From: a bacterium | GTDB taxonomy: Archaea > Thermoplasmatota > E2 > JACPAO01 > JAHFTW01 | Direction of reading: 5' to 3' | Assembly: GCA_040390065.1 (NCBI GenBank) | Contig: JAZJZE010000009.1 | Span: 378,930-442,929 of the forward strand | DNA: 64,000 nucleotides | Part shown: in pieces, positions 1 to 64,000 of the stretch | Numbering within the stretch: position 1 is the first letter of the stretch | Layout of the letters: every line of letters starts with the position of its first letter | Program-made: the position numbers and the translations under genes | The notes under the pieces: model-generated | Told to the model about the DNA's origin: nothing | What the model saw: the letters and a program-made list of their open reading frames with translations, nothing else | The model's database searches: none

Positions 1-611
1 ACCTTCAGCAAGGCGTCGCCGCCCCAATGCACGACGTCGTCCGCGCGGGCATCGACGAATGGTGCCGGATGCCAGTGCGGGCCCCAGTAGTCGATGGCGA
101 CGAAGAGCGCAAGCAGCGCCAGCACGCCCGCGACACCGGCGGGGCTCCACTTGTCGCGCCGCATGTCTTGCGTCAGGATCAGTGACTGCAACGGCATGCC
201 CATGTGCGTGACGAACAGCAACGTGTTGGCGCCGCCGGCATACGTGCCCATGGTCGACGAGTACGACAAGAAGAGCGCGGTCGTCCACAAGCCGACGTAG
301 ATGTTGAGCGTGAAGGCGGCGGCGTCCAGGGCCTTGCTGCGCCACCCGGCGAAGCGGTACAGAAGCAGGGCTGCGAAGATGACCAGGACCGCATTCGGCG
401 AGTCGGCCACGAGGGGCCACGCCCAGAACGGCGTGCAGTACTGCTCGGCACCGGCGCCGCACAGCGGATGCGCCAAGTCGAACTGGCCGACGTCCGCGTA
501 GTAGTACCAGCCGCCCACGATGCCGGCGACGTCCGCCAAGGCGATGAGCAGCAGGAGCCGGCCGTCGAGCTTGAAGCGGTTGGCCCACGCGAAGAAGGAT
601 TCGAGGCCCAT
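1..611 (-). CDS. DUF1405-like membrane protein (3' end runs off window)
   Basis: ATG at 611; manual translation MGLESFFAWANRFKLDGRLLLLIALADVAGIVGGWYYY...WPLVADSPNAV; hydrophobic, motif resembles DUF1405 W-x-x-V-x-DSP-x-A; absent from ORF track because no stop in window. Confidence 0.65.
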   Translation of the reverse strand, partial: MGLESFFAWANRFKLDGRLLLLIALADVAGIVGGWYYYADVGQFDLAHPLCGAGAEQYCTPFWAWPLVADSPNAVLVIFAALLLYRFAGWRSKALDAAAFTLNIYVGLWTTALFLSYSSTMGTYAGGANTLLFVTHMGMPLQSLILTQDMRRDKWSPAGVAGVLALLALFVAIDYWGPHWHPAPFVDARADDVVHWGGDALLK

Positions 612-651
612 GGTCGGGCCACGACGGCGCCGAGGAAAACCGTTGGGGCAA

Positions 652-966
652 TCAGACGCTGTACGGATGGCTGCCCGTGCATTCGACCTTGGTCAGGTCG
701 CACGTGTCGTACCAGCCAGAAGGCGGCAGGCACGGCGCCATGGGGCAGAGCGGGACTTCCTGGCAGACCGCCTGCGAGGGATCGCCTGCGAAGACGCACT
801 CCTGGTGCGTCGTGGTCCCGTCCGAGCATGTGGCGCTCGGGGCGACACAGTAGCCGACGCAAGTGTCGGTGGACAGGCAGTCGGATGCCGATGCAACGGG
901 TGCGACGGCGGCGGCGAGACTCGCGGCGGCGAGGGCCAGGGGCAAGAGGTGGCGTGTGAGGCGCAT
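652..966 (-). CDS. Small secreted cysteine-rich protein (104 aa, 10 Cys)
   Basis: MRLTRHLLPLALAAASLAAAVAPVASA signal peptide followed by a Cys-rich mature region. Confidence 0.65.
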   Translation of the reverse strand: MRLTRHLLPLALAAASLAAAVAPVASASDCLSTDTCVGYCVAPSATCSDGTTTHQECVFAGDPSQAVCQEVPLCPMAPCLPPSGWYDTCDLTKVECTGSHPYSV

Positions 967-1139
967 GGATGCACTGACTCCGCGGCATGATCGGCCTGGA
1001 CGCCTAAGCCCTTGTGGGCCGATTCCTACGCGCCGCCACCCGTGGGCCGCCCCGCGTCGCCGTGCGAAACCGTTTAGACCCCGTGCGCCCGCTAGCCGCC
1101 GTGGACGGACCCTCCCCGGAACGCACTGCGCTGACGCCG

Positions 1140-1406
1140 ATGCTGGAGGAGCTTCGCCTGAGCCGCAACCGGCTCTGGTTGGCCTTTGCCGCCATGGTGG
1201 CCGTCTGCGTGGCCTCCTTCGTCGTCGCCAGCGCCGTCTTCCACTGCGAGTACCACTTGCCGTGCACGACGGCGCAGGACGCCTGGGATGGTGGCCTGTC
1301 ACTGGTCGCTCTGATCACGTTGGCACTTGCACCCATCCTCCTGGTCTTTGCCGTTCGCGCCCAGGCGCGTTTCCAGAAGATCTTCAACGAGCAGGCGGCG
1401 CGCTGA
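1140..1406 (+). CDS. Small two-TM membrane protein
   Basis: MLEELRLSRNRLWLAFAAMVAV... two hydrophobic segments, typical codon usage. Confidence 0.55.
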   Translation: MLEELRLSRNRLWLAFAAMVAVCVASFVVASAVFHCEYHLPCTTAQDAWDGGLSLVALITLALAPILLVFAVRAQARFQKIFNEQAAR

Positions 1407-1435
1407 GCCAACCGACAGCAGACGCCGGGGCAAAG

Positions 1436-1519
1436 TGCGGGGGCCCGGATTTGAACCGAGGAATCACGAAGAGCCCGATCTTAAGTCGGGTGCCGTTGGC
1501 CGAGCTTGGCTACCCCCGC
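1436..1519 (-). tRNA. tRNA-Leu(TAA)
   Basis: GCGGGGGTAGCCAAGCTCGGCCAACGGCA-CCCGA CT TAA GA TCGGG-long variable arm-GGTTCAAATCC-CCCCCGCA; no encoded CCA. Confidence 0.93.
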
Positions 1520-1677
1520 AGGACGCCTATGCAAAGGCCGGTAAGCGGGGGGAAGGCACACGTGGCCATGGGGTTCGGCCATCCAAAAGGGTTGCCATCG
1601 CGTTTCGGCCCGTTCGCAGGGTTTATCCGAGAGGCCTAAGTCGGCCGCGCCTGGGCCCCTTCGGGGTTCCGCATCAT

Positions 1678-1750
1678 GCCGCCTTAGCTTAGCTGGTGGA
1701 GCATCAGACTGTTAATCTGAGGGTCGTTGGTTCGAATCCGACAGGCGGCG
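1678..1750 (+). tRNA. tRNA-Asn(GTT)
   Basis: GCCGCCTTAGCTTAGCTGGTGGAGCA-TCAGA CT GTT AA TCTGA-GGTTCGAATCC-AGGCGGCG; no encoded CCA. Confidence 0.95.
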
Positions 1751-1767
1751 TCGACACGGATGGGGGC

Positions 1768-2079
1768 TTACGCCTCGACCGCGAAGTGTTCGAGCACGGG
1801 GAAGACCGGCCGGATGGATCCGAGCTGATCGCGTTCGGCCAGGAAGTCTGCGAGGAACTGGGCTGCAGCGCGCAGTCCGGCCCCGTCGTCGTCCCATGAG
1901 GCAAGCGCGGCGGCGAGCACGGCCTCGGGCCCGCTTCTCGCATGCGCTCCGAGACGAGCCGCCGTGTCCTCGGCGTGGGCGAGGAAGCGGGGGCTTGCCC
2001 GCAGCGCCATGCCGCCGCGGCCGCGGCCGTATTCGAGCACGCCGGCGTGGGCGAGGCCAGAGAGAAGGTGGGAGCGCAT
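1768..2079 (-). CDS. Hypothetical protein, possible winged-helix-like fold
   Basis: 103 aa ORF filling the gap between tRNA-Asn and mfnA; protein-like composition. Confidence 0.55.
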   Translation of the reverse strand: MRSHLLSGLAHAGVLEYGRGRGGMALRASPRFLAHAEDTAARLGAHARSGPEAVLAAALASWDDDGAGLRAAAQFLADFLAERDQLGSIRPVFPVLEHFAVEA

Positions 2080-2203
2080 GCTTGCATCAAACCCTGGGCA
2101 ACCTTAAGGAGCGTCGGCCAGAGGTTGGTGAAAGGACTCTCTGGCCTGCTCCTGATTCGCCCCCGCCGCCCCCCTTTTATCGCCCCCGGCTCTCGACGGT
2201 CCC

Positions 2204-3343
2204 GTGCAGGCCGAGGGCTGGAGCAAGTCGAAGGTCATGCGCGAGCTCAGACGCGCACGAAAAGAGGACGCGACCTTCGCCGACGGCAGCATCATGGGCT
2301 CGATGTGCACGGCGCCCCACGAGGTCGCTGGCGCCGCCCACGCCTTGTATTCCGAGGTCAACCTGGGCGACCCCGCGCACTTCCCCGGCTCGGCCCGGCT
2401 GGAACGCGAAGCCCTCGCGGACATGCTGCAGCTCTTCAACGCGCCGCGTGGGGCAGAAGCCCGCTTCACGTCAGGCGGAACCGAGGCCAACATCCTAGCC
2501 TGCTGGATTGCCCGCGAGAAGACCAAGCGGCGCCAAGTCATCGTGCCGGCATCGGCGCACTTCAGCTTCGAGAAAGCGGCCCGCCTCCTCGAGATGCAAC
2601 TCGTCACCGTCCCGACGGATGCCGCCGGCCACGCCGACCCCGCCGCCATGGCGAAGGCCGTCGGCCCCGACACGGCCCTCATGCTGGTCATCGCGGGCAC
2701 GACGGAACTCGGCCTCGTCGACCCGGTCGAGGAGATTGCCAAATGGTGCGCCCGCAACGAGGTCCTGCTGCATGTCGATGCGGCCTACGGTGGCTACCTC
2801 CTGCCCTTCATGGAGGAGGCCGGCCGCAAACCCGCGCGCTTCGACCTGGGACTCGCGGGCGTCTGGAGCCTCGCGGTCGACCCGCACAAGGGCGCCATGG
2901 CCACGATTCCGGCTGGCGTCCTGATGCTGCGCGACGGCCGCGACTGGGCGCGGACGGCCGTCAAGTCGCCGTACGTCTCCACGGACACCCAGTCGACGCT
3001 CTCTGGCACGCGCCCCGGCTCCGCGGCGGCGGCGACCTGGGCCGTCCACCGCCACCTGGGCCGCGCGGGCTTGGCCGGCCTTGCCGAAACCTGCCTGGAC
3101 AACGCCGCATACCTGGCTGCGCGGCTACCCGAACTCGGCTGCGAGTTGGTGGCCTCCCCCGAATTGGCCGTCGTCACCTTCCGCGCTGCTGACCCCGCGG
3201 GTCTCGCCGCCGAACTTGCAACCCGGGGCTTCCGCCTCAACGTGATTCCCCGCTTCTCCGCGCTGCGCATCGTCGTGCAGCCCCACGTGACGCGCAAGAC
3301 CATCGACGCGTTCCTGGTCGAGTTGGAGGCGTGCCTGCCGTGA
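2204..3343 (+). CDS. mfnA: L-tyrosine/L-aspartate decarboxylase (PLP group II)
   Basis: IMGSMCTAPH, NLGDP, TSGGTEAN, HVDAAYGG, VDPHK PLP lysine, GTRPG; TTTTAT box about 25 nt upstream. Confidence 0.9.
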   Translation: MQAEGWSKSKVMRELRRARKEDATFADGSIMGSMCTAPHEVAGAAHALYSEVNLGDPAHFPGSARLEREALADMLQLFNAPRGAEARFTSGGTEANILACWIAREKTKRRQVIVPASAHFSFEKAARLLEMQLVTVPTDAAGHADPAAMAKAVGPDTALMLVIAGTTELGLVDPVEEIAKWCARNEVLLHVDAAYGGYLLPFMEEAGRKPARFDLGLAGVWSLAVDPHKGAMATIPAGVLMLRDGRDWARTAVKSPYVSTDTQSTLSGTRPGSAAAATWAVHRHLGRAGLAGLAETCLDNAAYLAARLPELGCELVASPELAVVTFRAADPAGLAAELATRGFRLNVIPRFSALRIVVQPHVTRKTIDAFLVELEACLP

Positions 3344-3996
3344 AGGCCCGCCGCCCGGCGCGCACGAAATCCAAGCCCCAGGCCAAGGCCAAGCCACGTT
3401 CCAAGCCGGCCTCGCCTGCAAAGCGGACGGCCCGCCCGTCGGACGTCGTCGACCGCAGCCTCCTCGAGGCCGAAGTCATGAAGCGCAAGGGCTACCCCTA
3501 CGTCATCCACCCGCTGATGGACGGCGTGCCGCGCGTCCAGCCGGAACTCCTGCGGACATGGGTGACATGGGCCGCCCAGCAACGCGACATCCTGGCCGGC
3601 GCGACCCTCCTTCTTGCCCCCGAAGCGATGGGATTGCCGTTGGCTGCCGGCCTCTCCCTCGAGACCGGCATCCCGTACGCCGTCATCCGCAAGCGGCGCT
3701 ACGACCTTCCAGGCGAGGAAGTCGCCTTCGCGGAGACGGGCTACGGCGAAGCCGCCCTGCACATCAACGACGCCTGGCCCGACGACCGCGTCGTCATCGT
3801 CGACGACGTGGTCAGCACCGGCGGAACCCTCCGCGGCATCCTCACGACGCTCGAAGCCATGGGCATCAAGGCGCTGGGCGTCCTCGTCTTCGTGGACAAA
3901 ACAGGCAAGGCGGCCTCCGTCGCCAAGCAGCACGCGCTCCCGGTCCGGGCGATGCGGGCCATCCGCGTCGACGGCGACAAAGTGGCCCTGCGCTAA
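3340..3996 (+). CDS. hpt: Archaeal hypoxanthine/adenine phosphoribosyltransferase with basic N-terminal extension
   Basis: YPYVIHPLMDGVP, PEAMG, VVIVDDVVSTGGT PRPP motif; GTGA overlap with mfnA stop. Confidence 0.85.
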   Translation: MKARRPARTKSKPQAKAKPRSKPASPAKRTARPSDVVDRSLLEAEVMKRKGYPYVIHPLMDGVPRVQPELLRTWVTWAAQQRDILAGATLLLAPEAMGLPLAAGLSLETGIPYAVIRKRRYDLPGEEVAFAETGYGEAALHINDAWPDDRVVIVDDVVSTGGTLRGILTTLEAMGIKALGVLVFVDKTGKAASVAKQHALPVRAMRAIRVDGDKVALR

Positions 3997-4373
3997 CGCG
4001 TCGACTGCACGAGGCCGAGCGTGTTGCCCTCGGGGTCTCGGAAGTACGCCGTGAAGCCAACGCCAGGCACGGACTCCTTGCCGCGCACGACCTTTCCGCC
4101 ATTCGCTTCCACCTCGCGCAGTGACTTGCCGATGTCGGCGACCTGGATGGTCACAATCGGCGCTTGCACGAAGGCCTGCCGCTGCATCATCCCGCCGTTG
4201 ATGTTCCCCGGCGTGCCGACCATGCCCTGCGCGTCAGTCGGCGTCGTGTGAAAGAGGGTGTAGGCCATGCCGGGCACGGAGTTGACCTTCCAGCCGAAGG
4301 CCTTGCTGTAGAAGCGCTGGGCGCGCTCGACGTTGTCGGCGGGCAACTCGAAGTGGACGACTGGGTCAGCCAT
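3993..4373 (-). CDS. VOC/glyoxalase family protein
   Basis: VVHFELPADNVERAQRFY...INGG...AYFRDPEGN. Confidence 0.9.
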   Translation of the reverse strand: MADPVVHFELPADNVERAQRFYSKAFGWKVNSVPGMAYTLFHTTPTDAQGMVGTPGNINGGMMQRQAFVQAPIVTIQVADIGKSLREVEANGGKVVRGKESVPGVGFTAYFRDPEGNTLGLVQSTR

Positions 4374-4478
4374 AGGACACCATGGCGGTCAAGGGCTTGG
4401 GGTTCGTAAACGCGCGGGCCGGTACGGCCGTCGCCGCGATGCGCACGTAGAAAAACCGGCCAACACGACACACAAGCG

Positions 4479-4853
4479 ATGCTTCGCACATTCGCACCCA
4501 CCTTGGCCCTCGTGGCCCTTGCCGGCTGCGTTTTCGGGGGCGGTGACTCCGGCGGCGCCGCAGACGTCTCCTACGACGGCACTGACAACGGCACGCACTC
4601 GGAAACCGCGCGCTGCAACTCGGACGGCACGCTCACCGGCTCAGGCAAGATCGACAACGGCCAGGTGCGCATCACCGTGACCGACGGCAGCGGCAACCAG
4701 ATGTTCAGCAACACCTACTCGTCCTCCTTCGACGCCGGCGCCGAGTCGATGCACGGCGCCTCCGGCGGCTGGACCGTGCAAGCGGTGCGCAGCGGCTCCG
4801 GCCTCGTCGGAACCCCCTTCAGCGGAAACTACCACTTCCACCTCGCCTGCTAG
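4479..4853 (+). CDS. Lipoprotein, unknown function
   Basis: Signal peptide with LAGC lipobox. Confidence 0.7.
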   Translation: MLRTFAPTLALVALAGCVFGGGDSGGAADVSYDGTDNGTHSETARCNSDGTLTGSGKIDNGQVRITVTDGSGNQMFSNTYSSSFDAGAESMHGASGGWTVQAVRSGSGLVGTPFSGNYHFHLAC

Positions 4854-4921
4854 ACCCCCTCACCGCGGACACGACCTCCAAATAGTTCTCCGGGTTCCGT
4901 AGGACGCGGATAGGTGACCCG

Positions 4922-5389
4922 TTGAGCCCCAAGACGAGCAAAGGCAGCGCCGCCTTCGCGGCCGAGATGGCGGCGATCAAGGCCGAGAAGCGGGCCGCCT
5001 GGGACCTCGGCCGCCTCGAACGCGTCCGCCGCATCTGCATGGAGTACCCCGGCGTCGTCGAGGTCGAACAATTCGGCGAACCCTGGTGGAAGGTCGGCAA
5101 GAAGCCCTTCGCCTCGTACGGCGCGGAGAACGTGCGCGACGGCATGGCCTTCAACGTCACCCTCATGGACCAGAGCCAACTCCTCGAGGATCCGCGCTTC
5201 GAGCGCACGCACTACATCGGCCAACACGGCTGGACGACCATGGTCTTCGGCAAGAAGGTCGACTGGGCCGAAGTCGAAGAACTGGTCGACATCGCGTACC
5301 GCAAGGTGGCGCCCAAGCGGCTGACAGCGACCTTGGATCTCCGGCCACCCGAGGAACGCGCCACTGTGGACACCGTTGCGCGCCGCTGA
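4922..5389 (+). CDS. MmcQ/YjbR family DNA-binding protein
   Basis: FGEPWWKVGKKPFA...HYIGQHGW...DWAEVEELVDIAYRKVAPKR. Confidence 0.8.
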   Translation: MSPKTSKGSAAFAAEMAAIKAEKRAAWDLGRLERVRRICMEYPGVVEVEQFGEPWWKVGKKPFASYGAENVRDGMAFNVTLMDQSQLLEDPRFERTHYIGQHGWTTMVFGKKVDWAEVEELVDIAYRKVAPKRLTATLDLRPPEERATVDTVARR

Positions 5390-5401
5390 CGGTCGGCCGC
5401 G

Positions 5402-6820
5402 TCACCAGGCGTTGCCGCGAACGACGGACTCGTCCATCTCAGCAACGTGGAACGCGCCGAGAAGGTCCGTGTAGTACACGTATTTCCCCCTCGGGATGGC
5501 ATCGTACACGACCGGGTCCGTCGTGTAGCCCAGGTAGGGGATTGCCGTCCGGCCGTGCGGTTGCACGAAGCCCAACATGACAGGCTGCTGTGCCTTCGCC
5601 AAGGTCGACACATCGAGAACGATGAGGCCGGCGTGCATGTGCGGCACGAAGAGTGTGCCATTGCGGATCTCGGTGCGGTCCGTGGAGAACATGTACGTGC
5701 CCCCCTCCGCCGGGTGTAATCCCGGAAGCTGCCACGTCCCGATGAGCTTGGGCGCCACGAAATCGGTTGCATCGACGATCCACAGGATGCCCTGCCGCGG
5801 ATAGCTCGTCGGATATTCGGGGGCAACCACGGCGATGCGGTGGCCTTCGATGGCCGTGAACTCCACGTTGTGCACGTTGCCCGGCATGACGACGGTGAAG
5901 GCGTCCCATTTGCCGAGGAACTTGGGGTTGGCTGGGTCGGAGACATCGACGAAGTGCGCGCCTCCCCGCCAATGGGCGACGGCCATGAGGGGCTTGCCGC
6001 TGAGCGGGTCCGGGTCGACGGTGACGTCGTGGATGTTGTAGGAGGAGAAGCCGTCCTGGCGATTGAGGGCGGCCTGCATGCCTTCCGGACTCTGGTACGT
6101 CGCGACAGGCGTCACGTGCGGCGCGGGCGTCGCGTCGAACCGCACGATGTCAATCTGCGCAAGCGCATTGTTCGTGCCAAAAATGTACGTTGCACCCCCG
6201 ATGACCTCGATATCGAGACGATGCCAACCGTTTCCACCTGGCACACCCTGCACCGTGGAGCCAGGCGAGCGCCAGAACGTCGCCAGCGTCGGGTGGGACA
6301 AGTCCGCCAAGTCGACGACCTGGAGGCCGCCGTCGCCGATGTACGGCAAGCCGCCGCCGGCCGCGTCGTTCTCCGCCGTGACGAGAGGCATCGTCGGCAC
6401 GAAGGCCCAGCGACCGTCGGCACTGACCTCCACGTCATTCGTGTCCGCCGTGCCCGCATCGAAACGGCCGACCTCGCGAGGCAGCGCCGCATCGGCGATG
6501 TCCAAGATGACGAAGCCCGCCGACGGGTGGAACAACGACACGAATGCATAGTGGCTCCAGATCGTGAACTCCGACGGCGGCGACGTCGACCCCGAGCCGT
6601 TCATGGGGAGCGTGGACTCGAAGACGTCATGCATGTGCCACGACGCGCCAGGATGCGCGGCCGGGTCCGAGTGGTCGTGGTCGTTGACGAGGTTGGCCTC
6701 GAGGAACGCCAGGCCGGCGGCTTCGTCGTCGGCAGGGGGGGACGGCGGGGCTGGTGTCGTGCAGCCGGCAAGGACACAGAGCAGGAGCAGGATGGCGGCG
6801 ACGACGTGTTGGATGCCCAC
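5402..6820 (-). CDS. LVIVD-repeat beta-propeller lipoprotein
   Basis: LAGC lipobox; repeated FVILDIAD/LQVVDLAD/FVDVSDP/LIVLDVS motifs. Confidence 0.75.
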   Translation of the reverse strand: MGIQHVVAAILLLLCVLAGCTTPAPPSPPADDEAAGLAFLEANLVNDHDHSDPAAHPGASWHMHDVFESTLPMNGSGSTSPPSEFTIWSHYAFVSLFHPSAGFVILDIADAALPREVGRFDAGTADTNDVEVSADGRWAFVPTMPLVTAENDAAGGGLPYIGDGGLQVVDLADLSHPTLATFWRSPGSTVQGVPGGNGWHRLDIEVIGGATYIFGTNNALAQIDIVRFDATPAPHVTPVATYQSPEGMQAALNRQDGFSSYNIHDVTVDPDPLSGKPLMAVAHWRGGAHFVDVSDPANPKFLGKWDAFTVVMPGNVHNVEFTAIEGHRIAVVAPEYPTSYPRQGILWIVDATDFVAPKLIGTWQLPGLHPAEGGTYMFSTDRTEIRNGTLFVPHMHAGLIVLDVSTLAKAQQPVMLGFVQPHGRTAIPYLGYTTDPVVYDAIPRGKYVYYTDLLGAFHVAEMDESVVRGNAW

Positions 6821-6863
6821 GGCCGCCGGAGGCGAGGCGGGTGTCTTGAAGGAATCGCGCGCC

Positions 6864-7739
6864 CTAATTCCCCTTGAAGTTCGCGACCCTCTTCTCGACG
6901 TACGCGGCGATGCCTTCCTTGGCATCCTTGGATCCAAAGAGTTCAGCCTGCAATTCGCGCTCCAAGGCCAAGCCGTACTCCAACGGAATCTCGGCACCGG
7001 ACTGCACGGCGCGCTTGATGCGGCCGGCCGCCATGGCCGCCTTGTTCGGGGTACTGAACTGGCCCGCGTAGTCGAGGATTGCCTGGCGGAAATCCGCAGC
7101 ACTTCCCGGGTAGATGTCCGTCACGATGCCGAGGTTCTTCGCATCCTCGAAACTGATGTTGTTGCCCGTCACCATGAGCTCGATGGCCTTGGGCTTGCCA
7201 ACGAGGCGAGCCAGGCGCTGCGTGCCCCCGGTACCGGCCAGCACACCCAAGTTGATCTCCGGCAGCCCGACCTTGCCCGCATCCTTGCGCGCGATTCGCA
7301 AATCCGCCGCCATGGCAATCTCCAAACCACCGCCGACTGCGTGGCCATTCAAGGCCGCGATGACCAACTTCGGCGTCTGCTCGAGGCGGCTCAACGTCTC
7401 GTTCGCATGCAAACAGAAGAAATACTTGTAGCCAGGAGTGACCTTGTTCAACATCTGGATGCTGGCCCCCGCCGAGAAGAACTTCTCGCCGTGCCCAATG
7501 AGGACGATGACGTGCACATTGTCATCGAAGCGCGCCTTCAGCACAGCCTCGTCGATGTCCCGCATCATCTCATGCGTGTACGTGTTCGGCCCCGACGCGC
7601 CCTCCTTGAGCGGCGCACCAGCCGAGTCGCTTGCCAACTCGATGACCGCGATGCCATTCGGCGTCACGCCATAGTTCACCAAACGGTTCGCCATCGGCGA
7701 GAGCTTCAAGGCAGTCTGGGCGGGCGCATTCTGGGCCAT
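6864..7739 (-). CDS. Enoyl-CoA hydratase/crotonase family protein, BoxC-like subgroup
   Basis: FSAGA, ALNGHAVGGGLEIA, GLPEINLGVLAGTGGTQRL; KYFFCLHANET resembles BoxC as I recall it. Confidence 0.85.
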   Translation of the reverse strand: MAQNAPAQTALKLSPMANRLVNYGVTPNGIAVIELASDSAGAPLKEGASGPNTYTHEMMRDIDEAVLKARFDDNVHVIVLIGHGEKFFSAGASIQMLNKVTPGYKYFFCLHANETLSRLEQTPKLVIAALNGHAVGGGLEIAMAADLRIARKDAGKVGLPEINLGVLAGTGGTQRLARLVGKPKAIELMVTGNNISFEDAKNLGIVTDIYPGSAADFRQAILDYAGQFSTPNKAAMAAGRIKRAVQSGAEIPLEYGLALERELQAELFGSKDAKEGIAAYVEKRVANFKGN

Positions 7740-7839
7740 ACCACGCCCAGGAACGCCCCGTTCTTCAAGCCTTGGCCATGAGCCCCACTCCCACGAACAA
7801 GCCGGCGCACCCTTTATACGCCAAGGCAAGTCGGCCACA

Positions 7840-8169
7840 ATGACCGGCAACGGCTGGCACGCAGCCCTCCCCCTGACGGACGTGCCCAACGGCCGACCGC
7901 ACGAAGCCACCATCGCCGGCGTCAGCGTCCTCATCATCCGCCAAGGCAACGACGTCTACGCGACCACCCTCCACTGCCCCCACAAATTCGGCAACCTCGC
8001 CGAAGGCACCCTCGCCGGCCGTCTGCTGACCTGCCCCCAACACACGGCCACCTTCGACCTCGCCACCGGCCGACCCCGCCCGGGCGAAGAATGGGCCGGC
8101 AACCTCACCACATACGCATGCCGCGTCCGCGAAGGCCTCGTCGAAGTCCAACTCCCAGCCCTCGCCTGA
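7840..8169 (+). CDS. Rieske 2Fe-2S ferredoxin
   Basis: CPH...CPQH...FDLATG; CCTTTATA box about 25 nt upstream. Confidence 0.9.
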   Translation: MTGNGWHAALPLTDVPNGRPHEATIAGVSVLIIRQGNDVYATTLHCPHKFGNLAEGTLAGRLLTCPQHTATFDLATGRPRPGEEWAGNLTTYACRVREGLVEVQLPALA

Positions 8170-8175
8170 ACCAGC

Positions 8176-8958
8176 CTAAATCGAATTCAGACGCCCGCCA
8201 TCCACCGGCATCACGATACCACGTACGAACGACGCAGCCGGCGAACAAAGGAACGCTACCGCGGCACCAATCTCCTCCGGGCGCCCCAACCGACCCTCGG
8301 GCTGCGCATCGATCCAACCCTGCCGCACCTGCGCCACCGACTTCCCCGTCCGCTTCGACGTCGCGTCACTCAGCTCGCTCAAACGCTCCGTGTCGGTGTA
8401 CCCCGGCAGAATGCAATTCACCGTGATCCCCGGCGGCAACTCCTTACTGAGCGTCTTCGACCAAGACGCCATGCTCGCCCGCATCGCATTGCCAATGCCA
8501 AGACCGACAATCGGCTCCCGCACCGACGTCGACAAAATGCTCACGATACGACCATACCCCGCCGCCTTCATCCCCGGCACACAAATCTGCGCCAACAGAT
8601 GACTCGCCAACTGGATACGCCCATACGCCTTCAACAAATCCGCCTCCGACACCTCCAACAACGGCAACGACGGCGGCCCCCCCTGATTGTTCACGAGGAT
8701 GTGCACCGGATGCTGCCGCACATGCGCCTCCACCTTGACACGCAACCCCACCCGGTCCTCCAAATCACAGGGCAAGACATGCACATGGCTGGCCCCAGCA
8801 GCCAACACCTCCTTCGCCGCATCGCGCAACTCGCCCTCGCGCCGCGCCAGCAACGTCACAATCGCACCGAGACGCCCCAGCTCGACCGCCGCGGCACGCC
8901 CAAGCCCCGCCGACGCCCCGCAAACAAGCGCATGCCGACCCTTCAAAGAAAGATCCAC
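8176..8958 (-). CDS. SDR family oxidoreductase, possibly a late step of the aminomuconate/oxalocrotonate pathway
   Basis: GTG start; ALVCGASAGLG, LVNNQGGPP, TVNCILPGYTDT, VDGG. Confidence 0.85.
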   Translation of the reverse strand: MDLSLKGRHALVCGASAGLGRAAAVELGRLGAIVTLLARREGELRDAAKEVLAAGASHVHVLPCDLEDRVGLRVKVEAHVRQHPVHILVNNQGGPPSLPLLEVSEADLLKAYGRIQLASHLLAQICVPGMKAAGYGRIVSILSTSVREPIVGLGIGNAMRASMASWSKTLSKELPPGITVNCILPGYTDTERLSELSDATSKRTGKSVAQVRQGWIDAQPEGRLGRPEEIGAAVAFLCSPAASFVRGIVMPVDGGRLNSI

Positions 8959-8980
8959 GCCGCCCCCACGCCGCGGCCAC

Positions 8981-9163
8981 CTAAGACGCTTGGCCCGACC
9001 AAGGACCCGGCAAACCCACCCACCCCCCACGCTCCTCCCAGAACAAGAACGCCTCCTCGACCACCTCATGCAACGCCTGACGCGGATGCAAACGATGGCG
9101 CGCGATGAGATCACGAAGATAGGCGGGAATTTCGATGGTGGTGGAATCCGTGGTGCGGACCAT
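8981..9163 (-). CDS. Small ribbon-helix-helix/CopG-like DNA-binding protein
   Basis: STTIEIPAYLRDLIARHR...ALHEVVEEA beta-helix-helix pattern, 60 aa. Confidence 0.5.
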   Translation of the reverse strand: MVRTTDSTTIEIPAYLRDLIARHRLHPRQALHEVVEEAFLFWEERGGWVGLPGPWSGQAS

Positions 9164-9173
9164 GGCATAGGCA

Positions 9174-9201
9174 CCGCGCGGTTCCTATAGGAGCCTCGCG
9201 G
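9174..9201. promoter_or_regulatory. 28-bp imperfect palindrome centred on TCCTATAGGA, candidate operator over the promoter of the RHH-like gene
   Basis: ccgcgcggt TCCTATAGGA gcctcgcgg, TATA about 25 nt upstream of ATG 9163. Confidence 0.45.
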
Positions 9202-9249
9202 CGGGGGAACCGAAATCGCACAGCGGTTGGTGGCGCGGCCAGGCGCCGG

Positions 9250-9975
9250 CTATGGGATAAGCACGGCCCGCACCGGGCTGGCGTCGGCGCCTTCCAGCCG
9301 TAGGGGCAAGGCGATCAGGGTGTATGTTCCGGGCTTGACGTGGGCCAGGACGAGGCCTTCGAGGTTGACCATGCCGCGGGCGAAGAGGCGTTTGTGGGCT
9401 TCGAGGCCCTTGGAGGCGAAGAGGTCGGTGGAGGGTGTGTCCAACCCTACCAGGATGCAGCCGGCGTCGGCGAGGTGGTCGATGAGTTTTGGGTCGGGGG
9501 CGGCGAAGTCTTCGTTCCATTCGGTGGGGTCGGGGAATGTGCCGGTTTTGAGGAGGACGCGTGGCGTCGTGATGGGGGATGTGAGGTGAGCCGGGAGGAT
9601 GCGCTTGCCCCTTGCAGTCGTGGTCTCGATGACTTGGCAGGGTCCATAGTATGCCGTCAGGGGCATGGTGGCTGCGTCCGGGCCGTCGGTGGCGTAGTGG
9701 CGGTGGGCGTCGGTGTGGGCTCCGACGTGGAAGGAGGTGTGCATGCTGCCGATGTCGATGCCGTCTTTGTGCACGTCGGATGACTTCTCCATCTTGTAGG
9801 GGATGTCGCCGGGCCAGTTCTTGATTGCGTCGTTGATGGGGGGGGAGATGTCGATGAAGCGGACGAGCTCCTCTTTGGGCATGCCTGGCAGTCCCTTGTC
9901 GGCGGCGGCGCGGTCGGCGGCTCGGTCCGCGGCGCGGGCGGCGCTTTGGACGTCGCGCCAGGAGCCGGACTTCAT
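9250..9975 (-). CDS. kynB: Kynurenine formamidase (cyclase family)
   Basis: IDISPP, WPGD, HVGAHTDA (HxGxHxD), LVGLDTPSTD, NLEGL, GADASPVRAVL; ATGA overlap with upstream gene. Confidence 0.85.
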   Translation of the reverse strand: MKSGSWRDVQSAARAADRAADRAAADKGLPGMPKEELVRFIDISPPINDAIKNWPGDIPYKMEKSSDVHKDGIDIGSMHTSFHVGAHTDAHRHYATDGPDAATMPLTAYYGPCQVIETTTARGKRILPAHLTSPITTPRVLLKTGTFPDPTEWNEDFAAPDPKLIDHLADAGCILVGLDTPSTDLFASKGLEAHKRLFARGMVNLEGLVLAHVKPGTYTLIALPLRLEGADASPVRAVLIP

Positions 9976-11684
9976 GGGTGCGCCTTGGTTGGCATCTTGG
10001 CGACGACTTTGAGTTCCACGGCGATGGGGCCAGGGAGGGCTTGCACTTCAACTGTCGTGCGCGCTGGCTGGATGTTGCCGAAGTACTCATTGTAGACGGT
10101 GTTGAAGTCGGCGAAGTCGCGTTTCATGTCGATGAGGAAGGCGCTGACGTCGAAGACGTCTTCGAGGCTGGCTCCGGATTCTTGGAGGATGGTCTTGATG
10201 TTCTCGATGCATTGGCGGGTCTGCGCCTTGACGTCGTAGGCGAGGCGTTTGCCGTGTGCGTCGTGGACGGGGCCGCCGGTCGTCGCATTGGTTTTCGGGT
10301 GGCGGGGACCGATGCCGGCCAGGTACAGGAGGTCGCCGACGCGGCGGGCGTGGGCGTAGGCGGCGTAGGGTTTGGGGGCTTTGCTCGTCGCCACGACGCC
10401 TGACTTGTCAACAGATGGAACAGATGCACTAGATGACGAAATCTGTTTCTTCTCTTTCATCTGTTGACCCGTAGGGCGGGCAGCGGCCGTTTCCTGCAGC
10501 AAGGGCGAGCCGCCCCGCGGCCCTTCCGTCTTCGATGGCATGCGGCCTTCCCACTTGTCGCCCTCCTCCATGGTGAGGACGTTGAGTTGCGTTGCGCCGC
10601 CCGCGGAGCCGGAGGAGAGGACGTTGCGGTCGCCGCCGAAGTATTCGGCGTCGTCTTCGTCGAACTCCTTGTCGGCCGTGGCCTTCAAAGTCGGAGTGAG
10701 ACCGACGACGGCTGCGCCCGTCCCGTAGATGGGCTCGTAGGCGAACACGTTGCCGTCGTAGTGGTTGCTGGCGCCCATCACGGCGGACAGCCACCAGATG
10801 GCCTTCATCTTCTGGTCGCCGTTGGCTTGACCGGAGAATTCGCGGGCGAGTTGGCTCGCGTCCTCGAGGCGACCCTTGCCGAGGAATTCCAGGTACTTGC
10901 GGTTCCACTCGTCGTCCTTGAGGCTATGGATGCGGTCCTTCGCGAAGGGAATGATATCCGTGTGCATGCGGTTGCTGAGGGCCGTTACCGCAATTGCCAC
11001 GACGCGCTTGCCGGATGCTTGGACGGCGTCGCGGGCGGCCTTGCCGAGGACAATTGTCTCGGCGCGGTCGGCGTACATGTTGCACGACACGATCGAGGCC
11101 GCAATTTCATTCTTTGGCGACAATAGTTTGAGGGCCACGACGGAGCCGGTGTCGATGGGAAAACCGTGGTAGTCCACGGTGCGCATCTCCAGGCCGCGCT
11201 TCTCGCCGTGCTCGACGTACGACTTGCCAAAGGCTGGGTCCATGCGGAGCTTGTACGGAATGGAGCCGAGTTCATGCCATTCGGGGTCGACGTGGTTCCA
11301 CTCCGGCGCCGGCCGCGCTTGGACTTGGTGGCCGATGACCGAGAGCCACTGCGTCGAGTACAGCAAGAGGAGGTCGGGCTTGAGGCGCTTGATCTCGGCG
11401 CGCACGGACTCATAGGCGTCGCGGACGCGTTGGTACGCCGGATTCGCTTCGGGGATGAGGTAGGGGTGCGGAAGGCCAGGGACGATGAAGGCGGCGATGA
11501 GGCCTGGGCGCCCGTTCACCGACTGCGCCGCGGATGGCGCTGAGACCGCGGCGGCGTTCGGTTTCATCTGTTTCACGGGTTGACTCGACGAGCCACGGGC
11601 CGAACGAACCAAGGAACGCACAGACCCCGCTGAACGCGTGTTCTGTGGTTTCTGTAAAGTCTGCGGTTTGGTTTTGCGGGTCAT
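9972..11684 (-). CDS. Fusion: 2-aminophenol 1,6-dioxygenase alpha subunit (AmnA-like) plus RidA-family 2-aminomuconate deaminase
   Basis: AFIVPG...KPDLLLLYSTQW...HVDPEWHELGSIPY (AmnA-like, no metal His); C-terminal AYAHARRVGDLLYLAG...QPARTTVEV...VELKVVA (RidA). Confidence 0.85.
   Translation of the reverse strand: MTRKTKPQTLQKPQNTRSAGSVRSLVRSARGSSSQPVKQMKPNAAAVSAPSAAQSVNGRPGLIAAFIVPGLPHPYLIPEANPAYQRVRDAYESVRAEIKRLKPDLLLLYSTQWLSVIGHQVQARPAPEWNHVDPEWHELGSIPYKLRMDPAFGKSYVEHGEKRGLEMRTVDYHGFPIDTGSVVALKLLSPKNEIAASIVSCNMYADRAETIVLGKAARDAVQASGKRVVAIAVTALSNRMHTDIIPFAKDRIHSLKDDEWNRKYLEFLGKGRLEDASQLAREFSGQANGDQKMKAIWWLSAVMGASNHYDGNVFAYEPIYGTGAAVVGLTPTLKATADKEFDEDDAEYFGGDRNVLSSGSAGGATQLNVLTMEEGDKWEGRMPSKTEGPRGGSPLLQETAAARPTGQQMKEKKQISSSSASVPSVDKSGVVATSKAPKPYAAYAHARRVGDLLYLAGIGPRHPKTNATTGGPVHDAHGKRLAYDVKAQTRQCIENIKTILQESGASLEDVFDVSAFLIDMKRDFADFNTVYNEYFGNIQPARTTVEVQALPGPIAVELKVVAKMPTKAHP
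10407..10468. repeat. Palindromic element family 1, in-frame copy in AmnA-RidA linker
   Basis: GTCAACAGATG...CATCTGTTGAC perfect 11-bp terminal inverted repeat. Confidence 0.85.
11514..11584. repeat. Palindromic element family 1, degenerate in-frame copy near the AmnA-like N-terminus
   Basis: Right arm TCGGTTTCATCTGTTTCACGGGTTGAC; peptide QPVKQMKP...SVN parallels other copies. Confidence 0.55.
11599..11684. repeat. Palindromic element family 2, copy forming the first 29 codons of the AmnA-RidA gene
   Basis: gccgaacgaacc...ttggttttgcgggtcat aligns with 18987-19069. Confidence 0.7.
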
Positions 11685-11939
11685 TTACGCTTCCCCCCGG
11701 CGAGGTGAGCGCGCAGCGATGGCAACCAGGCAACCCGCGGCCGCGCCCGCCACGAGTGCCGTGAGTACGGCCAGCAACGTCCCGCCACCGCCCTCGTACC
11801 AGCCTGCGGAGCGGCCACTGACTTCGCGTGCCACCGACCAAGCGAAGAGAGCCCCGTAGCTTGCGACGCCAACCACGATTCCAGCCACGATTGCACGTCT
11901 TGCAGCCCGGTTCGTTCGCGAGGCGGCTGGGACGCCCAT
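11685..11939 (-). CDS. Small two-TM membrane protein intercalated between amnB and amnA-like genes
   Basis: 84 aa hydrophobic ORF flush with both neighbours (0 nt gaps). Confidence 0.55.
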   Translation of the reverse strand: MGVPAASRTNRAARRAIVAGIVVGVASYGALFAWSVAREVSGRSAGWYEGGGGTLLAVLTALVAGAAAGCLVAIAARSPRRGEA

Positions 11940-12914
11940 CTACGTCCGCCCCCTCGGCGTGACTCGCCGCGTCTCCGGATTAGGGTCCCACTCCACGACG
12001 GCGTTGCCGGTGCCGATGACGGTGCCGTAGCCGTGCAGTTCCGCCGGGTACTTTGGGTACGAAAGTGCGGAAAGTAACCAGGACAGGCAACCGGCGTCGG
12101 CCTCGCTCGTCGCGTCGTCGATGAGGTCCGGCATCTCGTCGAACAGCTGCGCCGCGCGTCCTTCGCGCATGAGGCGGATGGCGTGCATGTCCCACAGGTA
12201 TTGTCCGTGGTGGTAGATGCGTTCCTGGCTCATGTCTTCGGGGAGGGCGCCTTCGCGCGTGAAGTGCCGATGGCTGATGGAATTGCTCGCGAGGAGGAGG
12301 GCGCGGCGTCCCGACTTCTCCACGGCGCGGCGCGTCGCTTCGCCGAGGGCCTTCTGCTGGGCTTGTCCGACGTCGTTGCTGTAATATTTATACGAACCAT
12401 TGGATGAAATGCCGACGATGGGTTTGTCCCACTTGGGATTCACCATGTGGCACGCCGCGATGGTGCCGTAGTCGACGCGGTATGCCGGGTTGCGCATCAT
12501 CTTCGTGACGAGGCCGGCGCCGCGGGCTTCCTTCTCGATGACCTCGGCGAGCTCGACGTCGACGTCGATGTCGCACTTGAAGCGGAAGAGGTTCGGGAAG
12601 ATCGGGTCGACGCTCAGGTTCGAGAAGTGCTTCACGCCGAGGAAGTGGTGGCCGACTTGGGTTCTCCAATGCGGCGAGTGCACGATGATGACATCGTATT
12701 CGCGCATCTTGCGGTCGAGGCTTGCCCGCAGCCGTTCGTAGCCCCACCGAACCGGCTCCCAGCCGCACTCGGCCGTCGCCTCGTTCTCTGGCGGGTTGTC
12801 GGCGTAGACGAGGTGGGGCGGATGCGGCGAGAGGCAACCGGCCACGATGCGGCCTTGCTGCGCCGTCGGCTGGGGGCGATTTTGGGCTTTGCCACGCGGG
12901 GCTTGCCGTGCCAT
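11940..12914 (-). CDS. amnB: 2-aminophenol 1,6-dioxygenase beta (catalytic) subunit
   Basis: PHPPHLVYADNPPENE..GWE..RWGYER, HSPHW, SVDPIFPNLFR, RVDYGT, SISHRH, SEADAG: LigB-fold Fe(II) ligands and catalytic residues intact. Confidence 0.88.
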   Translation of the reverse strand: MARQAPRGKAQNRPQPTAQQGRIVAGCLSPHPPHLVYADNPPENEATAECGWEPVRWGYERLRASLDRKMREYDVIIVHSPHWRTQVGHHFLGVKHFSNLSVDPIFPNLFRFKCDIDVDVELAEVIEKEARGAGLVTKMMRNPAYRVDYGTIAACHMVNPKWDKPIVGISSNGSYKYYSNDVGQAQQKALGEATRRAVEKSGRRALLLASNSISHRHFTREGALPEDMSQERIYHHGQYLWDMHAIRLMREGRAAQLFDEMPDLIDDATSEADAGCLSWLLSALSYPKYPAELHGYGTVIGTGNAVVEWDPNPETRRVTPRGRT

Positions 12915-12990
12915 CGCCGAAGACGACCGCCGCTTGCCGTATCACTGTTTTGGACCCGGCCTGGCCCACGCTTACGTGGCCGGCTGGCGC

Positions 12991-13203
12991 CTACACGACG
13001 TGCAGGGCTTCGTTGGCATCCGCTTGACCGATGGCGCCCATCGACGGGGCATGCCGGCAGCGCGGGCACGGCACGCCGACGCTCTGCGTCTTCGCCCAAG
13101 CGACGAACACGCCGGTCCCGTGGCACGTTGGACACCCATGCGGTGGCTCGAAGATGATGCCAAGGGCGGTATCCCCGATACGCCAACTCCTTTGGGGTTC
13201 CAT
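12991..13203 (-). CDS. Small zinc-finger protein CxxCxGTGVF-x12-CPRC (start uncertain)
   Basis: CPTCHGTGVFVAWAKTQSVGVPCPRC; paralog at 23042-23233. Confidence 0.5.
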   Translation of the reverse strand: MEPQRSWRIGDTALGIIFEPPHGCPTCHGTGVFVAWAKTQSVGVPCPRCRHAPSMGAIGQADANEALHVV

Positions 13204-13304
13204 GGCCCCACCTTCCGAGGCGCGCGCCCATAAGGCGTGGGTTTGCCAACGCCGCCCACACCCGCCAGGTCCCAGGAGGCAACCTTGAAGGGGGAGCCCC
13301 ATGC

Positions 13305-13613
13305 GTGGCCGTGGACGAAGCCGGGTTGGCGGAGGCCCAAGCCGACTTGGTGGCCTGGGGTCTCCTCGACGACGGCGTCCCCGTCCAGGTGTCACGCCGT
13401 GGCCGAGCCGCCCTGGCACGTGCCGCCGCCTTTCTTCGCGAAGAAGAAGTCCAGGGCCGACCGCGCGAAGGGCATCCGCTCTTGCTGACCGCCGAGATCG
13501 CAATCGCGGCGGCCTTGCCCGAGGGGGCATCCGCGACCGTGGAGCACCACCGCCTGCTGGCCGCCGTGGAGCTCGCGTCCCTTCCAGAGGGTGTGCGCGG
13601 GATGTTCACCTAG
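13305..13613 (+). CDS. Hypothetical protein
   Basis: 102 aa helical-looking ORF; CTTGAAG box upstream. Confidence 0.55.
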   Translation: MAVDEAGLAEAQADLVAWGLLDDGVPVQVSRRGRAALARAAAFLREEEVQGRPREGHPLLLTAEIAIAAALPEGASATVEHHRLLAAVELASLPEGVRGMFT

Positions 13614-14068
13614 CGGCTCTTGGCCGTGACGACGGGGCGCCCCGCCGTCGGCGTCGGGGGCGCCTGAGCCTTCAGGTAGGCGACGATCTGGTTCAGTTCC
13701 TTGTCGAATGTCGCCTGCGGCATTGCCGTCCCGTTGAGGATGGTCGAGCCTTGACGCGTCAGGCTGGCCATGAAGACGGCTTCCTGGATCTCCTGCTCGG
13801 TTGCGCCGTTGAGGCGAGCCGCTTCGGTGTGGAAGAGCACGCAGTAGTGGCACGGGATCTGGGCGGAGACGCCGAGGCCGATTAGTTCCTTGACCTTCCC
13901 GGAGAGCGCCGTCTTGTCCGACAGCTGGAAGTCGCGCAGGCCGGCCCACCAGAGCCGGAATTCGTTGGGCTGCAGGACGTTGGCAAAGGATGGCACCATG
14001 CCGAAGGTCTTCGTCAGTTCCGTCTTGAGGTCATTGGGCAGGCTTGTCGGAGGGTTGGATGTGGGCAT
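13610..14068 (-). CDS. Carboxymuconolactone decarboxylase/AhpD family protein
   Basis: TFGMVPSF...KVKELIGLGVSAQIPCHYCVLFH...GATEQEIQEA. Confidence 0.85.
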   Translation of the reverse strand: MPTSNPPTSLPNDLKTELTKTFGMVPSFANVLQPNEFRLWWAGLRDFQLSDKTALSGKVKELIGLGVSAQIPCHYCVLFHTEAARLNGATEQEIQEAVFMASLTRQGSTILNGTAMPQATFDKELNQIVAYLKAQAPPTPTAGRPVVTAKSR

Positions 14069-14227
14069 GTTGGGCACCCGACCAGGGGCATTCCCGTCAC
14101 CCATATGAGGGGGAGGGCCGAGGCAGGCACCGCCGACCCGGTTGCTTGCTCCTGGACCAGGATCATCGCCGGTTCCTTGCAGCTCACGCGTGGCCCGCGC
14201 CTGGAATCGCCCGCCAGCTCTCGCCGG

Positions 14228-15430
14228 TCACGCCTCTTCTGCCTTCGAGCGGCGCGCTCTTGCGCCCAGGCCTGCCAAGAGCACGGCTGCGACGGCCGCG
14301 GGGATTGGCAACGCGGGCGTCCCATTCGAAGCGGCCGGCGCCACCTGCGCTGCTGCCGTGCCGTCCGGGGCCCACGTCAGGTTGTGCAACAGCAACGTCG
14401 TCGCCCCGCCGATGGCCACGGGTTGGCCGTGCGCGTCGGCGTCGATGTCGAGGAACATCCTGTCGTGCCATTTCATGGCGCCCGCCGGACCGGACAGGTG
14501 CACCGCGCACGACGCGGGCAACGTGGAGTACGCGCACGTGGCGTCGCCTGGGATGCCGCGCCCACTCACGTACAAGGTGACGCGCAGGTCGACTGAACCC
14601 GCGGTCGGCTGCGTCGCATTGCCGACACTTGCCAGGCCGATGACGAGGTCTGCCGTTCCGCCGACATGCAAGTCACGCGGCGCATCCCAGTAGTCGCTCA
14701 GGACCTTGCTGGCAAACACTGGAGCCGGCCCGACGGGACACGAAGCGGAGGGCAGCGCAGTGAGGGCGATGGCCAGGCAGCGCTGGGAGCCCTGTCCGAC
14801 GTGGAATTCGATGTCCCCCGATGGGGGCAAAAGCGAGAGCGCGGAGGCCGTCACGTTGGCGCGCACGACAGGGAGCCCCCAGGTGCCGGCCAGTTCGATG
14901 CGCGATGGGTCTGAGCCGCCAAACACCATGGAAGGCGTGAACACGGCGGCGATCGTGGGGAACCGAACGGCGACCGAGGTCTCGAGGAAGGGCACCGCAG
15001 CGCCCGGACCGGCCAAGGCGACGTCGCAGATGTCCGCGACATCGCACAACCGTTTCCCCGTCGCGACGAGGGTCTGGCCATGCGTGACGTCGACCTGGAC
15101 CTCGAAGACGCCGGGATGAAGGAGCGGGGAGAAGCGCAGGAACGCCGTCCCTTGGCCGGTGGCGTTCAGGATGAGGTCCGTGCCGTTGCCATTGAACATG
15201 TGGGGGGGCGCCCCTCCCTGCCCGGCGGCTGCCACGGCGAATCCCTGGCCGCACGAGCCGGAGTCCGCCGCCGGCTCCGCGATAAGGTTGTAGGGGCCGC
15301 AGGCGAAGTTCGCTTGGTCGCCCCGGTCCATGTAGAGCACCAGTTTGTCGCCTTGGGTGACGGCGCCGGCCTGCGGCGTCACGGTTGCCCCGAGAACCAG
15401 GAAGGCCATGACGACCGCCAGCCGCATCAT
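14228..15430 (-). CDS. Secreted surface protein with C-terminal TM anchor/sorting signal
   Basis: MMRLAVVMAFLVLGATVTPQAGA signal; C-terminal TPALPIPAAVAAVLLAGLGARARR; ATGA overlap with ALDH stop. Confidence 0.7.
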   Translation of the reverse strand: MMRLAVVMAFLVLGATVTPQAGAVTQGDKLVLYMDRGDQANFACGPYNLIAEPAADSGSCGQGFAVAAAGQGGAPPHMFNGNGTDLILNATGQGTAFLRFSPLLHPGVFEVQVDVTHGQTLVATGKRLCDVADICDVALAGPGAAVPFLETSVAVRFPTIAAVFTPSMVFGGSDPSRIELAGTWGLPVVRANVTASALSLLPPSGDIEFHVGQGSQRCLAIALTALPSASCPVGPAPVFASKVLSDYWDAPRDLHVGGTADLVIGLASVGNATQPTAGSVDLRVTLYVSGRGIPGDATCAYSTLPASCAVHLSGPAGAMKWHDRMFLDIDADAHGQPVAIGGATTLLLHNLTWAPDGTAAAQVAPAASNGTPALPIPAAVAAVLLAGLGARARRSKAEEA

Positions 15431-17046
15431 GGCGCACCGCCCTTCACGCAGATGTTGCGCGGTTCCGAGAAGAAGTCCAGTGAGTGGCGGCCGCCTTCGC
15501 GCCCGACGCCCGATTCCTTCATGCCCCCAAAGGGCACCCGCAAGTCGCGCACAAGCCAACAGTTGACCCAGACCATGCCGGTGTCGAGAGCCTCGGCAAC
15601 TCGTTTGGCTTTTGCGGCGTCGGTCGTCCAGACGCTGGCGGCTAGACCATACCGCACGTCGTTGGCGAGCCGGACGGCCTCGGCCTCGTCCGCGAAGGCC
15701 TGGATCGTGACGACGGGTCCGAAGATTTCCTCCTGCACGCAGCGCGACGACTGCGCCAGACCGGTCACGATCGTCGGTTCCAGAAACGCCCCGTCCGAGA
15801 ACGGCGTCGGCAACTTGGGGCGGGATCCACCGAGCGGGATTCGTCCGCCGTCTGCCTTTGCGATCGTGATGTAGGCCTCGACCTTGGCGCGGTGCTCCTT
15901 GCTCACAAGGCTGCCGAGGTCCGTCGCCGGGTCCGCCGGGTCGCCGACCTTCATCTGCTGGGTTCGGGCGACGAGGCGCTTCGTGAACTCCTTCTCGGCC
16001 TTCGCCTCGACGAGGATACGCGAGCCGCACAAGCAGATTTGCCCGGTGTTCGTAAACGCGGAACGCACGACGCCTTCGACGGTTGCGTCCATGTCGCAGT
16101 CGGCAAAGACGATGGTCGGATTCTTGCCGCCGAGTTCGAGGCTGACCTTCTTGAGGTGGGGCGCCGCCGATTGCGCGACGCGGCGACCCGTCGCCGTTCC
16201 ACCGGTGAAGGAGATGGCCCGCACCTCAGGATGCTCGACAAGCGCTTGGCCGGCTTCGGGGCCGAGACCGTGGACGACGTTGAAGACGCCGGGCGGCAGA
16301 CCGGCTTCCAGCAGGACCTTGCCGAGAGCGTCGGCCGACAGCGGCGTCAATTCCGAGGGCTTGGCCACGACCGTGTTGCCCATGGCAAGGGCCGGTGCCG
16401 CCTTCCAGGACAGGAGATAGATGGGCAGGTTCCACGGCGTGATGAGCCCAACGACGCCGACGGGGGCGCGCACCGTGTAGTTGAGATGGCCCGGCATCGG
16501 ATGCTCGATGCGGCCTTCAGCGACCGCGAACTCGGCGAAGAAACGCAGATTCGAAATGGCACGCGGAACGTCGAGGCTGCGCGCGAGCTTGACGGGCTTG
16601 CCGGTGTCCCGCGATTCGAGCGACGCGAACTCGTCCATGCGCGACTCGATGAGGTCGGCGGCCTTCGTCAAAATGGCGCAGCGCTTGGCGAGTGGCGTCG
16701 CGGACCAAGCGGGGAGTGCGGTTTTCGCGGCAGCAACGGCTGCGGCGACGTCGGACGTGCCACTGCGAGGGATGGTGGCGATTTCCTTGCTCGTGGCGGG
16801 ATTGATGACGGAGATTGTGCGGCCGTCGGCTGCGGGTCTTGATGTGCCGGCGATGAGGTTGCCGACGTCGACGACCGCCCCATCAACAGATGCAGCAGGT
16901 GCCGACCGGAACGAAGCGGTGGAATCGGTTGTATCCGTTGCATCGGTTGACCGTTGGGCGTCGCGCCTGGCGAACCCGTACGCGCGCGCCAAGTCCCTCT
17001 GGGCGACCTTGCGGTCCTTCTCGAGCCAATCGAAGCCGTCGGTCAT
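15427..17046 (-). CDS. amnC: 2-aminomuconate/2-hydroxymuconate semialdehyde dehydrogenase-type ALDH
   Basis: ITPWNLP, KPSELTP, FTGGTATG, LELGGKN, GQICLCGSR, EEIFGP, WVNCWLVRDLRVPFGGMKESG. Confidence 0.8.
   Translation of the reverse strand: MTDGFDWLEKDRKVAQRDLARAYGFARRDAQRSTDATDTTDSTASFRSAPAASVDGAVVDVGNLIAGTSRPAADGRTISVINPATSKEIATIPRSGTSDVAAAVAAAKTALPAWSATPLAKRCAILTKAADLIESRMDEFASLESRDTGKPVKLARSLDVPRAISNLRFFAEFAVAEGRIEHPMPGHLNYTVRAPVGVVGLITPWNLPIYLLSWKAAPALAMGNTVVAKPSELTPLSADALGKVLLEAGLPPGVFNVVHGLGPEAGQALVEHPEVRAISFTGGTATGRRVAQSAAPHLKKVSLELGGKNPTIVFADCDMDATVEGVVRSAFTNTGQICLCGSRILVEAKAEKEFTKRLVARTQQMKVGDPADPATDLGSLVSKEHRAKVEAYITIAKADGGRIPLGGSRPKLPTPFSDGAFLEPTIVTGLAQSSRCVQEEIFGPVVTIQAFADEAEAVRLANDVRYGLAASVWTTDAAKAKRVAEALDTGMVWVNCWLVRDLRVPFGGMKESGVGREGGRHSLDFFSEPRNICVKGGAP
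16882..16951. repeat. Palindromic element family 1, in-frame copy in ALDH N-terminal extension
   Basis: ATCAACAGATGCAGCAG...GTTGCATCGGTTGAC; peptide STDATDTTDSTASFRSAPAASVD. Confidence 0.75.
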
Positions 17047-17819
17047 GTGGGGCCTGCCGCAGGAGCCGAGCCAGCAGGGAAACTGAGGAAGAACTCGGCG
17101 AAGAAAATGAGGACGGCAAGACCGCCGGCGACGAGAGCAATCCAGTTTCGCGCGTGGTAGGAACCACCCTGCAGGCGCATTGTTGCCTCGGCGACGCCCC
17201 ACACGCCGCCGAAGGCCGACAGGAGCCAGGCGATGGCAACCGGTACGACCAACCAGGTGGGCGGGGCGTTTGGCAAGGCCGGCGCAAGAGCCGCCAGCAC
17301 GGTGGTGGCAAGGGCCGCAAAGGCAACGCCCACAAGCCACGCTGCCACGGGCTCCGGCACGGGCGCCGTCACGGATGGGGCTGGCCTCCGCCGGCGGGCG
17401 CGACCTCCCGACCACCAAAGTACCGCGGCCCCTGCGCCGAACCCCAGGCCGAAGGCGACGGGGAATTCCACGGCGTCCGCCCTGGGCCGGCCACGTGCGG
17501 CAACGACGATGAGGACCGTGAAGAGCAGGCCGACGCAAGCGACGACGATGGCCGCAATCTGTAGGCCATGAAGGGGGCCGGTGCCCTTGGGCAGTGGGGG
17601 CGACCGCTCGACCATTACGCGGTTGACGACGGGCCGAGGTTTGGCCGTTGCCGCAAGACGCCAACACACTGCGGCGAGGCCGAGGAAAATGACCTCCATG
17701 GCGAGGGCGTCGAGCCAACGGTTCGTGGCGGTCGGGCGGACAAGAGCCTCATACGCGGCCAGTTGAGCCAGGGCGACGAAGGCGACGGCCACGATTCTCC
17801 AGGTTCTTGCCGGCGACAT
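17043..17819 (-). CDS. Multi-pass membrane protein
   Basis: About 7 hydrophobic segments; TGATG and ATGA overlaps with both neighbours. Confidence 0.6.
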   Translation of the reverse strand: MSPARTWRIVAVAFVALAQLAAYEALVRPTATNRWLDALAMEVIFLGLAAVCWRLAATAKPRPVVNRVMVERSPPLPKGTGPLHGLQIAAIVVACVGLLFTVLIVVAARGRPRADAVEFPVAFGLGFGAGAAVLWWSGGRARRRRPAPSVTAPVPEPVAAWLVGVAFAALATTVLAALAPALPNAPPTWLVVPVAIAWLLSAFGGVWGVAEATMRLQGGSYHARNWIALVAGGLAVLIFFAEFFLSFPAGSAPAAGPT

Positions 17820-19069
17820 CACGGCCCCCACCCCGGCGCCGGCCATTCGGGTGCCCACTCGTTCCAGTCGTAGTACCAGCGGTCGTCGTTGGGGTCCCAG
17901 TCGTCCCACGTCGGAATCGCTTCCAACTTCTTGGCGTACTTGGTCGGCACGATGCCGGGGACGAGGAACGCCTTCTGCCGGTTCAATTTATAGGGATTCC
18001 TCAATTCAAATCCGAGGACGCCGAGGATGGCCCGTGCGACGTACCAAGTGGCCCTCGGGTTCCAGCCGTGCGCGATCTTGACGACGACGCCGAGGCCGTC
18101 GGGGTAATCGGGGTGCACGATGGACAATCCGAGGAGGCCGTCCGCGCCTTCCTTCGCGATGACCTTGCCCTTGCAGGCCTTCAGAATCGTGGAGTCGAGG
18201 CGGTTGAAGCCGCCGACGAGGTCGGGATTCTTCGTCATGGCCTCCCAGATCCAGTCCTCGTCGCGTTCCTGGGCGAGGCGGGCATAGAGGAGGGCGAGTT
18301 CGTTGACCGTGTTCGACGCGGTCGGCAATCCGCAGCCGTCGCGGGCGACGCGGGCTGGCTGCCAATCCTTGCCGAGGAAGCGGCGCACTTCGTCGAGGTA
18401 GGCCTGGAACCACGGGTGCTGCGGCAGGAGGTAGCCGATGCGCGGCCAGCCCTTCTCTTTGCAACCCCGAATCAATGCGGCGTGCTCGCCGGAACACGTG
18501 TGATACCAACGCCGGGGCCGGCGAACCTGTCGTCCGAACTGGACGAGCGGGACATCCAGGGGGGCTTGCATGAGGCCCCACTCCGTCGGCATGAGGATGC
18601 TCTGCGCCGCCGCGACGTGCTCGGTGTCGCCGTTGTGGCTGCTGCACGAGATGGCCTTCTGCTCCCACGACAGCCCCGCGAGTTCCTTGGCGAAGACCTT
18701 CATGACGAGCGGCTTCATCATCGAGCGCCCATAGCACAGGACGTTGCCGCCGAAGGAATGGATGATTTTTCCCGGTTTTCCGTCCTTGCCCCCAACGGCC
18801 CACGCCACGGCGCCGTGGATTGTTGTTTCCGACACGCCGTATCTTCGGTAGTCGACGAGCGGCTCCCATTCCACGTCTCTGCCGGTTGGGATGCCTTTGA
18901 CTTGTTCTCCCAGCGGCGACGTCGGATACATTTCGCGGCCGGGGCCGGTTTGGAGATGGGACTTTTGGGGCTGGCCGTTTTTCGGCGCCGAACGAACCAC
19001 TGAACGCACTGAACGTCGCGTCTGGTTCAGTGAGCTCAGTGGCTTCAGTGGCTTGGTTTGGCGGGTCAT
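17819..19069 (-). CDS. Divergent L-asparaginase II (AnsA-like) family amidohydrolase
   Basis: GRSMMKP, SSHNG, HTCSGEH, DGCGLP, AKEGADG; motif changes relative to the canonical paralog at 58492-59478. Confidence 0.8.
   Translation of the reverse strand: MTRQTKPLKPLSSLNQTRRSVRSVVRSAPKNGQPQKSHLQTGPGREMYPTSPLGEQVKGIPTGRDVEWEPLVDYRRYGVSETTIHGAVAWAVGGKDGKPGKIIHSFGGNVLCYGRSMMKPLVMKVFAKELAGLSWEQKAISCSSHNGDTEHVAAAQSILMPTEWGLMQAPLDVPLVQFGRQVRRPRRWYHTCSGEHAALIRGCKEKGWPRIGYLLPQHPWFQAYLDEVRRFLGKDWQPARVARDGCGLPTASNTVNELALLYARLAQERDEDWIWEAMTKNPDLVGGFNRLDSTILKACKGKVIAKEGADGLLGLSIVHPDYPDGLGVVVKIAHGWNPRATWYVARAILGVLGFELRNPYKLNRQKAFLVPGIVPTKYAKKLEAIPTWDDWDPNDDRWYYDWNEWAPEWPAPGWGP
18987..19069. repeat. Palindromic element family 2, copy forming the first 28 codons of the AnsA-like gene
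   Basis: GAACCACTGAACGCACTGAAC...GTTCAGTGAGCTCAGTGGCTTCAGTGG, 9-nt period. Confidence 0.8.
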
Positions 19070-20382
19070 GCCGGCTCCGTCCTTGCTGCCACTGTCGGCC
19101 GCACCTTCTCCATGAACGCCTCCATGTTCCGTACAACCCGCGCGGAATCATGGTTGAAGAAATCGAACCACAGCATCAACCGGTCCTCAGGATGATACCG
19201 TGCGCGAATCTGCTCGGCGACCTGCGCCGCCGTCCCAATCACGGCGTTGTCGGCAGCCGTCTCCGTCTTCTTCGGGTCCAGCGTTCCCTCCAAAGCGGTC
19301 CAGTACGCATGCAGCGCCTTCTTCGCCTCCGTCTGCGCCGCCGCTGTCCGCCGCGCCGGAGTCAAGCCGGGCTCCTCGTTGATGAAAACGAGCACCGTGC
19401 GCGGCATGTAGCTGCGCTTCCATTTGCCGCCATCCTTGTGGAACGCCTTGGCCATGCGTTCGTGCGTCGCGTCGATGACGGGTGTTGGCGTGATGCTCAG
19501 GTTCGCGACGTGCGCGGGCAGGAAACGGTTCACGAGTTCGTGCACGGCGGGGTCGTGGCTGCCGACGACGAGCTGCAGAAGGTCGCGGCGGAATTCCTGG
19601 GGGACAATCTTGAGGTGCTCGAAGACGAAGCGCTTCGGCAGAGTGATTTCGGGGTTCGCCGACGCTGGCTTTTCAACAGATGAAACAGAAACAACAGATG
19701 AAGTGCCTGACATCTGTTCCATCTGTTCAATCTGTTGACCCGTCGTCTGGGCGGCGGCCAGGGCCTTCTGCCAATCCTCCTCGGACCGGAAATCCTTCCG
19801 CGTCACCTTGCGAAGGGGAATGTCCGCGCCGCAAATCGTTTCGCCCGCAAGCAGTCGAGCGAAGATCTCGGCCGCTTCGTCGAAGACCTTGCCTTTCCAC
19901 AGCCCAAACGGCAACGCCTTCTCGAGTGGCGTTTGCGGGTCGATGCCGTAGGCGCGGTTCTGGAAGTCGAAGCGGCCTGCGCTGAAGCCGACGTGCAGAC
20001 GGCGGCGTTCGTTCGGGTCCAACCCGTGCAGGCTGAGGAAGTAGGCAATGCGCTCGGCGTGGGCGACGGGGCCACCAGACTGCAGGAGGTTGAGGACCGC
20101 GGAGCCGACGTCGATGCGTTTGGTGCGCCGAAAGACTTCGTGCGCGGTCTGCATGATGTCGACGTTGAGCCCGACTTCGCCCTGCCAATGCGGCACGACG
20201 GGCTTGCGGTTGCGCTTCTGCACTTCCGTGGAAAGGTGCGCCTCGGCGACCCAGGCGACGCCGAAGCCCAAGCGGTCGGCGGCCTCGACTTGTTGGAAGA
20301 AGTGCGCAAGCATGGTGCGCTCGTCCGGCGTCACGCCGTCGACGGGCGTTTGCGAGATGGAGAAGAAGACGTCGAACTCCAT
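19066..20382 (-). CDS. Luciferase-like (LLM) flavin-dependent monooxygenase
   Basis: QVEAADRLGFGVAWVAEAH, TKRIDVGSAV, AERIA, RLHVGFSAG, IGTAAQVAEQI. Confidence 0.85.
   Translation of the reverse strand: MEFDVFFSISQTPVDGVTPDERTMLAHFFQQVEAADRLGFGVAWVAEAHLSTEVQKRNRKPVVPHWQGEVGLNVDIMQTAHEVFRRTKRIDVGSAVLNLLQSGGPVAHAERIAYFLSLHGLDPNERRRLHVGFSAGRFDFQNRAYGIDPQTPLEKALPFGLWKGKVFDEAAEIFARLLAGETICGADIPLRKVTRKDFRSEEDWQKALAAAQTTGQQIEQMEQMSGTSSVVSVSSVEKPASANPEITLPKRFVFEHLKIVPQEFRRDLLQLVVGSHDPAVHELVNRFLPAHVANLSITPTPVIDATHERMAKAFHKDGGKWKRSYMPRTVLVFINEEPGLTPARRTAAAQTEAKKALHAYWTALEGTLDPKKTETAADNAVIGTAAQVAEQIRARYHPEDRLMLWFDFFNHDSARVVRNMEAFMEKVRPTVAARTEPA
19672..19739. repeat. Palindromic element family 1, in-frame copy inside the LLM gene
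   Basis: TCAACAGATGAAACAGAAACAACAGATG...CATCTGTTCCATCTGTTCAATCTGTTGAC; peptide QQIEQMEQMSGTSSVVSVSSVE. Confidence 0.85.
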
Positions 20383-20482
20383 GGCGCGGCGCCTTCCCAT
20401 TCCGGCCGTTATCTCAAGGTTTCCCCCCGGGCCTTGCCGCGACGGGGCCCCTTGAGTAGGGCAACGGCGCAGAGATGGACCC

Positions 20483-21196
20483 ATGACGCTTGAGGATGCC
20501 CAGGCCACGGAAGCCAAGGCCAACCAGCCGACCTCGGGCAAGCCAGCGCCCGCCAAGCCCGCCGCTCCGGCAGGCAGCCAACCTACTGCCGCTCCCGCGC
20601 CAGACACACCGGCCGAACAGCCCGCCACCGCCGTTCGGCCGACGCCGCCGACAGCGCCAGCCGCAGCGCCGCCAGCCGCCTCGGCTCGACCACCCCGACC
20701 CCCCGCAGCAGGCCGTAGCCGACCGCCCGGCGAGGTGGGAGGCCACACAGTGCAGCCGTGGGAGCAAGGGGACGCCAACCCCGCCCCGGCAAGCGGCACA
20801 AGCCGCGCGACCCCGCCCCCGAGCCCAGGCGCGCCCGAAGCGGCCGCCACCCAACCACAACCGACGCCCGCCACGCCCGCCGCACCTGCAGTCAAACCGG
20901 TCGCCAAGGCATCGACGACGCCGAAGCCGGCCCCTAACGCCTCACCAGCAACGGTAACTCCTGACAAGGCCCAACTCATCGAGGCCCTGACAAAGACGTT
21001 GGCCGACATGCTCGCGCGGGCGCTGCGCCAAAGCATCAGCGACGCCGTCGATGCCGCAGCGGCCGCGCCGGCCGCCCCTGCCAGGTCTACCGCCGCGGCG
21101 CCCGCCCCCGCAAAACCTGCGCCCGTCGCCGCGCCGAAGCCAACCCCGCCCGCAGACGAAGGACAAGGCGCTCCATCGCCCCCTCCAGCCGCTTGA
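20483..21196 (+). CDS. Pro/Ala-rich disordered protein with one helical segment
   Basis: 237 aa; DKAQLIEALTKTLADMLARALRQSISDAVDAA within low-complexity sequence. Confidence 0.55.
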   Translation: MTLEDAQATEAKANQPTSGKPAPAKPAAPAGSQPTAAPAPDTPAEQPATAVRPTPPTAPAAAPPAASARPPRPPAAGRSRPPGEVGGHTVQPWEQGDANPAPASGTSRATPPPSPGAPEAAATQPQPTPATPAAPAVKPVAKASTTPKPAPNASPATVTPDKAQLIEALTKTLADMLARALRQSISDAVDAAAAAPAAPARSTAAAPAPAKPAPVAAPKPTPPADEGQGAPSPPPAA

Positions 21197-21240
21197 CCCG
21201 GTCGTAAAACCCCTTAAGCGGGCCCCCCGTCGCCAGCAGC

Positions 21241-22560
21241 ATGACCGGGATGACGCTCCCGCAGAAGATCCTGGCCCTCAAGTCCGGCAACATGGCCGTG
21301 ACGGTCGGCGAGGTCGTCGACTGCAAGGTCGACGTCGCCATGGCGCACGAGGCCCTCGCACAACTCGTGAAGCCGTTCAAGGAGATGGGCGCCACCAAGG
21401 TCTGGGACCCGAACCGCATCGTCGTCCCCATCGACCACTGGATCCCCGCCTCCTCCGAATCGTCGGCGAAGATGCACCAGAGCATCCGCAAGTTCGTCGA
21501 CGAGTACAAGCTGCCGCACCTGTATGACATCGGCCGCCAGGGCATCTGTCACCAGATCCTCGCCGAGGAGGGCTTCTGCCTGCCGGGCGACCTCGTCGTC
21601 GGGACCGACTCGCACACGAACATGGCCGGCGCCCTCGGCTGCTTCGCCAGCGGCATCGGGCCGACCGAGATGGCCGCCGTCTTCGCCACGGGCGAACTCT
21701 GGATGCGCGTGCCGCCCACCATCAAGATCGAACTCACCGGCGAACTCACCGAGCCCGTCGCAAGCAAGGACGTCGTGCTCAGCCTCATCGGCAAGATGGG
21801 CGACGACGGCGCCCGCTACCAAGCGGTACAGTTCCAGGGCCCCGCCATCGACGCGATGCCCATGTACCAGCGCCTCACACTCACCAACATGACGACGGAG
21901 ATGGGCGCCAAGGCCGGCGTCATCGCCTGCGACGACGAGACGCTCGACTACCTGGACGCGACGCCCATGGCCAGCGGCCGCCGCAGAGAAATCCGCAACC
22001 ACTCCGGCCTACGCGCCGACAAGGACGCCACGTACGCCAAGACCTACACCTTGGATTGCGGCACGCTCGAACCCGTCGTCGCCTGCCCGCAAAGCCCGGA
22101 GAACGTCAAGCCCGTCCGCGACGTCAACGTCCCCAAGGTGGACCAAGTCTTCATCGGCTCCTGCACCAACGCCCGCTACGAAGACCTCGAAACGGTCGCC
22201 GCCATCCTCAAGGGCAACCACGTCAAACGCGGAACACGCCTCGTCGTCTTCCCCGCCAGCACCAGCATCTACCTCCGAGCCCTTGAATCCGGAATCATCA
22301 AGACCATCACGGAAGCCGGCGGCATCTTCAACCCCAGCTCCTGCGGCGCCTGCTTCGGCGGCATGGGCGGCGTCCTGGCCGAGAAAGAAGTCTGCGTCTC
22401 CACCTCGAACAGAAATTACAAGGGACGCATGGGACACCCCGAATCCATGTCGTACCTCGTGAGCCCCGCGACGGCCGCAGTGACCGCGCTCGAAGGCAAA
22501 CTCACAGACCCGCGCGAGTACTATTCCGACGGAGAATTGAGGAAGAAGGTCGCAGCGTGA
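21241..22560 (+). CDS. leuC: 3-isopropylmalate dehydratase/homoaconitase large subunit
   Basis: IDH, GICHQ, GTDSHT, FIGSCTN, CGAC, STSNRNYKGRMG; CCCTTAAG box upstream; substrate (Leu vs homoaconitate) not resolvable. Confidence 0.88.
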   Translation: MTGMTLPQKILALKSGNMAVTVGEVVDCKVDVAMAHEALAQLVKPFKEMGATKVWDPNRIVVPIDHWIPASSESSAKMHQSIRKFVDEYKLPHLYDIGRQGICHQILAEEGFCLPGDLVVGTDSHTNMAGALGCFASGIGPTEMAAVFATGELWMRVPPTIKIELTGELTEPVASKDVVLSLIGKMGDDGARYQAVQFQGPAIDAMPMYQRLTLTNMTTEMGAKAGVIACDDETLDYLDATPMASGRRREIRNHSGLRADKDATYAKTYTLDCGTLEPVVACPQSPENVKPVRDVNVPKVDQVFIGSCTNARYEDLETVAAILKGNHVKRGTRLVVFPASTSIYLRALESGIIKTITEAGGIFNPSSCGACFGGMGGVLAEKEVCVSTSNRNYKGRMGHPESMSYLVSPATAAVTALEGKLTDPREYYSDGELRKKVAA

Positions 22561-23048
22561 AACGCCAGGACCCGGGCGAAGCCCGCGCGCCGGCCACCAG
22601 GGGACCCGCCGAGAAACACCTGCGCAAGACCACATCCGCGCTTGCCCTTGGAGCGATCTTGACCGCCCTTGGGACCTTTCTTGGCGTGTTCATCGCCCAC
22701 AATGCGTACACCTATTCCCTTGAGACTCACGAACTTGAAGGCATCGCCGCCGTGATACTCTTCACCGCAATCGGCGCCATCGCGGCCTTCCTGCTGCTGG
22801 CCGGCGTTCTCATGCTGGCCTTTGCGGGGGCTCGCCAAAGGTCGCGCCCCGAACGCCGCACCGCTGAAGCACTCGTGGCGGCCTCGGGTTGCACCTGGAC
22901 GTGGTGCGGGGCCACGCCCTGGCCCTACCACATCCCATCGACCATCGGCCTGGCGGTGGGCGTCGCACTGATGGTCGCGGCGGCCGCGATGTTCGTCGTT
23001 GCGGAACCGGCCGTTTTGACGGCACGGCTGGGAACACGCCCTCAATAA
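22557..23048 (+). CDS. Membrane protein
   Basis: 3 hydrophobic segments; GTGA overlap with leuC stop. Confidence 0.55.
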   Translation: MKRQDPGEARAPATRGPAEKHLRKTTSALALGAILTALGTFLGVFIAHNAYTYSLETHELEGIAAVILFTAIGAIAAFLLLAGVLMLAFAGARQRSRPERRTAEALVAASGCTWTWCGATPWPYHIPSTIGLAVGVALMVAAAAMFVVAEPAVLTARLGTRPQ

Positions 23049-23233
23049 TCCAACTTGACCACGTGCACACTCTGCGAACCCTGGCACCGCGGACAACGCA
23101 ACGGCACAACCACCGCCTTCCCCGCCGGCAAGAACACGCCAGTCCCACGACACGTCGAGCAGCGCGGATTAGGCGACCGCACCCGCGTCGGCCGAGGCGG
23201 ACGACCGTTGACGCGCATCTCGGCCAAAGGCAT
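23042..23233 (-). CDS. Small zinc-finger protein CxxCxGTGVF-x12-CPRC
   Basis: CSTCRGTGVFLPAGKAVVVPLRCPRC; paralog at 12991-13203. Confidence 0.55.
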   Translation of the reverse strand: MPLAEMRVNGRPPRPTRVRSPNPRCSTCRGTGVFLPAGKAVVVPLRCPRCQGSQSVHVVKLDY

Positions 23234-23290
23234 GGCGTTGGGTTCAACGCCGGAGGGCTAAAGTCAGGCCAGATAGCGGCGGGTTTCCTT

Positions 23291-23322
23291 CCTGAAGGCA
23301 AGGTTCCTTCAGGCGCCTGAAG
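23291..23322. promoter_or_regulatory. Overlapping inverted repeats incl. perfect 16-bp palindrome CTTCAGGCGCCTGAAG in a divergent promoter region
   Basis: CCTGAAGG(23291-98)/CCTTCAGG(23306-13) and 23307-23322 palindrome. Confidence 0.45.
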
Positions 23323-23391
23323 TATCGTCCAGGAAAGGTTTCGCGCCCCCCTGGAAAGCCTCCATGGACCTTTGCTACGTGTCAGCGAACC

Positions 23392-24408
23392 ATGGTGACG
23401 ATTCCCGGCTACCGAAACGACGAGGTGCATCCGACGCTGTCGCGGGCGCGCCCGTTGTCGCAGTTGCGTCTCGGCCAGGACGTCCTCGACCGACCGGCCT
23501 ACGGCGCCTGCGATGTCCTCGAGTCCGCGGGTGCCGGCGGTTTGAACGATTTCACGTTTGGTGGGTCGACGACGGGGGAGGCGTGGTCTGTGAATCCCTA
23601 TTCGGGGTGCATGCATGCGTGTACGTACTGCTACGTGCCGGACACGATCAAGGCGGAGCGGCGGCGTTGGGGCTCGTACGCAATCGTGAAGCGTGACTTG
23701 CCGACGCGGCTTGCCCGGGCGATGCAGGGCGCGAAGAAGATGACAGTGTACCTGTCGACGGCAACGGATCCGTACCAGCCGTTGGAGGCGGGGCACGAGA
23801 TCACGCGGCGGTGCCTCGAGGTACTCGTCCGCAGGGATTGGCCGGTTGAGGTGTTGACGCGCAGCCCTCTCGTCCTGCGCGATTTGGACCTCCTTTCGCA
23901 GTTGAGCCAGGTTCGCGTCGGCATGAGTGTGCCGACGTTGGATGACGCGGTACGGCGGGCCATCGAGCCGAAGGCGCCCGCCATTGCATCCCGGATGCGG
24001 ACGCTGAAGCGCCTGTCGGACGCAGGGATTGTGACGTTTGCGAACTACACGCCGGCGTGTCCGCCCACGACGCATGACGCGCAGGCCGTGGCGAAGGCAT
24101 TCCTCGATGCGGGCGTGCATTGGGTGAACTCGCGGGGATTCCAGCGCAAGGAGACCGCCTTGGTTCCCTTGTTCGACCGGCTCGTCGGGACGCCGTGGGA
24201 GGACCTGACGCGGTTCTTTGCCAGTGTGTTACGGCAGGACGAGTGGCAGCAGGCGTTGGGCCAGGCGTTTCGGCAGCTTGGCCTTCCCCTGTCGACGCCG
24301 TTCTTCAATCCGCCTTTCGAACATCTCGTTGCGCCGTTGCCATCGAGCTTCGGCCAATCGCGGCTCGACCAGATCTTGCTGCCCGCCCTGGCGTCGGCGC
24401 GCCGCTAG
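23392..24408 (+). CDS. Radical SAM protein, spore photoproduct lyase-like/Rv2578c-like family
   Basis: VNPYSGCMHACTYCY, STATDPYQPLE, LTRSPLVLRDLDLL, IEPKAP. Confidence 0.85.
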   Translation: MVTIPGYRNDEVHPTLSRARPLSQLRLGQDVLDRPAYGACDVLESAGAGGLNDFTFGGSTTGEAWSVNPYSGCMHACTYCYVPDTIKAERRRWGSYAIVKRDLPTRLARAMQGAKKMTVYLSTATDPYQPLEAGHEITRRCLEVLVRRDWPVEVLTRSPLVLRDLDLLSQLSQVRVGMSVPTLDDAVRRAIEPKAPAIASRMRTLKRLSDAGIVTFANYTPACPPTTHDAQAVAKAFLDAGVHWVNSRGFQRKETALVPLFDRLVGTPWEDLTRFFASVLRQDEWQQALGQAFRQLGLPLSTPFFNPPFEHLVAPLPSSFGQSRLDQILLPALASARR

Positions 24409-24749
24409 CGGGCCTTGCGCTGGTGGCCGGGCGCTGGGGCCTTCCTGCGGCGGGTAGGCCGTTGGCGCTTGGCTGCCGAGGCGGGGCGGACGAGGGGGCC
24501 GAACCGTTCGTCGGCTTCGGCCACGGCGGCCGCACGGTCCAAGCCCGCCGCCAGGCGTCTTTGGATGAAGAGGGCCCTCTCCAAGGCGGGGTTGGCCCCA
24601 AGGTTGGGGAACCTCGACGGATCGAAGACTTCGGAGCGCCCCCGGTACGGCCGCTTCGCTTTGTCGGCGGCCAGCGGCGTGAGACGCGGCAGGGGCGCAA
24701 CGGGGGGCGGGGCCTTGCCGCGTTGCGTCATGGTTGCCCTCTTTGCCAT
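24405..24749 (-). CDS. Hypothetical basic protein
   Basis: MAKRATMTQRGKAPPP...; fills gap between rSAM gene and leuD. Confidence 0.45.
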   Translation of the reverse strand: MAKRATMTQRGKAPPPVAPLPRLTPLAADKAKRPYRGRSEVFDPSRFPNLGANPALERALFIQRRLAAGLDRAAAVAEADERFGPLVRPASAAKRQRPTRRRKAPAPGHQRKAR

Positions 24750-24851
24750 CCTGTCAACCTCGGTGTTCCAGGAGATAACCAGAAGGGGCAACATTCGTAT
24801 AGGGGAGGCCGACCGCACAACCCATATCCCGCATCCGGGTGGGCCCGCCTG

Positions 24852-25430
24852 ATGAGCCAGATGCATTTCAAGACCCAGTTCTCCGGGCGGGCCTGGGCGT
24901 TGCCCGATTCCGTCGACACGGACATGATCACGCCCGGAAAGTACCTCACCATCATCGACCCGAAGGGTCTGTCGGAGCACATCCTCGAGGGCTGGCGACA
25001 GGATTTCCCCAAGCAGGTCAAGGCTGGCGACATCCTCGTCGCGGGCGACAACCTTGGCTGCGGGAGTTCACGCGAGCACGCGCCCCTGTCGATGCTCGGC
25101 GCAGGCATTCCCGTCGTCATCGCCCGCAGTTTCGCGCGCATCTTCTATCGCAACGCCATCAACGTGGGCTTGCCGGTCATGGAGTGCCCCGACATGCCGA
25201 AGGACTTCGTGAAGGACGGGGACTCCGTCGCGGTCGACCTCCAGCTCGGCGTCGTGCGCAACGAGACGAGCGGCAAGCAGACGAAGGGCATCCCGCTCTC
25301 GGCGAAGGCCATCGAGATCCTGGACGCGGGGGGCCTCGTCAACATCGTGCGCCACAAGCTCGCCAAACGCGGCGACGTGGTTCACAAGGCGGCAGGCAAC
25401 CCGCCCGAGGCGGACTTCAAGCAGGACTAG
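24852..25430 (+). CDS. leuD: 3-isopropylmalate dehydratase/homoaconitase small subunit
   Basis: VDTDMITPGKYL, GCGSSREHAP, SFARIFYRNAINVGL. Confidence 0.88.
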   Translation: MSQMHFKTQFSGRAWALPDSVDTDMITPGKYLTIIDPKGLSEHILEGWRQDFPKQVKAGDILVAGDNLGCGSSREHAPLSMLGAGIPVVIARSFARIFYRNAINVGLPVMECPDMPKDFVKDGDSVAVDLQLGVVRNETSGKQTKGIPLSAKAIEILDAGGLVNIVRHKLAKRGDVVHKAAGNPPEADFKQD

Positions 25431-25702
25431 AGGCTGTTTCATAACTTCCAGGAGGCCTGCGCGCGCCGGTTTGCAAGGAGCGCTAGGAGGATTCGCCGAC
25501 TGCGTGGCAGCGCCACGCCGAGGCGGATCCGACGACGCGGTCCGCCGCAAAGCGGCGCGCCCTTGCGGGTCGTTTTCCGGCCACACATTCTTGGCGGCGC
25601 CGGCCGTGGCGGGCTGCCGGCCCGCCGGTGGCCAGCGCCGCCACGACTGCGAAGGCCGGAAAACGACGCAGGCCACCCTGGCAGTTATGAAACAGCCTCT
25701 AG
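25427..25702. mobile_element. MITE (non-autonomous IS derivative) inserted at CTAG
   Basis: CTAGAGGCTGTTTCATAACT(T/G)CCAGG 26-bp inverted ends (25/26), CTAG at both junctions, internal hairpin GTCGTTTTCCGGCC/GGCCGGAAAACGAC, no transposase ORF. Confidence 0.85.
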
Positions 25703-25709
25703 AGGTCGC

Positions 25710-25979
25710 TCACGCTGGCGGCGCAGCAGGCGCTGGGTCCGGCGCCGCGGGCGTGACGAGGTCGTCGGCCTTGAGCGTGCTGCGTTTGGCGCCAGCGGCA
25801 TTGCGGGCTGCCGTTTCGCCGAGCTTGCGCAGGTACTCTTCCGTCATTGTCTTGGCGGCAGCGATGGCTTCGGGGGCCACTCGCCAATCGGCGCCGCTGG
25901 GGGGCGTGCCGGTCCGGTCGGTTCCTTCCTTGAGCAGGGCCTTGACGTGCGAGTCGGCAAGCGTCATGCCACCCGCCAT
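25710..25979 (-). CDS. Archaeal histone-fold protein, variant (start may be 25967)
   Basis: LADSHVKALLKE...RVAPEA...EEYLRKLGETAARNA..AKRSTLKADD follows the HMf pattern RVS.DA...A.RKTIK.ED. Confidence 0.75.
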   Translation of the reverse strand: MAGGMTLADSHVKALLKEGTDRTGTPPSGADWRVAPEAIAAAKTMTEEYLRKLGETAARNAAGAKRSTLKADDLVTPAAPDPAPAAPPA

Positions 25980-26056
25980 GCCGTGGCCCCTTATTGCTGC
26001 CACGGGCGCCGAAGGTGGCCGCAAACCTGAGAAGACGCGAGGGTCTCTTGGCGGCC

Positions 26057-26455
26057 GTGCCCCACGTGCAGTCCATGGCCATCCGGTTCCGCGACATCGA
26101 TGCGCTGGACCACGTCAACCACGCCGTCATCCTCACCTACGCCGAGACCGTGCGCTGCGACTGGTTCGCCGCGAAGGGCTGGACGAGCATGGCCAACCTC
26201 CCGTTCATCATCGCCTCGGCGCACGTCGACTACAAGGCGCCCATCCCGAAGACGGCGGACCTGGAAGTGCGCATGTGGGTGAGTCGGTTCGGCAGCAAGT
26301 CCTGGGATTTCGACTACGAGGTGCGCGACCGGGCGTCGGGCACGCTGTTTGCGTTGGTCAAGACGGTCCAGGTCGGCTACGATTACGCGGCGCGGGCCTC
26401 GATGACAATCCCACCCAAGTTGCGGACCCTGCTTGAAGAGCTTGGCTCTGCGTGA
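26057..26455 (+). CDS. Acyl-CoA thioesterase (4HBT/hotdog family)
   Basis: IRFRDIDALDHVNHAVILTYAE, HVDYKAP. Confidence 0.85.
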   Translation: MPHVQSMAIRFRDIDALDHVNHAVILTYAETVRCDWFAAKGWTSMANLPFIIASAHVDYKAPIPKTADLEVRMWVSRFGSKSWDFDYEVRDRASGTLFALVKTVQVGYDYAARASMTIPPKLRTLLEELGSA

Positions 26456-26510
26456 TTCCACCAACAGTCGATTTTAACTCCAGGCCCTACAAATGCGGTA
26501 CTCGAAGCCC

Positions 26511-27065
26511 ATGGCACTCGAATGGCTCTGGATCGGACTCGTCGTCCTCGTCGTCATCCTCATTCTGTACTTCTTCAGCGCCGTCAACCGCTTCACGCGG
26601 TACGGAAACGCCATCGACAACGCCTGGGCGCAAATCGACGTGCAGCTGCAGCGCAGGGGCGACTTGATCCCCAACCTCATCGAGACCGTGAAGGGTTACG
26701 CTGCCCACGAGAAGGGCGTCTTCACCGCCGTCTCCAACGCACGCGCCGCAATGATCGGGGCCAAGAGTCCGCAAGAGAAGATGGCCGCCTCCGGCATCCT
26801 CGACCAGGCCCTCGGCAAACTGTTCGCCATCAGTGAGGCCTACCCGGAACTGAAGGCCAACACGAACTTCCTGCAACTGCAGGACGAACTGTCGCACACG
26901 GAGAACACCATCGCGTTCTCGCGCCAGAACTACAACGACTCGGTGCTGCGCTACAACAACGCCATCCAGACGTACCCGGGCAAGTGGTTCGCAGGCTCGC
27001 GCACGACGCGCCAGATGCTGGCCGTCCCCGAGGCGTCCAAGGCCGTCCCCAAGGTCGCGTTCTGA
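26511..27065 (+). CDS. lemA: LemA family protein
   Basis: NAWAQIDVQLQRRGDLIPNL, EAYPELKANTNF, SRQNYND. Confidence 0.92.
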   Translation: MALEWLWIGLVVLVVILILYFFSAVNRFTRYGNAIDNAWAQIDVQLQRRGDLIPNLIETVKGYAAHEKGVFTAVSNARAAMIGAKSPQEKMAASGILDQALGKLFAISEAYPELKANTNFLQLQDELSHTENTIAFSRQNYNDSVLRYNNAIQTYPGKWFAGSRTTRQMLAVPEASKAVPKVAF

Positions 27066-27071
27066 GTCCGC

Positions 27072-27980
27072 ATGGCCATGATGCTCGATGAGCAGATCCG
27101 CCACAACAAGGTGGCGACGGTCAGGCTCTTTGTCTTGGTCTTCCTGATTCTGGCCGGCATGGTCTTCGCCGTCGGCATCCTGCTGCACACGCCGCCCATC
27201 ATCACGGGCATCTTCGCCCTCGTCTTCGGCCTGCTGTACCTGGCGATCGCAAGCGCATCGTCCGTGCCCGCCATCCTGGCCGCTGCCAGGGCGCGGCCGG
27301 CAAATCCCGCCGTCCGGGAAGAGAAACTCCTCATCTACGCCGTGGAGGAGATGAGCATCGCGGCCGGCATCCGACCGGTCCCCAAGGTGTACGTGCAGGA
27401 GGATGACGACATCAACGCGTTTGCCACCGGCCGCAACCCGAAAGAGGCCATCGTCTGCGCCACGACCGGAGCCCTCAAGCGGCTCAACCAGGAGGAGCTG
27501 CAGGGCGTCATCGGGCACGAGCTGTCGCACATCCGCAACCAGGACATCAAGGTCACGACGTACGCCATCGCGCTCATCGGCCTCATCGCCATGATTGGCG
27601 AGATCGCGGTGCGCTCCCTGTTCTTCGGCGGCGGGCGGCGGGGCGGTCGCGAAGGCGGTGGCGGCGCGCAGATTCTCATCTTCCTCGCGGCCATCGCCTT
27701 CGTCATCCTCGGCGTCGTGCTGTCGCGCATGGTGTACTTCGCCATCAGCCGCCGCCGCGAGTACCTGGCCGACGCGTCGGGCGCGGAACTCACGCGCAAC
27801 CCCGAAGGCCTCGCGTCGGCGCTGGAGAAGATCGCTGCCAGCCAGCCGACGCCCAACCGCGGCGACCGCACCGTGGCCAGCCTCTATCTGGACAACCCAT
27901 TCCGCCGCCTGAATGCGAATTCCGTCTGGTCCACGCACCCGCCAATCGACCAGCGCATTGCCCGCCTGCGTGGCCGCTAG
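27072..27980 (+). CDS. htpX: M48 zinc metalloprotease HtpX
   Basis: NAFATGR, GHELSH, SRRREYLAD, STHPP. Confidence 0.9.
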   Translation: MAMMLDEQIRHNKVATVRLFVLVFLILAGMVFAVGILLHTPPIITGIFALVFGLLYLAIASASSVPAILAAARARPANPAVREEKLLIYAVEEMSIAAGIRPVPKVYVQEDDDINAFATGRNPKEAIVCATTGALKRLNQEELQGVIGHELSHIRNQDIKVTTYAIALIGLIAMIGEIAVRSLFFGGGRRGGREGGGGAQILIFLAAIAFVILGVVLSRMVYFAISRRREYLADASGAELTRNPEGLASALEKIAASQPTPNRGDRTVASLYLDNPFRRLNANSVWSTHPPIDQRIARLRGR

Positions 27981-28043
27981 CCTGCCCGGGCGGCAAGCCG
28001 GCCATCCACAACCCTTTTTCACGTCCACGTCTGGCCTTTGGTC

Positions 28044-29711
28044 ATGAAGATGGCGCTCGCCCTTGCGGCCCTGTTCGCCCTCACGGCGTTCGCGGGCTGC
28101 TCCGGCACGGACTCGACCGATTCGACCCCCACCGCCAAGGTGGTCCCGGACCTGTCCATCCTGTCCAAGGCGCAGTACGCCGTGAAGGCGCCGCAGGAGG
28201 TCTGGGTCTCCTCGTCCGTGGACGGCAAGCGCCTGGATAATGCCGTGTACCTCCCCGACGTCGCGGACGGAACCAAGGTCCCCGTCTTCATCAACTTCAG
28301 CCCCTACTGGGGCGACTCGGCGATGAACAAGGGTGACCACTTCGCGCAATACATGATCAGCGAATACGTGCCGCGTGGCTACGCCGTCGTCTTGTCCGCG
28401 GTCCGCGGCACCGGCCACAGCGAGGGCTGCTTCCAGATCGGCGGTGACCAGGAATTGAAGGACGCCTACGACGTCGTCGACTACTTTTCCAAGCAGCCGT
28501 GGTCCAACGGCAACGTCGGCGCAGGCGGAAAGTCCTACGACTCCACGACGCAGAATGGCCTCATCGCAAAGTTCCCGCACCCGGCCCTGAAGACGTTGTT
28601 CCACGTGTCCGGCATCACGGACATGTACCGCTACAACGCCAAGGCCGGCGTCGTGTACAACAATGGCCTCACCTTCAACACGATGTACGGCGCAGGCCAG
28701 GGGCTGGACGAGTACGGTCTGCCCGGTCTTGGCACACACTCGGACGGCACGAGCAACGCCGACGAGGACCAGGACAGCTTGGCCCGCGTCATCGACGACG
28801 CGGCGTGTGTCGAATTGCCAAAGGAGAACGCCTCCGGCGCCGGCACCGCGGCCGACGGCATGAAGGACGCCTACTGGCAGGAACGCGACTGGGTCAAGTT
28901 CCTGCCCCAAAGCACGTGGAACGGCTCCATCTTCTTCGTGCACGGTCTGCAGGACTGGAACGTCAAGCCGGACAACATCGACCCGTGGGTCGAGGAATTG
29001 CAGGCCAAGCACATCCAAGTGAAGGGCTGGCTTCACCAGGAGACCGACAACCTCGGCCACCTGTACCCGATGCGCACGGACTGGAACATCACGATGCTGC
29101 GCTGGCTCGACTGGTACCTCAAGGGCATCGACACGGGCATCCAGAACGAACTCGGCTTCGACGTGATGGGGAGCGACAAGGTTTGGCGGCATGACGATAC
29201 GTGGCCGCCGGCGGGGCGAGACTTGTCCATCCCCTCCATCTCGCCGGTCCCGGCCGACGGATACACGATTGCGGGGCTGGGAAACGGTACCCGCATCGCC
29301 GGGGTCCCCTACGTGAGTATTGGTGCATCGACCACCGGCCCGGACCCAGTCCTCCTCGCGGCGCTCTACGACGTAGGTGAAGGCAAGACGACCTGGCTCA
29401 ACGACGCCGTTGGACGGCCGGCTCTCAGGGCCGACCTGTCCGGCCCGAGCGGCTACGTTCCCGGCCCGGTGGCCGTGTTCAACCTGACGTTCTACCCGAT
29501 GGACTACGAGTTGAAGGCAGGCCATTCGCTCAAGCTGGTCGTTGGGCTAGATCCGACGCGGCAGGAGACGCAAGACATGGCGGATTTCGAGTACACGCCA
29601 TCGCAGGCGGCCGGCACGACGTACAGCATGGCAGTCCTGCACTTGCCCATCATCTCTAGCGGCGCGGTCCTTTCGCCCCAGCCCATCCACATGAAGTGCT
29701 TCGCCTGCTAG
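28044..29711 (+). CDS. CocE/NonD (Xaa-Pro dipeptidyl-peptidase-like) hydrolase lipoprotein
   Basis: FAGC lipobox, RGTGHSEGC, GKSYD nucleophile motif, HGLQDWNVK. Confidence 0.8.
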   Translation: MKMALALAALFALTAFAGCSGTDSTDSTPTAKVVPDLSILSKAQYAVKAPQEVWVSSSVDGKRLDNAVYLPDVADGTKVPVFINFSPYWGDSAMNKGDHFAQYMISEYVPRGYAVVLSAVRGTGHSEGCFQIGGDQELKDAYDVVDYFSKQPWSNGNVGAGGKSYDSTTQNGLIAKFPHPALKTLFHVSGITDMYRYNAKAGVVYNNGLTFNTMYGAGQGLDEYGLPGLGTHSDGTSNADEDQDSLARVIDDAACVELPKENASGAGTAADGMKDAYWQERDWVKFLPQSTWNGSIFFVHGLQDWNVKPDNIDPWVEELQAKHIQVKGWLHQETDNLGHLYPMRTDWNITMLRWLDWYLKGIDTGIQNELGFDVMGSDKVWRHDDTWPPAGRDLSIPSISPVPADGYTIAGLGNGTRIAGVPYVSIGASTTGPDPVLLAALYDVGEGKTTWLNDAVGRPALRADLSGPSGYVPGPVAVFNLTFYPMDYELKAGHSLKLVVGLDPTRQETQDMADFEYTPSQAAGTTYSMAVLHLPIISSGAVLSPQPIHMKCFAC

Positions 29712-30628
29712 CAGTAGTCGCTTTGCTTGCCGCTCTCTTGCGAGCCGCCAGGGAGGTCCCGCGCCTTGGCGGAATCCGTCGGGCCGAACCAATCGAGCCA
29801 GCAGACGGCATGCGTGTCGAAGCCGTCGCTGTACTGTGACCACTCTGGCCGCAGGGTCTTGCCGTTCGTGTGGCGCAGGTCGAGCACGCCGAAATCGACG
29901 AAGACGTTGAGGTTGGCCTCGAAGCCGACCGCGGTGGCAAGAAGGTCGCCTGCGTGGACATGGACGGGCGGATCGACATCGTAGTACTGGGTCTTGTTGA
30001 AGCCGATGATGAGCGGCAGGGCGTCCGCAATGGCGCGGAATTCCGGAGACAAGCGACGCAGGTGGCCGAACGTGTACATGATGCCGCATGGGGCGATGAA
30101 CTCGAATCCGTCCTGCTCTTCGAGGCCATAGGGGGCGCCGATGTCGGTGCCGTTGCGCATGGCGTGCGTGCCCCGGACGACGTAGGCGTCGAACGGCAAA
30201 CGGACGGTCACGTTGTTGTCCGTGTTGTTGTCGAAGCGGAAGCCGCCGTGCAGCTTGAAGGCGTTGCCGCGCACCTGGCCAGGATACAGGATGGCCGTCG
30301 CCACGCCGAGGTCAACTGGTGTGGCCAGCACGAGCGGGTCTGGGCACGGCGGCGGTGTGCCACTCGGGATCCAGTCCCCGCTTGCGCCAAGGTGCCAAGT
30401 GACCTCCCGACCCGGACCGGGGGTCGTGGCGTTCGCAGCGGGCGGTGGCATCAAGGGATCCACGGGAGGCGCCGTCGTTTGTGCTAGCGACGTGGAGGGC
30501 TGCGTGCTCGTCCCTGAGGTTGCGACGTTGGCTGGCGCCGTGCAGCCCGCCAGGACAAGAATGGCAATGGCCATCACGACGCGGGGCACCGGCCTGGATG
30601 GCCGTTCGGGGGCCATAAGCAGGAGCAT
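29708..30628 (-). CDS. Lipoprotein, unknown function (start uncertain)
   Basis: LAGC lipobox, Thr/Pro linker, globular domain HGGFRFD...FGHL. Confidence 0.65.
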   Translation of the reverse strand: MLLLMAPERPSRPVPRVVMAIAILVLAGCTAPANVATSGTSTQPSTSLAQTTAPPVDPLMPPPAANATTPGPGREVTWHLGASGDWIPSGTPPPCPDPLVLATPVDLGVATAILYPGQVRGNAFKLHGGFRFDNNTDNNVTVRLPFDAYVVRGTHAMRNGTDIGAPYGLEEQDGFEFIAPCGIMYTFGHLRRLSPEFRAIADALPLIIGFNKTQYYDVDPPVHVHAGDLLATAVGFEANLNVFVDFGVLDLRHTNGKTLRPEWSQYSDGFDTHAVCWLDWFGPTDSAKARDLPGGSQESGKQSDYC

Positions 30629-30671
30629 TCGGGGGCCGCCAGGTTAAAGGTCGCCCTTCGGTCCCGCAACC

Positions 30672-31823
30672 GTGGCCAACGCCAAGATCGTCTCCGCCCC
30701 CGGCGACGGCGTCGGGAAGGAAGTCATCGCGGCGGCACACGACGTGCTTGCGGCCGTGCAGGAAAAGCACGGTTTCCACCTCGACATCCAACACGTGGAA
30801 TGCGGCGCTCAGTACTACTCCAAGACCGGCCACGAATGGCAGGAAGGCGGACTTGCGGCCTGCGGTGAGGCGGACGCGGTCCTGCTCGGCGCCGTGGGTT
30901 GGCCCGGCGTGTCGCTGCCGGATGGCAACATCGCGGGTTGGAACGTCATCTTCGGCCTCCGTCTCGGCCTGGACCTCTACGCCAACGTCCGGCCGTGCAA
31001 ACTGTTCCCCGGCGTGCCGCACAAGGTCTCGGAGAAGTTCATGCAGGTCTGGGAGCCCAAGAACGTCGAGATGATCCTGTTCCGCGAGAACACCGAGGGT
31101 TCGTACACGCCGACGCGAGGCGCCTTGAAACGCGCGGGAATCGAGGAGGTCGCCGTCGACGCCCGCGTCATCACGCGCAAGGGCGCAACGCGCATCGCAG
31201 AGCGAGCCTTCGAAGCCGCCCAAGCACGCCGCGCCGAACGCAAGGCCGCTGGATTGTCCCACCCGTCCACACCGGGCAACACGGATGCGGCCAAGGTGAC
31301 GTGCGTCGACAAGTCGAACGTGCGCGCCGGCTGCCGCCTGTTCCGCGCCTGCTACGACGAGGTCGGCGTCAAGCATCCGGCAATCACGCGGGACTACGCG
31401 TACGTCGACGCATTCACGCAGAGCCTCGTCCGCAATCCGGAGTGGTACGACGTCGTCGTGGCGCCAAACATGCTGGGTGACATCGTGACCGACCTCGCCG
31501 CCGTCTTGCAGGGCGGCATGGGAATGGCTGCGTCGGGCAACATTGGGGACCACCACGCCATGTTCGAGCCCGTGCACGGCAGCGCGCCCAAGCACGCCGG
31601 CAAGGACCAGATCAACCCATACGCTTCCATCCTGACGGCCGGCATGATGCTGCAGCACGTCGGCACAAAGAAGGGCGACAAGCGCATGTTGGCGGGAGCG
31701 GCCGCGGTCGAAGCAGCCGTGGCCTCCTGCCTGAAGCGCGGCGTCTTCACGTACGACCTCGGCGGCGCGTACAAGTGCTCGGCCGTCGGCAAGGAAGTCG
31801 CGACGACCATCAAGGGGTCGTAG
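30672..31823 (+). CDS. Isocitrate/isopropylmalate/tartrate dehydrogenase family protein
   Basis: PGDGVGKEV, LDLYANVRP, RENTEG, DKSNV, PNMLGDIVTD, FEPVHGSAP. Confidence 0.9.
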   Translation: MANAKIVSAPGDGVGKEVIAAAHDVLAAVQEKHGFHLDIQHVECGAQYYSKTGHEWQEGGLAACGEADAVLLGAVGWPGVSLPDGNIAGWNVIFGLRLGLDLYANVRPCKLFPGVPHKVSEKFMQVWEPKNVEMILFRENTEGSYTPTRGALKRAGIEEVAVDARVITRKGATRIAERAFEAAQARRAERKAAGLSHPSTPGNTDAAKVTCVDKSNVRAGCRLFRACYDEVGVKHPAITRDYAYVDAFTQSLVRNPEWYDVVVAPNMLGDIVTDLAAVLQGGMGMAASGNIGDHHAMFEPVHGSAPKHAGKDQINPYASILTAGMMLQHVGTKKGDKRMLAGAAAVEAAVASCLKRGVFTYDLGGAYKCSAVGKEVATTIKGS

Positions 31824-33168
31824 CCGAAGCCAACGGGAGCCGGATCCAGAACACCGATCCTTTGCCGGGCCCGTCGCTGCGGCAGCCAATGGCTCCGCCC
31901 TGGTGCTCGACGATGCCCTTGCTGATGTACAGTCCAAGCCCGCTGCCGCCGACGGTGGTCGCGCCCAAGTCATGCACCTGAACGAACGGGGAGAACAAGC
32001 GCTGCACGTCTGTAGCGGCAATGCCCAGCCCGGAATCGATGACCTCGACGGCCGCGTGGCCTGCCTCGGCGCGGGCAGCGAGGCGGATCTGGCCGCCTCG
32101 TGGCGTGAACTTCACGGCGTTGTGCAGCAGGTTTCCGACGACCTGGTGCAGGCGATCGGCATCGCCGCGCACCCACAGGCCCGGTGCAACGTCGACTTCG
32201 AGCCGTAACCCGGCCATGCGCACGACTTCGTGGTAGTCCGCCGCAGCGTCGTCCAGGACACGGGAGAAATCGACTCTGTCCATCGCCATGGGGAGGCGGT
32301 CCGCCTGGATGCGTGAACTATCCAAGACGTCCTTCAGAAGGTCGCGCAGACGGTGGAGGTTGCGCTCGAGGACGCCCAGCGAATGCAGTTGCTCCTCCGT
32401 CATGCCGGCAGACGCCCCGCGAAGCACGCTCAGTTGCAGCAGGATGGGAGTCATAGGCGTCGCAAGTTCGTGGGCGGCGGTGTTGATGAAATGCGTCTTG
32501 AGTTCGTTGACGCGCCGCATCGTCTCGACGTCGCGGGCCGCCAGTTGCGCGTGTTCGAGTTCGATGCGCCGCTGATGTTCCGCCAGGCGCAACCCCTCCA
32601 GGCGGCTGTAGGTACGGAAACGCACGCCGTGCGCAACGACGGCGATGACCGTGGAGCTGGCCAGGATGTAGCCGTACTGCGCCCAATCCGGCGAGGCCGC
32701 GAGGTGGCCCGTGTGCAGACCCCAGGCGACTTCCGCGACCCAGAGGAAGTTGGACAGGACGAGGAGGGCGATGACCCACGGCCAAGACAGAAGGACGAGC
32801 GCAATGCCCACTTGGAGAAGCGCCAGGCCGGCGGTCTGGACCGGGGTGGCGACCGTCCAGACGTTGACGAGGACGTACGGCACGACTGCGAGCCCCATGA
32901 GGCCGGCGGCAAGGTTGGCGCGCCGGGCGGCGGCATCCGCGCGGCGCACGGCCAGGAAGACGCCCAGGAAGACGGCGGCTAGGGCGAGGTCCATCACGGC
33001 GGAGATGTGGCCGACCGGGGCCGGCTCCGTGTAGAACCAATCGAACGGCGAGAACAGGAGAAAGAGCGGCGCAAGCCACGCCGTGAGCAGGCGCACTCCC
33101 TGCAGGACGACTTGCCGCAGACCGTCGTCGACGGCGGCCGCCAGGTCATCGTCCTGCGGCGAGGCCAC
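31810..33168 (-). CDS. Membrane sensor histidine kinase
   Basis: About 6 TM; FINTAAHELATP H-box, NLLHNAVKF, DSGLGI, GSGLGL; CTTGAAATA box upstream of GTG 33168. Confidence 0.88.
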   Translation of the reverse strand: MASPQDDDLAAAVDDGLRQVVLQGVRLLTAWLAPLFLLFSPFDWFYTEPAPVGHISAVMDLALAAVFLGVFLAVRRADAAARRANLAAGLMGLAVVPYVLVNVWTVATPVQTAGLALLQVGIALVLLSWPWVIALLVLSNFLWVAEVAWGLHTGHLAASPDWAQYGYILASSTVIAVVAHGVRFRTYSRLEGLRLAEHQRRIELEHAQLAARDVETMRRVNELKTHFINTAAHELATPMTPILLQLSVLRGASAGMTEEQLHSLGVLERNLHRLRDLLKDVLDSSRIQADRLPMAMDRVDFSRVLDDAAADYHEVVRMAGLRLEVDVAPGLWVRGDADRLHQVVGNLLHNAVKFTPRGGQIRLAARAEAGHAAVEVIDSGLGIAATDVQRLFSPFVQVHDLGATTVGGSGLGLYISKGIVEHQGGAIGCRSDGPGKGSVFWIRLPLASATTP

Positions 33169-33224
33169 GACAGTGAAACGGGACGCGTCTATTTCAAGAC
33201 GGAGCCGGCGGACCAAACGGACGG

Positions 33225-34181
33225 CTACGTGTGCGTCGGGCGTTTGGGGGGAGCCGTCAGGCGGTCGAGCGACGACCGGCCCGAGGGTTCGAGGTAAACG
33301 TAGCGCAGGGAGGGCACGGCGTCGATGAGCTGCTCCTCCAGGCGCCGCAGGATCGTGGCCACCTGGCCTCCAGAGACGTCCGCGTGCAGTTCGATCTCGG
33401 CGCCAAGGAGCACGACCTCCGGGGCGAGGTGCATGCTTTGCAGGTTCACAAGACGCGCCACGGCCGGGTCCTCGGCGAAGATGCGCGTCACCTTGGCGAG
33501 TTCGAGCTTTCCAAGGCCCCGGCCGATGAGGAGGCCCTTGACTTGATTGCCGAGGAAGAAGGCGAAGCCCATGAGGAGCAAGCCGATGGCGACGCTGCCG
33601 AGTCCGTCCCAGATCGGGTCCCCCGTCCAGTACGTCAGGAGCACGGCCGCCGCGGCCAGGGGCAGACCGATGAGGGCAAGCGCGTCCTCGACGATGACGG
33701 TGAGGATGGAGGCGTCGCGGTTCTCGCGCAGGAACTCGCGCACGCTGGTCACGCCCCGCTTGAGCGCTGCACGTCTCGCTTCGCGCAGGGCGACGCTGAG
33801 GCTCGCCAGTTCGATCGCAAACGAGATGGCCAAGACGATGAGGGACAACTTGGGATCGCCGACGTCGTTCGGGTGGCGCATCTTGTCCACGCCCTCGAAG
33901 GCGGAGTAGGCACCCGCCACGCCAAACAACAGGATGGCGACCATGAACGGCCAGAAGTAGGCAGCCTTCGACGTGCCGAAGGGATGCTCCGCCGAGGGAG
34001 GCTGCTCGGAGCGGGCCATGCCCAACAGGAGGAGGAGCTGGTTGCCGACGTCGGAGAAGCTGTGCGCCGCTTCGGCGAGCATTGCGGCGGAATTGGCGAG
34101 CACGCCAGCCACGAGCTTGACGACGGCGATGAGCAAATTGCCAAGGAGCGCTGCGACGACGGCGAGACGTGATTCAGCCAA
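33225..34181 (-). CDS. Cation diffusion facilitator transporter
   Basis: MLAEAAHSFSDVGNQ, HPFG, EDALAL, WDGLGS. Confidence 0.88.
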   Translation of the reverse strand: MAESRLAVVAALLGNLLIAVVKLVAGVLANSAAMLAEAAHSFSDVGNQLLLLLGMARSEQPPSAEHPFGTSKAAYFWPFMVAILLFGVAGAYSAFEGVDKMRHPNDVGDPKLSLIVLAISFAIELASLSVALREARRAALKRGVTSVREFLRENRDASILTVIVEDALALIGLPLAAAAVLLTYWTGDPIWDGLGSVAIGLLLMGFAFFLGNQVKGLLIGRGLGKLELAKVTRIFAEDPAVARLVNLQSMHLAPEVVLLGAEIELHADVSGGQVATILRRLEEQLIDAVPSLRYVYLEPSGRSSLDRLTAPPKRPTHT

Positions 34182-34218
34182 TGGACGGGCGACGACACCG
34201 GAGGGGAAGAAGGATGCG

Positions 34219-35370
34219 CTAGTGCGGCTTCGGCGGCCATTCGTATTGGCCGTTGTCGACCGCAGCCCGCAAGGCTCGCGCCTGGTCCTTGAGGAGGTCG
34301 GGCACGTGTTCGTAGACGTCGTAGAACATGGATTCCGGGGGCGGCAGGTGCGCGGCTTCGGCCTCCTTGATGGCGACGTCGACCTCGCGGTCGAGTTCCA
34401 ACTGCATCTGCTCTTCCCACTTCTCGCTCCAGATGCTGCGCGACCGCAGGTGCCGGCGCAGGATCTCGACGGGGTCGCGCTTGAGCCATTTCTGGTATTC
34501 GCCCTCGTCACGGTACCGCGTCGGGTCGTCGCTCGTCGAGTGGGGCACGAGACGGTACGTCAGGGCTTCGATGAGTGTCGGGCCCTTGCCCGCGCGGGCA
34601 CGCTCGGCCGCCTGCGTGACGGCCGTGTGGACGGCGACGAGGTCGTTGCCGTCGACGAGGATGCCCGGCATGCCGTACGCCTGCGCCTTCTCGGCGTATG
34701 TCTTCGTGGCCGTCTGCTTGTCGTGCTGCACGGAGATGGCGAACTGGTTGTTCTGGCAGACGAAGATGCATGGCGCCTTCGTGACCGCAGCGAAGTTGAG
34801 GGCGCTGTGGAAGTCGTTCTCGCTCGTCGCGCCGTCGCCGAGGAAGCCGACCGCCACCTGCTGCGTGCCCTTGAGCTTCATGCCATAGGCTGCGCCGGCG
34901 GCGTGGGGGAGTTGCGTCGCGATGACGCTGGACCAGGAGACGTGGTTGATGCTGCGGTCCATGTAATGGCACGGCATCTGCCGGCCCTTCTGCAAGTCGT
35001 GCTCGTTGCCGAGGCACTGCGCCGCGTAGTGGCTGATCTTGAGGCCGCGGTACAGCGCCGCGGAGCCTTCACGCAGGGCGGGGAAGAGCCAGTCGTCGTC
35101 GCGCAACGCCATCGCGGTGCCAATCGGCGTTGCCTCTTGGCCTGTGCAGGCGCCGTAGAACCCGATGCGCCCTTGGCGCTGCAGATTGGTGAGCTTGTTG
35201 TCGAGTGTCCGCACCAGCAGCATCGTGCGGAACGCCTTGCGCAACATCTCGGGTGCAATCTTGGGGATCTCGACGCCCGCGACGCCGTCGCCGTCGCCGA
35301 GGAAACGCAGCATCGGCACCTCGGGGCTGGGCGCATTCACCTGGCCGAGCACCCACTTCGCGGCTGCCAC
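34219..35370 (-). CDS. pdhA: 2-oxoacid (pyruvate/branched-chain) dehydrogenase E1 alpha
   Basis: LQRQGRIGFY, GQEA, GRQMPCH, GDGATSE, NNQFAIS, PHSTSDDP. Confidence 0.88.
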   Translation of the reverse strand: MAAAKWVLGQVNAPSPEVPMLRFLGDGDGVAGVEIPKIAPEMLRKAFRTMLLVRTLDNKLTNLQRQGRIGFYGACTGQEATPIGTAMALRDDDWLFPALREGSAALYRGLKISHYAAQCLGNEHDLQKGRQMPCHYMDRSINHVSWSSVIATQLPHAAGAAYGMKLKGTQQVAVGFLGDGATSENDFHSALNFAAVTKAPCIFVCQNNQFAISVQHDKQTATKTYAEKAQAYGMPGILVDGNDLVAVHTAVTQAAERARAGKGPTLIEALTYRLVPHSTSDDPTRYRDEGEYQKWLKRDPVEILRRHLRSRSIWSEKWEEQMQLELDREVDVAIKEAEAAHLPPPESMFYDVYEHVPDLLKDQARALRAAVDNGQYEWPPKPH

Positions 35371-35433
35371 GCCTCCGAGAGGATGCTGCTGGATGAAAGG
35401 GCTTTGCTGGCGGGGCTGCTGGCTCGTCGCCGC

Positions 35434-35500
35434 GTCAACAGATGGAACAGATGAAACCGATGGGAAAGCGGCATCAGTTCCATCTGTTGCATCTGTTGAT
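35434..35500. repeat. Palindromic element family 1, intergenic copy
   Basis: GTCAACAGATGGAACAGATGAAACCGATG...CATCAGTTCCATCTGTTGCATCTGTTGAT. Confidence 0.85.
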
Positions 35501-35517
35501 GGGCCGAGGGTCCCGCG

Positions 35518-37404
35518 TCACTTGCCCTGAAATCGTGCCGCCCGTTTCTCCACGAACGCCGACAATCCTTCGTCCTTGTCCTTGGTGGCAAACAGCAGCA
35601 CGACCGATTCCTGTTCCGCCTGCAGACCCGTCGCGAGGTCAAGCCCGAGGCCGCGGTCCATGCTGGACTTCGCTCCGGCAACGGCAAGCGGAGCCTTGGC
35701 GGCAATCGTGCGTGCGATGGTGAGGCAGTGGTCGAGGAGTTCGGCGCCGGACTTGACGTCGTTCACGAGCCCGACGGCCTTCGCCTCTGCCGCGCCGACC
35801 GTGCGACCGGTGTACACCATGTCCTTGGCCACGCCGAGGCCGACGCGCCGTGGCAGCCGCTGCGTGCCGCCGAAGCCGGGGTGGATGCCCAAGCCCACCT
35901 CGGGCAGGCCGAGTTGTGCCTTGTCGCTCGCGTACAGGAGATCTCCGGCCAGGGCGAGTTCGAGGCCGCCGCCGAAGGCGAAGCCGTTCACCGCAATGAT
36001 GACGGGACACGGCAATGCGGCAAGGCGGTCGATGACCCGGTTGCCCAACTCCGTGTACGCGCGGGCTGCCGCGGCGTCCATGGCCCGCATGGCCGGGATG
36101 TCTGCGCCGGCGATGAACGCCTTGCCTTCGCCGGTGACGACGACGGCGCGTGGGCGTGCCGCGTCGACTGCGTCCAGGCAGCGCTCGAGGTCATGCAAGA
36201 CGTGCGGCGCCAATGCGTTGAGGGCTTCCGGCCGGTCGAAGGTGATGAGGGAGATCGTCCCCGCGTCGAGGGATTCGTGGACGACCGTCGGCATCGGCCA
36301 CGGCTGCTGGTTGCGGGCCTGCAGCTCCAGCGTCGGCGGTACGGGGAACGCCTGCGACCAGGAGCGCGAGACGGCCTTGACCTCGGCCAGGGCCTGCTGG
36401 ATTCCGAGCTTGTTCATCATGGCAAACGGCCCGGCCGCCCAGCGCAAGCCGATCGTGGCGCCGCGGTCGGTGTCGCGGATTGTCGCGACGTCGCTTTCGA
36501 CGAGGTGGCATGCGATGCCGAAGACGACGCCGCGCAGGCGAGCGGCCACGGCTGGCGTCTTCGCCTCCGCGATGGCGCCGGCCAAGTCCCAGTTCGCCTT
36601 CTTCTCGACTTGGGCCTTGAGGCTCTTGGCGGGTTCGTAGAACGCACCAAGCTCCCGGTGCAGCGTCGTCTGCGCGTGCAGGCTGATGGGCACGCCGGTC
36701 ACGTTCATGAGTTCGAACGGACCCATCGTGATGCCGAAGGCTTCCCTTGCCGCGGCCTCAATCGTCGGAATGTCCGCGACCTTCTCGTCCAGCAGGTGGC
36801 ACGCTTCGTTTACCCACGGCACGAAGAAGCGGTTGACCGCGAAGCCCGGTGCGTCGGACGTCTGGATGGGCGTCTTGCCCGCTCGCTTCACTGCGGCATA
36901 CGCGGCCGCGAATGCTTCGGGGCTGGTGGCGGGGCCCTTCACGACCTCGACGAGCTTGTTGATCGCGGCGGGGAAGAAGAAATGCAGGCCCACGACGCGG
37001 TCGGCGCGCGTCGTCACGGTGGCCAGGTCCTTGACGTAGAAGCTGGACGTGTTCGTCGCCAGGATGGTCTTCGCAGGCGCGGCCTTGTCGAGGCGCGCGA
37101 AAAGATCCTGCTTGACTTTGAGATCCTCGAAGACGGCCTCCACGACGAGGTCGGCGGCGGCGACGGCCGCGGCGAGGTCGGGCTGCGCCTTGAGGTGTGC
37201 GCGGATGCCATCGAGCTCGGTCGCGGGCATCTTCCCGTCGGCGACGCGCTTCTGCAGCGGTGCGGTGATGCGGTCCAAGCCGCGCTGGATGGCGGCCGCA
37301 TCGACGTCGTTCAAGGTCACGTCGAAGCCCGCGGCGGCGAAGCTCTGCGCGATGCCTGAGCCCATGTTGCCGGCGCCGACGACCGTGACGTTCCGGATGT
37401 CCAT
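35518..37404 (-). CDS. 3-hydroxyacyl-CoA dehydrogenase/enoyl-CoA hydratase fusion (archaeal domain order)
   Basis: VVGAGNMGSGIA, ATNTSS, GLHFF; C-terminal crotonase AFIAGAD, GGGLELA, GLPEVGLG. Confidence 0.9.
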   Translation of the reverse strand: MDIRNVTVVGAGNMGSGIAQSFAAAGFDVTLNDVDAAAIQRGLDRITAPLQKRVADGKMPATELDGIRAHLKAQPDLAAAVAAADLVVEAVFEDLKVKQDLFARLDKAAPAKTILATNTSSFYVKDLATVTTRADRVVGLHFFFPAAINKLVEVVKGPATSPEAFAAAYAAVKRAGKTPIQTSDAPGFAVNRFFVPWVNEACHLLDEKVADIPTIEAAAREAFGITMGPFELMNVTGVPISLHAQTTLHRELGAFYEPAKSLKAQVEKKANWDLAGAIAEAKTPAVAARLRGVVFGIACHLVESDVATIRDTDRGATIGLRWAAGPFAMMNKLGIQQALAEVKAVSRSWSQAFPVPPTLELQARNQQPWPMPTVVHESLDAGTISLITFDRPEALNALAPHVLHDLERCLDAVDAARPRAVVVTGEGKAFIAGADIPAMRAMDAAAARAYTELGNRVIDRLAALPCPVIIAVNGFAFGGGLELALAGDLLYASDKAQLGLPEVGLGIHPGFGGTQRLPRRVGLGVAKDMVYTGRTVGAAEAKAVGLVNDVKSGAELLDHCLTIARTIAAKAPLAVAGAKSSMDRGLGLDLATGLQAEQESVVLLFATKDKDEGLSAFVEKRAARFQGK

Positions 37405-37447
37405 CGCGTGCGCCACCGCGGCAACCGTGAAAGCCTTGCGCCGACCG

Positions 37448-38089
37448 CTAGGCCGCGGGGGCGCCAGGCGGCGCCAGTTTCCGGCTCTGCTTCAGTCGGG
37501 TTTCGCAGACGGTCCAGTCGATGGCGGCGTTGAAGGCGTTGATGTAGCTCCACCGGTCGGTGTTGTAGTCGCGCATGTAGGCGTGCTCGAAGAGGTCGAG
37601 GACGAGGATGGGGGTCGTACCCGCAAAGATGCCGGCGTCGTGCTCGTTGATCCAGCAGTTGATGAAGCGGTCCGCTTGCGGGTCGTGGCACAACGCAGCC
37701 CAACCGATCCCCCGCAGGCCGCCGACCGTCTGGAAGCGCGCCCACCAAGTCTCGAGGGAGCCATGCTCGGCCACGAGGGCTTGCCGCAGCGGCGAATCGC
37801 GCGTCATCTCGCGGCCACCGGAGACCATGCCGTCGAAGTAGAGTTCGTGCAGGCGCATGCCGTTGAACTCCCAGACCAGCCGACGCCGCACCTCGCCCGC
37901 CGCGTACGGGTCCACGCCGGTCGCGCGCAGGAGCTCCAGGCATTTGTTGGCGTGCTTGACGTAGCCTGAGTAGAGTTCGAAGTGGGTGCGCAGCAGCGGC
38001 TCGGAGAAGCCTCGCGTGCCGATGAGGCGTTCGTAGTCATGCGGTTGGTACTCGCGCTTGCCGGGAATCTGTTGTGCTTGCGTGACCAT
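37448..38089 (-). CDS. Fe/Mn superoxide dismutase family protein
   Basis: HFELYSGYV, WEFNGMRLHELYF, DLFEHAY. Confidence 0.85.
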   Translation of the reverse strand: MVTQAQQIPGKREYQPHDYERLIGTRGFSEPLLRTHFELYSGYVKHANKCLELLRATGVDPYAAGEVRRRLVWEFNGMRLHELYFDGMVSGGREMTRDSPLRQALVAEHGSLETWWARFQTVGGLRGIGWAALCHDPQADRFINCWINEHDAGIFAGTTPILVLDLFEHAYMRDYNTDRWSYINAFNAAIDWTVCETRLKQSRKLAPPGAPAA

Positions 38090-38147
38090 GGCCAGACCAA
38101 CGTGCCGCCCGGTTTACCGTCGAGGTTCGCGGCAAACGCATAAGCCC

Positions 38148-38885
38148 GTGTGCCACTGCACCGTCGTGGCCGGCGTCATCGGGCTTCGCGGCCCCGACAT
38201 CGAGAAGCGCGACGCTCTTCGCGGCTACCAGGTCGTCTGGGCCGACGCGGACCGGCCCATCATTCGGCCGCACACGGGTTCGCCCGTGCTCTACGTCGGC
38301 GAGGACGGCAAGCCCACGGTCGAGCGGCACGTCTTCGGGTTCAGCCGCAGGTTCTCCAGTTTCAACGCCCGCGCCGACAAGTTGGAGGAAGGCAAGATGT
38401 GGGCGCCGATGTTCGGCAAGGCGGGCCACCACGGCGTTGCCCCGGTCTCGTATATCCTGGAATGGTCCGAGGTGGACGGCGAGAAGCGGCCGTACCGCAT
38501 CGAGCGTGCCGACGGCGCCGCCATGGCCGTGCCCGCCCTCGTTGGCGGCTACTGGGAGGCCAAGGACACGCGTGCCTTCGCCCTCGTCACGATCGAGCCC
38601 AACAAGTTCGTGGCGACGTTCCACGACCGCATGATCGGGCAACTCGCCGACGACGCGGTCGACGTCTGGCTGAATCCCGCAAGGCACGGCAAGAAGGCCT
38701 TGTGGGAATGCCTCAAGGCCCCCTCGGACGACGAGCTCGTCGCGTATCCGCTTGCGCCCGACGTGGGCTCGGCGAAGTTCGACAACACGGACGCGATGAA
38801 AGCTGTCGGCAAGGCGCTCGTGTGGGCGGACGTCAAGGCGAAGAAGCCAGCAAAGCGGCCGGCGTCGCGGCAGGCGAAGCTGTAG
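38148..38885 (+). CDS. SRAP/YedK/HMCES family abasic-site-protecting protein, divergent
   Basis: GTG-TGC start gives Cys2; FNARAD, ILEW, FHDRM. Confidence 0.75.
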   Translation: MCHCTVVAGVIGLRGPDIEKRDALRGYQVVWADADRPIIRPHTGSPVLYVGEDGKPTVERHVFGFSRRFSSFNARADKLEEGKMWAPMFGKAGHHGVAPVSYILEWSEVDGEKRPYRIERADGAAMAVPALVGGYWEAKDTRAFALVTIEPNKFVATFHDRMIGQLADDAVDVWLNPARHGKKALWECLKAPSDDELVAYPLAPDVGSAKFDNTDAMKAVGKALVWADVKAKKPAKRPASRQAKL

Positions 38886-39231
38886 AAACCGGTCGCCGCG
38901 CCGGAGGTTGCAAGATCGTCCGCAACCTCCTCGGCATCCAGCGCAGCACGCGCCGGCATCCGGGGCACTCGTTCGGGTTGAGGGCGTGCCCCATCCTAGT
39001 CCATCCAGGCGCGGCATTGGGCGCACTTGGCATCCCAGCCGCAATGCGGGCACCAGTCGTTGGCCCAGCTAGGGGCCTTGAAACCCATCATGGCTTCGTG
39101 GTGTTGTGTGTCGTTCATCATGCCTAGATTGGCGGGCGTGACGGTCAAAGGCGACGCATCGAGGAATTGGAATCTATAGAGATTCGACGGGCCAGTCGGG
39201 CGTGGCCGCGTTCCTGGTTTCTGCTCCGCAC

Positions 39232-39306
39232 GAACCACTGGGTTCACAGCGCTCACTGAGGCCGACGGGGCGGGGCGTTCAGTGGGTTCAGTGAGTTCAG
39301 TGGTTC
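39232..39306. repeat. Palindromic element family 2, intergenic copy
   Basis: GAACCACTG...GTTCAGTGGGTTCAGTGAGTTCAGTGGTTC; perfect 9-bp terminal inverted repeat. Confidence 0.75.
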
Positions 39307-39319
39307 ATCCGCGGGCGGA

Positions 39320-39429
39320 GTGTGGGCGGCCTTCGGATTTCGGGGATGCAAACGGCGATTCTTGGGACTGGGTGGTCAACCGCGAAATCCCAATCATCGC
39401 AACGCAATCCCCGCAATCCGAGGCCGCCC
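39320..39429. repeat. Palindromic element family 3, compact copy
   Basis: GTGTGGGCGGCCTTCGGATTTCGGGGATGC...GCAATCCCCGCAATCCGAGGCCGCCC. Confidence 0.7.
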
Positions 39430-39452
39430 TTGCGCGGTCACCCGGGACTTGG

Positions 39453-39615
39453 CAGGGCCCCCGGCGGCCCTCGCCCGCGCGTTTCGCCGCGGGCTCGCCA
39501 AGCCCTCGCGCGGCGGCTTCGCCTCGCCGGCACTCGCCCCGGCCGGGGGCGGTCCGCTTCGCCATCTTGGATTCCCTTGTGGACGTCGGCGGCGTCGGAG
39601 GTTTGACGAATCCGT
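39453..39615 (-). repeat. About 165-bp dispersed repeat, copy 1
   Basis: Reverse complement of 39566-39615 matches 49861-49910 at 46/50; distal ends also match. Confidence 0.8.
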
Positions 39616-39688
39616 GGATGGCCAAGCCATGCAGGTTGACCCGTCGAAAACAGGGAAGAGGAAGGGGAAAAAGATCGAGCTTGGTGGA

Positions 39689-39850
39689 CTACGCCTTCTT
39701 CTCGGTGTAGCCGCACTTGCCGCAGTGGCTGCGGTTGTCGTGCTGCGCCAGGAAGACGCCGGGGCCGCACTTCGGGCACGCCTTGTGGGTGCGCACGAGC
39801 TTCGTGCCCTCGATGGTGTAGAACTTGGAGGCGTTGCCGGAGCCTGCCAT
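39689..39850 (-). CDS. rps27ae: 30S ribosomal protein S27ae
   Basis: Manual translation [53 protein letters not shown]; below ORF-track length cutoff. Confidence 0.93.
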
Positions 39851-39852
39851 GC

Positions 39853-40215
39853 TTAGGCCCCCTTCTTCGCGGGCTTGGCGGCAGCGGGCTTGGCGTCGCC
39901 TTCGGCGGCCTTGCCTTCCTTCTTCGGCTTCTCGATGTAGAGCTGGTTGCGCTTGAGGAGGTGGACGCGCTCGGTGCTGCGGGCAGCGTCGGCGGACTTG
40001 TAGGCGCGGGCCGTGCCCTTCGTGGCGCCGACTCCGTAGGACGAGTGCATCTCGTCGATGACGACGTTCTCGGTCTTGGTGCCGAGTTCGCCGGCCACGA
40101 GCTGGCGCACCTGGGTGCGGCTCGGGGTGGTCTCGCCGTCGTGGCGCAGGCTGAACTGGATTTCCTGCCGGGCCAGGATGGCGTTGTCCTTCTTGTGCGT
40201 GATCTTGAGTTCCAT
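39853..40215 (-). CDS. rps24e: 30S ribosomal protein S24e
   Basis: [19 protein letters not shown]...TPSR...YGVG...ARAY; adjacent to rps27ae. Confidence 0.92.
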
Positions 40216-40313
40216 GGGTTCACCTTCGGCAGCGGGGTCACCGATGCGTCATGGCCCTTGCGGGCAAATGGCCGACTTCGACCCCCTATTTGAAGGACAC
40301 CACGGGGGCCGGC

Positions 40314-41672
40314 CTACGCAGCCGCCTTGAGTGTCAGGCTGTCGTCGAGCGTGATGACGCCGGCGGCATCGAGGCGTCGGGCGTGGTAGGCAGCCGTCGA
40401 GTACGCCACGCCGAGTTCGCGGGCGACGTCGGCGAGGCCGATGCCGGGCTGCCGGGCCGCGAGGTCGACGACTTGGCGGGCGACTTCGGGGCGCAAGGCC
40501 ACGGCGCGCGCAGCGCCCGCTCCCGCGGCACCGGCGGCGAAGAAGCACAGGAATTTCCCCGAGCGCTCGCTGCGGACGAGGCCTGCCGTCTGCAGGACGC
40601 CGAGGTGGTGTTCGACGGTGCCCCGGCCCTTTCCGGCAGCGGCGACGAGGTCGACGAAGTTGATGCCCGGCTGCTCCGTGATGGATTGCAGCAGGATGCG
40701 GCGCACTGGGTGCTCCGCGACGTCCTGGCCCGACAAGCGCGTAAAGAGTCCAAAGAGGGCCGGCCAGAGCGTCGGCTTGCGGTGCACGGCCACTCCGACT
40801 GCGCCGGCGCTGAGACCGACGCCGATGGCCACCCATTCCCAGCGAATCGGCGGAGGCGGTGGGAGGGCGGGCGGCGCGGCCACCGCGCCAAAGGGAACGG
40901 AACGTGAGTCGGCAGGCGAGCCGACGTCGGGCGGCGCAAACGGCGTTCCGGCGTCGCACGCCGCGCATGCGGATTCGTGGGGGCTGGTCGCTAGTGCCGC
41001 GCCCATCGTGTGGTCGCACGCGTCGCCGGTGCCGTCGCCGTCGAGGTCGTCTTGGCCCGCGTTGGCGATGTCCGGGCAGTTGTCCGCGGAGTCGACGATG
41101 CCGTCACCGTCGCGGTCAGCATCGCACGCATCGCCGATGCCATCCTCGTCGCCGTCGCTTTGCATGGGGTTCGCGACCATCGGGCAGTTGTCGTCGCCGT
41201 CGCGGATGCCGTCATGGTCGCTGTCGGCGGCCGCCGCAGCCGGATCGGTTCCGTCGCTTGGCTTCCACGGGAAAGCGCCAGGAGAATGCGGGGCTGGGCA
41301 GCCGGCGTCGGCGCCGATGGTGACTAGGAGGACCGTCGTGAAGAGCCGGCCTTGCGTGTCGCGGACGGTGAGGGCCACCTGGTACGTGCCGGCCTGCGCA
41401 AAGACGTGCCGCACAGGAGTCAGGCCGCTCGTGGCGCCGTCGCCGAACTGCCATTCCAGGCCCGCCACGGTGCCGCGCACCGCTTCGTCGAAGAAGACAG
41501 GACGGTCCGTGCAGCCGGAGCCTTCGTCGCTCCACACGAACGAGACACCCGAGGCCGCGGCGGGGACGTTGGCGCCAACGGGTGATGCCGCGACGAGCAG
41601 GAGCAAGGCCGTCGCTGCCACGGCGGCGCGGGCAGCACGCCAATGCGATGCGAAGACGTCGTTCGTTTGCAC
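40314..41672 (-). CDS. Membrane-anchored transcription regulator: signal-PKD-TSP3 repeats-TM-tandem wHTH
   Basis: WQFGDG..HVFAQAGTYQVALTV (PKD); DSDHDGIRDGDDNCP (TSP3); TM; LFTRL..HPVRRILLQSITEQPGI..HHLGVL and second HTH. Confidence 0.8.
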   Translation of the reverse strand: MQTNDVFASHWRAARAAVAATALLLLVAASPVGANVPAAASGVSFVWSDEGSGCTDRPVFFDEAVRGTVAGLEWQFGDGATSGLTPVRHVFAQAGTYQVALTVRDTQGRLFTTVLLVTIGADAGCPAPHSPGAFPWKPSDGTDPAAAAADSDHDGIRDGDDNCPMVANPMQSDGDEDGIGDACDADRDGDGIVDSADNCPDIANAGQDDLDGDGTGDACDHTMGAALATSPHESACAACDAGTPFAPPDVGSPADSRSVPFGAVAAPPALPPPPPIRWEWVAIGVGLSAGAVGVAVHRKPTLWPALFGLFTRLSGQDVAEHPVRRILLQSITEQPGINFVDLVAAAGKGRGTVEHHLGVLQTAGLVRSERSGKFLCFFAAGAAGAGAARAVALRPEVARQVVDLAARQPGIGLADVARELGVAYSTAAYHARRLDAAGVITLDDSLTLKAAA

Positions 41673-41719
41673 GTCGAGCCTGGGCTGGGTCGCCAGCCTA
41701 TGCGACCATCGGAACCGCC

Positions 41720-41742
41720 TTCTAAAAGCGATTGGGTAGGTC
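41720..41742 (-). promoter_or_regulatory. Shared 23-bp promoter/operator motif, copy 1
   Basis: TTCTAAAAGCGATTGGGTAGGTC, 21/23 identical to 44388-44410. Confidence 0.65.
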
Positions 41743-41831
41743 GTCGAACTTGCATTCGGGCTGGGGGCCCCTCCTGTCGGGCGGCGCTCCCGCTCCGCGG
41801 TGCCTCGGCAACGGGCGGCCATGCCATCCTC

Positions 41832-44336
41832 CTACTTTCGCCGCAGCATGAGGAGCATGAGGGCGAGCATGCTTGCGATGACGAGGGCTCCGGCGATCAT
41901 GAGGACGGGCATGCTGCTGGTGCTGCCGGCCGTCTTGGCTTCGACGCCATTCATGGGGCGGTGGTCTTCGCCGATGGTCTGCGGAGCGCCCGCGGCATCC
42001 ACGAGGTCGCCGTTCCAACGCGACTGGTCATCAGGGTAGGCGTCGCTGGAGTCGGGGACACCGTCGCCGTCGCGGTCCTTGTCGCAAACATCGCCGATGC
42101 CGTCGCGATCCAAGTCGACTTGATCCGCATTCGGCATGAGCCAACAATCGTCGGCGGCATTCAATTTGCCGTCGCCGTCCGCATCCGCATCGCAGACGTC
42201 ACCGAGTTTGTTGTGGTTGGCATCGAGTTGCTGCGCGTTAGGGACGAATTGGCAATTGTCGGCACCATCGAGGATACCATCGCCATCATCATCCGCATCA
42301 CACGCATCGCCGAAGGAATCCATGTCAGTGTCCTTCTGGTCTGCGTTGGGGACGGTCTTGCAGTCGTCGTTGGCATCGATGACGCCATCGCCATCCTGGT
42401 CATTCGTATCCGTCACTTCCGGCCCATACGGTTGATACTGCACGGGGCCCGCGGAACTGGGCGACGAAGAATCATCCGGCAACGGCGTTGGCGGAGGATC
42501 CGGAATGTCATACGCCTTCAACAGACCACGACCCGTCGTCTGACGAGCCACCGCGGCATCTCCCGAGGTCGACGAGGCTGCGGTGCCCGTCGGGCCCGCG
42601 CACGTTCCCGTGCAGCCGTCCGTGTAGGAGACCATGACGCGCCCCTGCTTGTCGGTGACGATGTCGTTGAAGTCGAGGAGGTTGCGGCACGTCTTGGAGC
42701 CGCCATACGGCCAGATGTCGCCGCGCTGCACGGGGTCGGTCGTGACCTTGTCCACGGTCCAGGTGCGCCCGGCGTCATACGTGAGGGCGACGTACAGGTG
42801 CCAGACGTGCGGTGAGGCGCTGCACGGATTGTCGTAATCCACCGTGGAGGAGGTGCTGCCGAGGAAGGCGAAGGCTGCGCGGTCATCGTCGCCGGCAATC
42901 ATCTCGGAGAGGGTGGCCTGCTGCACTCCGACGAGTGCGCCGACGTTGAAGTATTTCGTACCGGTGCAGGCGCCGTTGCCGACGCCGACGTCTTCCCACG
43001 TCACGCCGTTCGTCTTTGTCATCGCCACGTAGGCGCCGCCGGGCTGACCCGCCGTGCCTGCCGCTTCGCCCTGGCCGAGGTAGACCCAGCCGTTGTCAAG
43101 CGACGGCGCGACCGAGGGATCCATGTGGCCAGGGTTGAGGATGGGACCCGCCGGGAGTGGCGATGTCGTGCACGCGTTGGAGCTCGTGCTCGGCCGCTCG
43201 ACCACGGTCCAGGACAGGCCGTTGTCCTTGCTGTAGACGAAGCCGGTCTTGCACGGCAACATGCCAGGCGCGCCAAGGCAGGGGGGCGCCACGGCCGACG
43301 CGGCAGCCGCAGCCGCCGACCCGAGGCTGCAGGCCTTGCTTGGAAGGTAGACGTAACCCAAGCCGTCCTGCGGGTCGCTGCCGGATTCGCCGACGTCGTC
43401 GCCCTTGTACATGCGGCCGATGCGCAGGTGGCCGTGCAGGCCCGTGCAGTCGCCGTGGCTCGGGTCCTTGTCGCCGTCGAGCGGCGCGAACGTGATGCCG
43501 CCGTCGTAGGATTGCCAACACGCGATGGTGCCGGCCTGGGAGCAGTAGTACGTCGCCCGCGATCCAGGTGTCGCCCATTGCGGCGGCGGGAAGGCCCACG
43601 GGCCGGCGGCGATGGTCTCATGGTCGAATGCCGGGAGCGAACAGGCATCCGTGACGGGCCGCCACGCGGTCGTGTCGGGCGCCGGGGCATTGTGCATGAC
43701 GCCGTCGTTCGTGTCGGTGAACGACAGGTTGCTGCAACCCGTCAGGGGCCCGCACGGCGCGTTGGCCGGCGGAGGCAGGAGCGGGCACACCGTGGTGCTG
43801 ACGGGGGGCGGCGGCAACGGGTTGATGACGAGGCCGCCAGCAAACGTGCGCCCGCCATCGAAGTCGGTGTACATGATCGGGTCGTAGTTGGGCGGGATGC
43901 AGACCGTCGGCGGCGCAGGGCAGGCGCCCACGTTGTTGTTGAAGGGGGAGGTGCAGCGGGTGACCGTCAATGTCGGCGATACTCCAATGGACACCAGGTC
44001 GTCCCAGGCCAGGCAGTACGTGGCCGTGTAGGCCTGGTACATGGCGTCCTTGCCGTTGCCGTGCACCCAGTCGACGCCCATCGTGGGCTCGCAGCCACAT
44101 GCGCCAGTCGGACCGGCTTCGCCGACGGCCGTGTACGTCGCGATGTCGTAGTTGCTCCACATCCGGGCGCCGGACGCCCCGAACTTCGTGGAGGTGGGCG
44201 TCGCCGACGCGTCCGCAGGGCCGACGGCATGGAGTTGGGCCATGGGGATGGCCGGCAGCGCGACCAGGACCAGGACGGCCATGAGGCCGATGGCGCGCAG
44301 GCGGGGTTGCTTCGGTTGGAGGGCTCGACTGTCCAC
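41832..44336 (-). CDS. Large secreted Cys-rich Asp-box (BNR/sialidase-like) protein with TSP3 repeats and C-terminal TM anchor
   Basis: SYDGGITF, SKDNGLSW, TYDAGRTW Asp boxes; multiple DxDxDGxxDxxDNC; LLMLRRK end; start uncertain. Confidence 0.8.
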   Translation of the reverse strand: MDSRALQPKQPRLRAIGLMAVLVLVALPAIPMAQLHAVGPADASATPTSTKFGASGARMWSNYDIATYTAVGEAGPTGACGCEPTMGVDWVHGNGKDAMYQAYTATYCLAWDDLVSIGVSPTLTVTRCTSPFNNNVGACPAPPTVCIPPNYDPIMYTDFDGGRTFAGGLVINPLPPPPVSTTVCPLLPPPANAPCGPLTGCSNLSFTDTNDGVMHNAPAPDTTAWRPVTDACSLPAFDHETIAAGPWAFPPPQWATPGSRATYYCSQAGTIACWQSYDGGITFAPLDGDKDPSHGDCTGLHGHLRIGRMYKGDDVGESGSDPQDGLGYVYLPSKACSLGSAAAAAASAVAPPCLGAPGMLPCKTGFVYSKDNGLSWTVVERPSTSSNACTTSPLPAGPILNPGHMDPSVAPSLDNGWVYLGQGEAAGTAGQPGGAYVAMTKTNGVTWEDVGVGNGACTGTKYFNVGALVGVQQATLSEMIAGDDDRAAFAFLGSTSSTVDYDNPCSASPHVWHLYVALTYDAGRTWTVDKVTTDPVQRGDIWPYGGSKTCRNLLDFNDIVTDKQGRVMVSYTDGCTGTCAGPTGTAASSTSGDAAVARQTTGRGLLKAYDIPDPPPTPLPDDSSSPSSAGPVQYQPYGPEVTDTNDQDGDGVIDANDDCKTVPNADQKDTDMDSFGDACDADDDGDGILDGADNCQFVPNAQQLDANHNKLGDVCDADADGDGKLNAADDCWLMPNADQVDLDRDGIGDVCDKDRDGDGVPDSSDAYPDDQSRWNGDLVDAAGAPQTIGEDHRPMNGVEAKTAGSTSSMPVLMIAGALVIASMLALMLLMLRRK

Positions 44337-44387
44337 GGTGACCACTGGTTCGGCGGGTGCCGACCGTGGCAGACCAACTGCAGGACA

Positions 44388-44410
44388 TTCTAAAGGAGAT
44401 TGGGTAGGTC
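44388..44410 (-). promoter_or_regulatory. Shared 23-bp promoter/operator motif, copy 2
   Basis: TTCTAAAGGAGATTGGGTAGGTC. Confidence 0.65.
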
Positions 44411-44666
44411 TTGCACGTCCTGCAAAGGATTTCCTCTCCTGGGAGCTTATGAAGCGCTGCCCGCGCCGGCGGCCCAGTCGGGGATGGCGTCGGCAAGGGG
44501 GGCCAGATCGCTGCGGTCGAGGTGGCGCACGATGGCCCAACGACCATCCGGCATGCGCCATTCACCGTCGAATGCGGTCATGCCCGAAGCTCGTCCCAAA
44601 TCCTCCTTAGGCTTTCCGGCGAAGGCATGGAAGGGTCGGATTGCCGCCACAGCGAAGAAATAATGG

Positions 44667-45734
44667 GTGCGCTGGTCGGCCGGTGTGTCCCTGCGCATCG
44701 TCGTGGCCCTCGCCCTGACCCTATCCGCCCTTGCCGGCTGTTCGAGTGGCCCTTCCGCCCCGACGGACGCCCCCAACGACGGCCAGATAGTCGTCACGAA
44801 GCCGGGCGACTATTCCGCCGACCTCAACGCAACGAATGCGAACCTGCCCCACCTTCATGACTACTGGGGCGGCGCCGCGCGGCTCGTGGTGATGGACGGC
44901 TGGCCGACGAATCCCGGCCCCGGCCTTGCCAGCGGCAGGGACGTGCCGATCTACGACTACCGCGCTGACTCCGGGCACGTAATCCCTCAAGGCGCATCCC
45001 AGGTCGAAGTCACCATGACCTGGAGCGCGGCGCAGGACGACCTCTACGAAGACGCGCAACTCTGGTACAAGTCGGCGGCGGATAACCAGCCGGCGCTGGC
45101 GGCGCACATCGCAAGCGGCCAGAAAGTCATCCTGAACACCACGAACGAACGCGACGACCTGCCGCACCAGTTGCTGTCGGCGTGGCTGTTCCAGTTCCGC
45201 GCCTCCGAACGCTCGGACCTGAGCGCGCTGCGCTTCAAGGCCAACGTCACGGTCCACGTCGAGGCGGTGCGCGGCCTGCCTATCCCGCTGTACCCGGGCC
45301 ACCCGGACCGTTGGGGCGGCAACGAGACGGTGAGCCTGGTCGACGTCGACCGCAGCCTCGCCTACCTGCAGGACGTGGGCGACGCGGGCTGCGATGGCCT
45401 GTCGTGCCCGCAAGTCGAGGTGCCGCGCGACGGCACGATCGTGCCGCCAGACACGTTGTACGTCGAGGCCACGCTGACCGTCACGTACGGAAGCCCACAG
45501 ACCGTTGGGCTGAGCTACCACGGTGCCGAGGGCCGCGCGTTCCAGCACCTGCAACCGGGGACCGTGACTGGCAACACGCGCACGTACCGCATCGACGTCG
45601 GCGCCTACGGCGACGGGCCGTACGCCAAGCAGAGCCAGTGGGAGTTCCGGCCGTTCGTCGACGGCGTCGCGCCGGACACCGCAGTGGTCGAGGATTTCCA
45701 CCTCACGATCGTGGCGCACCACCACTTGGCCTAA
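44667..45734 (+). CDS. Lipoprotein, unknown function
   Basis: LAGC lipobox; PHLHDYWGG motif. Confidence 0.7.
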   Translation: MRWSAGVSLRIVVALALTLSALAGCSSGPSAPTDAPNDGQIVVTKPGDYSADLNATNANLPHLHDYWGGAARLVVMDGWPTNPGPGLASGRDVPIYDYRADSGHVIPQGASQVEVTMTWSAAQDDLYEDAQLWYKSAADNQPALAAHIASGQKVILNTTNERDDLPHQLLSAWLFQFRASERSDLSALRFKANVTVHVEAVRGLPIPLYPGHPDRWGGNETVSLVDVDRSLAYLQDVGDAGCDGLSCPQVEVPRDGTIVPPDTLYVEATLTVTYGSPQTVGLSYHGAEGRAFQHLQPGTVTGNTRTYRIDVGAYGDGPYAKQSQWEFRPFVDGVAPDTAVVEDFHLTIVAHHHLA

Positions 45735-45742
45735 GCCCGGCC

Positions 45743-48604
<2,862 letters not shown>

Positions 48605-48738
48605 GGTTGCGCCCAAGCCTGCGTTTCGTAAAAGGCCGATGGCGTTGGCAGGGCCCGCTCCAGGAGGGGGCCGACCTTCTCTCTTTGAGGTTTTGGCGAA
48701 AGAGTATTTATGCGCGGGCTGCACAGGGCGGGACAATC

Positions 48739-49767
48739 ATGTCGTTTTCGCGTCTTGCGGCCACGGGAGTCATCGCGGCCATGGCCTGCGCTGCGGTGCT
48801 GGCTCCGGTGGCCGACGCCGGCTCGCGGCCGGTGTACCTGTTCCTGCGTGACATGAGTTTCCCCTCGAACCCGAACCTGCCCAGGTGCTCGCCGGCCCCG
48901 ACCGGTGCCGCCGTGGGCGACGGGGAATTGACGACCACCGCGCCATGCCCCCTCGACCTCGTGGGGCCGCAGAACAACAGTTCACCGCAGAGTCGCGTCG
49001 TCTTCCCCGCGGTCGAGACGGCCCACCCGACGCAGTTCGTCATGCTCAACCAGAGCCTGAACACGGGCCAGATCTTCGGCCCCGTCCTCGTCCTCCTGTA
49101 CGTGCCTGAGTCGCCCACCGTGCAGAGTGGGAACCTGACCGTGCAACTCGTGGCCTTGCCCAAGACGTACACAGTCAGCGACGTGGGACCGACCGGGGAC
49201 GTGCTGGCTGGCGCCACCATCGACCTTGCGTACCACAACACGACGCTGCCCAACCCGACCAGTCTCATCCCGCCGGATCCGACGAACGTCACGCAGGCCG
49301 AAGCCTACATCGCCGGCCAGCTCTTGGTCTACGGCCTGTCGCAAGTCGGCAAGTCGCAGTACATCCTCGTGCTCGACGACGAAGTGAAGGACCACTACGT
49401 GCAGAAGACCATTGACAAGGACGCCAAGCTGGCCCTGCGCTTCAGCCTCGTACCGAGCCCGCACCCGGCCCCGTTGCCGCTTGGCTTGCCGGTGGCGCAA
49501 GGCGCCGGTCAACCGATCCTCTACAACTTCGCGCTCATGCCGGCCCTCGTGTATGTCCCGTTCTACTCGGCCGACGCGCCGCTGCCGCAGCCGACGCCGC
49601 AGCCCAATCCGCCGCCGCCTCCCCCGCCAGGCCTGCCTCCCTGCCCGGAGTGCCAGCCTCCCGGAAGCTCGACGACGGGCGGCAGCCAGAAGTCAGGCGC
49701 TCCCGAAGCCGTCTTCGTCATGACGGTCCTCGCGGTCGCCGCCCTGAGCCTGCGCCGGCGGACCTGA
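48739..49767 (+). CDS. Secreted surface protein with C-terminal sorting/TM anchor
   Basis: Signal peptide; Pro-rich stalk; KSGAPEAVFVMTVLAVAALSLRRRT. Confidence 0.7.
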   Translation: MSFSRLAATGVIAAMACAAVLAPVADAGSRPVYLFLRDMSFPSNPNLPRCSPAPTGAAVGDGELTTTAPCPLDLVGPQNNSSPQSRVVFPAVETAHPTQFVMLNQSLNTGQIFGPVLVLLYVPESPTVQSGNLTVQLVALPKTYTVSDVGPTGDVLAGATIDLAYHNTTLPNPTSLIPPDPTNVTQAEAYIAGQLLVYGLSQVGKSQYILVLDDEVKDHYVQKTIDKDAKLALRFSLVPSPHPAPLPLGLPVAQGAGQPILYNFALMPALVYVPFYSADAPLPQPTPQPNPPPPPPPGLPPCPECQPPGSSTTGGSQKSGAPEAVFVMTVLAVAALSLRRRT

Positions 49768-49860
49768 CGCCCGCACGCCGGTAAAAGGGGTCCATGGCGG
49801 GACACGTCCCGAAGACAGGGGCCACGCACGTGCATGCCGGCTGCTTGTCAAAGGCCAGCG

Positions 49861-50193
49861 ACGGATTCGTCAAACCTCCGACGCCGACGCCTTCCACGAG
49901 GGAATCCAAGTTGGGGACTCGGAGGGCCCCGGTCAGGGCGGGCACGCCGTCGGCGCAGCCGCGGCGAAGCGAGGGCATGGCAAGCGCGCGAGGCGACGCC
50001 GTGCGCGAGGGTCGCCGGGGGGCCTGAAAGACCAGAAAGCCCGAGAGAAAAGCGGAAAGGGAACTTTCCAAGATTCGGCGACTTTTCTTTCTTTCAGGCA
50101 AAGGCGGCCGGGGAGAACAGGAGACGAACGGAGAACAGGAACCAAGTCCCCTTCTCTTACCTTGATTCCTGTTCTCACAGGCCTCCCACACCC
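49861..50193 (+). repeat. About 165-bp dispersed repeat copy 2 followed by hairpins and GGCCTCCCACACCC motif
   Basis: 49861-50026 matches 39453-39615 inverted; GCCTGAAAG/CTTTCAGGC and GAGAACAGGA/TCCTGTTCTC inverted repeats. Confidence 0.75.
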
Positions 50194-50270
50194 AGTCGGC
50201 GCAGCCAACCACACGGGCTGCGTGTCGGCCTTGCTTCGCGCGACCGATGCCGGGGACAAGCCGCCCAAGA

Positions 50271-50876
50271 TTACAGGACGCGCTCTTCGATGTCCGGCAG
50301 GCCCACGTCCAGCTTGACGCGGTGCTCCGCCTCCGCCACGACCGCGGCGTCGCTCATGGTCGCCGGATGCTTTGGCCCGAGAAGGTCGCAGAGTTCGGGG
50401 CCAACGCTCGTGTCGTGCGAACCCCATTCCTTGGCCAAGCGGATGATGTCCGTCTTGTCGAGGCCGAGGACCGGACGCAGAATCGGACGACGGGCGGCGC
50501 CTTCCAGAGTGACGAGGTTCGACATCGTCTGGCTCGAGACTTGCCCGAGGTTTTCGCCCGTCGCGATGGCGCCGGCGCCGACCTTGTCTGCGAGTTGGTC
50601 CGCGAGGCGGTACAGCAGGCGTTTCTGCAGCAGGAAATAGTAGCGGTGGGCTTCCTTGTCGTGTGGCACTCGGCCGAGGCTCTCGCCGATTTTCGCGACC
50701 CAAAGGCGCTTGAGGCCTAGTTGGCGCGCGAGGACTTCGGCCTTGCGAACGGATGCATCGTCCGTCACGGGCTCGAAAGAGCCGTGCAGCGCCTCGAGCT
50801 CGACGCCCTGGTCCACGAGCATCCGGCCCGCGACGGGGGAATCGAAGCCTCCGGATAGGAGGAGGACTGCCTTCAC
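50271..50876 (-). CDS. ThiI-family PP-loop domain protein lacking THUMP domain
   Basis: LLSGGFDSPVAG, TGENLGQVSSQTMSNL, RPVLGLDK; about 201 aa only. Confidence 0.82.
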   Translation of the reverse strand: MKAVLLLSGGFDSPVAGRMLVDQGVELEALHGSFEPVTDDASVRKAEVLARQLGLKRLWVAKIGESLGRVPHDKEAHRYYFLLQKRLLYRLADQLADKVGAGAIATGENLGQVSSQTMSNLVTLEGAARRPILRPVLGLDKTDIIRLAKEWGSHDTSVGPELCDLLGPKHPATMSDAAVVAEAEHRVKLDVGLPDIEERVL

Positions 50877-50925
50877 GGTTGCTCCGACGCGATATCCGTT
50901 AAAAGGGGGTTGCCGTGGGCCAGAT

Positions 50926-51195
50926 GTGGCCCTCCTGCGCCCGTGTGCGACCTCTGCCGGTTTCACGGCGACGCCGGAGTCGCGGCGCAAGGTCGACATG
51001 GCTGGCCTGAAGCAGCGCCTCGTGGCCGGTGGCTACGCCGTCGTGGTGGACGCCAAGATCATCCTGATCGTCCGCAAAGGTGTGGAATCGTCCTGCTACG
51101 ACGACGGCAAGGTGCTTCTGAAGACGACGGACCGCGCCGCGGCGGAGAAGGCGTACGCGGAGCTGGAGCCGCACTTGGCGGCGACGTGGACCTGA
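50926..51195 (+). CDS. Small conserved-looking hypothetical protein
   Basis: MALLRPCATSAGFTATP...YDDGKVLLKT; divergent from ThiI-like gene, shared TTAAAA box. Confidence 0.6.
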   Translation: MALLRPCATSAGFTATPESRRKVDMAGLKQRLVAGGYAVVVDAKIILIVRKGVESSCYDDGKVLLKTTDRAAAEKAYAELEPHLAATWT

Positions 51196-51366
51196 CGCAG
51201 TAGCGATTTCCCGAAAATCGTTATTGGCAGGAGGGGGACGGCCCGGCGGATTCATGTAGTTGCGCGGTGAGTCCCCGCCCGGTTCCGCCTCCTGTTGGCG
51301 GAGTCGACACCAACCAATGTCCGACGCCACCTAAGTAGGACGCCGCATTGGACCCTCCGGGCCGCC

Positions 51367-51894
51367 ATGAACGCAAGCCGACTCGCCGCAACCGCCACCA
51401 TGTTCCTTTTCGTCCTGCCGGGCGCAGTCGCGGACGGTCCGGAGACGATTCAGGACACCATCGTCGGCATCGTCAGCACCGCCGTCAACGCGCTGAACCA
51501 GACGGCGTGCACGCCGCCAGCCTCACCGCCGGGCGACGTCTGCGGCCTGACGGGCGACGCCGCAGCGACGTGGAACTGCCTCGTGGGGGTCGTGACTCAA
51601 TGGCGTGCGCGGCTGCCCGACCCACCGAGCGACCCCGCCGGCGACGTTCAAACCTGCATCCCACTGAGCGGCGTGCTCTGTATCCAATTCCGGGCGGGAG
51701 GGCCGCCGGTCCCGGGGCCTACGGGGGCCTACCCGTTTGGCGTGACGAGCGGTGGGGCCAAAGAGGGTTATCCGTTCCTGATTCACTTGCCTACACGCGG
51801 GCCGCGTGACCAAGACCCAATCATTGCGGGCATCCCCAGCGTGGGGGAATACGTCATCAGCACGACCCAAGATCTCGGGGGGACCAGATGCTAG
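51367..51894 (+). CDS. Secreted Cys-containing hypothetical protein
   Basis: MNASRLAATATMFLFVLPGAVA signal; 6 Cys. Confidence 0.6.
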   Translation: MNASRLAATATMFLFVLPGAVADGPETIQDTIVGIVSTAVNALNQTACTPPASPPGDVCGLTGDAAATWNCLVGVVTQWRARLPDPPSDPAGDVQTCIPLSGVLCIQFRAGGPPVPGPTGAYPFGVTSGGAKEGYPFLIHLPTRGPRDQDPIIAGIPSVGEYVISTTQDLGGTRC

Positions 51895-52778
51895 CGCAAG
51901 AGTCCCGGTTCCGCCTCCCCACCGTCCTGTTAATGGCCGTTTGTCTCTCGGCTTGTGTTGGACCGTCCGGGCGGCCGTCCGACGAGCACGTGGGCGACAA
52001 TGGCCCAATCGTGGAAGGCACGCAACCGGCCGACAGTCCGCCCGCGCCGCCGACGGAATTCAAACCGATGGATCTTCAGTTTACGACGTGGAACGCCTGC
52101 AAGATGCTCGTAACCTCGGTCGGTTGGGAGGGTTACACGAGTCCGGCCCATCCGATTGCCAGTTGGGGCGGGACTGACGGGACTGGAAGCGAGCTGGGAA
52201 TAAACTTCTTCGAGTGCCAACGCATGAGCTGGGGTCCCCTCGAAAGGCCCGTCCGTTTTATTCTGGAGGGTCATACCAACCAGACCATTCCGCAAGGATG
52301 CCGCCTGGGTGACTGGTTTTGGTTTGCAAGCCTCAACGCCATCTATGTCGACGACCCGCAGGTCGTGGCATTCATGCAGACGAACCTGAGCATGCCCGCC
52401 CATTACGCCGCTATCTCGGCGTCGTACGGCGACACGGTCCACCTGCTTTGGCAGCCCGACGGCGGCGAACAATCAGAGGTCAGCATCAGCCGGTTGCAAG
52501 TGCAGAACACGACACAGGACGTGAAGCACCGTTTTGCCTGGGCCAAGGACGGCCGCGTCACGCTCCTCGACTGGCACGAATCTAGCGCCCTCGCCTGGCC
52601 CCTGCACACGCCTGCAACCGGCCACATGCGTCCCCCCATGTTGAACGCCAAACTCGGCGACCCCTACATTGGAAACCGCGGCGGCTTCGACGGCTTCACC
52701 GACGACACCGAAGTCGAAGGCCACATGTACCGCTTCAACGACGACCAATGCAAGGAACCGCTTGACCCTTATCCCTAG
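51888..52778 (+). CDS. Lipoprotein, unknown function
   Basis: LSAC lipobox; overlaps upstream stop; visibly more AT-rich codons. Confidence 0.65.
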   Translation: MLAQESRFRLPTVLLMAVCLSACVGPSGRPSDEHVGDNGPIVEGTQPADSPPAPPTEFKPMDLQFTTWNACKMLVTSVGWEGYTSPAHPIASWGGTDGTGSELGINFFECQRMSWGPLERPVRFILEGHTNQTIPQGCRLGDWFWFASLNAIYVDDPQVVAFMQTNLSMPAHYAAISASYGDTVHLLWQPDGGEQSEVSISRLQVQNTTQDVKHRFAWAKDGRVTLLDWHESSALAWPLHTPATGHMRPPMLNAKLGDPYIGNRGGFDGFTDDTEVEGHMYRFNDDQCKEPLDPYP

Positions 52779-52840
52779 GCAGGAGTCCGCGGGACATTCT
52801 TGGCGCTCTGTTCTAATGGGCGGTCGGCGAAGGGTTTGGC

Positions 52841-53128
52841 ATGGCAATCCCTTGGGGCCTGGTGACGTTCCTCATCGGCCTACTCTATGGACTGTTGAAG
52901 CCTGGATGGCAGAACAAAGGTGCGATGTTCCGCGAAGGCCTGTTCATCGGCATCGTGGTCGCCGTCGTCGTGGCGCTCATCGGCGCCGCCACGGGTTACC
53001 CGGCGCTTGGCCTCGTCGACGCCGTAGGCATCATCATCACGGCACTGATCTTGTCGCTTCTGTTCATCGTGGGCGTGTGGCTCGGCGACCTGCTGACCAG
53101 CGGACGGCACCAGACGCGCTATAACTAG
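52841..53128 (+). CDS. Small three-TM membrane protein
   Basis: IGLLYGLLKPGWQNK...FIVGVWLGDLL. Confidence 0.7.
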   Translation: MAIPWGLVTFLIGLLYGLLKPGWQNKGAMFREGLFIGIVVAVVVALIGAATGYPALGLVDAVGIIITALILSLLFIVGVWLGDLLTSGRHQTRYN

Positions 53129-53132
53129 GCCT

Positions 53133-54866
53133 TCAGGCGTGCAACCAGACGCCGCGCTCGGCCGACTCGATGCGCACGAAGCCGAAGCGTTCGAACTGAA
53201 CGACCTTGCCGACGTGCGCCGTCGCCGCGGGCTCGACCATGCCGGAGATTTCCTGCAGCGCCGGGATGGCGTCGTCGGGGGCATCCTCGGCGAGGATCTC
53301 GGGCTTGAGAACGATGAACGGCGCGGCTTGGTCGACCGGTAGCCACTGCACGATGGCAACGCTGCGGTCCATCTCTTCCCCATCGTACACTGCCGTGTCG
53401 TTCGGCTCGGTCTTGATGTTGCCCAAGTCCTTGAGGCGCAGCCGGGGAGCCAAGTCGCGCATGGAGACGTAGACGCCGCGCGATGCCCGCAGTTCGCGTG
53501 ACCCGCGCTCGGGGTGGCTCGGATGGACGAGGGGCTTTGCGACGCGGGCCGGCAGCCCCTCGACGTGCAATTCCTGGGGATCTGGCACGAAGAAGTAGCG
53601 CGACGCAGCGGGGTCGATGACCTTTGCATCCTCGGCGTCGAGGTTCGAAAGCGACACAGCGATGTCCTTCTCGGTCAGGCCAAGCGACACCCAGAAGGCC
53701 TTGATGGCGCCGGGGTCGTAGCCGCGGCGGCGGAGTGCTGCGAGGCAGGGAAGCCGCGGGTCGTCCCAACCCATGAACTTGCCCGCCTCGATGCTGCGGC
53801 GCATGCCGGACGTGGAGAACTTGCCGAACTCGTGCACAGACACGCGACCCCAGTACAGCGTCTCCGGGTAAGTCCAGCCCATGTGGTCGTAGAGGAACTT
53901 CTGCTTGCGCGTCGAATCCATGAGGTCCTTGCCGCGGATGACGTGCGTCACACCTTGAAGGTGGTCCTCGATGGCGGACTCGAAGTCGAGAAGCGGCCAC
54001 GCATGGTGGCGCGGAATCTGGCCCGCCTTCTCGCGCGGGTGGACGGCGTCGTCGGCGATGACACGGAACGCCGTCCAGTCGCGCAGCGCCGGGTCCTTGT
54101 GCGCGATGTCGGTCTTGACGCGCAGCACGGCGCCGCCTTTCTTCGTTTCACCCGCGACCATCGCGCGGAAACCCTCAAGGCTCGCGGCGGGCGCAGCGTC
54201 GCGGTGGACGCAGGCTTCACGCCGTTCCTTCTTGGCGCGCCACTCCTCGGCCTCGCAGTCGCAGACGTATGCCCCACCGACCTTGATGAGGTCCACGGCA
54301 GCAGCCTGGTAGATGCCGATGCGGTCGCTCGCCGTGACTTCGCGGCTCGGCTTGCGCCCGACGAGCCAGAGGAAGTCCTCGCGGATCATGTCGTAGCCGT
54401 TCCAGCCGCGGCGCTCATCCCACAACGGCGGCTTCACTTGCGGGTCCGTGTCGTCGAAGCGGAGAATCAATTCTGCGTCGTACATGCGCTGGTACTCCGC
54501 GAGAATGGACACACCGCGCGAATGCCCCAACGACAGCGGGCCATTCGGGTTTGGCGCGAATCGCATCACGACCCTGCCCTTGACGTTGGGCAATTCCTTC
54601 AGGCCCTTTCGTTGCTCTTTCTTCTGCACGTTGACGAGTTCCGGGGCCTCGGCCGAGAGCGCTGCGACTTGCTCGTCCAGGCTCATCGCATTCACGGCTG
54701 CTCCGGCGGCGTCCAGGGCGGCGGCCACGGCGCGCGGGTCAGTACGGAATTCCGGGTGGCCCCCCATGACGCGGCCGACGAGGCCCTTTGGCTCGCACTT
54801 GCCCGCATGCTGGACGGCGTTCTGCAGGCAGAAGCGACGTGCGACGACCTCCAGCGGCAGGCTCAC
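53133..54866 (-). CDS. gltX: Glutamate--tRNA ligase (archaeal type)
   Basis: LQNAVQHAGK N-terminal domain, RFAPNPNGPLSLGH, RFDDTDP, THVIRGKD, GWDDPRL, QFERFGF. Confidence 0.95.
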   Translation of the reverse strand: MSLPLEVVARRFCLQNAVQHAGKCEPKGLVGRVMGGHPEFRTDPRAVAAALDAAGAAVNAMSLDEQVAALSAEAPELVNVQKKEQRKGLKELPNVKGRVVMRFAPNPNGPLSLGHSRGVSILAEYQRMYDAELILRFDDTDPQVKPPLWDERRGWNGYDMIREDFLWLVGRKPSREVTASDRIGIYQAAAVDLIKVGGAYVCDCEAEEWRAKKERREACVHRDAAPAASLEGFRAMVAGETKKGGAVLRVKTDIAHKDPALRDWTAFRVIADDAVHPREKAGQIPRHHAWPLLDFESAIEDHLQGVTHVIRGKDLMDSTRKQKFLYDHMGWTYPETLYWGRVSVHEFGKFSTSGMRRSIEAGKFMGWDDPRLPCLAALRRRGYDPGAIKAFWVSLGLTEKDIAVSLSNLDAEDAKVIDPAASRYFFVPDPQELHVEGLPARVAKPLVHPSHPERGSRELRASRGVYVSMRDLAPRLRLKDLGNIKTEPNDTAVYDGEEMDRSVAIVQWLPVDQAAPFIVLKPEILAEDAPDDAIPALQEISGMVEPAATAHVGKVVQFERFGFVRIESAERGVWLHA

Positions 54867-54929
54867 GCGTGCGGCGACTTCGCGATGCGATTTAAGCCGG
54901 AGGGCAAGCCTGAACGGAGGCCAACCCAC

Positions 54930-54980
54930 GGTGTGGGAGGCCTCGGATTCCAGGGATTTTGGCGATTCCGGGGAATTGCA
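54930..54980 (+). repeat. Family-3 left arm (inverted repeat of 57405-57454)
   Basis: GGTGTGGGAGGCCTCGGATTCCAGGGATTTTGGCGATTCCGGGGAATTGCA, 45/51 to reverse complement of right arm. Confidence 0.85.
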
Positions 54981-55078
54981 TCCGCGGCCGGTGGGGCACG
55001 AAACCACGGCCTTCTGGAAAATGGGGGGAAGGAGGGGGTGCGGCGCCCGTGCCTTGGGCCAGGTTCGCGTCAAGCCCT

Positions 55079-56347
55079 CTAGCTTTGGTAGTACTCGCCG
55101 TCGGCCTCCACTGTAGGTGCGTCGGTACCCCATGCCCAAAGCTGAGCCCGAGTATAGTGCCCGGCAGGAGGCGGCTGGAGGTAGAAGTCTACGGCAAAGG
55201 CGTTGGCCGCTTGCAGGGTATCCCCCTGAGAATAGACTTGCTTGCTCCACACGCGTGAATTCCCCGCGTCAAAGCCCATCATCATCGTCAGCCCTGTCAC
55301 TGGCGCGCTTCCGACATTCGTAACCTCTGCGTGGAAGTGCCAAGCGCCGTTCTGATAGTCGGGCGCGTCAAAGTGGAGGTTCGACAGCACGGCCTTCGGC
55401 GTCAGCGGCAGTACGTTTGCCGAGTAGCCCTTCGTCATCTTCGGCATTTGCCCAATGCCATAGTATTGGTAGGCGCCGTGCGTCGTCTCCGCGTAGTAGT
55501 AGCGGCCCCCGTGGTAGTCATAGTAAGAACCTTGGGTGGAAGGGTCGGCCAGGACGCCGACCGCCATGTGTGGACTGCCGGGCGAGTTGCTGGAATCTGG
55601 GTCAGGGTTCGTGTGTGGGAATTGCAGCAGAACCGCCCCGTATCCGAGTCCTGCCATGAGACTGGCAAACAGAATCGAGGTGTCCTCACAATCGCCTGTT
55701 TCGTCGTACACGGTTTCGACTGGGAACCGCGGATACTCGTCGTACCCGGAACTCGCGAGGTCCGTGGTGTACGGGATGGCCTGAACGAAATGCAGCGTGA
55801 ACTCAGCCATTTGCCAGGGGGCGTACCCCTCGGATGCCCCAGCGCTCTCGAGGAGACAAACCAGTGCTGAAATGAATGGGGCCTCGTAGGGGTCCGTGGC
55901 GAAAACCGCAAAGTTGTAGGCGTTGTACGTGCGATCCCGCTGTTGGAACACAGCCTTTACCTCAGTCGGAATCAACGGGTCCCAAGTCCAATCCTTTCCA
56001 CCGTAGGTCCAGGCGAAGTGAAGCTGCTTGTACGCGGACGGGTCCGGCGGCGGGGAGGCCGATTGGTCTGATGAGGAATCGGTGGGCGTCGTGCACGAAT
56101 AGTATCGCGACGAGTCCTGCGTTGACGCCGAGGGGCCATGGCCTTCGGGCGAGTTCGTGGCGGGGGCCGACGTAGGAGACGTGGTTGGCGCCGCCTGGCT
56201 GTACGTAGGTCCGCTTACCGGAGGATTGACGGGCGGAGGGGCAACGTAGGGGGGCGGAACCTCGTGCAGGTTAGAAGGGCCGTCGCTGACGCACCCCGAT
56301 AGGCTCGTGGAAAGCACGCCGAGAATCAGGAAGAGCGCGCCTTTCAT
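55079..56347 (-). CDS. Transglutaminase-like/Cys-protease-fold lipoprotein
   Basis: LSGC lipobox; FVQAIPY, YPRFPVET, GDCEDTSIL, HMAVGV, YAETT. Confidence 0.75.
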   Translation of the reverse strand: MKGALFLILGVLSTSLSGCVSDGPSNLHEVPPPYVAPPPVNPPVSGPTYSQAAPTTSPTSAPATNSPEGHGPSASTQDSSRYYSCTTPTDSSSDQSASPPPDPSAYKQLHFAWTYGGKDWTWDPLIPTEVKAVFQQRDRTYNAYNFAVFATDPYEAPFISALVCLLESAGASEGYAPWQMAEFTLHFVQAIPYTTDLASSGYDEYPRFPVETVYDETGDCEDTSILFASLMAGLGYGAVLLQFPHTNPDPDSSNSPGSPHMAVGVLADPSTQGSYYDYHGGRYYYAETTHGAYQYYGIGQMPKMTKGYSANVLPLTPKAVLSNLHFDAPDYQNGAWHFHAEVTNVGSAPVTGLTMMMGFDAGNSRVWSKQVYSQGDTLQAANAFAVDFYLQPPPAGHYTRAQLWAWGTDAPTVEADGEYYQS

Positions 56348-56360
56348 AGGGAAAAAACCA

Positions 56361-57260
56361 TCACCGCACCCATGAACTGGACGTGACGGACGCCGACCCA
56401 CCATCGTGTTCCGCCAGGAAGACCGAATAGCTGCCGACAGGGAGCGAGACGCTTCGGCGTCCTTGAACCTTGGAGGATTCGGCGAAAAAGCAGTTGACGG
56501 ACTGGTGGTTTCCGAAAGCCTGCGCGTCAGACGGGTACGCCAAGCACAGGTCGACCGGGTCGTGATTCCCCGACACGTACGCGAAGGTGTAGGTAGCCGC
56601 TTCTGTGAGCACGAAATCGTAATGGGCATACGTGCCGGTCTCGACTTGGTCGGTGCGACTTTGGTGTAGAACCCGCGCACCGGCCGGGGGAGTCAGGAGG
56701 CTGTAGTCCAACGGCGTGTTGTCAACAGGCGCAACGTTGGTGGCGAGTACAAAGACGACCACCGCTGCAACCACCACGATAGGGACAATCAGCACCAGGG
56801 TCTTCCCCAAGAGGCGCCCACGGTCGGCTTTAGAGTAGCCCGTAAGCCCCCCATTGGCCGCACCAATCTGTTTGAGCGCTTTTCGTCCTTCGGTCCACGC
56901 GGCGATGCCGAATCCGAGCCCAATCGTGCCGACAAAACGCAGGGGGTTGTTGCTCGTGGGCGCAAAGAAGGCGACAGCCACGGAGACAAGGAAGAGGGCC
57001 CAGCCAGTAATCCCGTACCCCTGGGCCTTGCCGGCCAAGACCAGCTCTTGCGGGGGCGCAGGAAGGGGCCGGAGCGGAGCCGCGGGAGGCGTCGGGACGG
57101 CTTGGCGCAGCGCGGCCGGTGCCTGCTGAGCCGCTGGGGCCCAAACCTCCTGAACCTGGACACGTCCCGTGTTCAGGCACATGGGGCATTGCAGCCCCCG
57201 AGGTGTTTGACGCGGCGTCGTCGGGTTGTGGCAGTAGGGGCATACCCGCTGCGCGTCCAT
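56361..57260 (-). CDS. Zinc-ribbon plus membrane domain protein with C-terminal beta domain
   Basis: CPYC...CPMC, Pro-rich linker, 3 hydrophobic segments. Confidence 0.6.
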   Translation of the reverse strand: MDAQRVCPYCHNPTTPRQTPRGLQCPMCLNTGRVQVQEVWAPAAQQAPAALRQAVPTPPAAPLRPLPAPPQELVLAGKAQGYGITGWALFLVSVAVAFFAPTSNNPLRFVGTIGLGFGIAAWTEGRKALKQIGAANGGLTGYSKADRGRLLGKTLVLIVPIVVVAAVVVFVLATNVAPVDNTPLDYSLLTPPAGARVLHQSRTDQVETGTYAHYDFVLTEAATYTFAYVSGNHDPVDLCLAYPSDAQAFGNHQSVNCFFAESSKVQGRRSVSLPVGSYSVFLAEHDGGSASVTSSSWVR

Positions 57261-57404
57261 GGCCGGCGACCTCATTCTGTCTATAAAGCACGGGCCGGCT
57301 CCGGAGAAATGGGCGGCACGCCTTAGGGTCCCCATCGTCGCCCTCCCACGGTCTGCCCTGCGCTCCTATCCCAAGAGCTTGTCCCAATCATTCCATTCGT
57401 CCAC

Positions 57405-57454
57405 TGCATTCCCCGAAATCCTCCAAATCCCTGGAATCCGGGGCCTCCCACACC
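57405..57454 (-). repeat. Family-3 right arm
   Basis: TGCATTCCCCGAAATCCTCCAAATCCCTGGAATCCGGGGCCTCCCACACC. Confidence 0.85.
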
Positions 57455-57489
57455 CGCCGTCGCGCTAAAATCCTCCAGCGCATCCCGAC

Positions 57490-58488
57490 GTGAAAATGGA
57501 TGCCATCCTCCTCGCCGGCGGTTATGGGACTCGCCTGCGCCCGCTTACGTACACGCGCCCGAAGCCGCTTCTGCCGGTCGCGGGTCGCCCCATGGTGGAA
57601 TGGGTCCTCGACCGCTTGCCGCCCGAGGTGCACCGCGTCATCGTGGCCGTTAACTGGAAGGCGCAGGCGCTTGGCGCGTATTTCCAGGACCGCGAGCCGA
57701 AGAAGGGCCAGCGCTTGGAGTTCGTCGTCGTGCGCGAGGATGAGCCGCTGGGGACTGCGGGCGCGGTCAAGAATTGCGAGCGCAACCTGACCGGCGACCG
57801 CTTCTTCGTGCTGAACGCCGACATCGTGTCCGACATGGACCTCGGCGCCATGCTGCGGGCGCACAAGGCGCACGGCGGCCCCGGCACGATTGCACTCAAG
57901 GAAGTCCCGGCCGCCGACGTCGTCAACTTCGGCGTCATCGAGCCCGGCGAACAAGTCGAGACGGGCGCAATCCCCATCAAGGGTTTCGTCGAGAAGCCAA
58001 AGGACCCTGCCCTCGCGCCGAGCCGCCTCATCAACGCGGGAGCGTACCTTCTCGAACGCAACGTCCTCGACCTCATCACCCCCGGCAAACTCGTGTCCAT
58101 GGAGAAAGAGATCTTCCCGCACTTGATTCCCCGCGGCTTCTACGGGATGCCCATGGATGGCAAGTGGGTGGACGTCGGCGACCCGGCGCGCCTGCTTGCC
58201 GCAAGTCGGCTCCTCGACCCATCGTTCGTGGCTGGACCGCGCTGCCGCATCGACGCATCCGCCCGCCTCGACGGCTCGCTTGCTGGCAAGGATTGCTGGA
58301 TCGGCCCCGACTGCCTCGTTGAACGGACGGTCCTGGGCGACAACGTGACAGTCAAGGCAGGCGTCAAGCTCGTCGATTGCATCGTCGGCGACGGCGAAGT
58401 CGTCGGCGAGGACGCAACCTCGAAGCGCATCTGGTCGAAGCCGGTTCCCGCAGGGTACCCGGCGCAGCAAGTCGGCAACGCGCTGTAG
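57490..58488 (+). CDS. NDP-sugar synthase (sugar-1-phosphate nucleotidyltransferase)
   Basis: LAGGYGTRLRPLT..PKPLLP, EPLGTAGA, FVEKP, WVDVG, hexapeptide C-terminus. Confidence 0.9.
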   Translation: MKMDAILLAGGYGTRLRPLTYTRPKPLLPVAGRPMVEWVLDRLPPEVHRVIVAVNWKAQALGAYFQDREPKKGQRLEFVVVREDEPLGTAGAVKNCERNLTGDRFFVLNADIVSDMDLGAMLRAHKAHGGPGTIALKEVPAADVVNFGVIEPGEQVETGAIPIKGFVEKPKDPALAPSRLINAGAYLLERNVLDLITPGKLVSMEKEIFPHLIPRGFYGMPMDGKWVDVGDPARLLAASRLLDPSFVAGPRCRIDASARLDGSLAGKDCWIGPDCLVERTVLGDNVTVKAGVKLVDCIVGDGEVVGEDATSKRIWSKPVPAGYPAQQVGNAL

Positions 58489-58491
58489 ACG

Positions 58492-59478
58492 CTACTCGTC
58501 CAACGACCCGGCGAGTTGCGGTTCGACATGGCCTACCTCGAGTCCCGCATGGTTGCGCAACGTCGGCCGGATGTGCGGCGCCAAGGAGGCCTCCTGCGCC
58601 TCCGTCAGCCAGCCGGCCTCCGCCATGACGGCCAGTGCCACGGCCCGCGCTGGCTGCGACGTGCCGGCATCGAGCTTCACGGCGATGGCTTCGCCTGTCC
58701 GGCGGTCCACGGCCCCGACCACTCCCAACGCGCCGTACTTGGACACCAAGTGGCCCTCGGTCAGGCGCGGAAGGTCCGTGTCCGAGTTGCCCGTGCCGCC
58801 GACCATCTCGGGCCGGTTCGCCATGGCCTCGAGCACGCGAAGCGCGGGGGCCTCGCCGGAACGTTGCAGCCATTGGAACGAGCGGGCGAGCGACGCAACT
58901 GGCAGGAAGAACGTCGGCAGGCTGCAGCCGTCGACGCCGAAGGGGACGTCCGCCGCGTCGAGGCCGGCGGCCCGGGCCACCCAGCCGCGGATCTCGACTT
59001 GCAGCGGGTGCGAAGCCTCCAGGTAGCCATCGACGGGCCAGCCGCGGTGCTTGCAGGTGGCCACCATGGCGGCGTGCTTGCCGCTGCAGTTGTTGTGGAT
59101 GGCCGTCCAGCCGCCGGCCGGCATCGGCCCCGCCAGCGCCCCTGGGTCATGCACACCGCACTTGAGGTCGGCCACCTGCAGGCCGGCGGCGGTGAGAGTG
59201 TGCAGGGCCGCCTCCACGTGCATGGGCTCGGCGGCATGCGACCCGCACGCGACGGCCAACTCCGCATCGCCAATGTCAAAGGACGCCATCGCGCCCGACG
59301 CGACGAACGGCAGCGCCTGGAAGGGCTTGGCGGCCGAGCGCCAATAGGTCGGCTGTTCCGGCGTCCCCCACGACCGCACCACATGGCCGTCGCGCCCCAA
59401 CAGGATGGCGTGCCCGGTGTGGACGGCTTGCACGCGGCCGCTTCGCGTTTCGACGGCCAGGACCGGCCCAGGCTGCAC
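58492..59478 (-). CDS. ansA: L-asparaginase II (canonical)
   Basis: RSAAKPFQA, CGSH, HNNCSGKH, DGCSLP, SKYGA. Confidence 0.85.
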   Translation of the reverse strand: MQPGPVLAVETRSGRVQAVHTGHAILLGRDGHVVRSWGTPEQPTYWRSAAKPFQALPFVASGAMASFDIGDAELAVACGSHAAEPMHVEAALHTLTAAGLQVADLKCGVHDPGALAGPMPAGGWTAIHNNCSGKHAAMVATCKHRGWPVDGYLEASHPLQVEIRGWVARAAGLDAADVPFGVDGCSLPTFFLPVASLARSFQWLQRSGEAPALRVLEAMANRPEMVGGTGNSDTDLPRLTEGHLVSKYGALGVVGAVDRRTGEAIAVKLDAGTSQPARAVALAVMAEAGWLTEAQEASLAPHIRPTLRNHAGLEVGHVEPQLAGSLDE

Positions 59479-59584
59479 GCTGCGTCCACGGATGTGGCTG
59501 CCTTAACGCTGGCGCACGGGCCCGACCCAACCGTGGGCGGCACCAACGTTGAAGTGGGCGACGTTGCTTGCGGCTTGGTTCCCC

Positions 59585-59932
59585 ATGCGCTTTGCCCTGC
59601 TCTCGGCCCTCCTTCTGCTCTGTGTCACCGTGATGGCCGGTTGCTCCGGCTCCACGACGACGTCCAACCCGTCCGGCGACCAGAACTCGGCCGTGGCCAT
59701 CCGGGACTTCAACTTCAACCCGACCACGGTCAACATCCACAAGGGCTCCGCCGTGCCGTGGACCAACACTGGCGGCGCGACCCACACGGTCACGGCCAAC
59801 GACGGCTCGTTCGACTCCGGCAACATCGCGGCTGGCGGCAGCTACAGCCACACGTTCGATGCCGTCGGCACCTTCGCGTACCATTGCAAGCTCCATGCGA
59901 GCATGACGGGCACGATCACGGTCACCGCGTAG
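59585..59932 (+). CDS. Plastocyanin/halocyanin-like cupredoxin lipoprotein
   Basis: MAGC lipobox; HTVT and YHCKLHASM type-1 Cu ligands. Confidence 0.85.
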   Translation: MRFALLSALLLLCVTVMAGCSGSTTTSNPSGDQNSAVAIRDFNFNPTTVNIHKGSAVPWTNTGGATHTVTANDGSFDSGNIAAGGSYSHTFDAVGTFAYHCKLHASMTGTITVTA

Positions 59933-59986
59933 CGGCACCCGCCCGGGCAACGTTGAAGAGGCTCCCGCGAGTGCGAACGCGTTCCC

Positions 59987-60328
59987 ATGCGTCTTGCCGT
60001 CGCCATCCCTCTGGTCGTGCTCACGTTCTCCATCCTCGCCGGCTGCTCCGGTTCGAGCGGCCCGACCGTCGCCGTCCAGACCGTCAACGTCAAGATCAAC
60101 GCCGCGGGGTTCTACCCGGTCGAGGTGTTCATCCACGTCGGCTCGAGCGTTGCCTGGAAGAACACGGACACGGTCGTGCACACCGTCACCGCCGACGCCG
60201 GCGCCTTCGACTCAGGCAACCTGGCAAGCGGCGGCTCCTTCACGCAGACGTTCCAGAACGCGGGCACATTTGCCTACCACTGCAAGGTCCACGCGCGGAT
60301 GACGGGCACGGTCACCGTCTCCGCGTAA
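59987..60328 (+). CDS. Plastocyanin/halocyanin-like cupredoxin lipoprotein (tandem paralog)
   Basis: LAGC; HTVT and YHCKVHARM. Confidence 0.85.
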   Translation: MRLAVAIPLVVLTFSILAGCSGSSGPTVAVQTVNVKINAAGFYPVEVFIHVGSSVAWKNTDTVVHTVTADAGAFDSGNLASGGSFTQTFQNAGTFAYHCKVHARMTGTVTVSA

Positions 60329-60332
60329 GGCG

Positions 60333-61280
60333 TCAACCGGCGGTCCCGACCTGCTTGCTCACTACGGCGGGTAGCACGTGAGCTGCACCGCAGATGTCAG
60401 CCATGGACGACACGCCCTCCCGCGTCATCCACGCCTCGAGGTCCGCGGCAATCGTCCGGAAGACGCCCCAACCCTCGTGCATGACGGCCGTGCCGACTTG
60501 GAACGCGCTCGCCCCGGCCATCGCGTACTCGAGGACGTCGCGGGCAGTGTAGATGCCCCCCGAAGCGATGATGGGGACGCCGAGCCTGGCCGCATGACAG
60601 TCCCAGACGGCGCGCAGGGCGACGGGCTTCAGGGCGTGCCCGGACAGGCCGCCCACGCGGTTGCCCAGGACTGGCCGCCGCACGTCCGGCTCGATTGCGA
60701 TGGCCTTCAGGGTGTTCGTGGCGACGAGCGCATCGGCGCCGGCGTCGACTGCCGCCTTGGCAAGCCGGGCGACGTCATCCGTGTTGGGCGTGAGCTTGAC
60801 CCAGACGGGCACCTTGACGGCTGCCTTGACGGCGCGCACGACGCCCTCGAGACGCAGCGGGTCGCAGCCGATCTCCGAGCCGTAGCCCTTGGCGTGCGGG
60901 CAGGAGACGTTTAGTTCGAGGATCGGCGTTCCGAGCGCCGCCATGCGCGTCGCTGCGTGGGCAAACTCCTCTGCGGAGCCGCCGAAGATGCTGCCGACGA
61001 GGACGGCGCCCGCGCGTTGGGCGATGCGCACTTCCTCGGCGAAGTGGTCGAGGCCAGGCCCCGGGAGGCCCATGGCGTTGAGGAGGCCGCCCTCGACCTC
61101 GACGACGTTGGGGCCCGGGTGGCCGTTGCGCGGCTGCAGGCTCATCGACTTCGTCACGACGCCGCCTGCGCCCTCCCGGACGGCGCGGGCCATGCTGGCA
61201 CCCGTCTCGTTCAGGATGCCGCTTGCAAGGAGGAACGGATTGGGGAAGCGCACGCCGTTGACGGTGGTGGCGAGGTCCAC
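60333..61280 (-). CDS. pyrD: Dihydroorotate dehydrogenase family 1
   Basis: NPFLLASG, LNAMGL, ELNVSCPH, VKLTPN, GGLSG, SGGI, QVGTA. Confidence 0.9.
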   Translation of the reverse strand: MDLATTVNGVRFPNPFLLASGILNETGASMARAVREGAGGVVTKSMSLQPRNGHPGPNVVEVEGGLLNAMGLPGPGLDHFAEEVRIAQRAGAVLVGSIFGGSAEEFAHAATRMAALGTPILELNVSCPHAKGYGSEIGCDPLRLEGVVRAVKAAVKVPVWVKLTPNTDDVARLAKAAVDAGADALVATNTLKAIAIEPDVRRPVLGNRVGGLSGHALKPVALRAVWDCHAARLGVPIIASGGIYTARDVLEYAMAGASAFQVGTAVMHEGWGVFRTIAADLEAWMTREGVSSMADICGAAHVLPAVVSKQVGTAG

Positions 61281-61364
61281 GGCGGCCGGCAGGCCGGGGC
61301 GCCACTTGAAGGTGGCCGCCGTCGCGACCCCAAGGCTCAAGACCCGCCGGCCAGATTGCGCGGC

Positions 61365-62450
61365 GTGGAGTCCAGACTGCTTGCTGCAACGACGATTGTG
61401 GCTCTCTTCCTCCTCGCGGGTTGCGTGGCGCCGCCACCGTGCCACGTCCCCTTCGAGCCGACCTACGCTGCGGTGGGGACGCCGGCCGAAGGCGGCGTTG
61501 GGGACAGGCTGCTGCAGGTCACGGTCCTGGAGGACGTGGCCCGGCCAGACACGCGCACCATCCACGTCCTCTGGCCGCGTGATGGCGTGTGGCCCGACGT
61601 CAACGCCACGTCGTCGCACATCGTGCTGCGCGTCTTGGCCCTGCAGAGCGCGGCCGGCATCTTCACGGCCCACGTCCCGTCGGACCGTTCCCTGCGCATC
61701 GTAGCAGCAGGCTCCCTAGCGACCATGTCCCAGATGACGGCCCAGGAGATCCCGGCCGGCACGGCGCCCGTGGACCTCACGATGCGCCTGTTACAGCCCC
61801 GCTTGACGGTCATGCTTGACGGGATGTGGTCCGGCCCGCAGGCGACCCTGTATGTGCCCCCGTACACCAACGTACAGTGGGACCCCCACCCCATCGAATT
61901 CAACGCCGACCCCGCCTGGAGCGAAGCCTACACGCGCAGCCTCCGCCACTTCTCCGCCACCCTGTCGTGGACCAACGGCGCGCAGGGTATCGCCAGCTTC
62001 GGCGTCGCGGCCGACCTCAACGGCGGGGACGCGGACAACTGCTCGTTCCAGGACGGCCGGGACGAGACGACCTCGCCCGGGCTGCAGAAGGAGGGGTTCG
62101 ACACGGACGACACGAGCCAGGGCACCTTCTGCTTCACGCCGACTCCACTCGGGCCGGACCGCCCGGTCGTGTACATCGGGCCGGCCACGCCGCAGGCCGC
62201 GGTCGGACTGCTGGCCCTGCCCTACTCCATCGACGTCACCGCCCAGTTCGACTCCTCGGCCGACCTCCTGCAGGGCTGCACGGTCGGCAACGACCAAGGC
62301 GTCACCCTCGAGTTCATGGACGCCAAGACGGGCGAGATCACCTCCACGCAGGCCGGGCCGACGTACAGTGCGCCGCCGGCCGGCCTCCTCATGGTCGCGG
62401 GTGTCATCGCCCTCGCCGCGTTGGCCCGCCGCGGCCGCGACGCCATGTGA
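61365..62450 (+). CDS. Lipoprotein with additional C-terminal TM anchor
   Basis: LAGC lipobox; APPAGLLMVAGVIALAALARRGR C-terminus. Confidence 0.65.
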   Translation: MESRLLAATTIVALFLLAGCVAPPPCHVPFEPTYAAVGTPAEGGVGDRLLQVTVLEDVARPDTRTIHVLWPRDGVWPDVNATSSHIVLRVLALQSAAGIFTAHVPSDRSLRIVAAGSLATMSQMTAQEIPAGTAPVDLTMRLLQPRLTVMLDGMWSGPQATLYVPPYTNVQWDPHPIEFNADPAWSEAYTRSLRHFSATLSWTNGAQGIASFGVAADLNGGDADNCSFQDGRDETTSPGLQKEGFDTDDTSQGTFCFTPTPLGPDRPVVYIGPATPQAAVGLLALPYSIDVTAQFDSSADLLQGCTVGNDQGVTLEFMDAKTGEITSTQAGPTYSAPPAGLLMVAGVIALAALARRGRDAM

Positions 62451-62479
62451 CGGCGGAGATCCGCCGCCCCGCGGCCCTT

Positions 62480-62893
62480 CTACGGGACCGTCATGACCAT
62501 GGCCATGCCCGTGGTCATGGTCCCGTGAAAGCGGCACCAGACGTGGTACGTCCCTTTGGCCACGAAGGTGAAGATCGTGGTCTGGCCCGGCTGCAGGGTC
62601 TGGTTGAGAAGGGTCCCGGACAGCGGGTCGCCGACGTGGTGGATGGTGACGGTGTGGGCGTGGGCGCCGTCGTTGCGGAACGTCGTGGCGGTCCCAATCG
62701 AGACGGAGCGGTTTCCGTTGTCGAAGAAGTTGTCGCGCAGGGTCACCGTGTCCAGGCCACCGTTCGAGGATGACGTCGTGGTCGACGACGACGAGGAGGA
62801 GGACGAGGATGGTTCGCCGCCGAAGCATCCGGCAAGCGGGAACACGACAACAACGCACAACAGGGTAGCCGCGAGGCGCATGCCCCAGTCCAT
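62480..62893 (-). CDS. Cupredoxin lipoprotein
   Basis: LAGC; Ser linker; HTVT and WCRFHGTMTTGM. Confidence 0.8.
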   Translation of the reverse strand: MDWGMRLAATLLCVVVVFPLAGCFGGEPSSSSSSSSSTTTSSSNGGLDTVTLRDNFFDNGNRSVSIGTATTFRNDGAHAHTVTIHHVGDPLSGTLLNQTLQPGQTTIFTFVAKGTYHVWCRFHGTMTTGMAMVMTVP

Positions 62894-62984
62894 CCGGCGC
62901 CCAAATTCAAGTCTGTGGCCCCGGCAACGAAGCGTTTGCCTACCCGTCCACCACCGTTAAGGGGAAGGCCCCTGTGGACGCGCC

Positions 62985-64000
62985 GTGCCCCTGGAGGACC
63001 TCGGCATCGATCGGCGCGTCGCCGCCGTCCTGTCGGGGCAAGGCATCACGGCACTCTACCCGCCCCAGGAGCAGGCCTGGCGCGCCATCCAGAAAGGCCG
63101 CAACACGCTCGTCGCGATTCCCACGGCCTCGGGAAAATCCCTCGTGGCCTATCTTGCCATCGCCCACCGCTGGCTGGCCACGGGCAAGAAGGCGCTCTAC
63201 ATCGTGCCGCTGCGCGCCTTGGCCTCGGAGAAGCACGAGGAACTGCAGGCGTTCGAGTCCATGGGCCTCACGGTGGGCATCGCGACCGGCGACCTGGATG
63301 AACGTGACCCGCGTTTGGGCCGCTTCGACGTCATCGTGTGCACGAGCGAAAAGGCCGACGCCCTGCTGCGCCACCGCACGCCTTGGGTGCAGGAGATCGG
63401 CTGCCTCGTCGTCGACGAACTGCATCTGCTGAACGACGCCGGGCGGGGCCCGACCTTGGAAGTCATCCTGGCCCGCTTCCGGGCCATCATCCCAAGTGCC
63501 CAGATTGTGGGCCTGTCCGCCACGGTGCAGAACTCGAAGGCCCTGGCGGCCTGGCTCGACGCCGAATTGGTGACGTCGGAGTGGCGCCCCGTCACGCTGC
63601 ACATCGGGACGTACGGCGGCGACCGCCTGGAATTTCTCGGCCAGAAACCGCGCACGTTGCCCGCTGGCGGTGACCCGGTGGCAAGCCTCGTCGAGGACAC
63701 AATCAAGTCCGGCGGCCAGTGCCTCGTCTTCGTCTCGACGCGCAAGTCGGCGGAGTCGCAGGCCCAGAAGCTCGCAGGCATCGTCCGTGCACTCCTCACT
63801 CCCGCGGATCTCGCGCGACTGGCCGATGCGGTTGGCGACCTCGACGACGCTGGCGAAGGAAGCCCCACGGCCAAGAAGCTGCGACTACTGGCCGCGGCGG
63901 GCGTCTGCTACCACACGGCGGGCCTCGATTCGGGCCAGCGCCGCTTCGTCGAAGGCGCATTCCGAAAAGGCCTGCTGAAAGTCCTGTGCGCTACGCCGAC
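62985..64000 (+). CDS. hel308: Ski2-like DEAD/DEAH helicase Hel308/Hjm (3' truncated by window)
   Basis: Manual translation from GTG 62985: LYPPQ, AIPTASGKS, VPLRALASEK, VVDELHLL, GLSAT, WRPV, YHTAGL. Confidence 0.88.
   Translation, partial: MPLEDLGIDRRVAAVLSGQGITALYPPQEQAWRAIQKGRNTLVAIPTASGKSLVAYLAIAHRWLATGKKALYIVPLRALASEKHEELQAFESMGLTVGIATGDLDERDPRLGRFDVIVCTSEKADALLRHRTPWVQEIGCLVVDELHLLNDAGRGPTLEVILARFRAIIPSAQIVGLSATVQNSKALAAWLDAELVTSEWRPVTLHIGTYGGDRLEFLGQKPRTLPAGGDPVASLVEDTIKSGGQCLVFVSTRKSAESQAQKLAGIVRALLTPADLARLADAVGDLDDAGEGSPTAKKLRLLAAAGVCYHTAGLDSGQRRFVEGAFRKGLLKVLCATP

Follow-up and report, generated by a model that had tools for sequence, protein, structure and literature searches.

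We identified, on the minus strand of an archaeal contig, a gene cluster by which tryptophan is probably degraded to 4-oxalocrotonate without kynureninase. The cluster spans positions 8176–20382 of the window (the whole stretch of 64,000 nucleotides that was analysed) and includes an LLM oxygenase, a hydrolase of the Asparaginase_II family (AsnII), an ALDH, AmnB, an AmnA-RidA fusion, a KynB-like formamidase, and an SDR (Table 1). The genes that the preliminary description of this DNA had named and placed were all recovered, in position and on the minus strand, as was the ATGA in which the LLM stop codon overlaps an AsnII ATG.

Table 1. Genes of the cluster and the domain matches of their products, in order of transcription.
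Feature	Position	Strand	Matches and other properties
LLM monooxygenase, divergent, luciferase-like, group C flavin, 438 aa	19066..20382	-	PF00296
Asparaginase_II (class 3 asparaginase-like) hydrolase, AsnII, distinct subfamily	17819..19069	-	PF06089, 171 bits
Multi-pass membrane protein ORF, between AsnII and ALDH	17043..~17846	-	No Pfam match
ALDH, 2-aminomuconate-6-semialdehyde dehydrogenase-type (AmnC/NbaE-like)	15427..17046	-	PF00171, 588 bits
Secreted 400-aa protein	14228..15430	-	Signal-like N-terminus, C-terminal hydrophobic anchor
CMD/AhpD-family protein	13610..14104	-	PF02627, 51.5 bits
AmnB, catalytic beta subunit, 2-aminophenol 1,6-dioxygenase	11940..12914	-	PF02900
AmnA (alpha subunit) fused to RidA-family domain	9972..11684	-	PF02900 + PF01042
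KynB-like arylformamidase (cyclase family)	9250..9975	-	PF04199
Atypical SDR	8176..~8958	-	PF13561 + PF00106

Three lineage-specific inserts interrupt the cluster. The membrane protein, whose stop codon overlaps the ATG of the ALDH at 17046, has no tblastn match in 80 loci centred on the LLM. The secreted protein lacks Pfam and NCBIfam matches and is absent from the other loci compared, and the CMD/AhpD gene, present in 1 of the 47 loci with at least 7 kb downstream of the LLM, is shared only with locus L003. The ALDH was scanned as 15427–16848, its likely start being the ATG at 17046, and the resulting N-terminal extension is conserved in archaea. Read from this putative start at the ATGA, the first 47 codons of AsnII have a weak coding signal (GC3 of 0.66, versus 0.85 in the core), and conservation with its relatives starts near residue 42. 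The conserved core begins near 18931–18945; ahead of it, ~45 N-terminal residues form a basic tag specific to the lineage. The AmnA-RidA fusion has a similar N-terminal tag.

The identities of the lower-pathway components (AmnB, AmnA, the AMSDH-type ALDH, the RidA domain of 2-aminomuconate deaminase type, and KynB) are assigned by strong homology. The alignment of AmnB with 2-aminophenol dioxygenases of solved structure (3vsg_B, 8ihg_A, and 7txy_B, E 1e-111 to 1e-104) covers 290 residues, and those at the positions of His13, His62, and Glu251 of 3vsg_B, which we take to be the iron ligands, are conserved. In the fusion, the AmnA part (residues ~60–330) matches 7txy_A (8e-51) and the RidA part (residues ~425–565) has the 2-aminomuconate deaminase 6izh_A as its best match (4e-24). 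Homology of AmnAB alone is no proof of 2-aminophenol as the substrate, because 3-hydroxyanthranilate would undergo the same cleavage. The best seven PDB matches of the ALDH are 2-aminomuconate 6-semialdehyde dehydrogenases (E 2e-149), and its score with TIGR03216 is 588.9 bits, below the equivalog cut-off of 693. Similarly, the best four PDB matches of the KynB-like cyclase are kynurenine formamidases (E 6e-41), with a TIGR03035 score of 189.4 bits, below the equivalog cut-off of 223. The SDR is among the most tightly linked genes, yet it is devoid of the canonical catalytic Tyr: in the 52 aligned cluster-linked sequences, a conserved N-x-x-R takes the place of the Tyr-x3-Lys motif.

Two further steps, a Baeyer-Villiger oxidation of kynurenine and the hydrolysis of the resulting aspartyl-aminophenol, we infer from the gap that they would fill. 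For the first, we propose the LLM as a candidate oxygenase of kynurenine (or of N-formylkynurenine). The match to PF00296 covers only its N-terminal part (42.7 bits, cut-off 27.9), and it has more than 4,800 homologues, the best 120 of which are 57–81% identical to it. A profile search of solved structures revealed no close relative and retrieved only the luciferase 8cbb (E 5e-4). The predicted fold is a TIM barrel like those of luciferases, RslO1, 3,6-diketocamphane monooxygenase, RutA, and SsuD (12–17% identity), with Foldseek matches that include 4uwm, 5aec, 1luc, and 8cbb (E 1e-11 to 1e-9). The LLM enzymes include Baeyer-Villiger oxygenases, the diketocamphane monooxygenases. The cluster LLM has its TIM-barrel fold in common with these type II BVMOs (2,5- and 3,6-diketocamphane monooxygenases) and with bacterial luciferase, but is only 13–17% identical to them. 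Luciferases, hydroxylases, desulfonating enzymes, RutA, and F420 reductases match the fold to much the same degree, so that it does not indicate the type of reaction.

For the second step, AsnII is the proposed candidate, as a hydrolase of the beta-aspartyl-(2-aminophenol) ester or of N4-(2-hydroxyphenyl)asparagine. It belongs to the same family (PF06089) as the Rhizobium etli asparaginases ReAV and ReAIV (7os3, 8cly; E 1e-17 to 1e-24), shares with them the two Ser-Lys tandems and the two Zn cysteines, and has no NCBIfam match. In the alignment, S116/K119, S144, and K306 do not vary and C192/C246 hardly do, whereas the Zn-ligand lysine (Lys138 of the R. etli class 3 asparaginase) is replaced by Glu195 in 15 of 16 aligned sequences. 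The tandems and the Zn cysteines are those described for class 3 asparaginases in the excerpts available of PMC8602277. Retention of both tandems suggests acyl-enzyme chemistry on the beta-aspartyl carbonyl. In contrast to ReAV and ReAIV, the cluster AsnII has ~40 additional conserved residues at each end, and its subfamily co-occurs strictly with the LLM; identity is 61–78% within the subfamily versus ~30% to the canonical paralogues. A 736-aa bacterial protein joins an AmnA-like LigB domain to an AsnII-like domain, and we counted this fusion, seen in one protein, in favour of a shared pathway.

The preliminary description had predicted that the LLM and AsnII would be conserved together with amnAB and kynB, and this holds in archaea and in several bacterial phyla, where ALDH and often kynA accompany them. 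We collected 80 loci via the LLM and used the 47 with at least 7 kb downstream to count the accompanying genes. Among these, we found AsnII in 45, ALDH in 46, AmnB in 42, AmnA in 41, SDR in 39, and RidA and KynB in 36 each; the five core genes occur all together in 35/47. The common order is TDO-SDR-LLM-AsnII-ALDH-AmnB-AmnA/RidA-KynB, with the SDR directly upstream of the LLM in bacterial loci and KynB usually the last gene. TDO lies within 35 of the 80 loci and is not in the other 45; both it and KynB are often outside the locus. The same gene unit is also present in four further archaeal families. Genes for 4-oxalocrotonate decarboxylase, hydratase, and aldolase, for an ACMSD-type decarboxylase, or for biosynthetic functions are not conserved in the loci compared, nor is a flavin reductase.

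Genome-wide counts were made in 151 Myxococcota, 301 Thermoplasmatota, and 38 bacterial cluster-bearing genomes, with intersections of genome lists made by hand; the counted genomes are related, and naive P values therefore overstate the associations. In Myxococcota, the LLM is present in 21 genomes, and an AsnII-like protein (61–78% identity) in exactly these 21. AmnB is encoded in 20 of the 21, versus 1 of the 130 others. Where the LLM locus is without AsnII, the gene is encoded elsewhere in the genome (5/5). The expected anti-correlation with kynureninase was borne out in all three samples. The LLM (21) and kynureninase (32) never coincide among the 151 Myxococcota, and of the 64 with TDO, 20 carry the LLM, 31 kynU, none both, and 13 neither. 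In Thermoplasmatota, a kynU-like gene is found in 1/76 LLM genomes, versus 11/22 TDO-positive genomes without the LLM; in the bacterial cluster-bearing genomes it is found in 0/38. One exception is genome G243, where the LLM is found alongside a true kynureninase. TDO itself is present in 20/21, 75/76, and 36/38 cluster-bearing genomes of the three samples, respectively.

The searches for kynA, kynU, and a flavin reductase proposed at the outset gave a similar picture in the present genome, which is 89% complete, a figure that bears on all absences at the genome level. A TDO gene lies on contig C17, away from the cluster, the kynureninase profile TIGR01814 has no match, and two Flavin_Reduct genes lie outside the window on other contigs. 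The 3-HAO profile PF06052 has no match in the genome, a weak blank because the control was found nowhere either. The sole Amidohydro_2 match of the genome is at C9:144462, outside the window, and FAD_binding_3 has no match on contig C9.

In the route that we propose, TDO (encoded on another contig here, and within the cluster itself in many relatives) would by homology produce kynurenine together with KynB. The LLM, with reduced flavin and O2, would then insert oxygen into the bond that joins the carbonyl to the 2-aminophenyl ring. This Baeyer-Villiger oxidation with aryl migration would yield 2-aminophenol as its beta-aspartyl ester, from which a shift may lead to N4-(2-hydroxyphenyl)asparagine. 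The asparaginase-like serine hydrolase would form a beta-aspartyl-enzyme, releasing 2-aminophenol and then aspartate. The remaining steps have strong homology behind them: ring opening by AmnAB would give 2-aminomuconate semialdehyde, which the ALDH would oxidise to 2-aminomuconate and the RidA domain deaminate to 4-oxalocrotonate. The SDR may reduce a late intermediate or, alternatively, supply reduced flavin to the oxygenase.

The same enzymes could act in another order, which we regard as unlikely: the LLM would oxidise N-formylkynurenine, the AsnII-like enzyme hydrolyse the stable 2-formamidophenyl beta-aspartate ester, and KynB deformylate 2-formamidophenol last. The formylated amine would presumably block the O-to-N acyl shift and autoxidation. 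KynB is mostly the terminal gene and is absent from many loci (36/47 have one), and its score under the arylformamidase equivalog cut-off (189 vs 223 bits) allows a shifted substrate. However, gene order says little on reaction order, and KynB has genuine kynurenine formamidases as its closest solved relatives.

We consider it very unlikely that the two enzymes are instead non-homologous replacements, the LLM being a C3 kynurenine hydroxylase (a KMO analogue) and the AsnII-like enzyme a kynureninase analogue acting on 3-hydroxykynurenine, with AmnAB cleaving 3-hydroxyanthranilate before a decarboxylation and the action of ALDH and RidA. AmnAB and 3-HAO do both cleave beside the hydroxyl-bearing carbon, the ALDH has its best matches in the 3-hydroxyanthranilate/2-nitrobenzoate branch, and kynureninase is missing from cluster genomes. 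Yet PLP-free cleavage of the kynurenine C-C bond is not known for a Ser-Lys acyl-enzyme hydrolase, few LLM enzymes hydroxylate aromatic rings, the cluster has no conserved ACMSD-type decarboxylase and the only Amidohydro_2 match of this genome lies outside the window, and the similarity of AmnB to solved 2-aminophenol dioxygenases is extensive (1e-111 over the 290 residues). Least probable is another substrate for the LLM/AsnII pair (such as a primary amide formed by oxidation, or O-anthraniloyl-serine from Baeyer-Villiger oxidation with alkyl migration), or a cluster that acts on another 2-aminoaryl compound or serves the biosynthesis of, for example, a phenoxazinone or picolinate: homology assigns no function to LLM, AsnII, and SDR, TDO is missing from 45/80 loci, and 2-aminomuconate semialdehyde can give picolinate and 2-aminophenol dimers phenoxazinones, but TDO is nearly constant in cluster-bearing genomes and adjacent in 35 loci, AmnAB would gain no substrate from anthranilate or a benzoylacetamide, the ALDH and deaminase indicate catabolism, and no biosynthetic genes are conserved nearby.

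The proposed kynureninase-independent route has parts in common with several known systems. AmnB, AmnA, ALDH, and RidA are homologous to those of the 2-aminophenol meta-cleavage clusters amn (Pseudomonas sp. AP-3, Burkholderia xenovorans LB400), cnb, and nbz, with an identical order of reactions from 2-aminophenol to 4-oxalocrotonate. Those clusters go on with 4-oxalocrotonate decarboxylase, hydratase, and aldolase, which are not conserved here, whereas the present one adds TDO, KynB, LLM, AsnII, and the atypical SDR. In excerpts of PMC3790839 and PMC6742747, the known clusters receive 2-aminophenol as a pollutant or obtain it from nitrobenzene. With the classical bacterial kynurenine pathways, the route shares its entry (TDO, KynB) and its exit (an AMSDH-type ALDH and a RidA-type deaminase; a bacterial 2-aminomuconate deaminase, AMD, is described in the portion available of preprint 10.64898/2026.06.05.730449). 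It differs from them by having no kynureninase, KMO, 3-HAO, or ACMSD, by a LigB-type AmnAB as ring opener in place of the cupin 3-HAO, and by a distribution complementary to that of kynureninase.

The 4-hydroxyacetophenone pathway of Pseudomonas fluorescens ACB (HAPMO, aryl esterase, hydroquinone dioxygenase, and semialdehyde dehydrogenase) follows the same logic: an aryl ketone undergoes aryl-migration Baeyer-Villiger oxidation, the ester is hydrolysed to a phenol, and extradiol-type ring cleavage and an aldehyde dehydrogenase follow. None of its enzymes is homologous to those of the present cluster: HAPMO is a type I BVMO (FAD/NADPH, single-component), and the esterase and dioxygenase are from other families. 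The Rut pyrimidine pathway is a further analogue, in which an LLM oxygenase (RutA, among the fold matches above) is likewise followed by a hydrolase (the amidohydrolase RutB) and a RidA-family protein (RutC), with RutF as flavin reductase. Its hydrolase family and substrate are different, and the RidA domain of the present cluster is fused to AmnA and most like 2-aminomuconate deaminase.

A literature search found no description of a kynureninase-free route from kynurenine to aspartate and 2-aminophenol. Judged by its sequences, the cluster is shared almost unchanged between this archaeon and many bacteria, and it represents a credible, widespread, and undescribed variant of the kynurenine pathway.

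The cluster on the minus strand proposed in the preliminary description (8176-20382) was borne out. All informative open reading frames (ORFs) there lie on that strand, in a window whose G+C content is 63-70%. It comprises a luciferase-like flavin monooxygenase (LLM), an asparaginase-II-like hydrolase (AsnII), enzymes resembling those of kynurenine formation and 2-aminophenol degradation, and several lineage-specific inserts. The LLM stop codon and an AsnII ATG do overlap, in the sequence ATGA, and comparable overlaps or abutments link the successive genes for AsnII, the membrane protein, ALDH, and the secreted protein. The ATG at 19069 is uncertain as the start that is used, because the first 47 codons are weakly coding and conservation begins at about residue 42. 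Also inserted in this lineage are a short ORF for a hydrophobic product and 700 bp in which no frame is clear, and the inserts encoding the membrane and secreted proteins overlap their neighbours by start and stop codons. A repeat of about 95 nt occurs in three copies (61-81% alike), all within coding sequence; the copies in AmnA-RidA and LLM encode Ser/Val-rich segments of the "SVxSV" type. The enoyl-CoA hydratase gene, next after the SDR on the same strand, may have a role in downstream dicarboxylate or acyl-CoA metabolism, and it is overlapped by an ORF for an LVIVD-repeat protein. No RNA sequencing runs are listed that carry this DNA; the one run listed with it is of DNA, possibly the very run from which the sequence derives.

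Features of the cluster and its surroundings, with the number of loci carrying each gene among 47 LLM-centred loci
Feature	Position	Strand	Evidence or remark	Loci (of 47)
LLM	19066-20382	-	PF00296 42.7 bits (cut-off 27.9), N-terminal part only	
AsnII (Asparaginase_II-like)	17819-19069	-	PF06089 171 bits (cut-off 25)	45
AsnII N-terminal tag	18929-19069	-	basic peptide	
Membrane protein, multi-pass	17043 to about 17846	-	lineage-only insert	
ALDH	15427-17046	-	PF00171 588 bits	46
ALDH N-terminal extension	16849-17046		about 65 residues	
Secreted protein with C-terminal hydrophobic anchor	14228-15430	-	lineage-only insert	
CMD/AhpD protein	13610-14104	-	insert shared with locus L003	1
Inserted stretch	12915-13609		700 bp	
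AmnB	11940-12914	-	Pfam, NCBIfam, and PDB-sequence searches	42
Hydrophobic ORF	11685-11939		84 aa	
AmnA-RidA fusion	9972-11684	-	PF01042 94 bits for the RidA domain	AmnA 41, RidA 36
AmnA N-terminal tag	11505-11684	-	basic peptide	
KynB-like cyclase	9250-9975	-	TIGR03035 189.4 bits	36
SDR	8176 to about 8958	-	Pfam, NCBIfam, and PDB-sequence searches	39
Enoyl-CoA hydratase	6864-7937	-	PF00378	
LVIVD-repeat protein	5402-7102	-		
Repeat copy 1	10394-10488		inside AmnA-RidA linker	
Repeat copy 2	16869-16971		inside ALDH N-terminal extension	
Repeat copy 3	19659-19759		inside LLM variable loop	

The enzymes surrounding LLM and AsnII largely kept the identities first given to them. AmnB matches the beta subunits of 2-aminophenol and 2-amino-5-chlorophenol 1,6-dioxygenases of the 3vsg_B type (E 1e-111 over 290 residues), and its residues aligned with His13, His62, and Glu251 of 3vsg_B, which we take to be the iron ligands, are identical. 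Residues 59-328 of the AmnA-RidA product match the alpha subunit 7txy_A (8e-51). The best solved match of the RidA domain is the 2-aminomuconate deaminase 6izh_A (4e-24); its score with TIGR00004 is under the cut-off of that model (96.8 vs 106). The assignment of the ALDH to the AmnC type agrees with its seven best PDB matches, all of them 2-aminomuconate 6-semialdehyde dehydrogenases (AMSDH; 2e-149), but its score with TIGR03216, the model of 2-hydroxymuconic semialdehyde dehydrogenase, is under the cut-off (588.9 vs 693). Likewise, the four best solved relatives of KynB are kynurenine formamidases (6e-41), but its TIGR03035 score falls under the equivalog cut-off of 223.05. The tryptophan 2,3-dioxygenase (TDO, kynA) that the pathway would need was found in this genome on another contig (C17). 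Homology shows that TDO and KynB would produce kynurenine, and that AmnAB, the ALDH, and RidA would convert 2-aminophenol to 4-oxalocrotonate. The N-terminal extension of the ALDH, which starts M(T/S)(D/E)GF(D/G)WL(E/A)KDR, is conserved in archaeal ALDHs, including those of loci L003, L005, L011, L013, and L014, and is missing from the solved AMSDHs.

The genome is 89% complete, which applies to every absence stated for it. At this completeness it contains no detectable kynureninase (kynU). A single Amidohydro_2 match lies far outside the window, and no FAD_binding_3 match was found on this contig. The search of the genome for 3-hydroxyanthranilate dioxygenase (PF06052) was blank, and so was its control, making this search uninformative. 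Flavin_Reduct matches are lacking within the window; the genome has two such genes (contigs C1 and C11). No conserved reductase family was seen among the neighbours of 80 LLM loci.

These 80 loci are the best among those of the 522 LLM relatives retrieved by scanning a single genome for each species, and 47 of them, with at least 7 kb downstream of LLM, are the basis of the gene counts in the table. Because the loci were defined by LLM, the counts are conditional on its presence. The expected conservation of LLM and AsnII with amnAB, kynB, and kynA was found: AsnII, ALDH, AmnB, AmnA, and KynB occur together in 35 of the 47 loci, and tblastn detects TDO in 35 of the 80. Unsupervised clustering of all ORFs also revealed TDO as one more recurrent neighbour (39 ORFs in 36 loci) and, across the 80 loci, no other widely conserved one; acyl-CoA dehydrogenase appears in 10 archaeal loci and a cupin in 6. 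The usual gene order is TDO-SDR-LLM-AsnII-ALDH-AmnB-AmnA/RidA-KynB. AsnII is present in 62 of the 67 loci whose sequence reaches 1.5 kb or more downstream of LLM, and follows LLM immediately in 51. Six LLM loci have no AsnII (L023, L050, L053, L056, L071, and L074), and in all five of their genomes that were examined (all but that of L023) an AsnII-like gene, 68-75% identical, is found elsewhere. Six further loci, from four other Thermoplasmatota families, carry SDR-LLM-AsnII-ALDH, and four of them add AmnB-AmnA-RidA.

We compiled the phyletic intersections by hand from the individual genomes. Among 301 Thermoplasmatota genomes, LLM is present in 76, mostly in four families (9/9, 19/21, 5/8, and 41/42 genomes), TDO in 97, and a kynureninase-like gene (E<=1e-20) in 19, of which 3 are above the curated cut-off. 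The genomes with LLM have TDO in 75 of 76 cases and kynureninase in one (G243), whereas 11 of the 22 genomes with TDO and without LLM have a kynureninase-like gene, several of them adjoining TDO. In the 151 genomes of Myxococcota, LLM occurs in 21, kynureninase in 32, and TDO in 64, and LLM and kynureninase never occur together; the TDO genomes divide into 20 with LLM, 31 with kynureninase, and 13 with neither. The 38 bacterial genomes reached through loci with the complete cluster include 36 with TDO and none with kynureninase. The anti-correlation of LLM with kynU anticipated in the preliminary description is thus present in all three sets. In naive exact tests of the two anti-correlations of LLM with kynureninase among TDO genomes, P is about 3e-8 and 8e-8, values overstated by the kinship among genomes.

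AsnII follows LLM closely in this distribution. The AsnII-like matches in Myxococcota are bimodal, with 61-78% identity in exactly the 21 genomes that have LLM; one of these matches (G446) covers 122 residues at 61% within a short open frame. All other matches are paralogues at 27-33%, including second copies in three LLM genomes. AmnB accompanies LLM in 20 of its 21 genomes; among the 130 genomes without LLM, 1 has it.

Two observations concern kynureninase itself. A divergent kynureninase-like gene adjoins TDO in five Thermoplasmatota genomes of families without the LLM cluster (genome and contig G123:C190, G093:C62, G046:C38, G118:C4, and G133:C23). Such TDO-adjoining genes score 100-120 bits, far under the TIGR01814 cut-off of 246, and look like an archaeal kynureninase variant that the curated models overlook. 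The genome G243 has LLM, TDO, and a kynureninase with a full score (425 bits), and is the sole one seen with both routes.

The LLM family is large (more than 4800 proteins at E<=0.001) and highly conserved, and the best 120 of these homologues are 57-81% identical to the protein of the window and labelled Thermoplasmatota, Planctomycetota, or Myxococcales. Sequence searches gave no solved relatives beyond a marginal luciferase match, and Protein Atlas holds only clusters named "hypothetical" or "LLM class flavin-dependent oxidoreductase". The AlphaFold model (pLDDT 78.5) is an LLM TIM barrel. It has 147 Foldseek matches in the PDB at E<=0.001, and the best 34 of these 147 all belong to the LLM family, with target TM-scores up to 0.78. 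Among them are an Agrobacterium monooxygenase, RslO1, luciferases, 3,6-diketocamphane monooxygenase, RutA, SsuD/MsuD, Mer, and FGD, with identities of 12-17% throughout. The diketocamphane monooxygenase 4uwm ranks 15th (14% identity), with luciferases, RslO1, RutA, and SsuD scoring similarly. The predicted fold confirms the superfamily and gives no pointer to the reaction. A 1501-residue eukaryotic gene model (P0122, EukProt record ANDGO_01838) joins a complete member of this LLM family (44% identity) to GATase class-I and ApbE flavin-transferase domains, whether by a genuine fusion or by the merging of gene models. A flavin-reductase domain at its C-terminus is unsupported (phmmer E 0.13; no Pfam match at E<=5).

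The SDR is atypical and, in bacteria, tightly linked to LLM. With the register to canonical SDRs set by eye, all 52 aligned cluster-linked sequences (this window and 51 loci) keep the Gly-rich cofactor motif and have a conserved N-x-x-R in place of the catalytic Tyr-x3-Lys. Its solved relatives are unnamed SDRs with no function given. It may be the flavin reductase of the LLM oxygenase.

AsnII aligns with the class 3 L-asparaginases ReAIV and ReAV of Rhizobium etli (7os3 and 8cly). Its residues S116, K119, S144, and K306 align with the RSxxK, SH.., and K.GAD motifs of these enzymes and are invariant in 16 of 16 cluster-linked sequences, which preserves both Ser-Lys tandems. In ReAV the tandems are Ser48-Lys51 and Ser80-Lys263, and Ser48 forms the acyl-enzyme, according to PMC8602277; AsnII has therefore kept the catalytic means of attack on a beta-aspartyl carbonyl. 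The zinc site of ReAV (Cys135-Lys138-Cys189) is preserved in its two cysteines (C192 and C246, invariant or nearly so), but the lysine is replaced by glutamate (Glu195) in 15 of the 16 sequences and by glutamine in one, so that the canonical site is not reproduced. By these residues, AsnII is a distinct subfamily and no canonical asparaginase. A plain L-asparaginase role was rejected, as it does not fit with orthologues that are strictly linked to LLM and 61-78% identical across domains, beside canonical paralogues of about 30% identity.

A search for longer proteins revealed a 736-residue bacterial protein, on three contigs, that joins an AmnA-like LigB domain to an AsnII-like domain 75% identical to that of the window. 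In the window itself, AsnII and AmnA carry near-identical basic N-terminal peptides, MTR(Q/K)TKP...SVRS(V/L)VRSA, which the six-frame translation of the genome contains only in these two genes and whose coding stretches have low GC3. Related archaeal loci (L004, L005, L006, L009, and L014) have similar tags on AsnII, AmnA, and AmnB, and none on LLM, ALDH, or KynB. The tags may serve in assembly or targeting. Both the fusion and the tags are compatible with physical contact between AsnII, as the putative source of 2-aminophenol, and the dioxygenase that would consume it, but are no proof of such contact. The predicted complex of AmnB, AmnA (55-335), and AsnII (48-416) scored 0.20 against a mark of 0.32, which favours neither contact nor its absence. 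A search of this 89%-complete genome for an encapsulin shell (PF04454) to which the tags might be directed found none.

We assigned LLM and AsnII to the gap between kynurenine and 2-aminophenol because the only enzymes left to join the two are a flavin oxygenase and an acyl hydrolase of beta-aspartyl type. Kynurenine is beta-(2-aminobenzoyl)alanine. Insertion of oxygen by LLM on the aryl side of its ketone would give 2-aminophenyl beta-aspartate, which could rearrange to N4-(2-hydroxyphenyl)asparagine; the substrate may be kynurenine or its N-formyl form. AsnII would hydrolyse the ester or the anilide, both of them asparagine look-alikes, to aspartate and 2-aminophenol, and AmnAB, the ALDH, and RidA would, by homology, carry the latter to 4-oxalocrotonate. 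The 4-hydroxyacetophenone pathway uses the same logic with unrelated enzymes.

Another assignment would make LLM an analogue of kynurenine 3-monooxygenase, a hydroxylase, and AsnII an analogue of kynureninase, a C-C hydrolase, with AmnAB acting on 3-hydroxyanthranilate. Taken alone, the homology of AmnAB is compatible with it, but it calls for a chemistry unknown for Ser-Lys hydrolases and for a decarboxylase, none of which is conserved in the cluster, and we regard it as very improbable. Neither alkyl migration to anthraniloyl-serine nor oxidative decarboxylation to an amide would provide AmnAB with a substrate.

At the level of the pathway, the comparative data support well that the cluster encodes a variant kynurenine pathway leading into the known meta-cleavage of 2-aminophenol, with the two key reactions as candidate activities. 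The full reading, in which we place about as much belief as doubt, is that of a second widespread tryptophan route, where Baeyer-Villiger oxidation of kynurenine by LLM and a re-purposed class 3 asparaginase would yield aspartate and 2-aminophenol, the natural substrate of AmnAB, possibly with contact between hydrolase and dioxygenase and with the SDR as flavin reductase. This route would have replaced kynureninase in whole lineages: in Thermoplasmatota (almost all of the genomes sampled from two species-rich families), Myxococcota, Planctomycetota, Bdellovibrionota, and others. Full-text searches, with supplements and subscription-only papers outside their scope, found no link of kynurenine with an LLM or a Baeyer-Villiger step, with an asparaginase-type hydrolase, or with 2-aminophenol, and a term search within PMC10470539 gave zero occurrences of such a link.

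If true, central metabolism would gain a new route for a proteinogenic amino acid and two new enzyme activities: Baeyer-Villiger oxidation of kynurenine by a very divergent LLM family, and hydrolysis of N4-aryl-asparagine or aryl beta-aspartate by members of the class 3 asparaginase family. It would explain why genes of 2-aminophenol dioxygenase, known mainly from pollutant degradation, are common in uncultured microbes. Thousands of proteins that at present bear the name "LLM class flavin-dependent oxidoreductase" or "asparaginase" would have their annotation corrected, and the metabolic models of lineages that have TDO and lack kynureninase would change.
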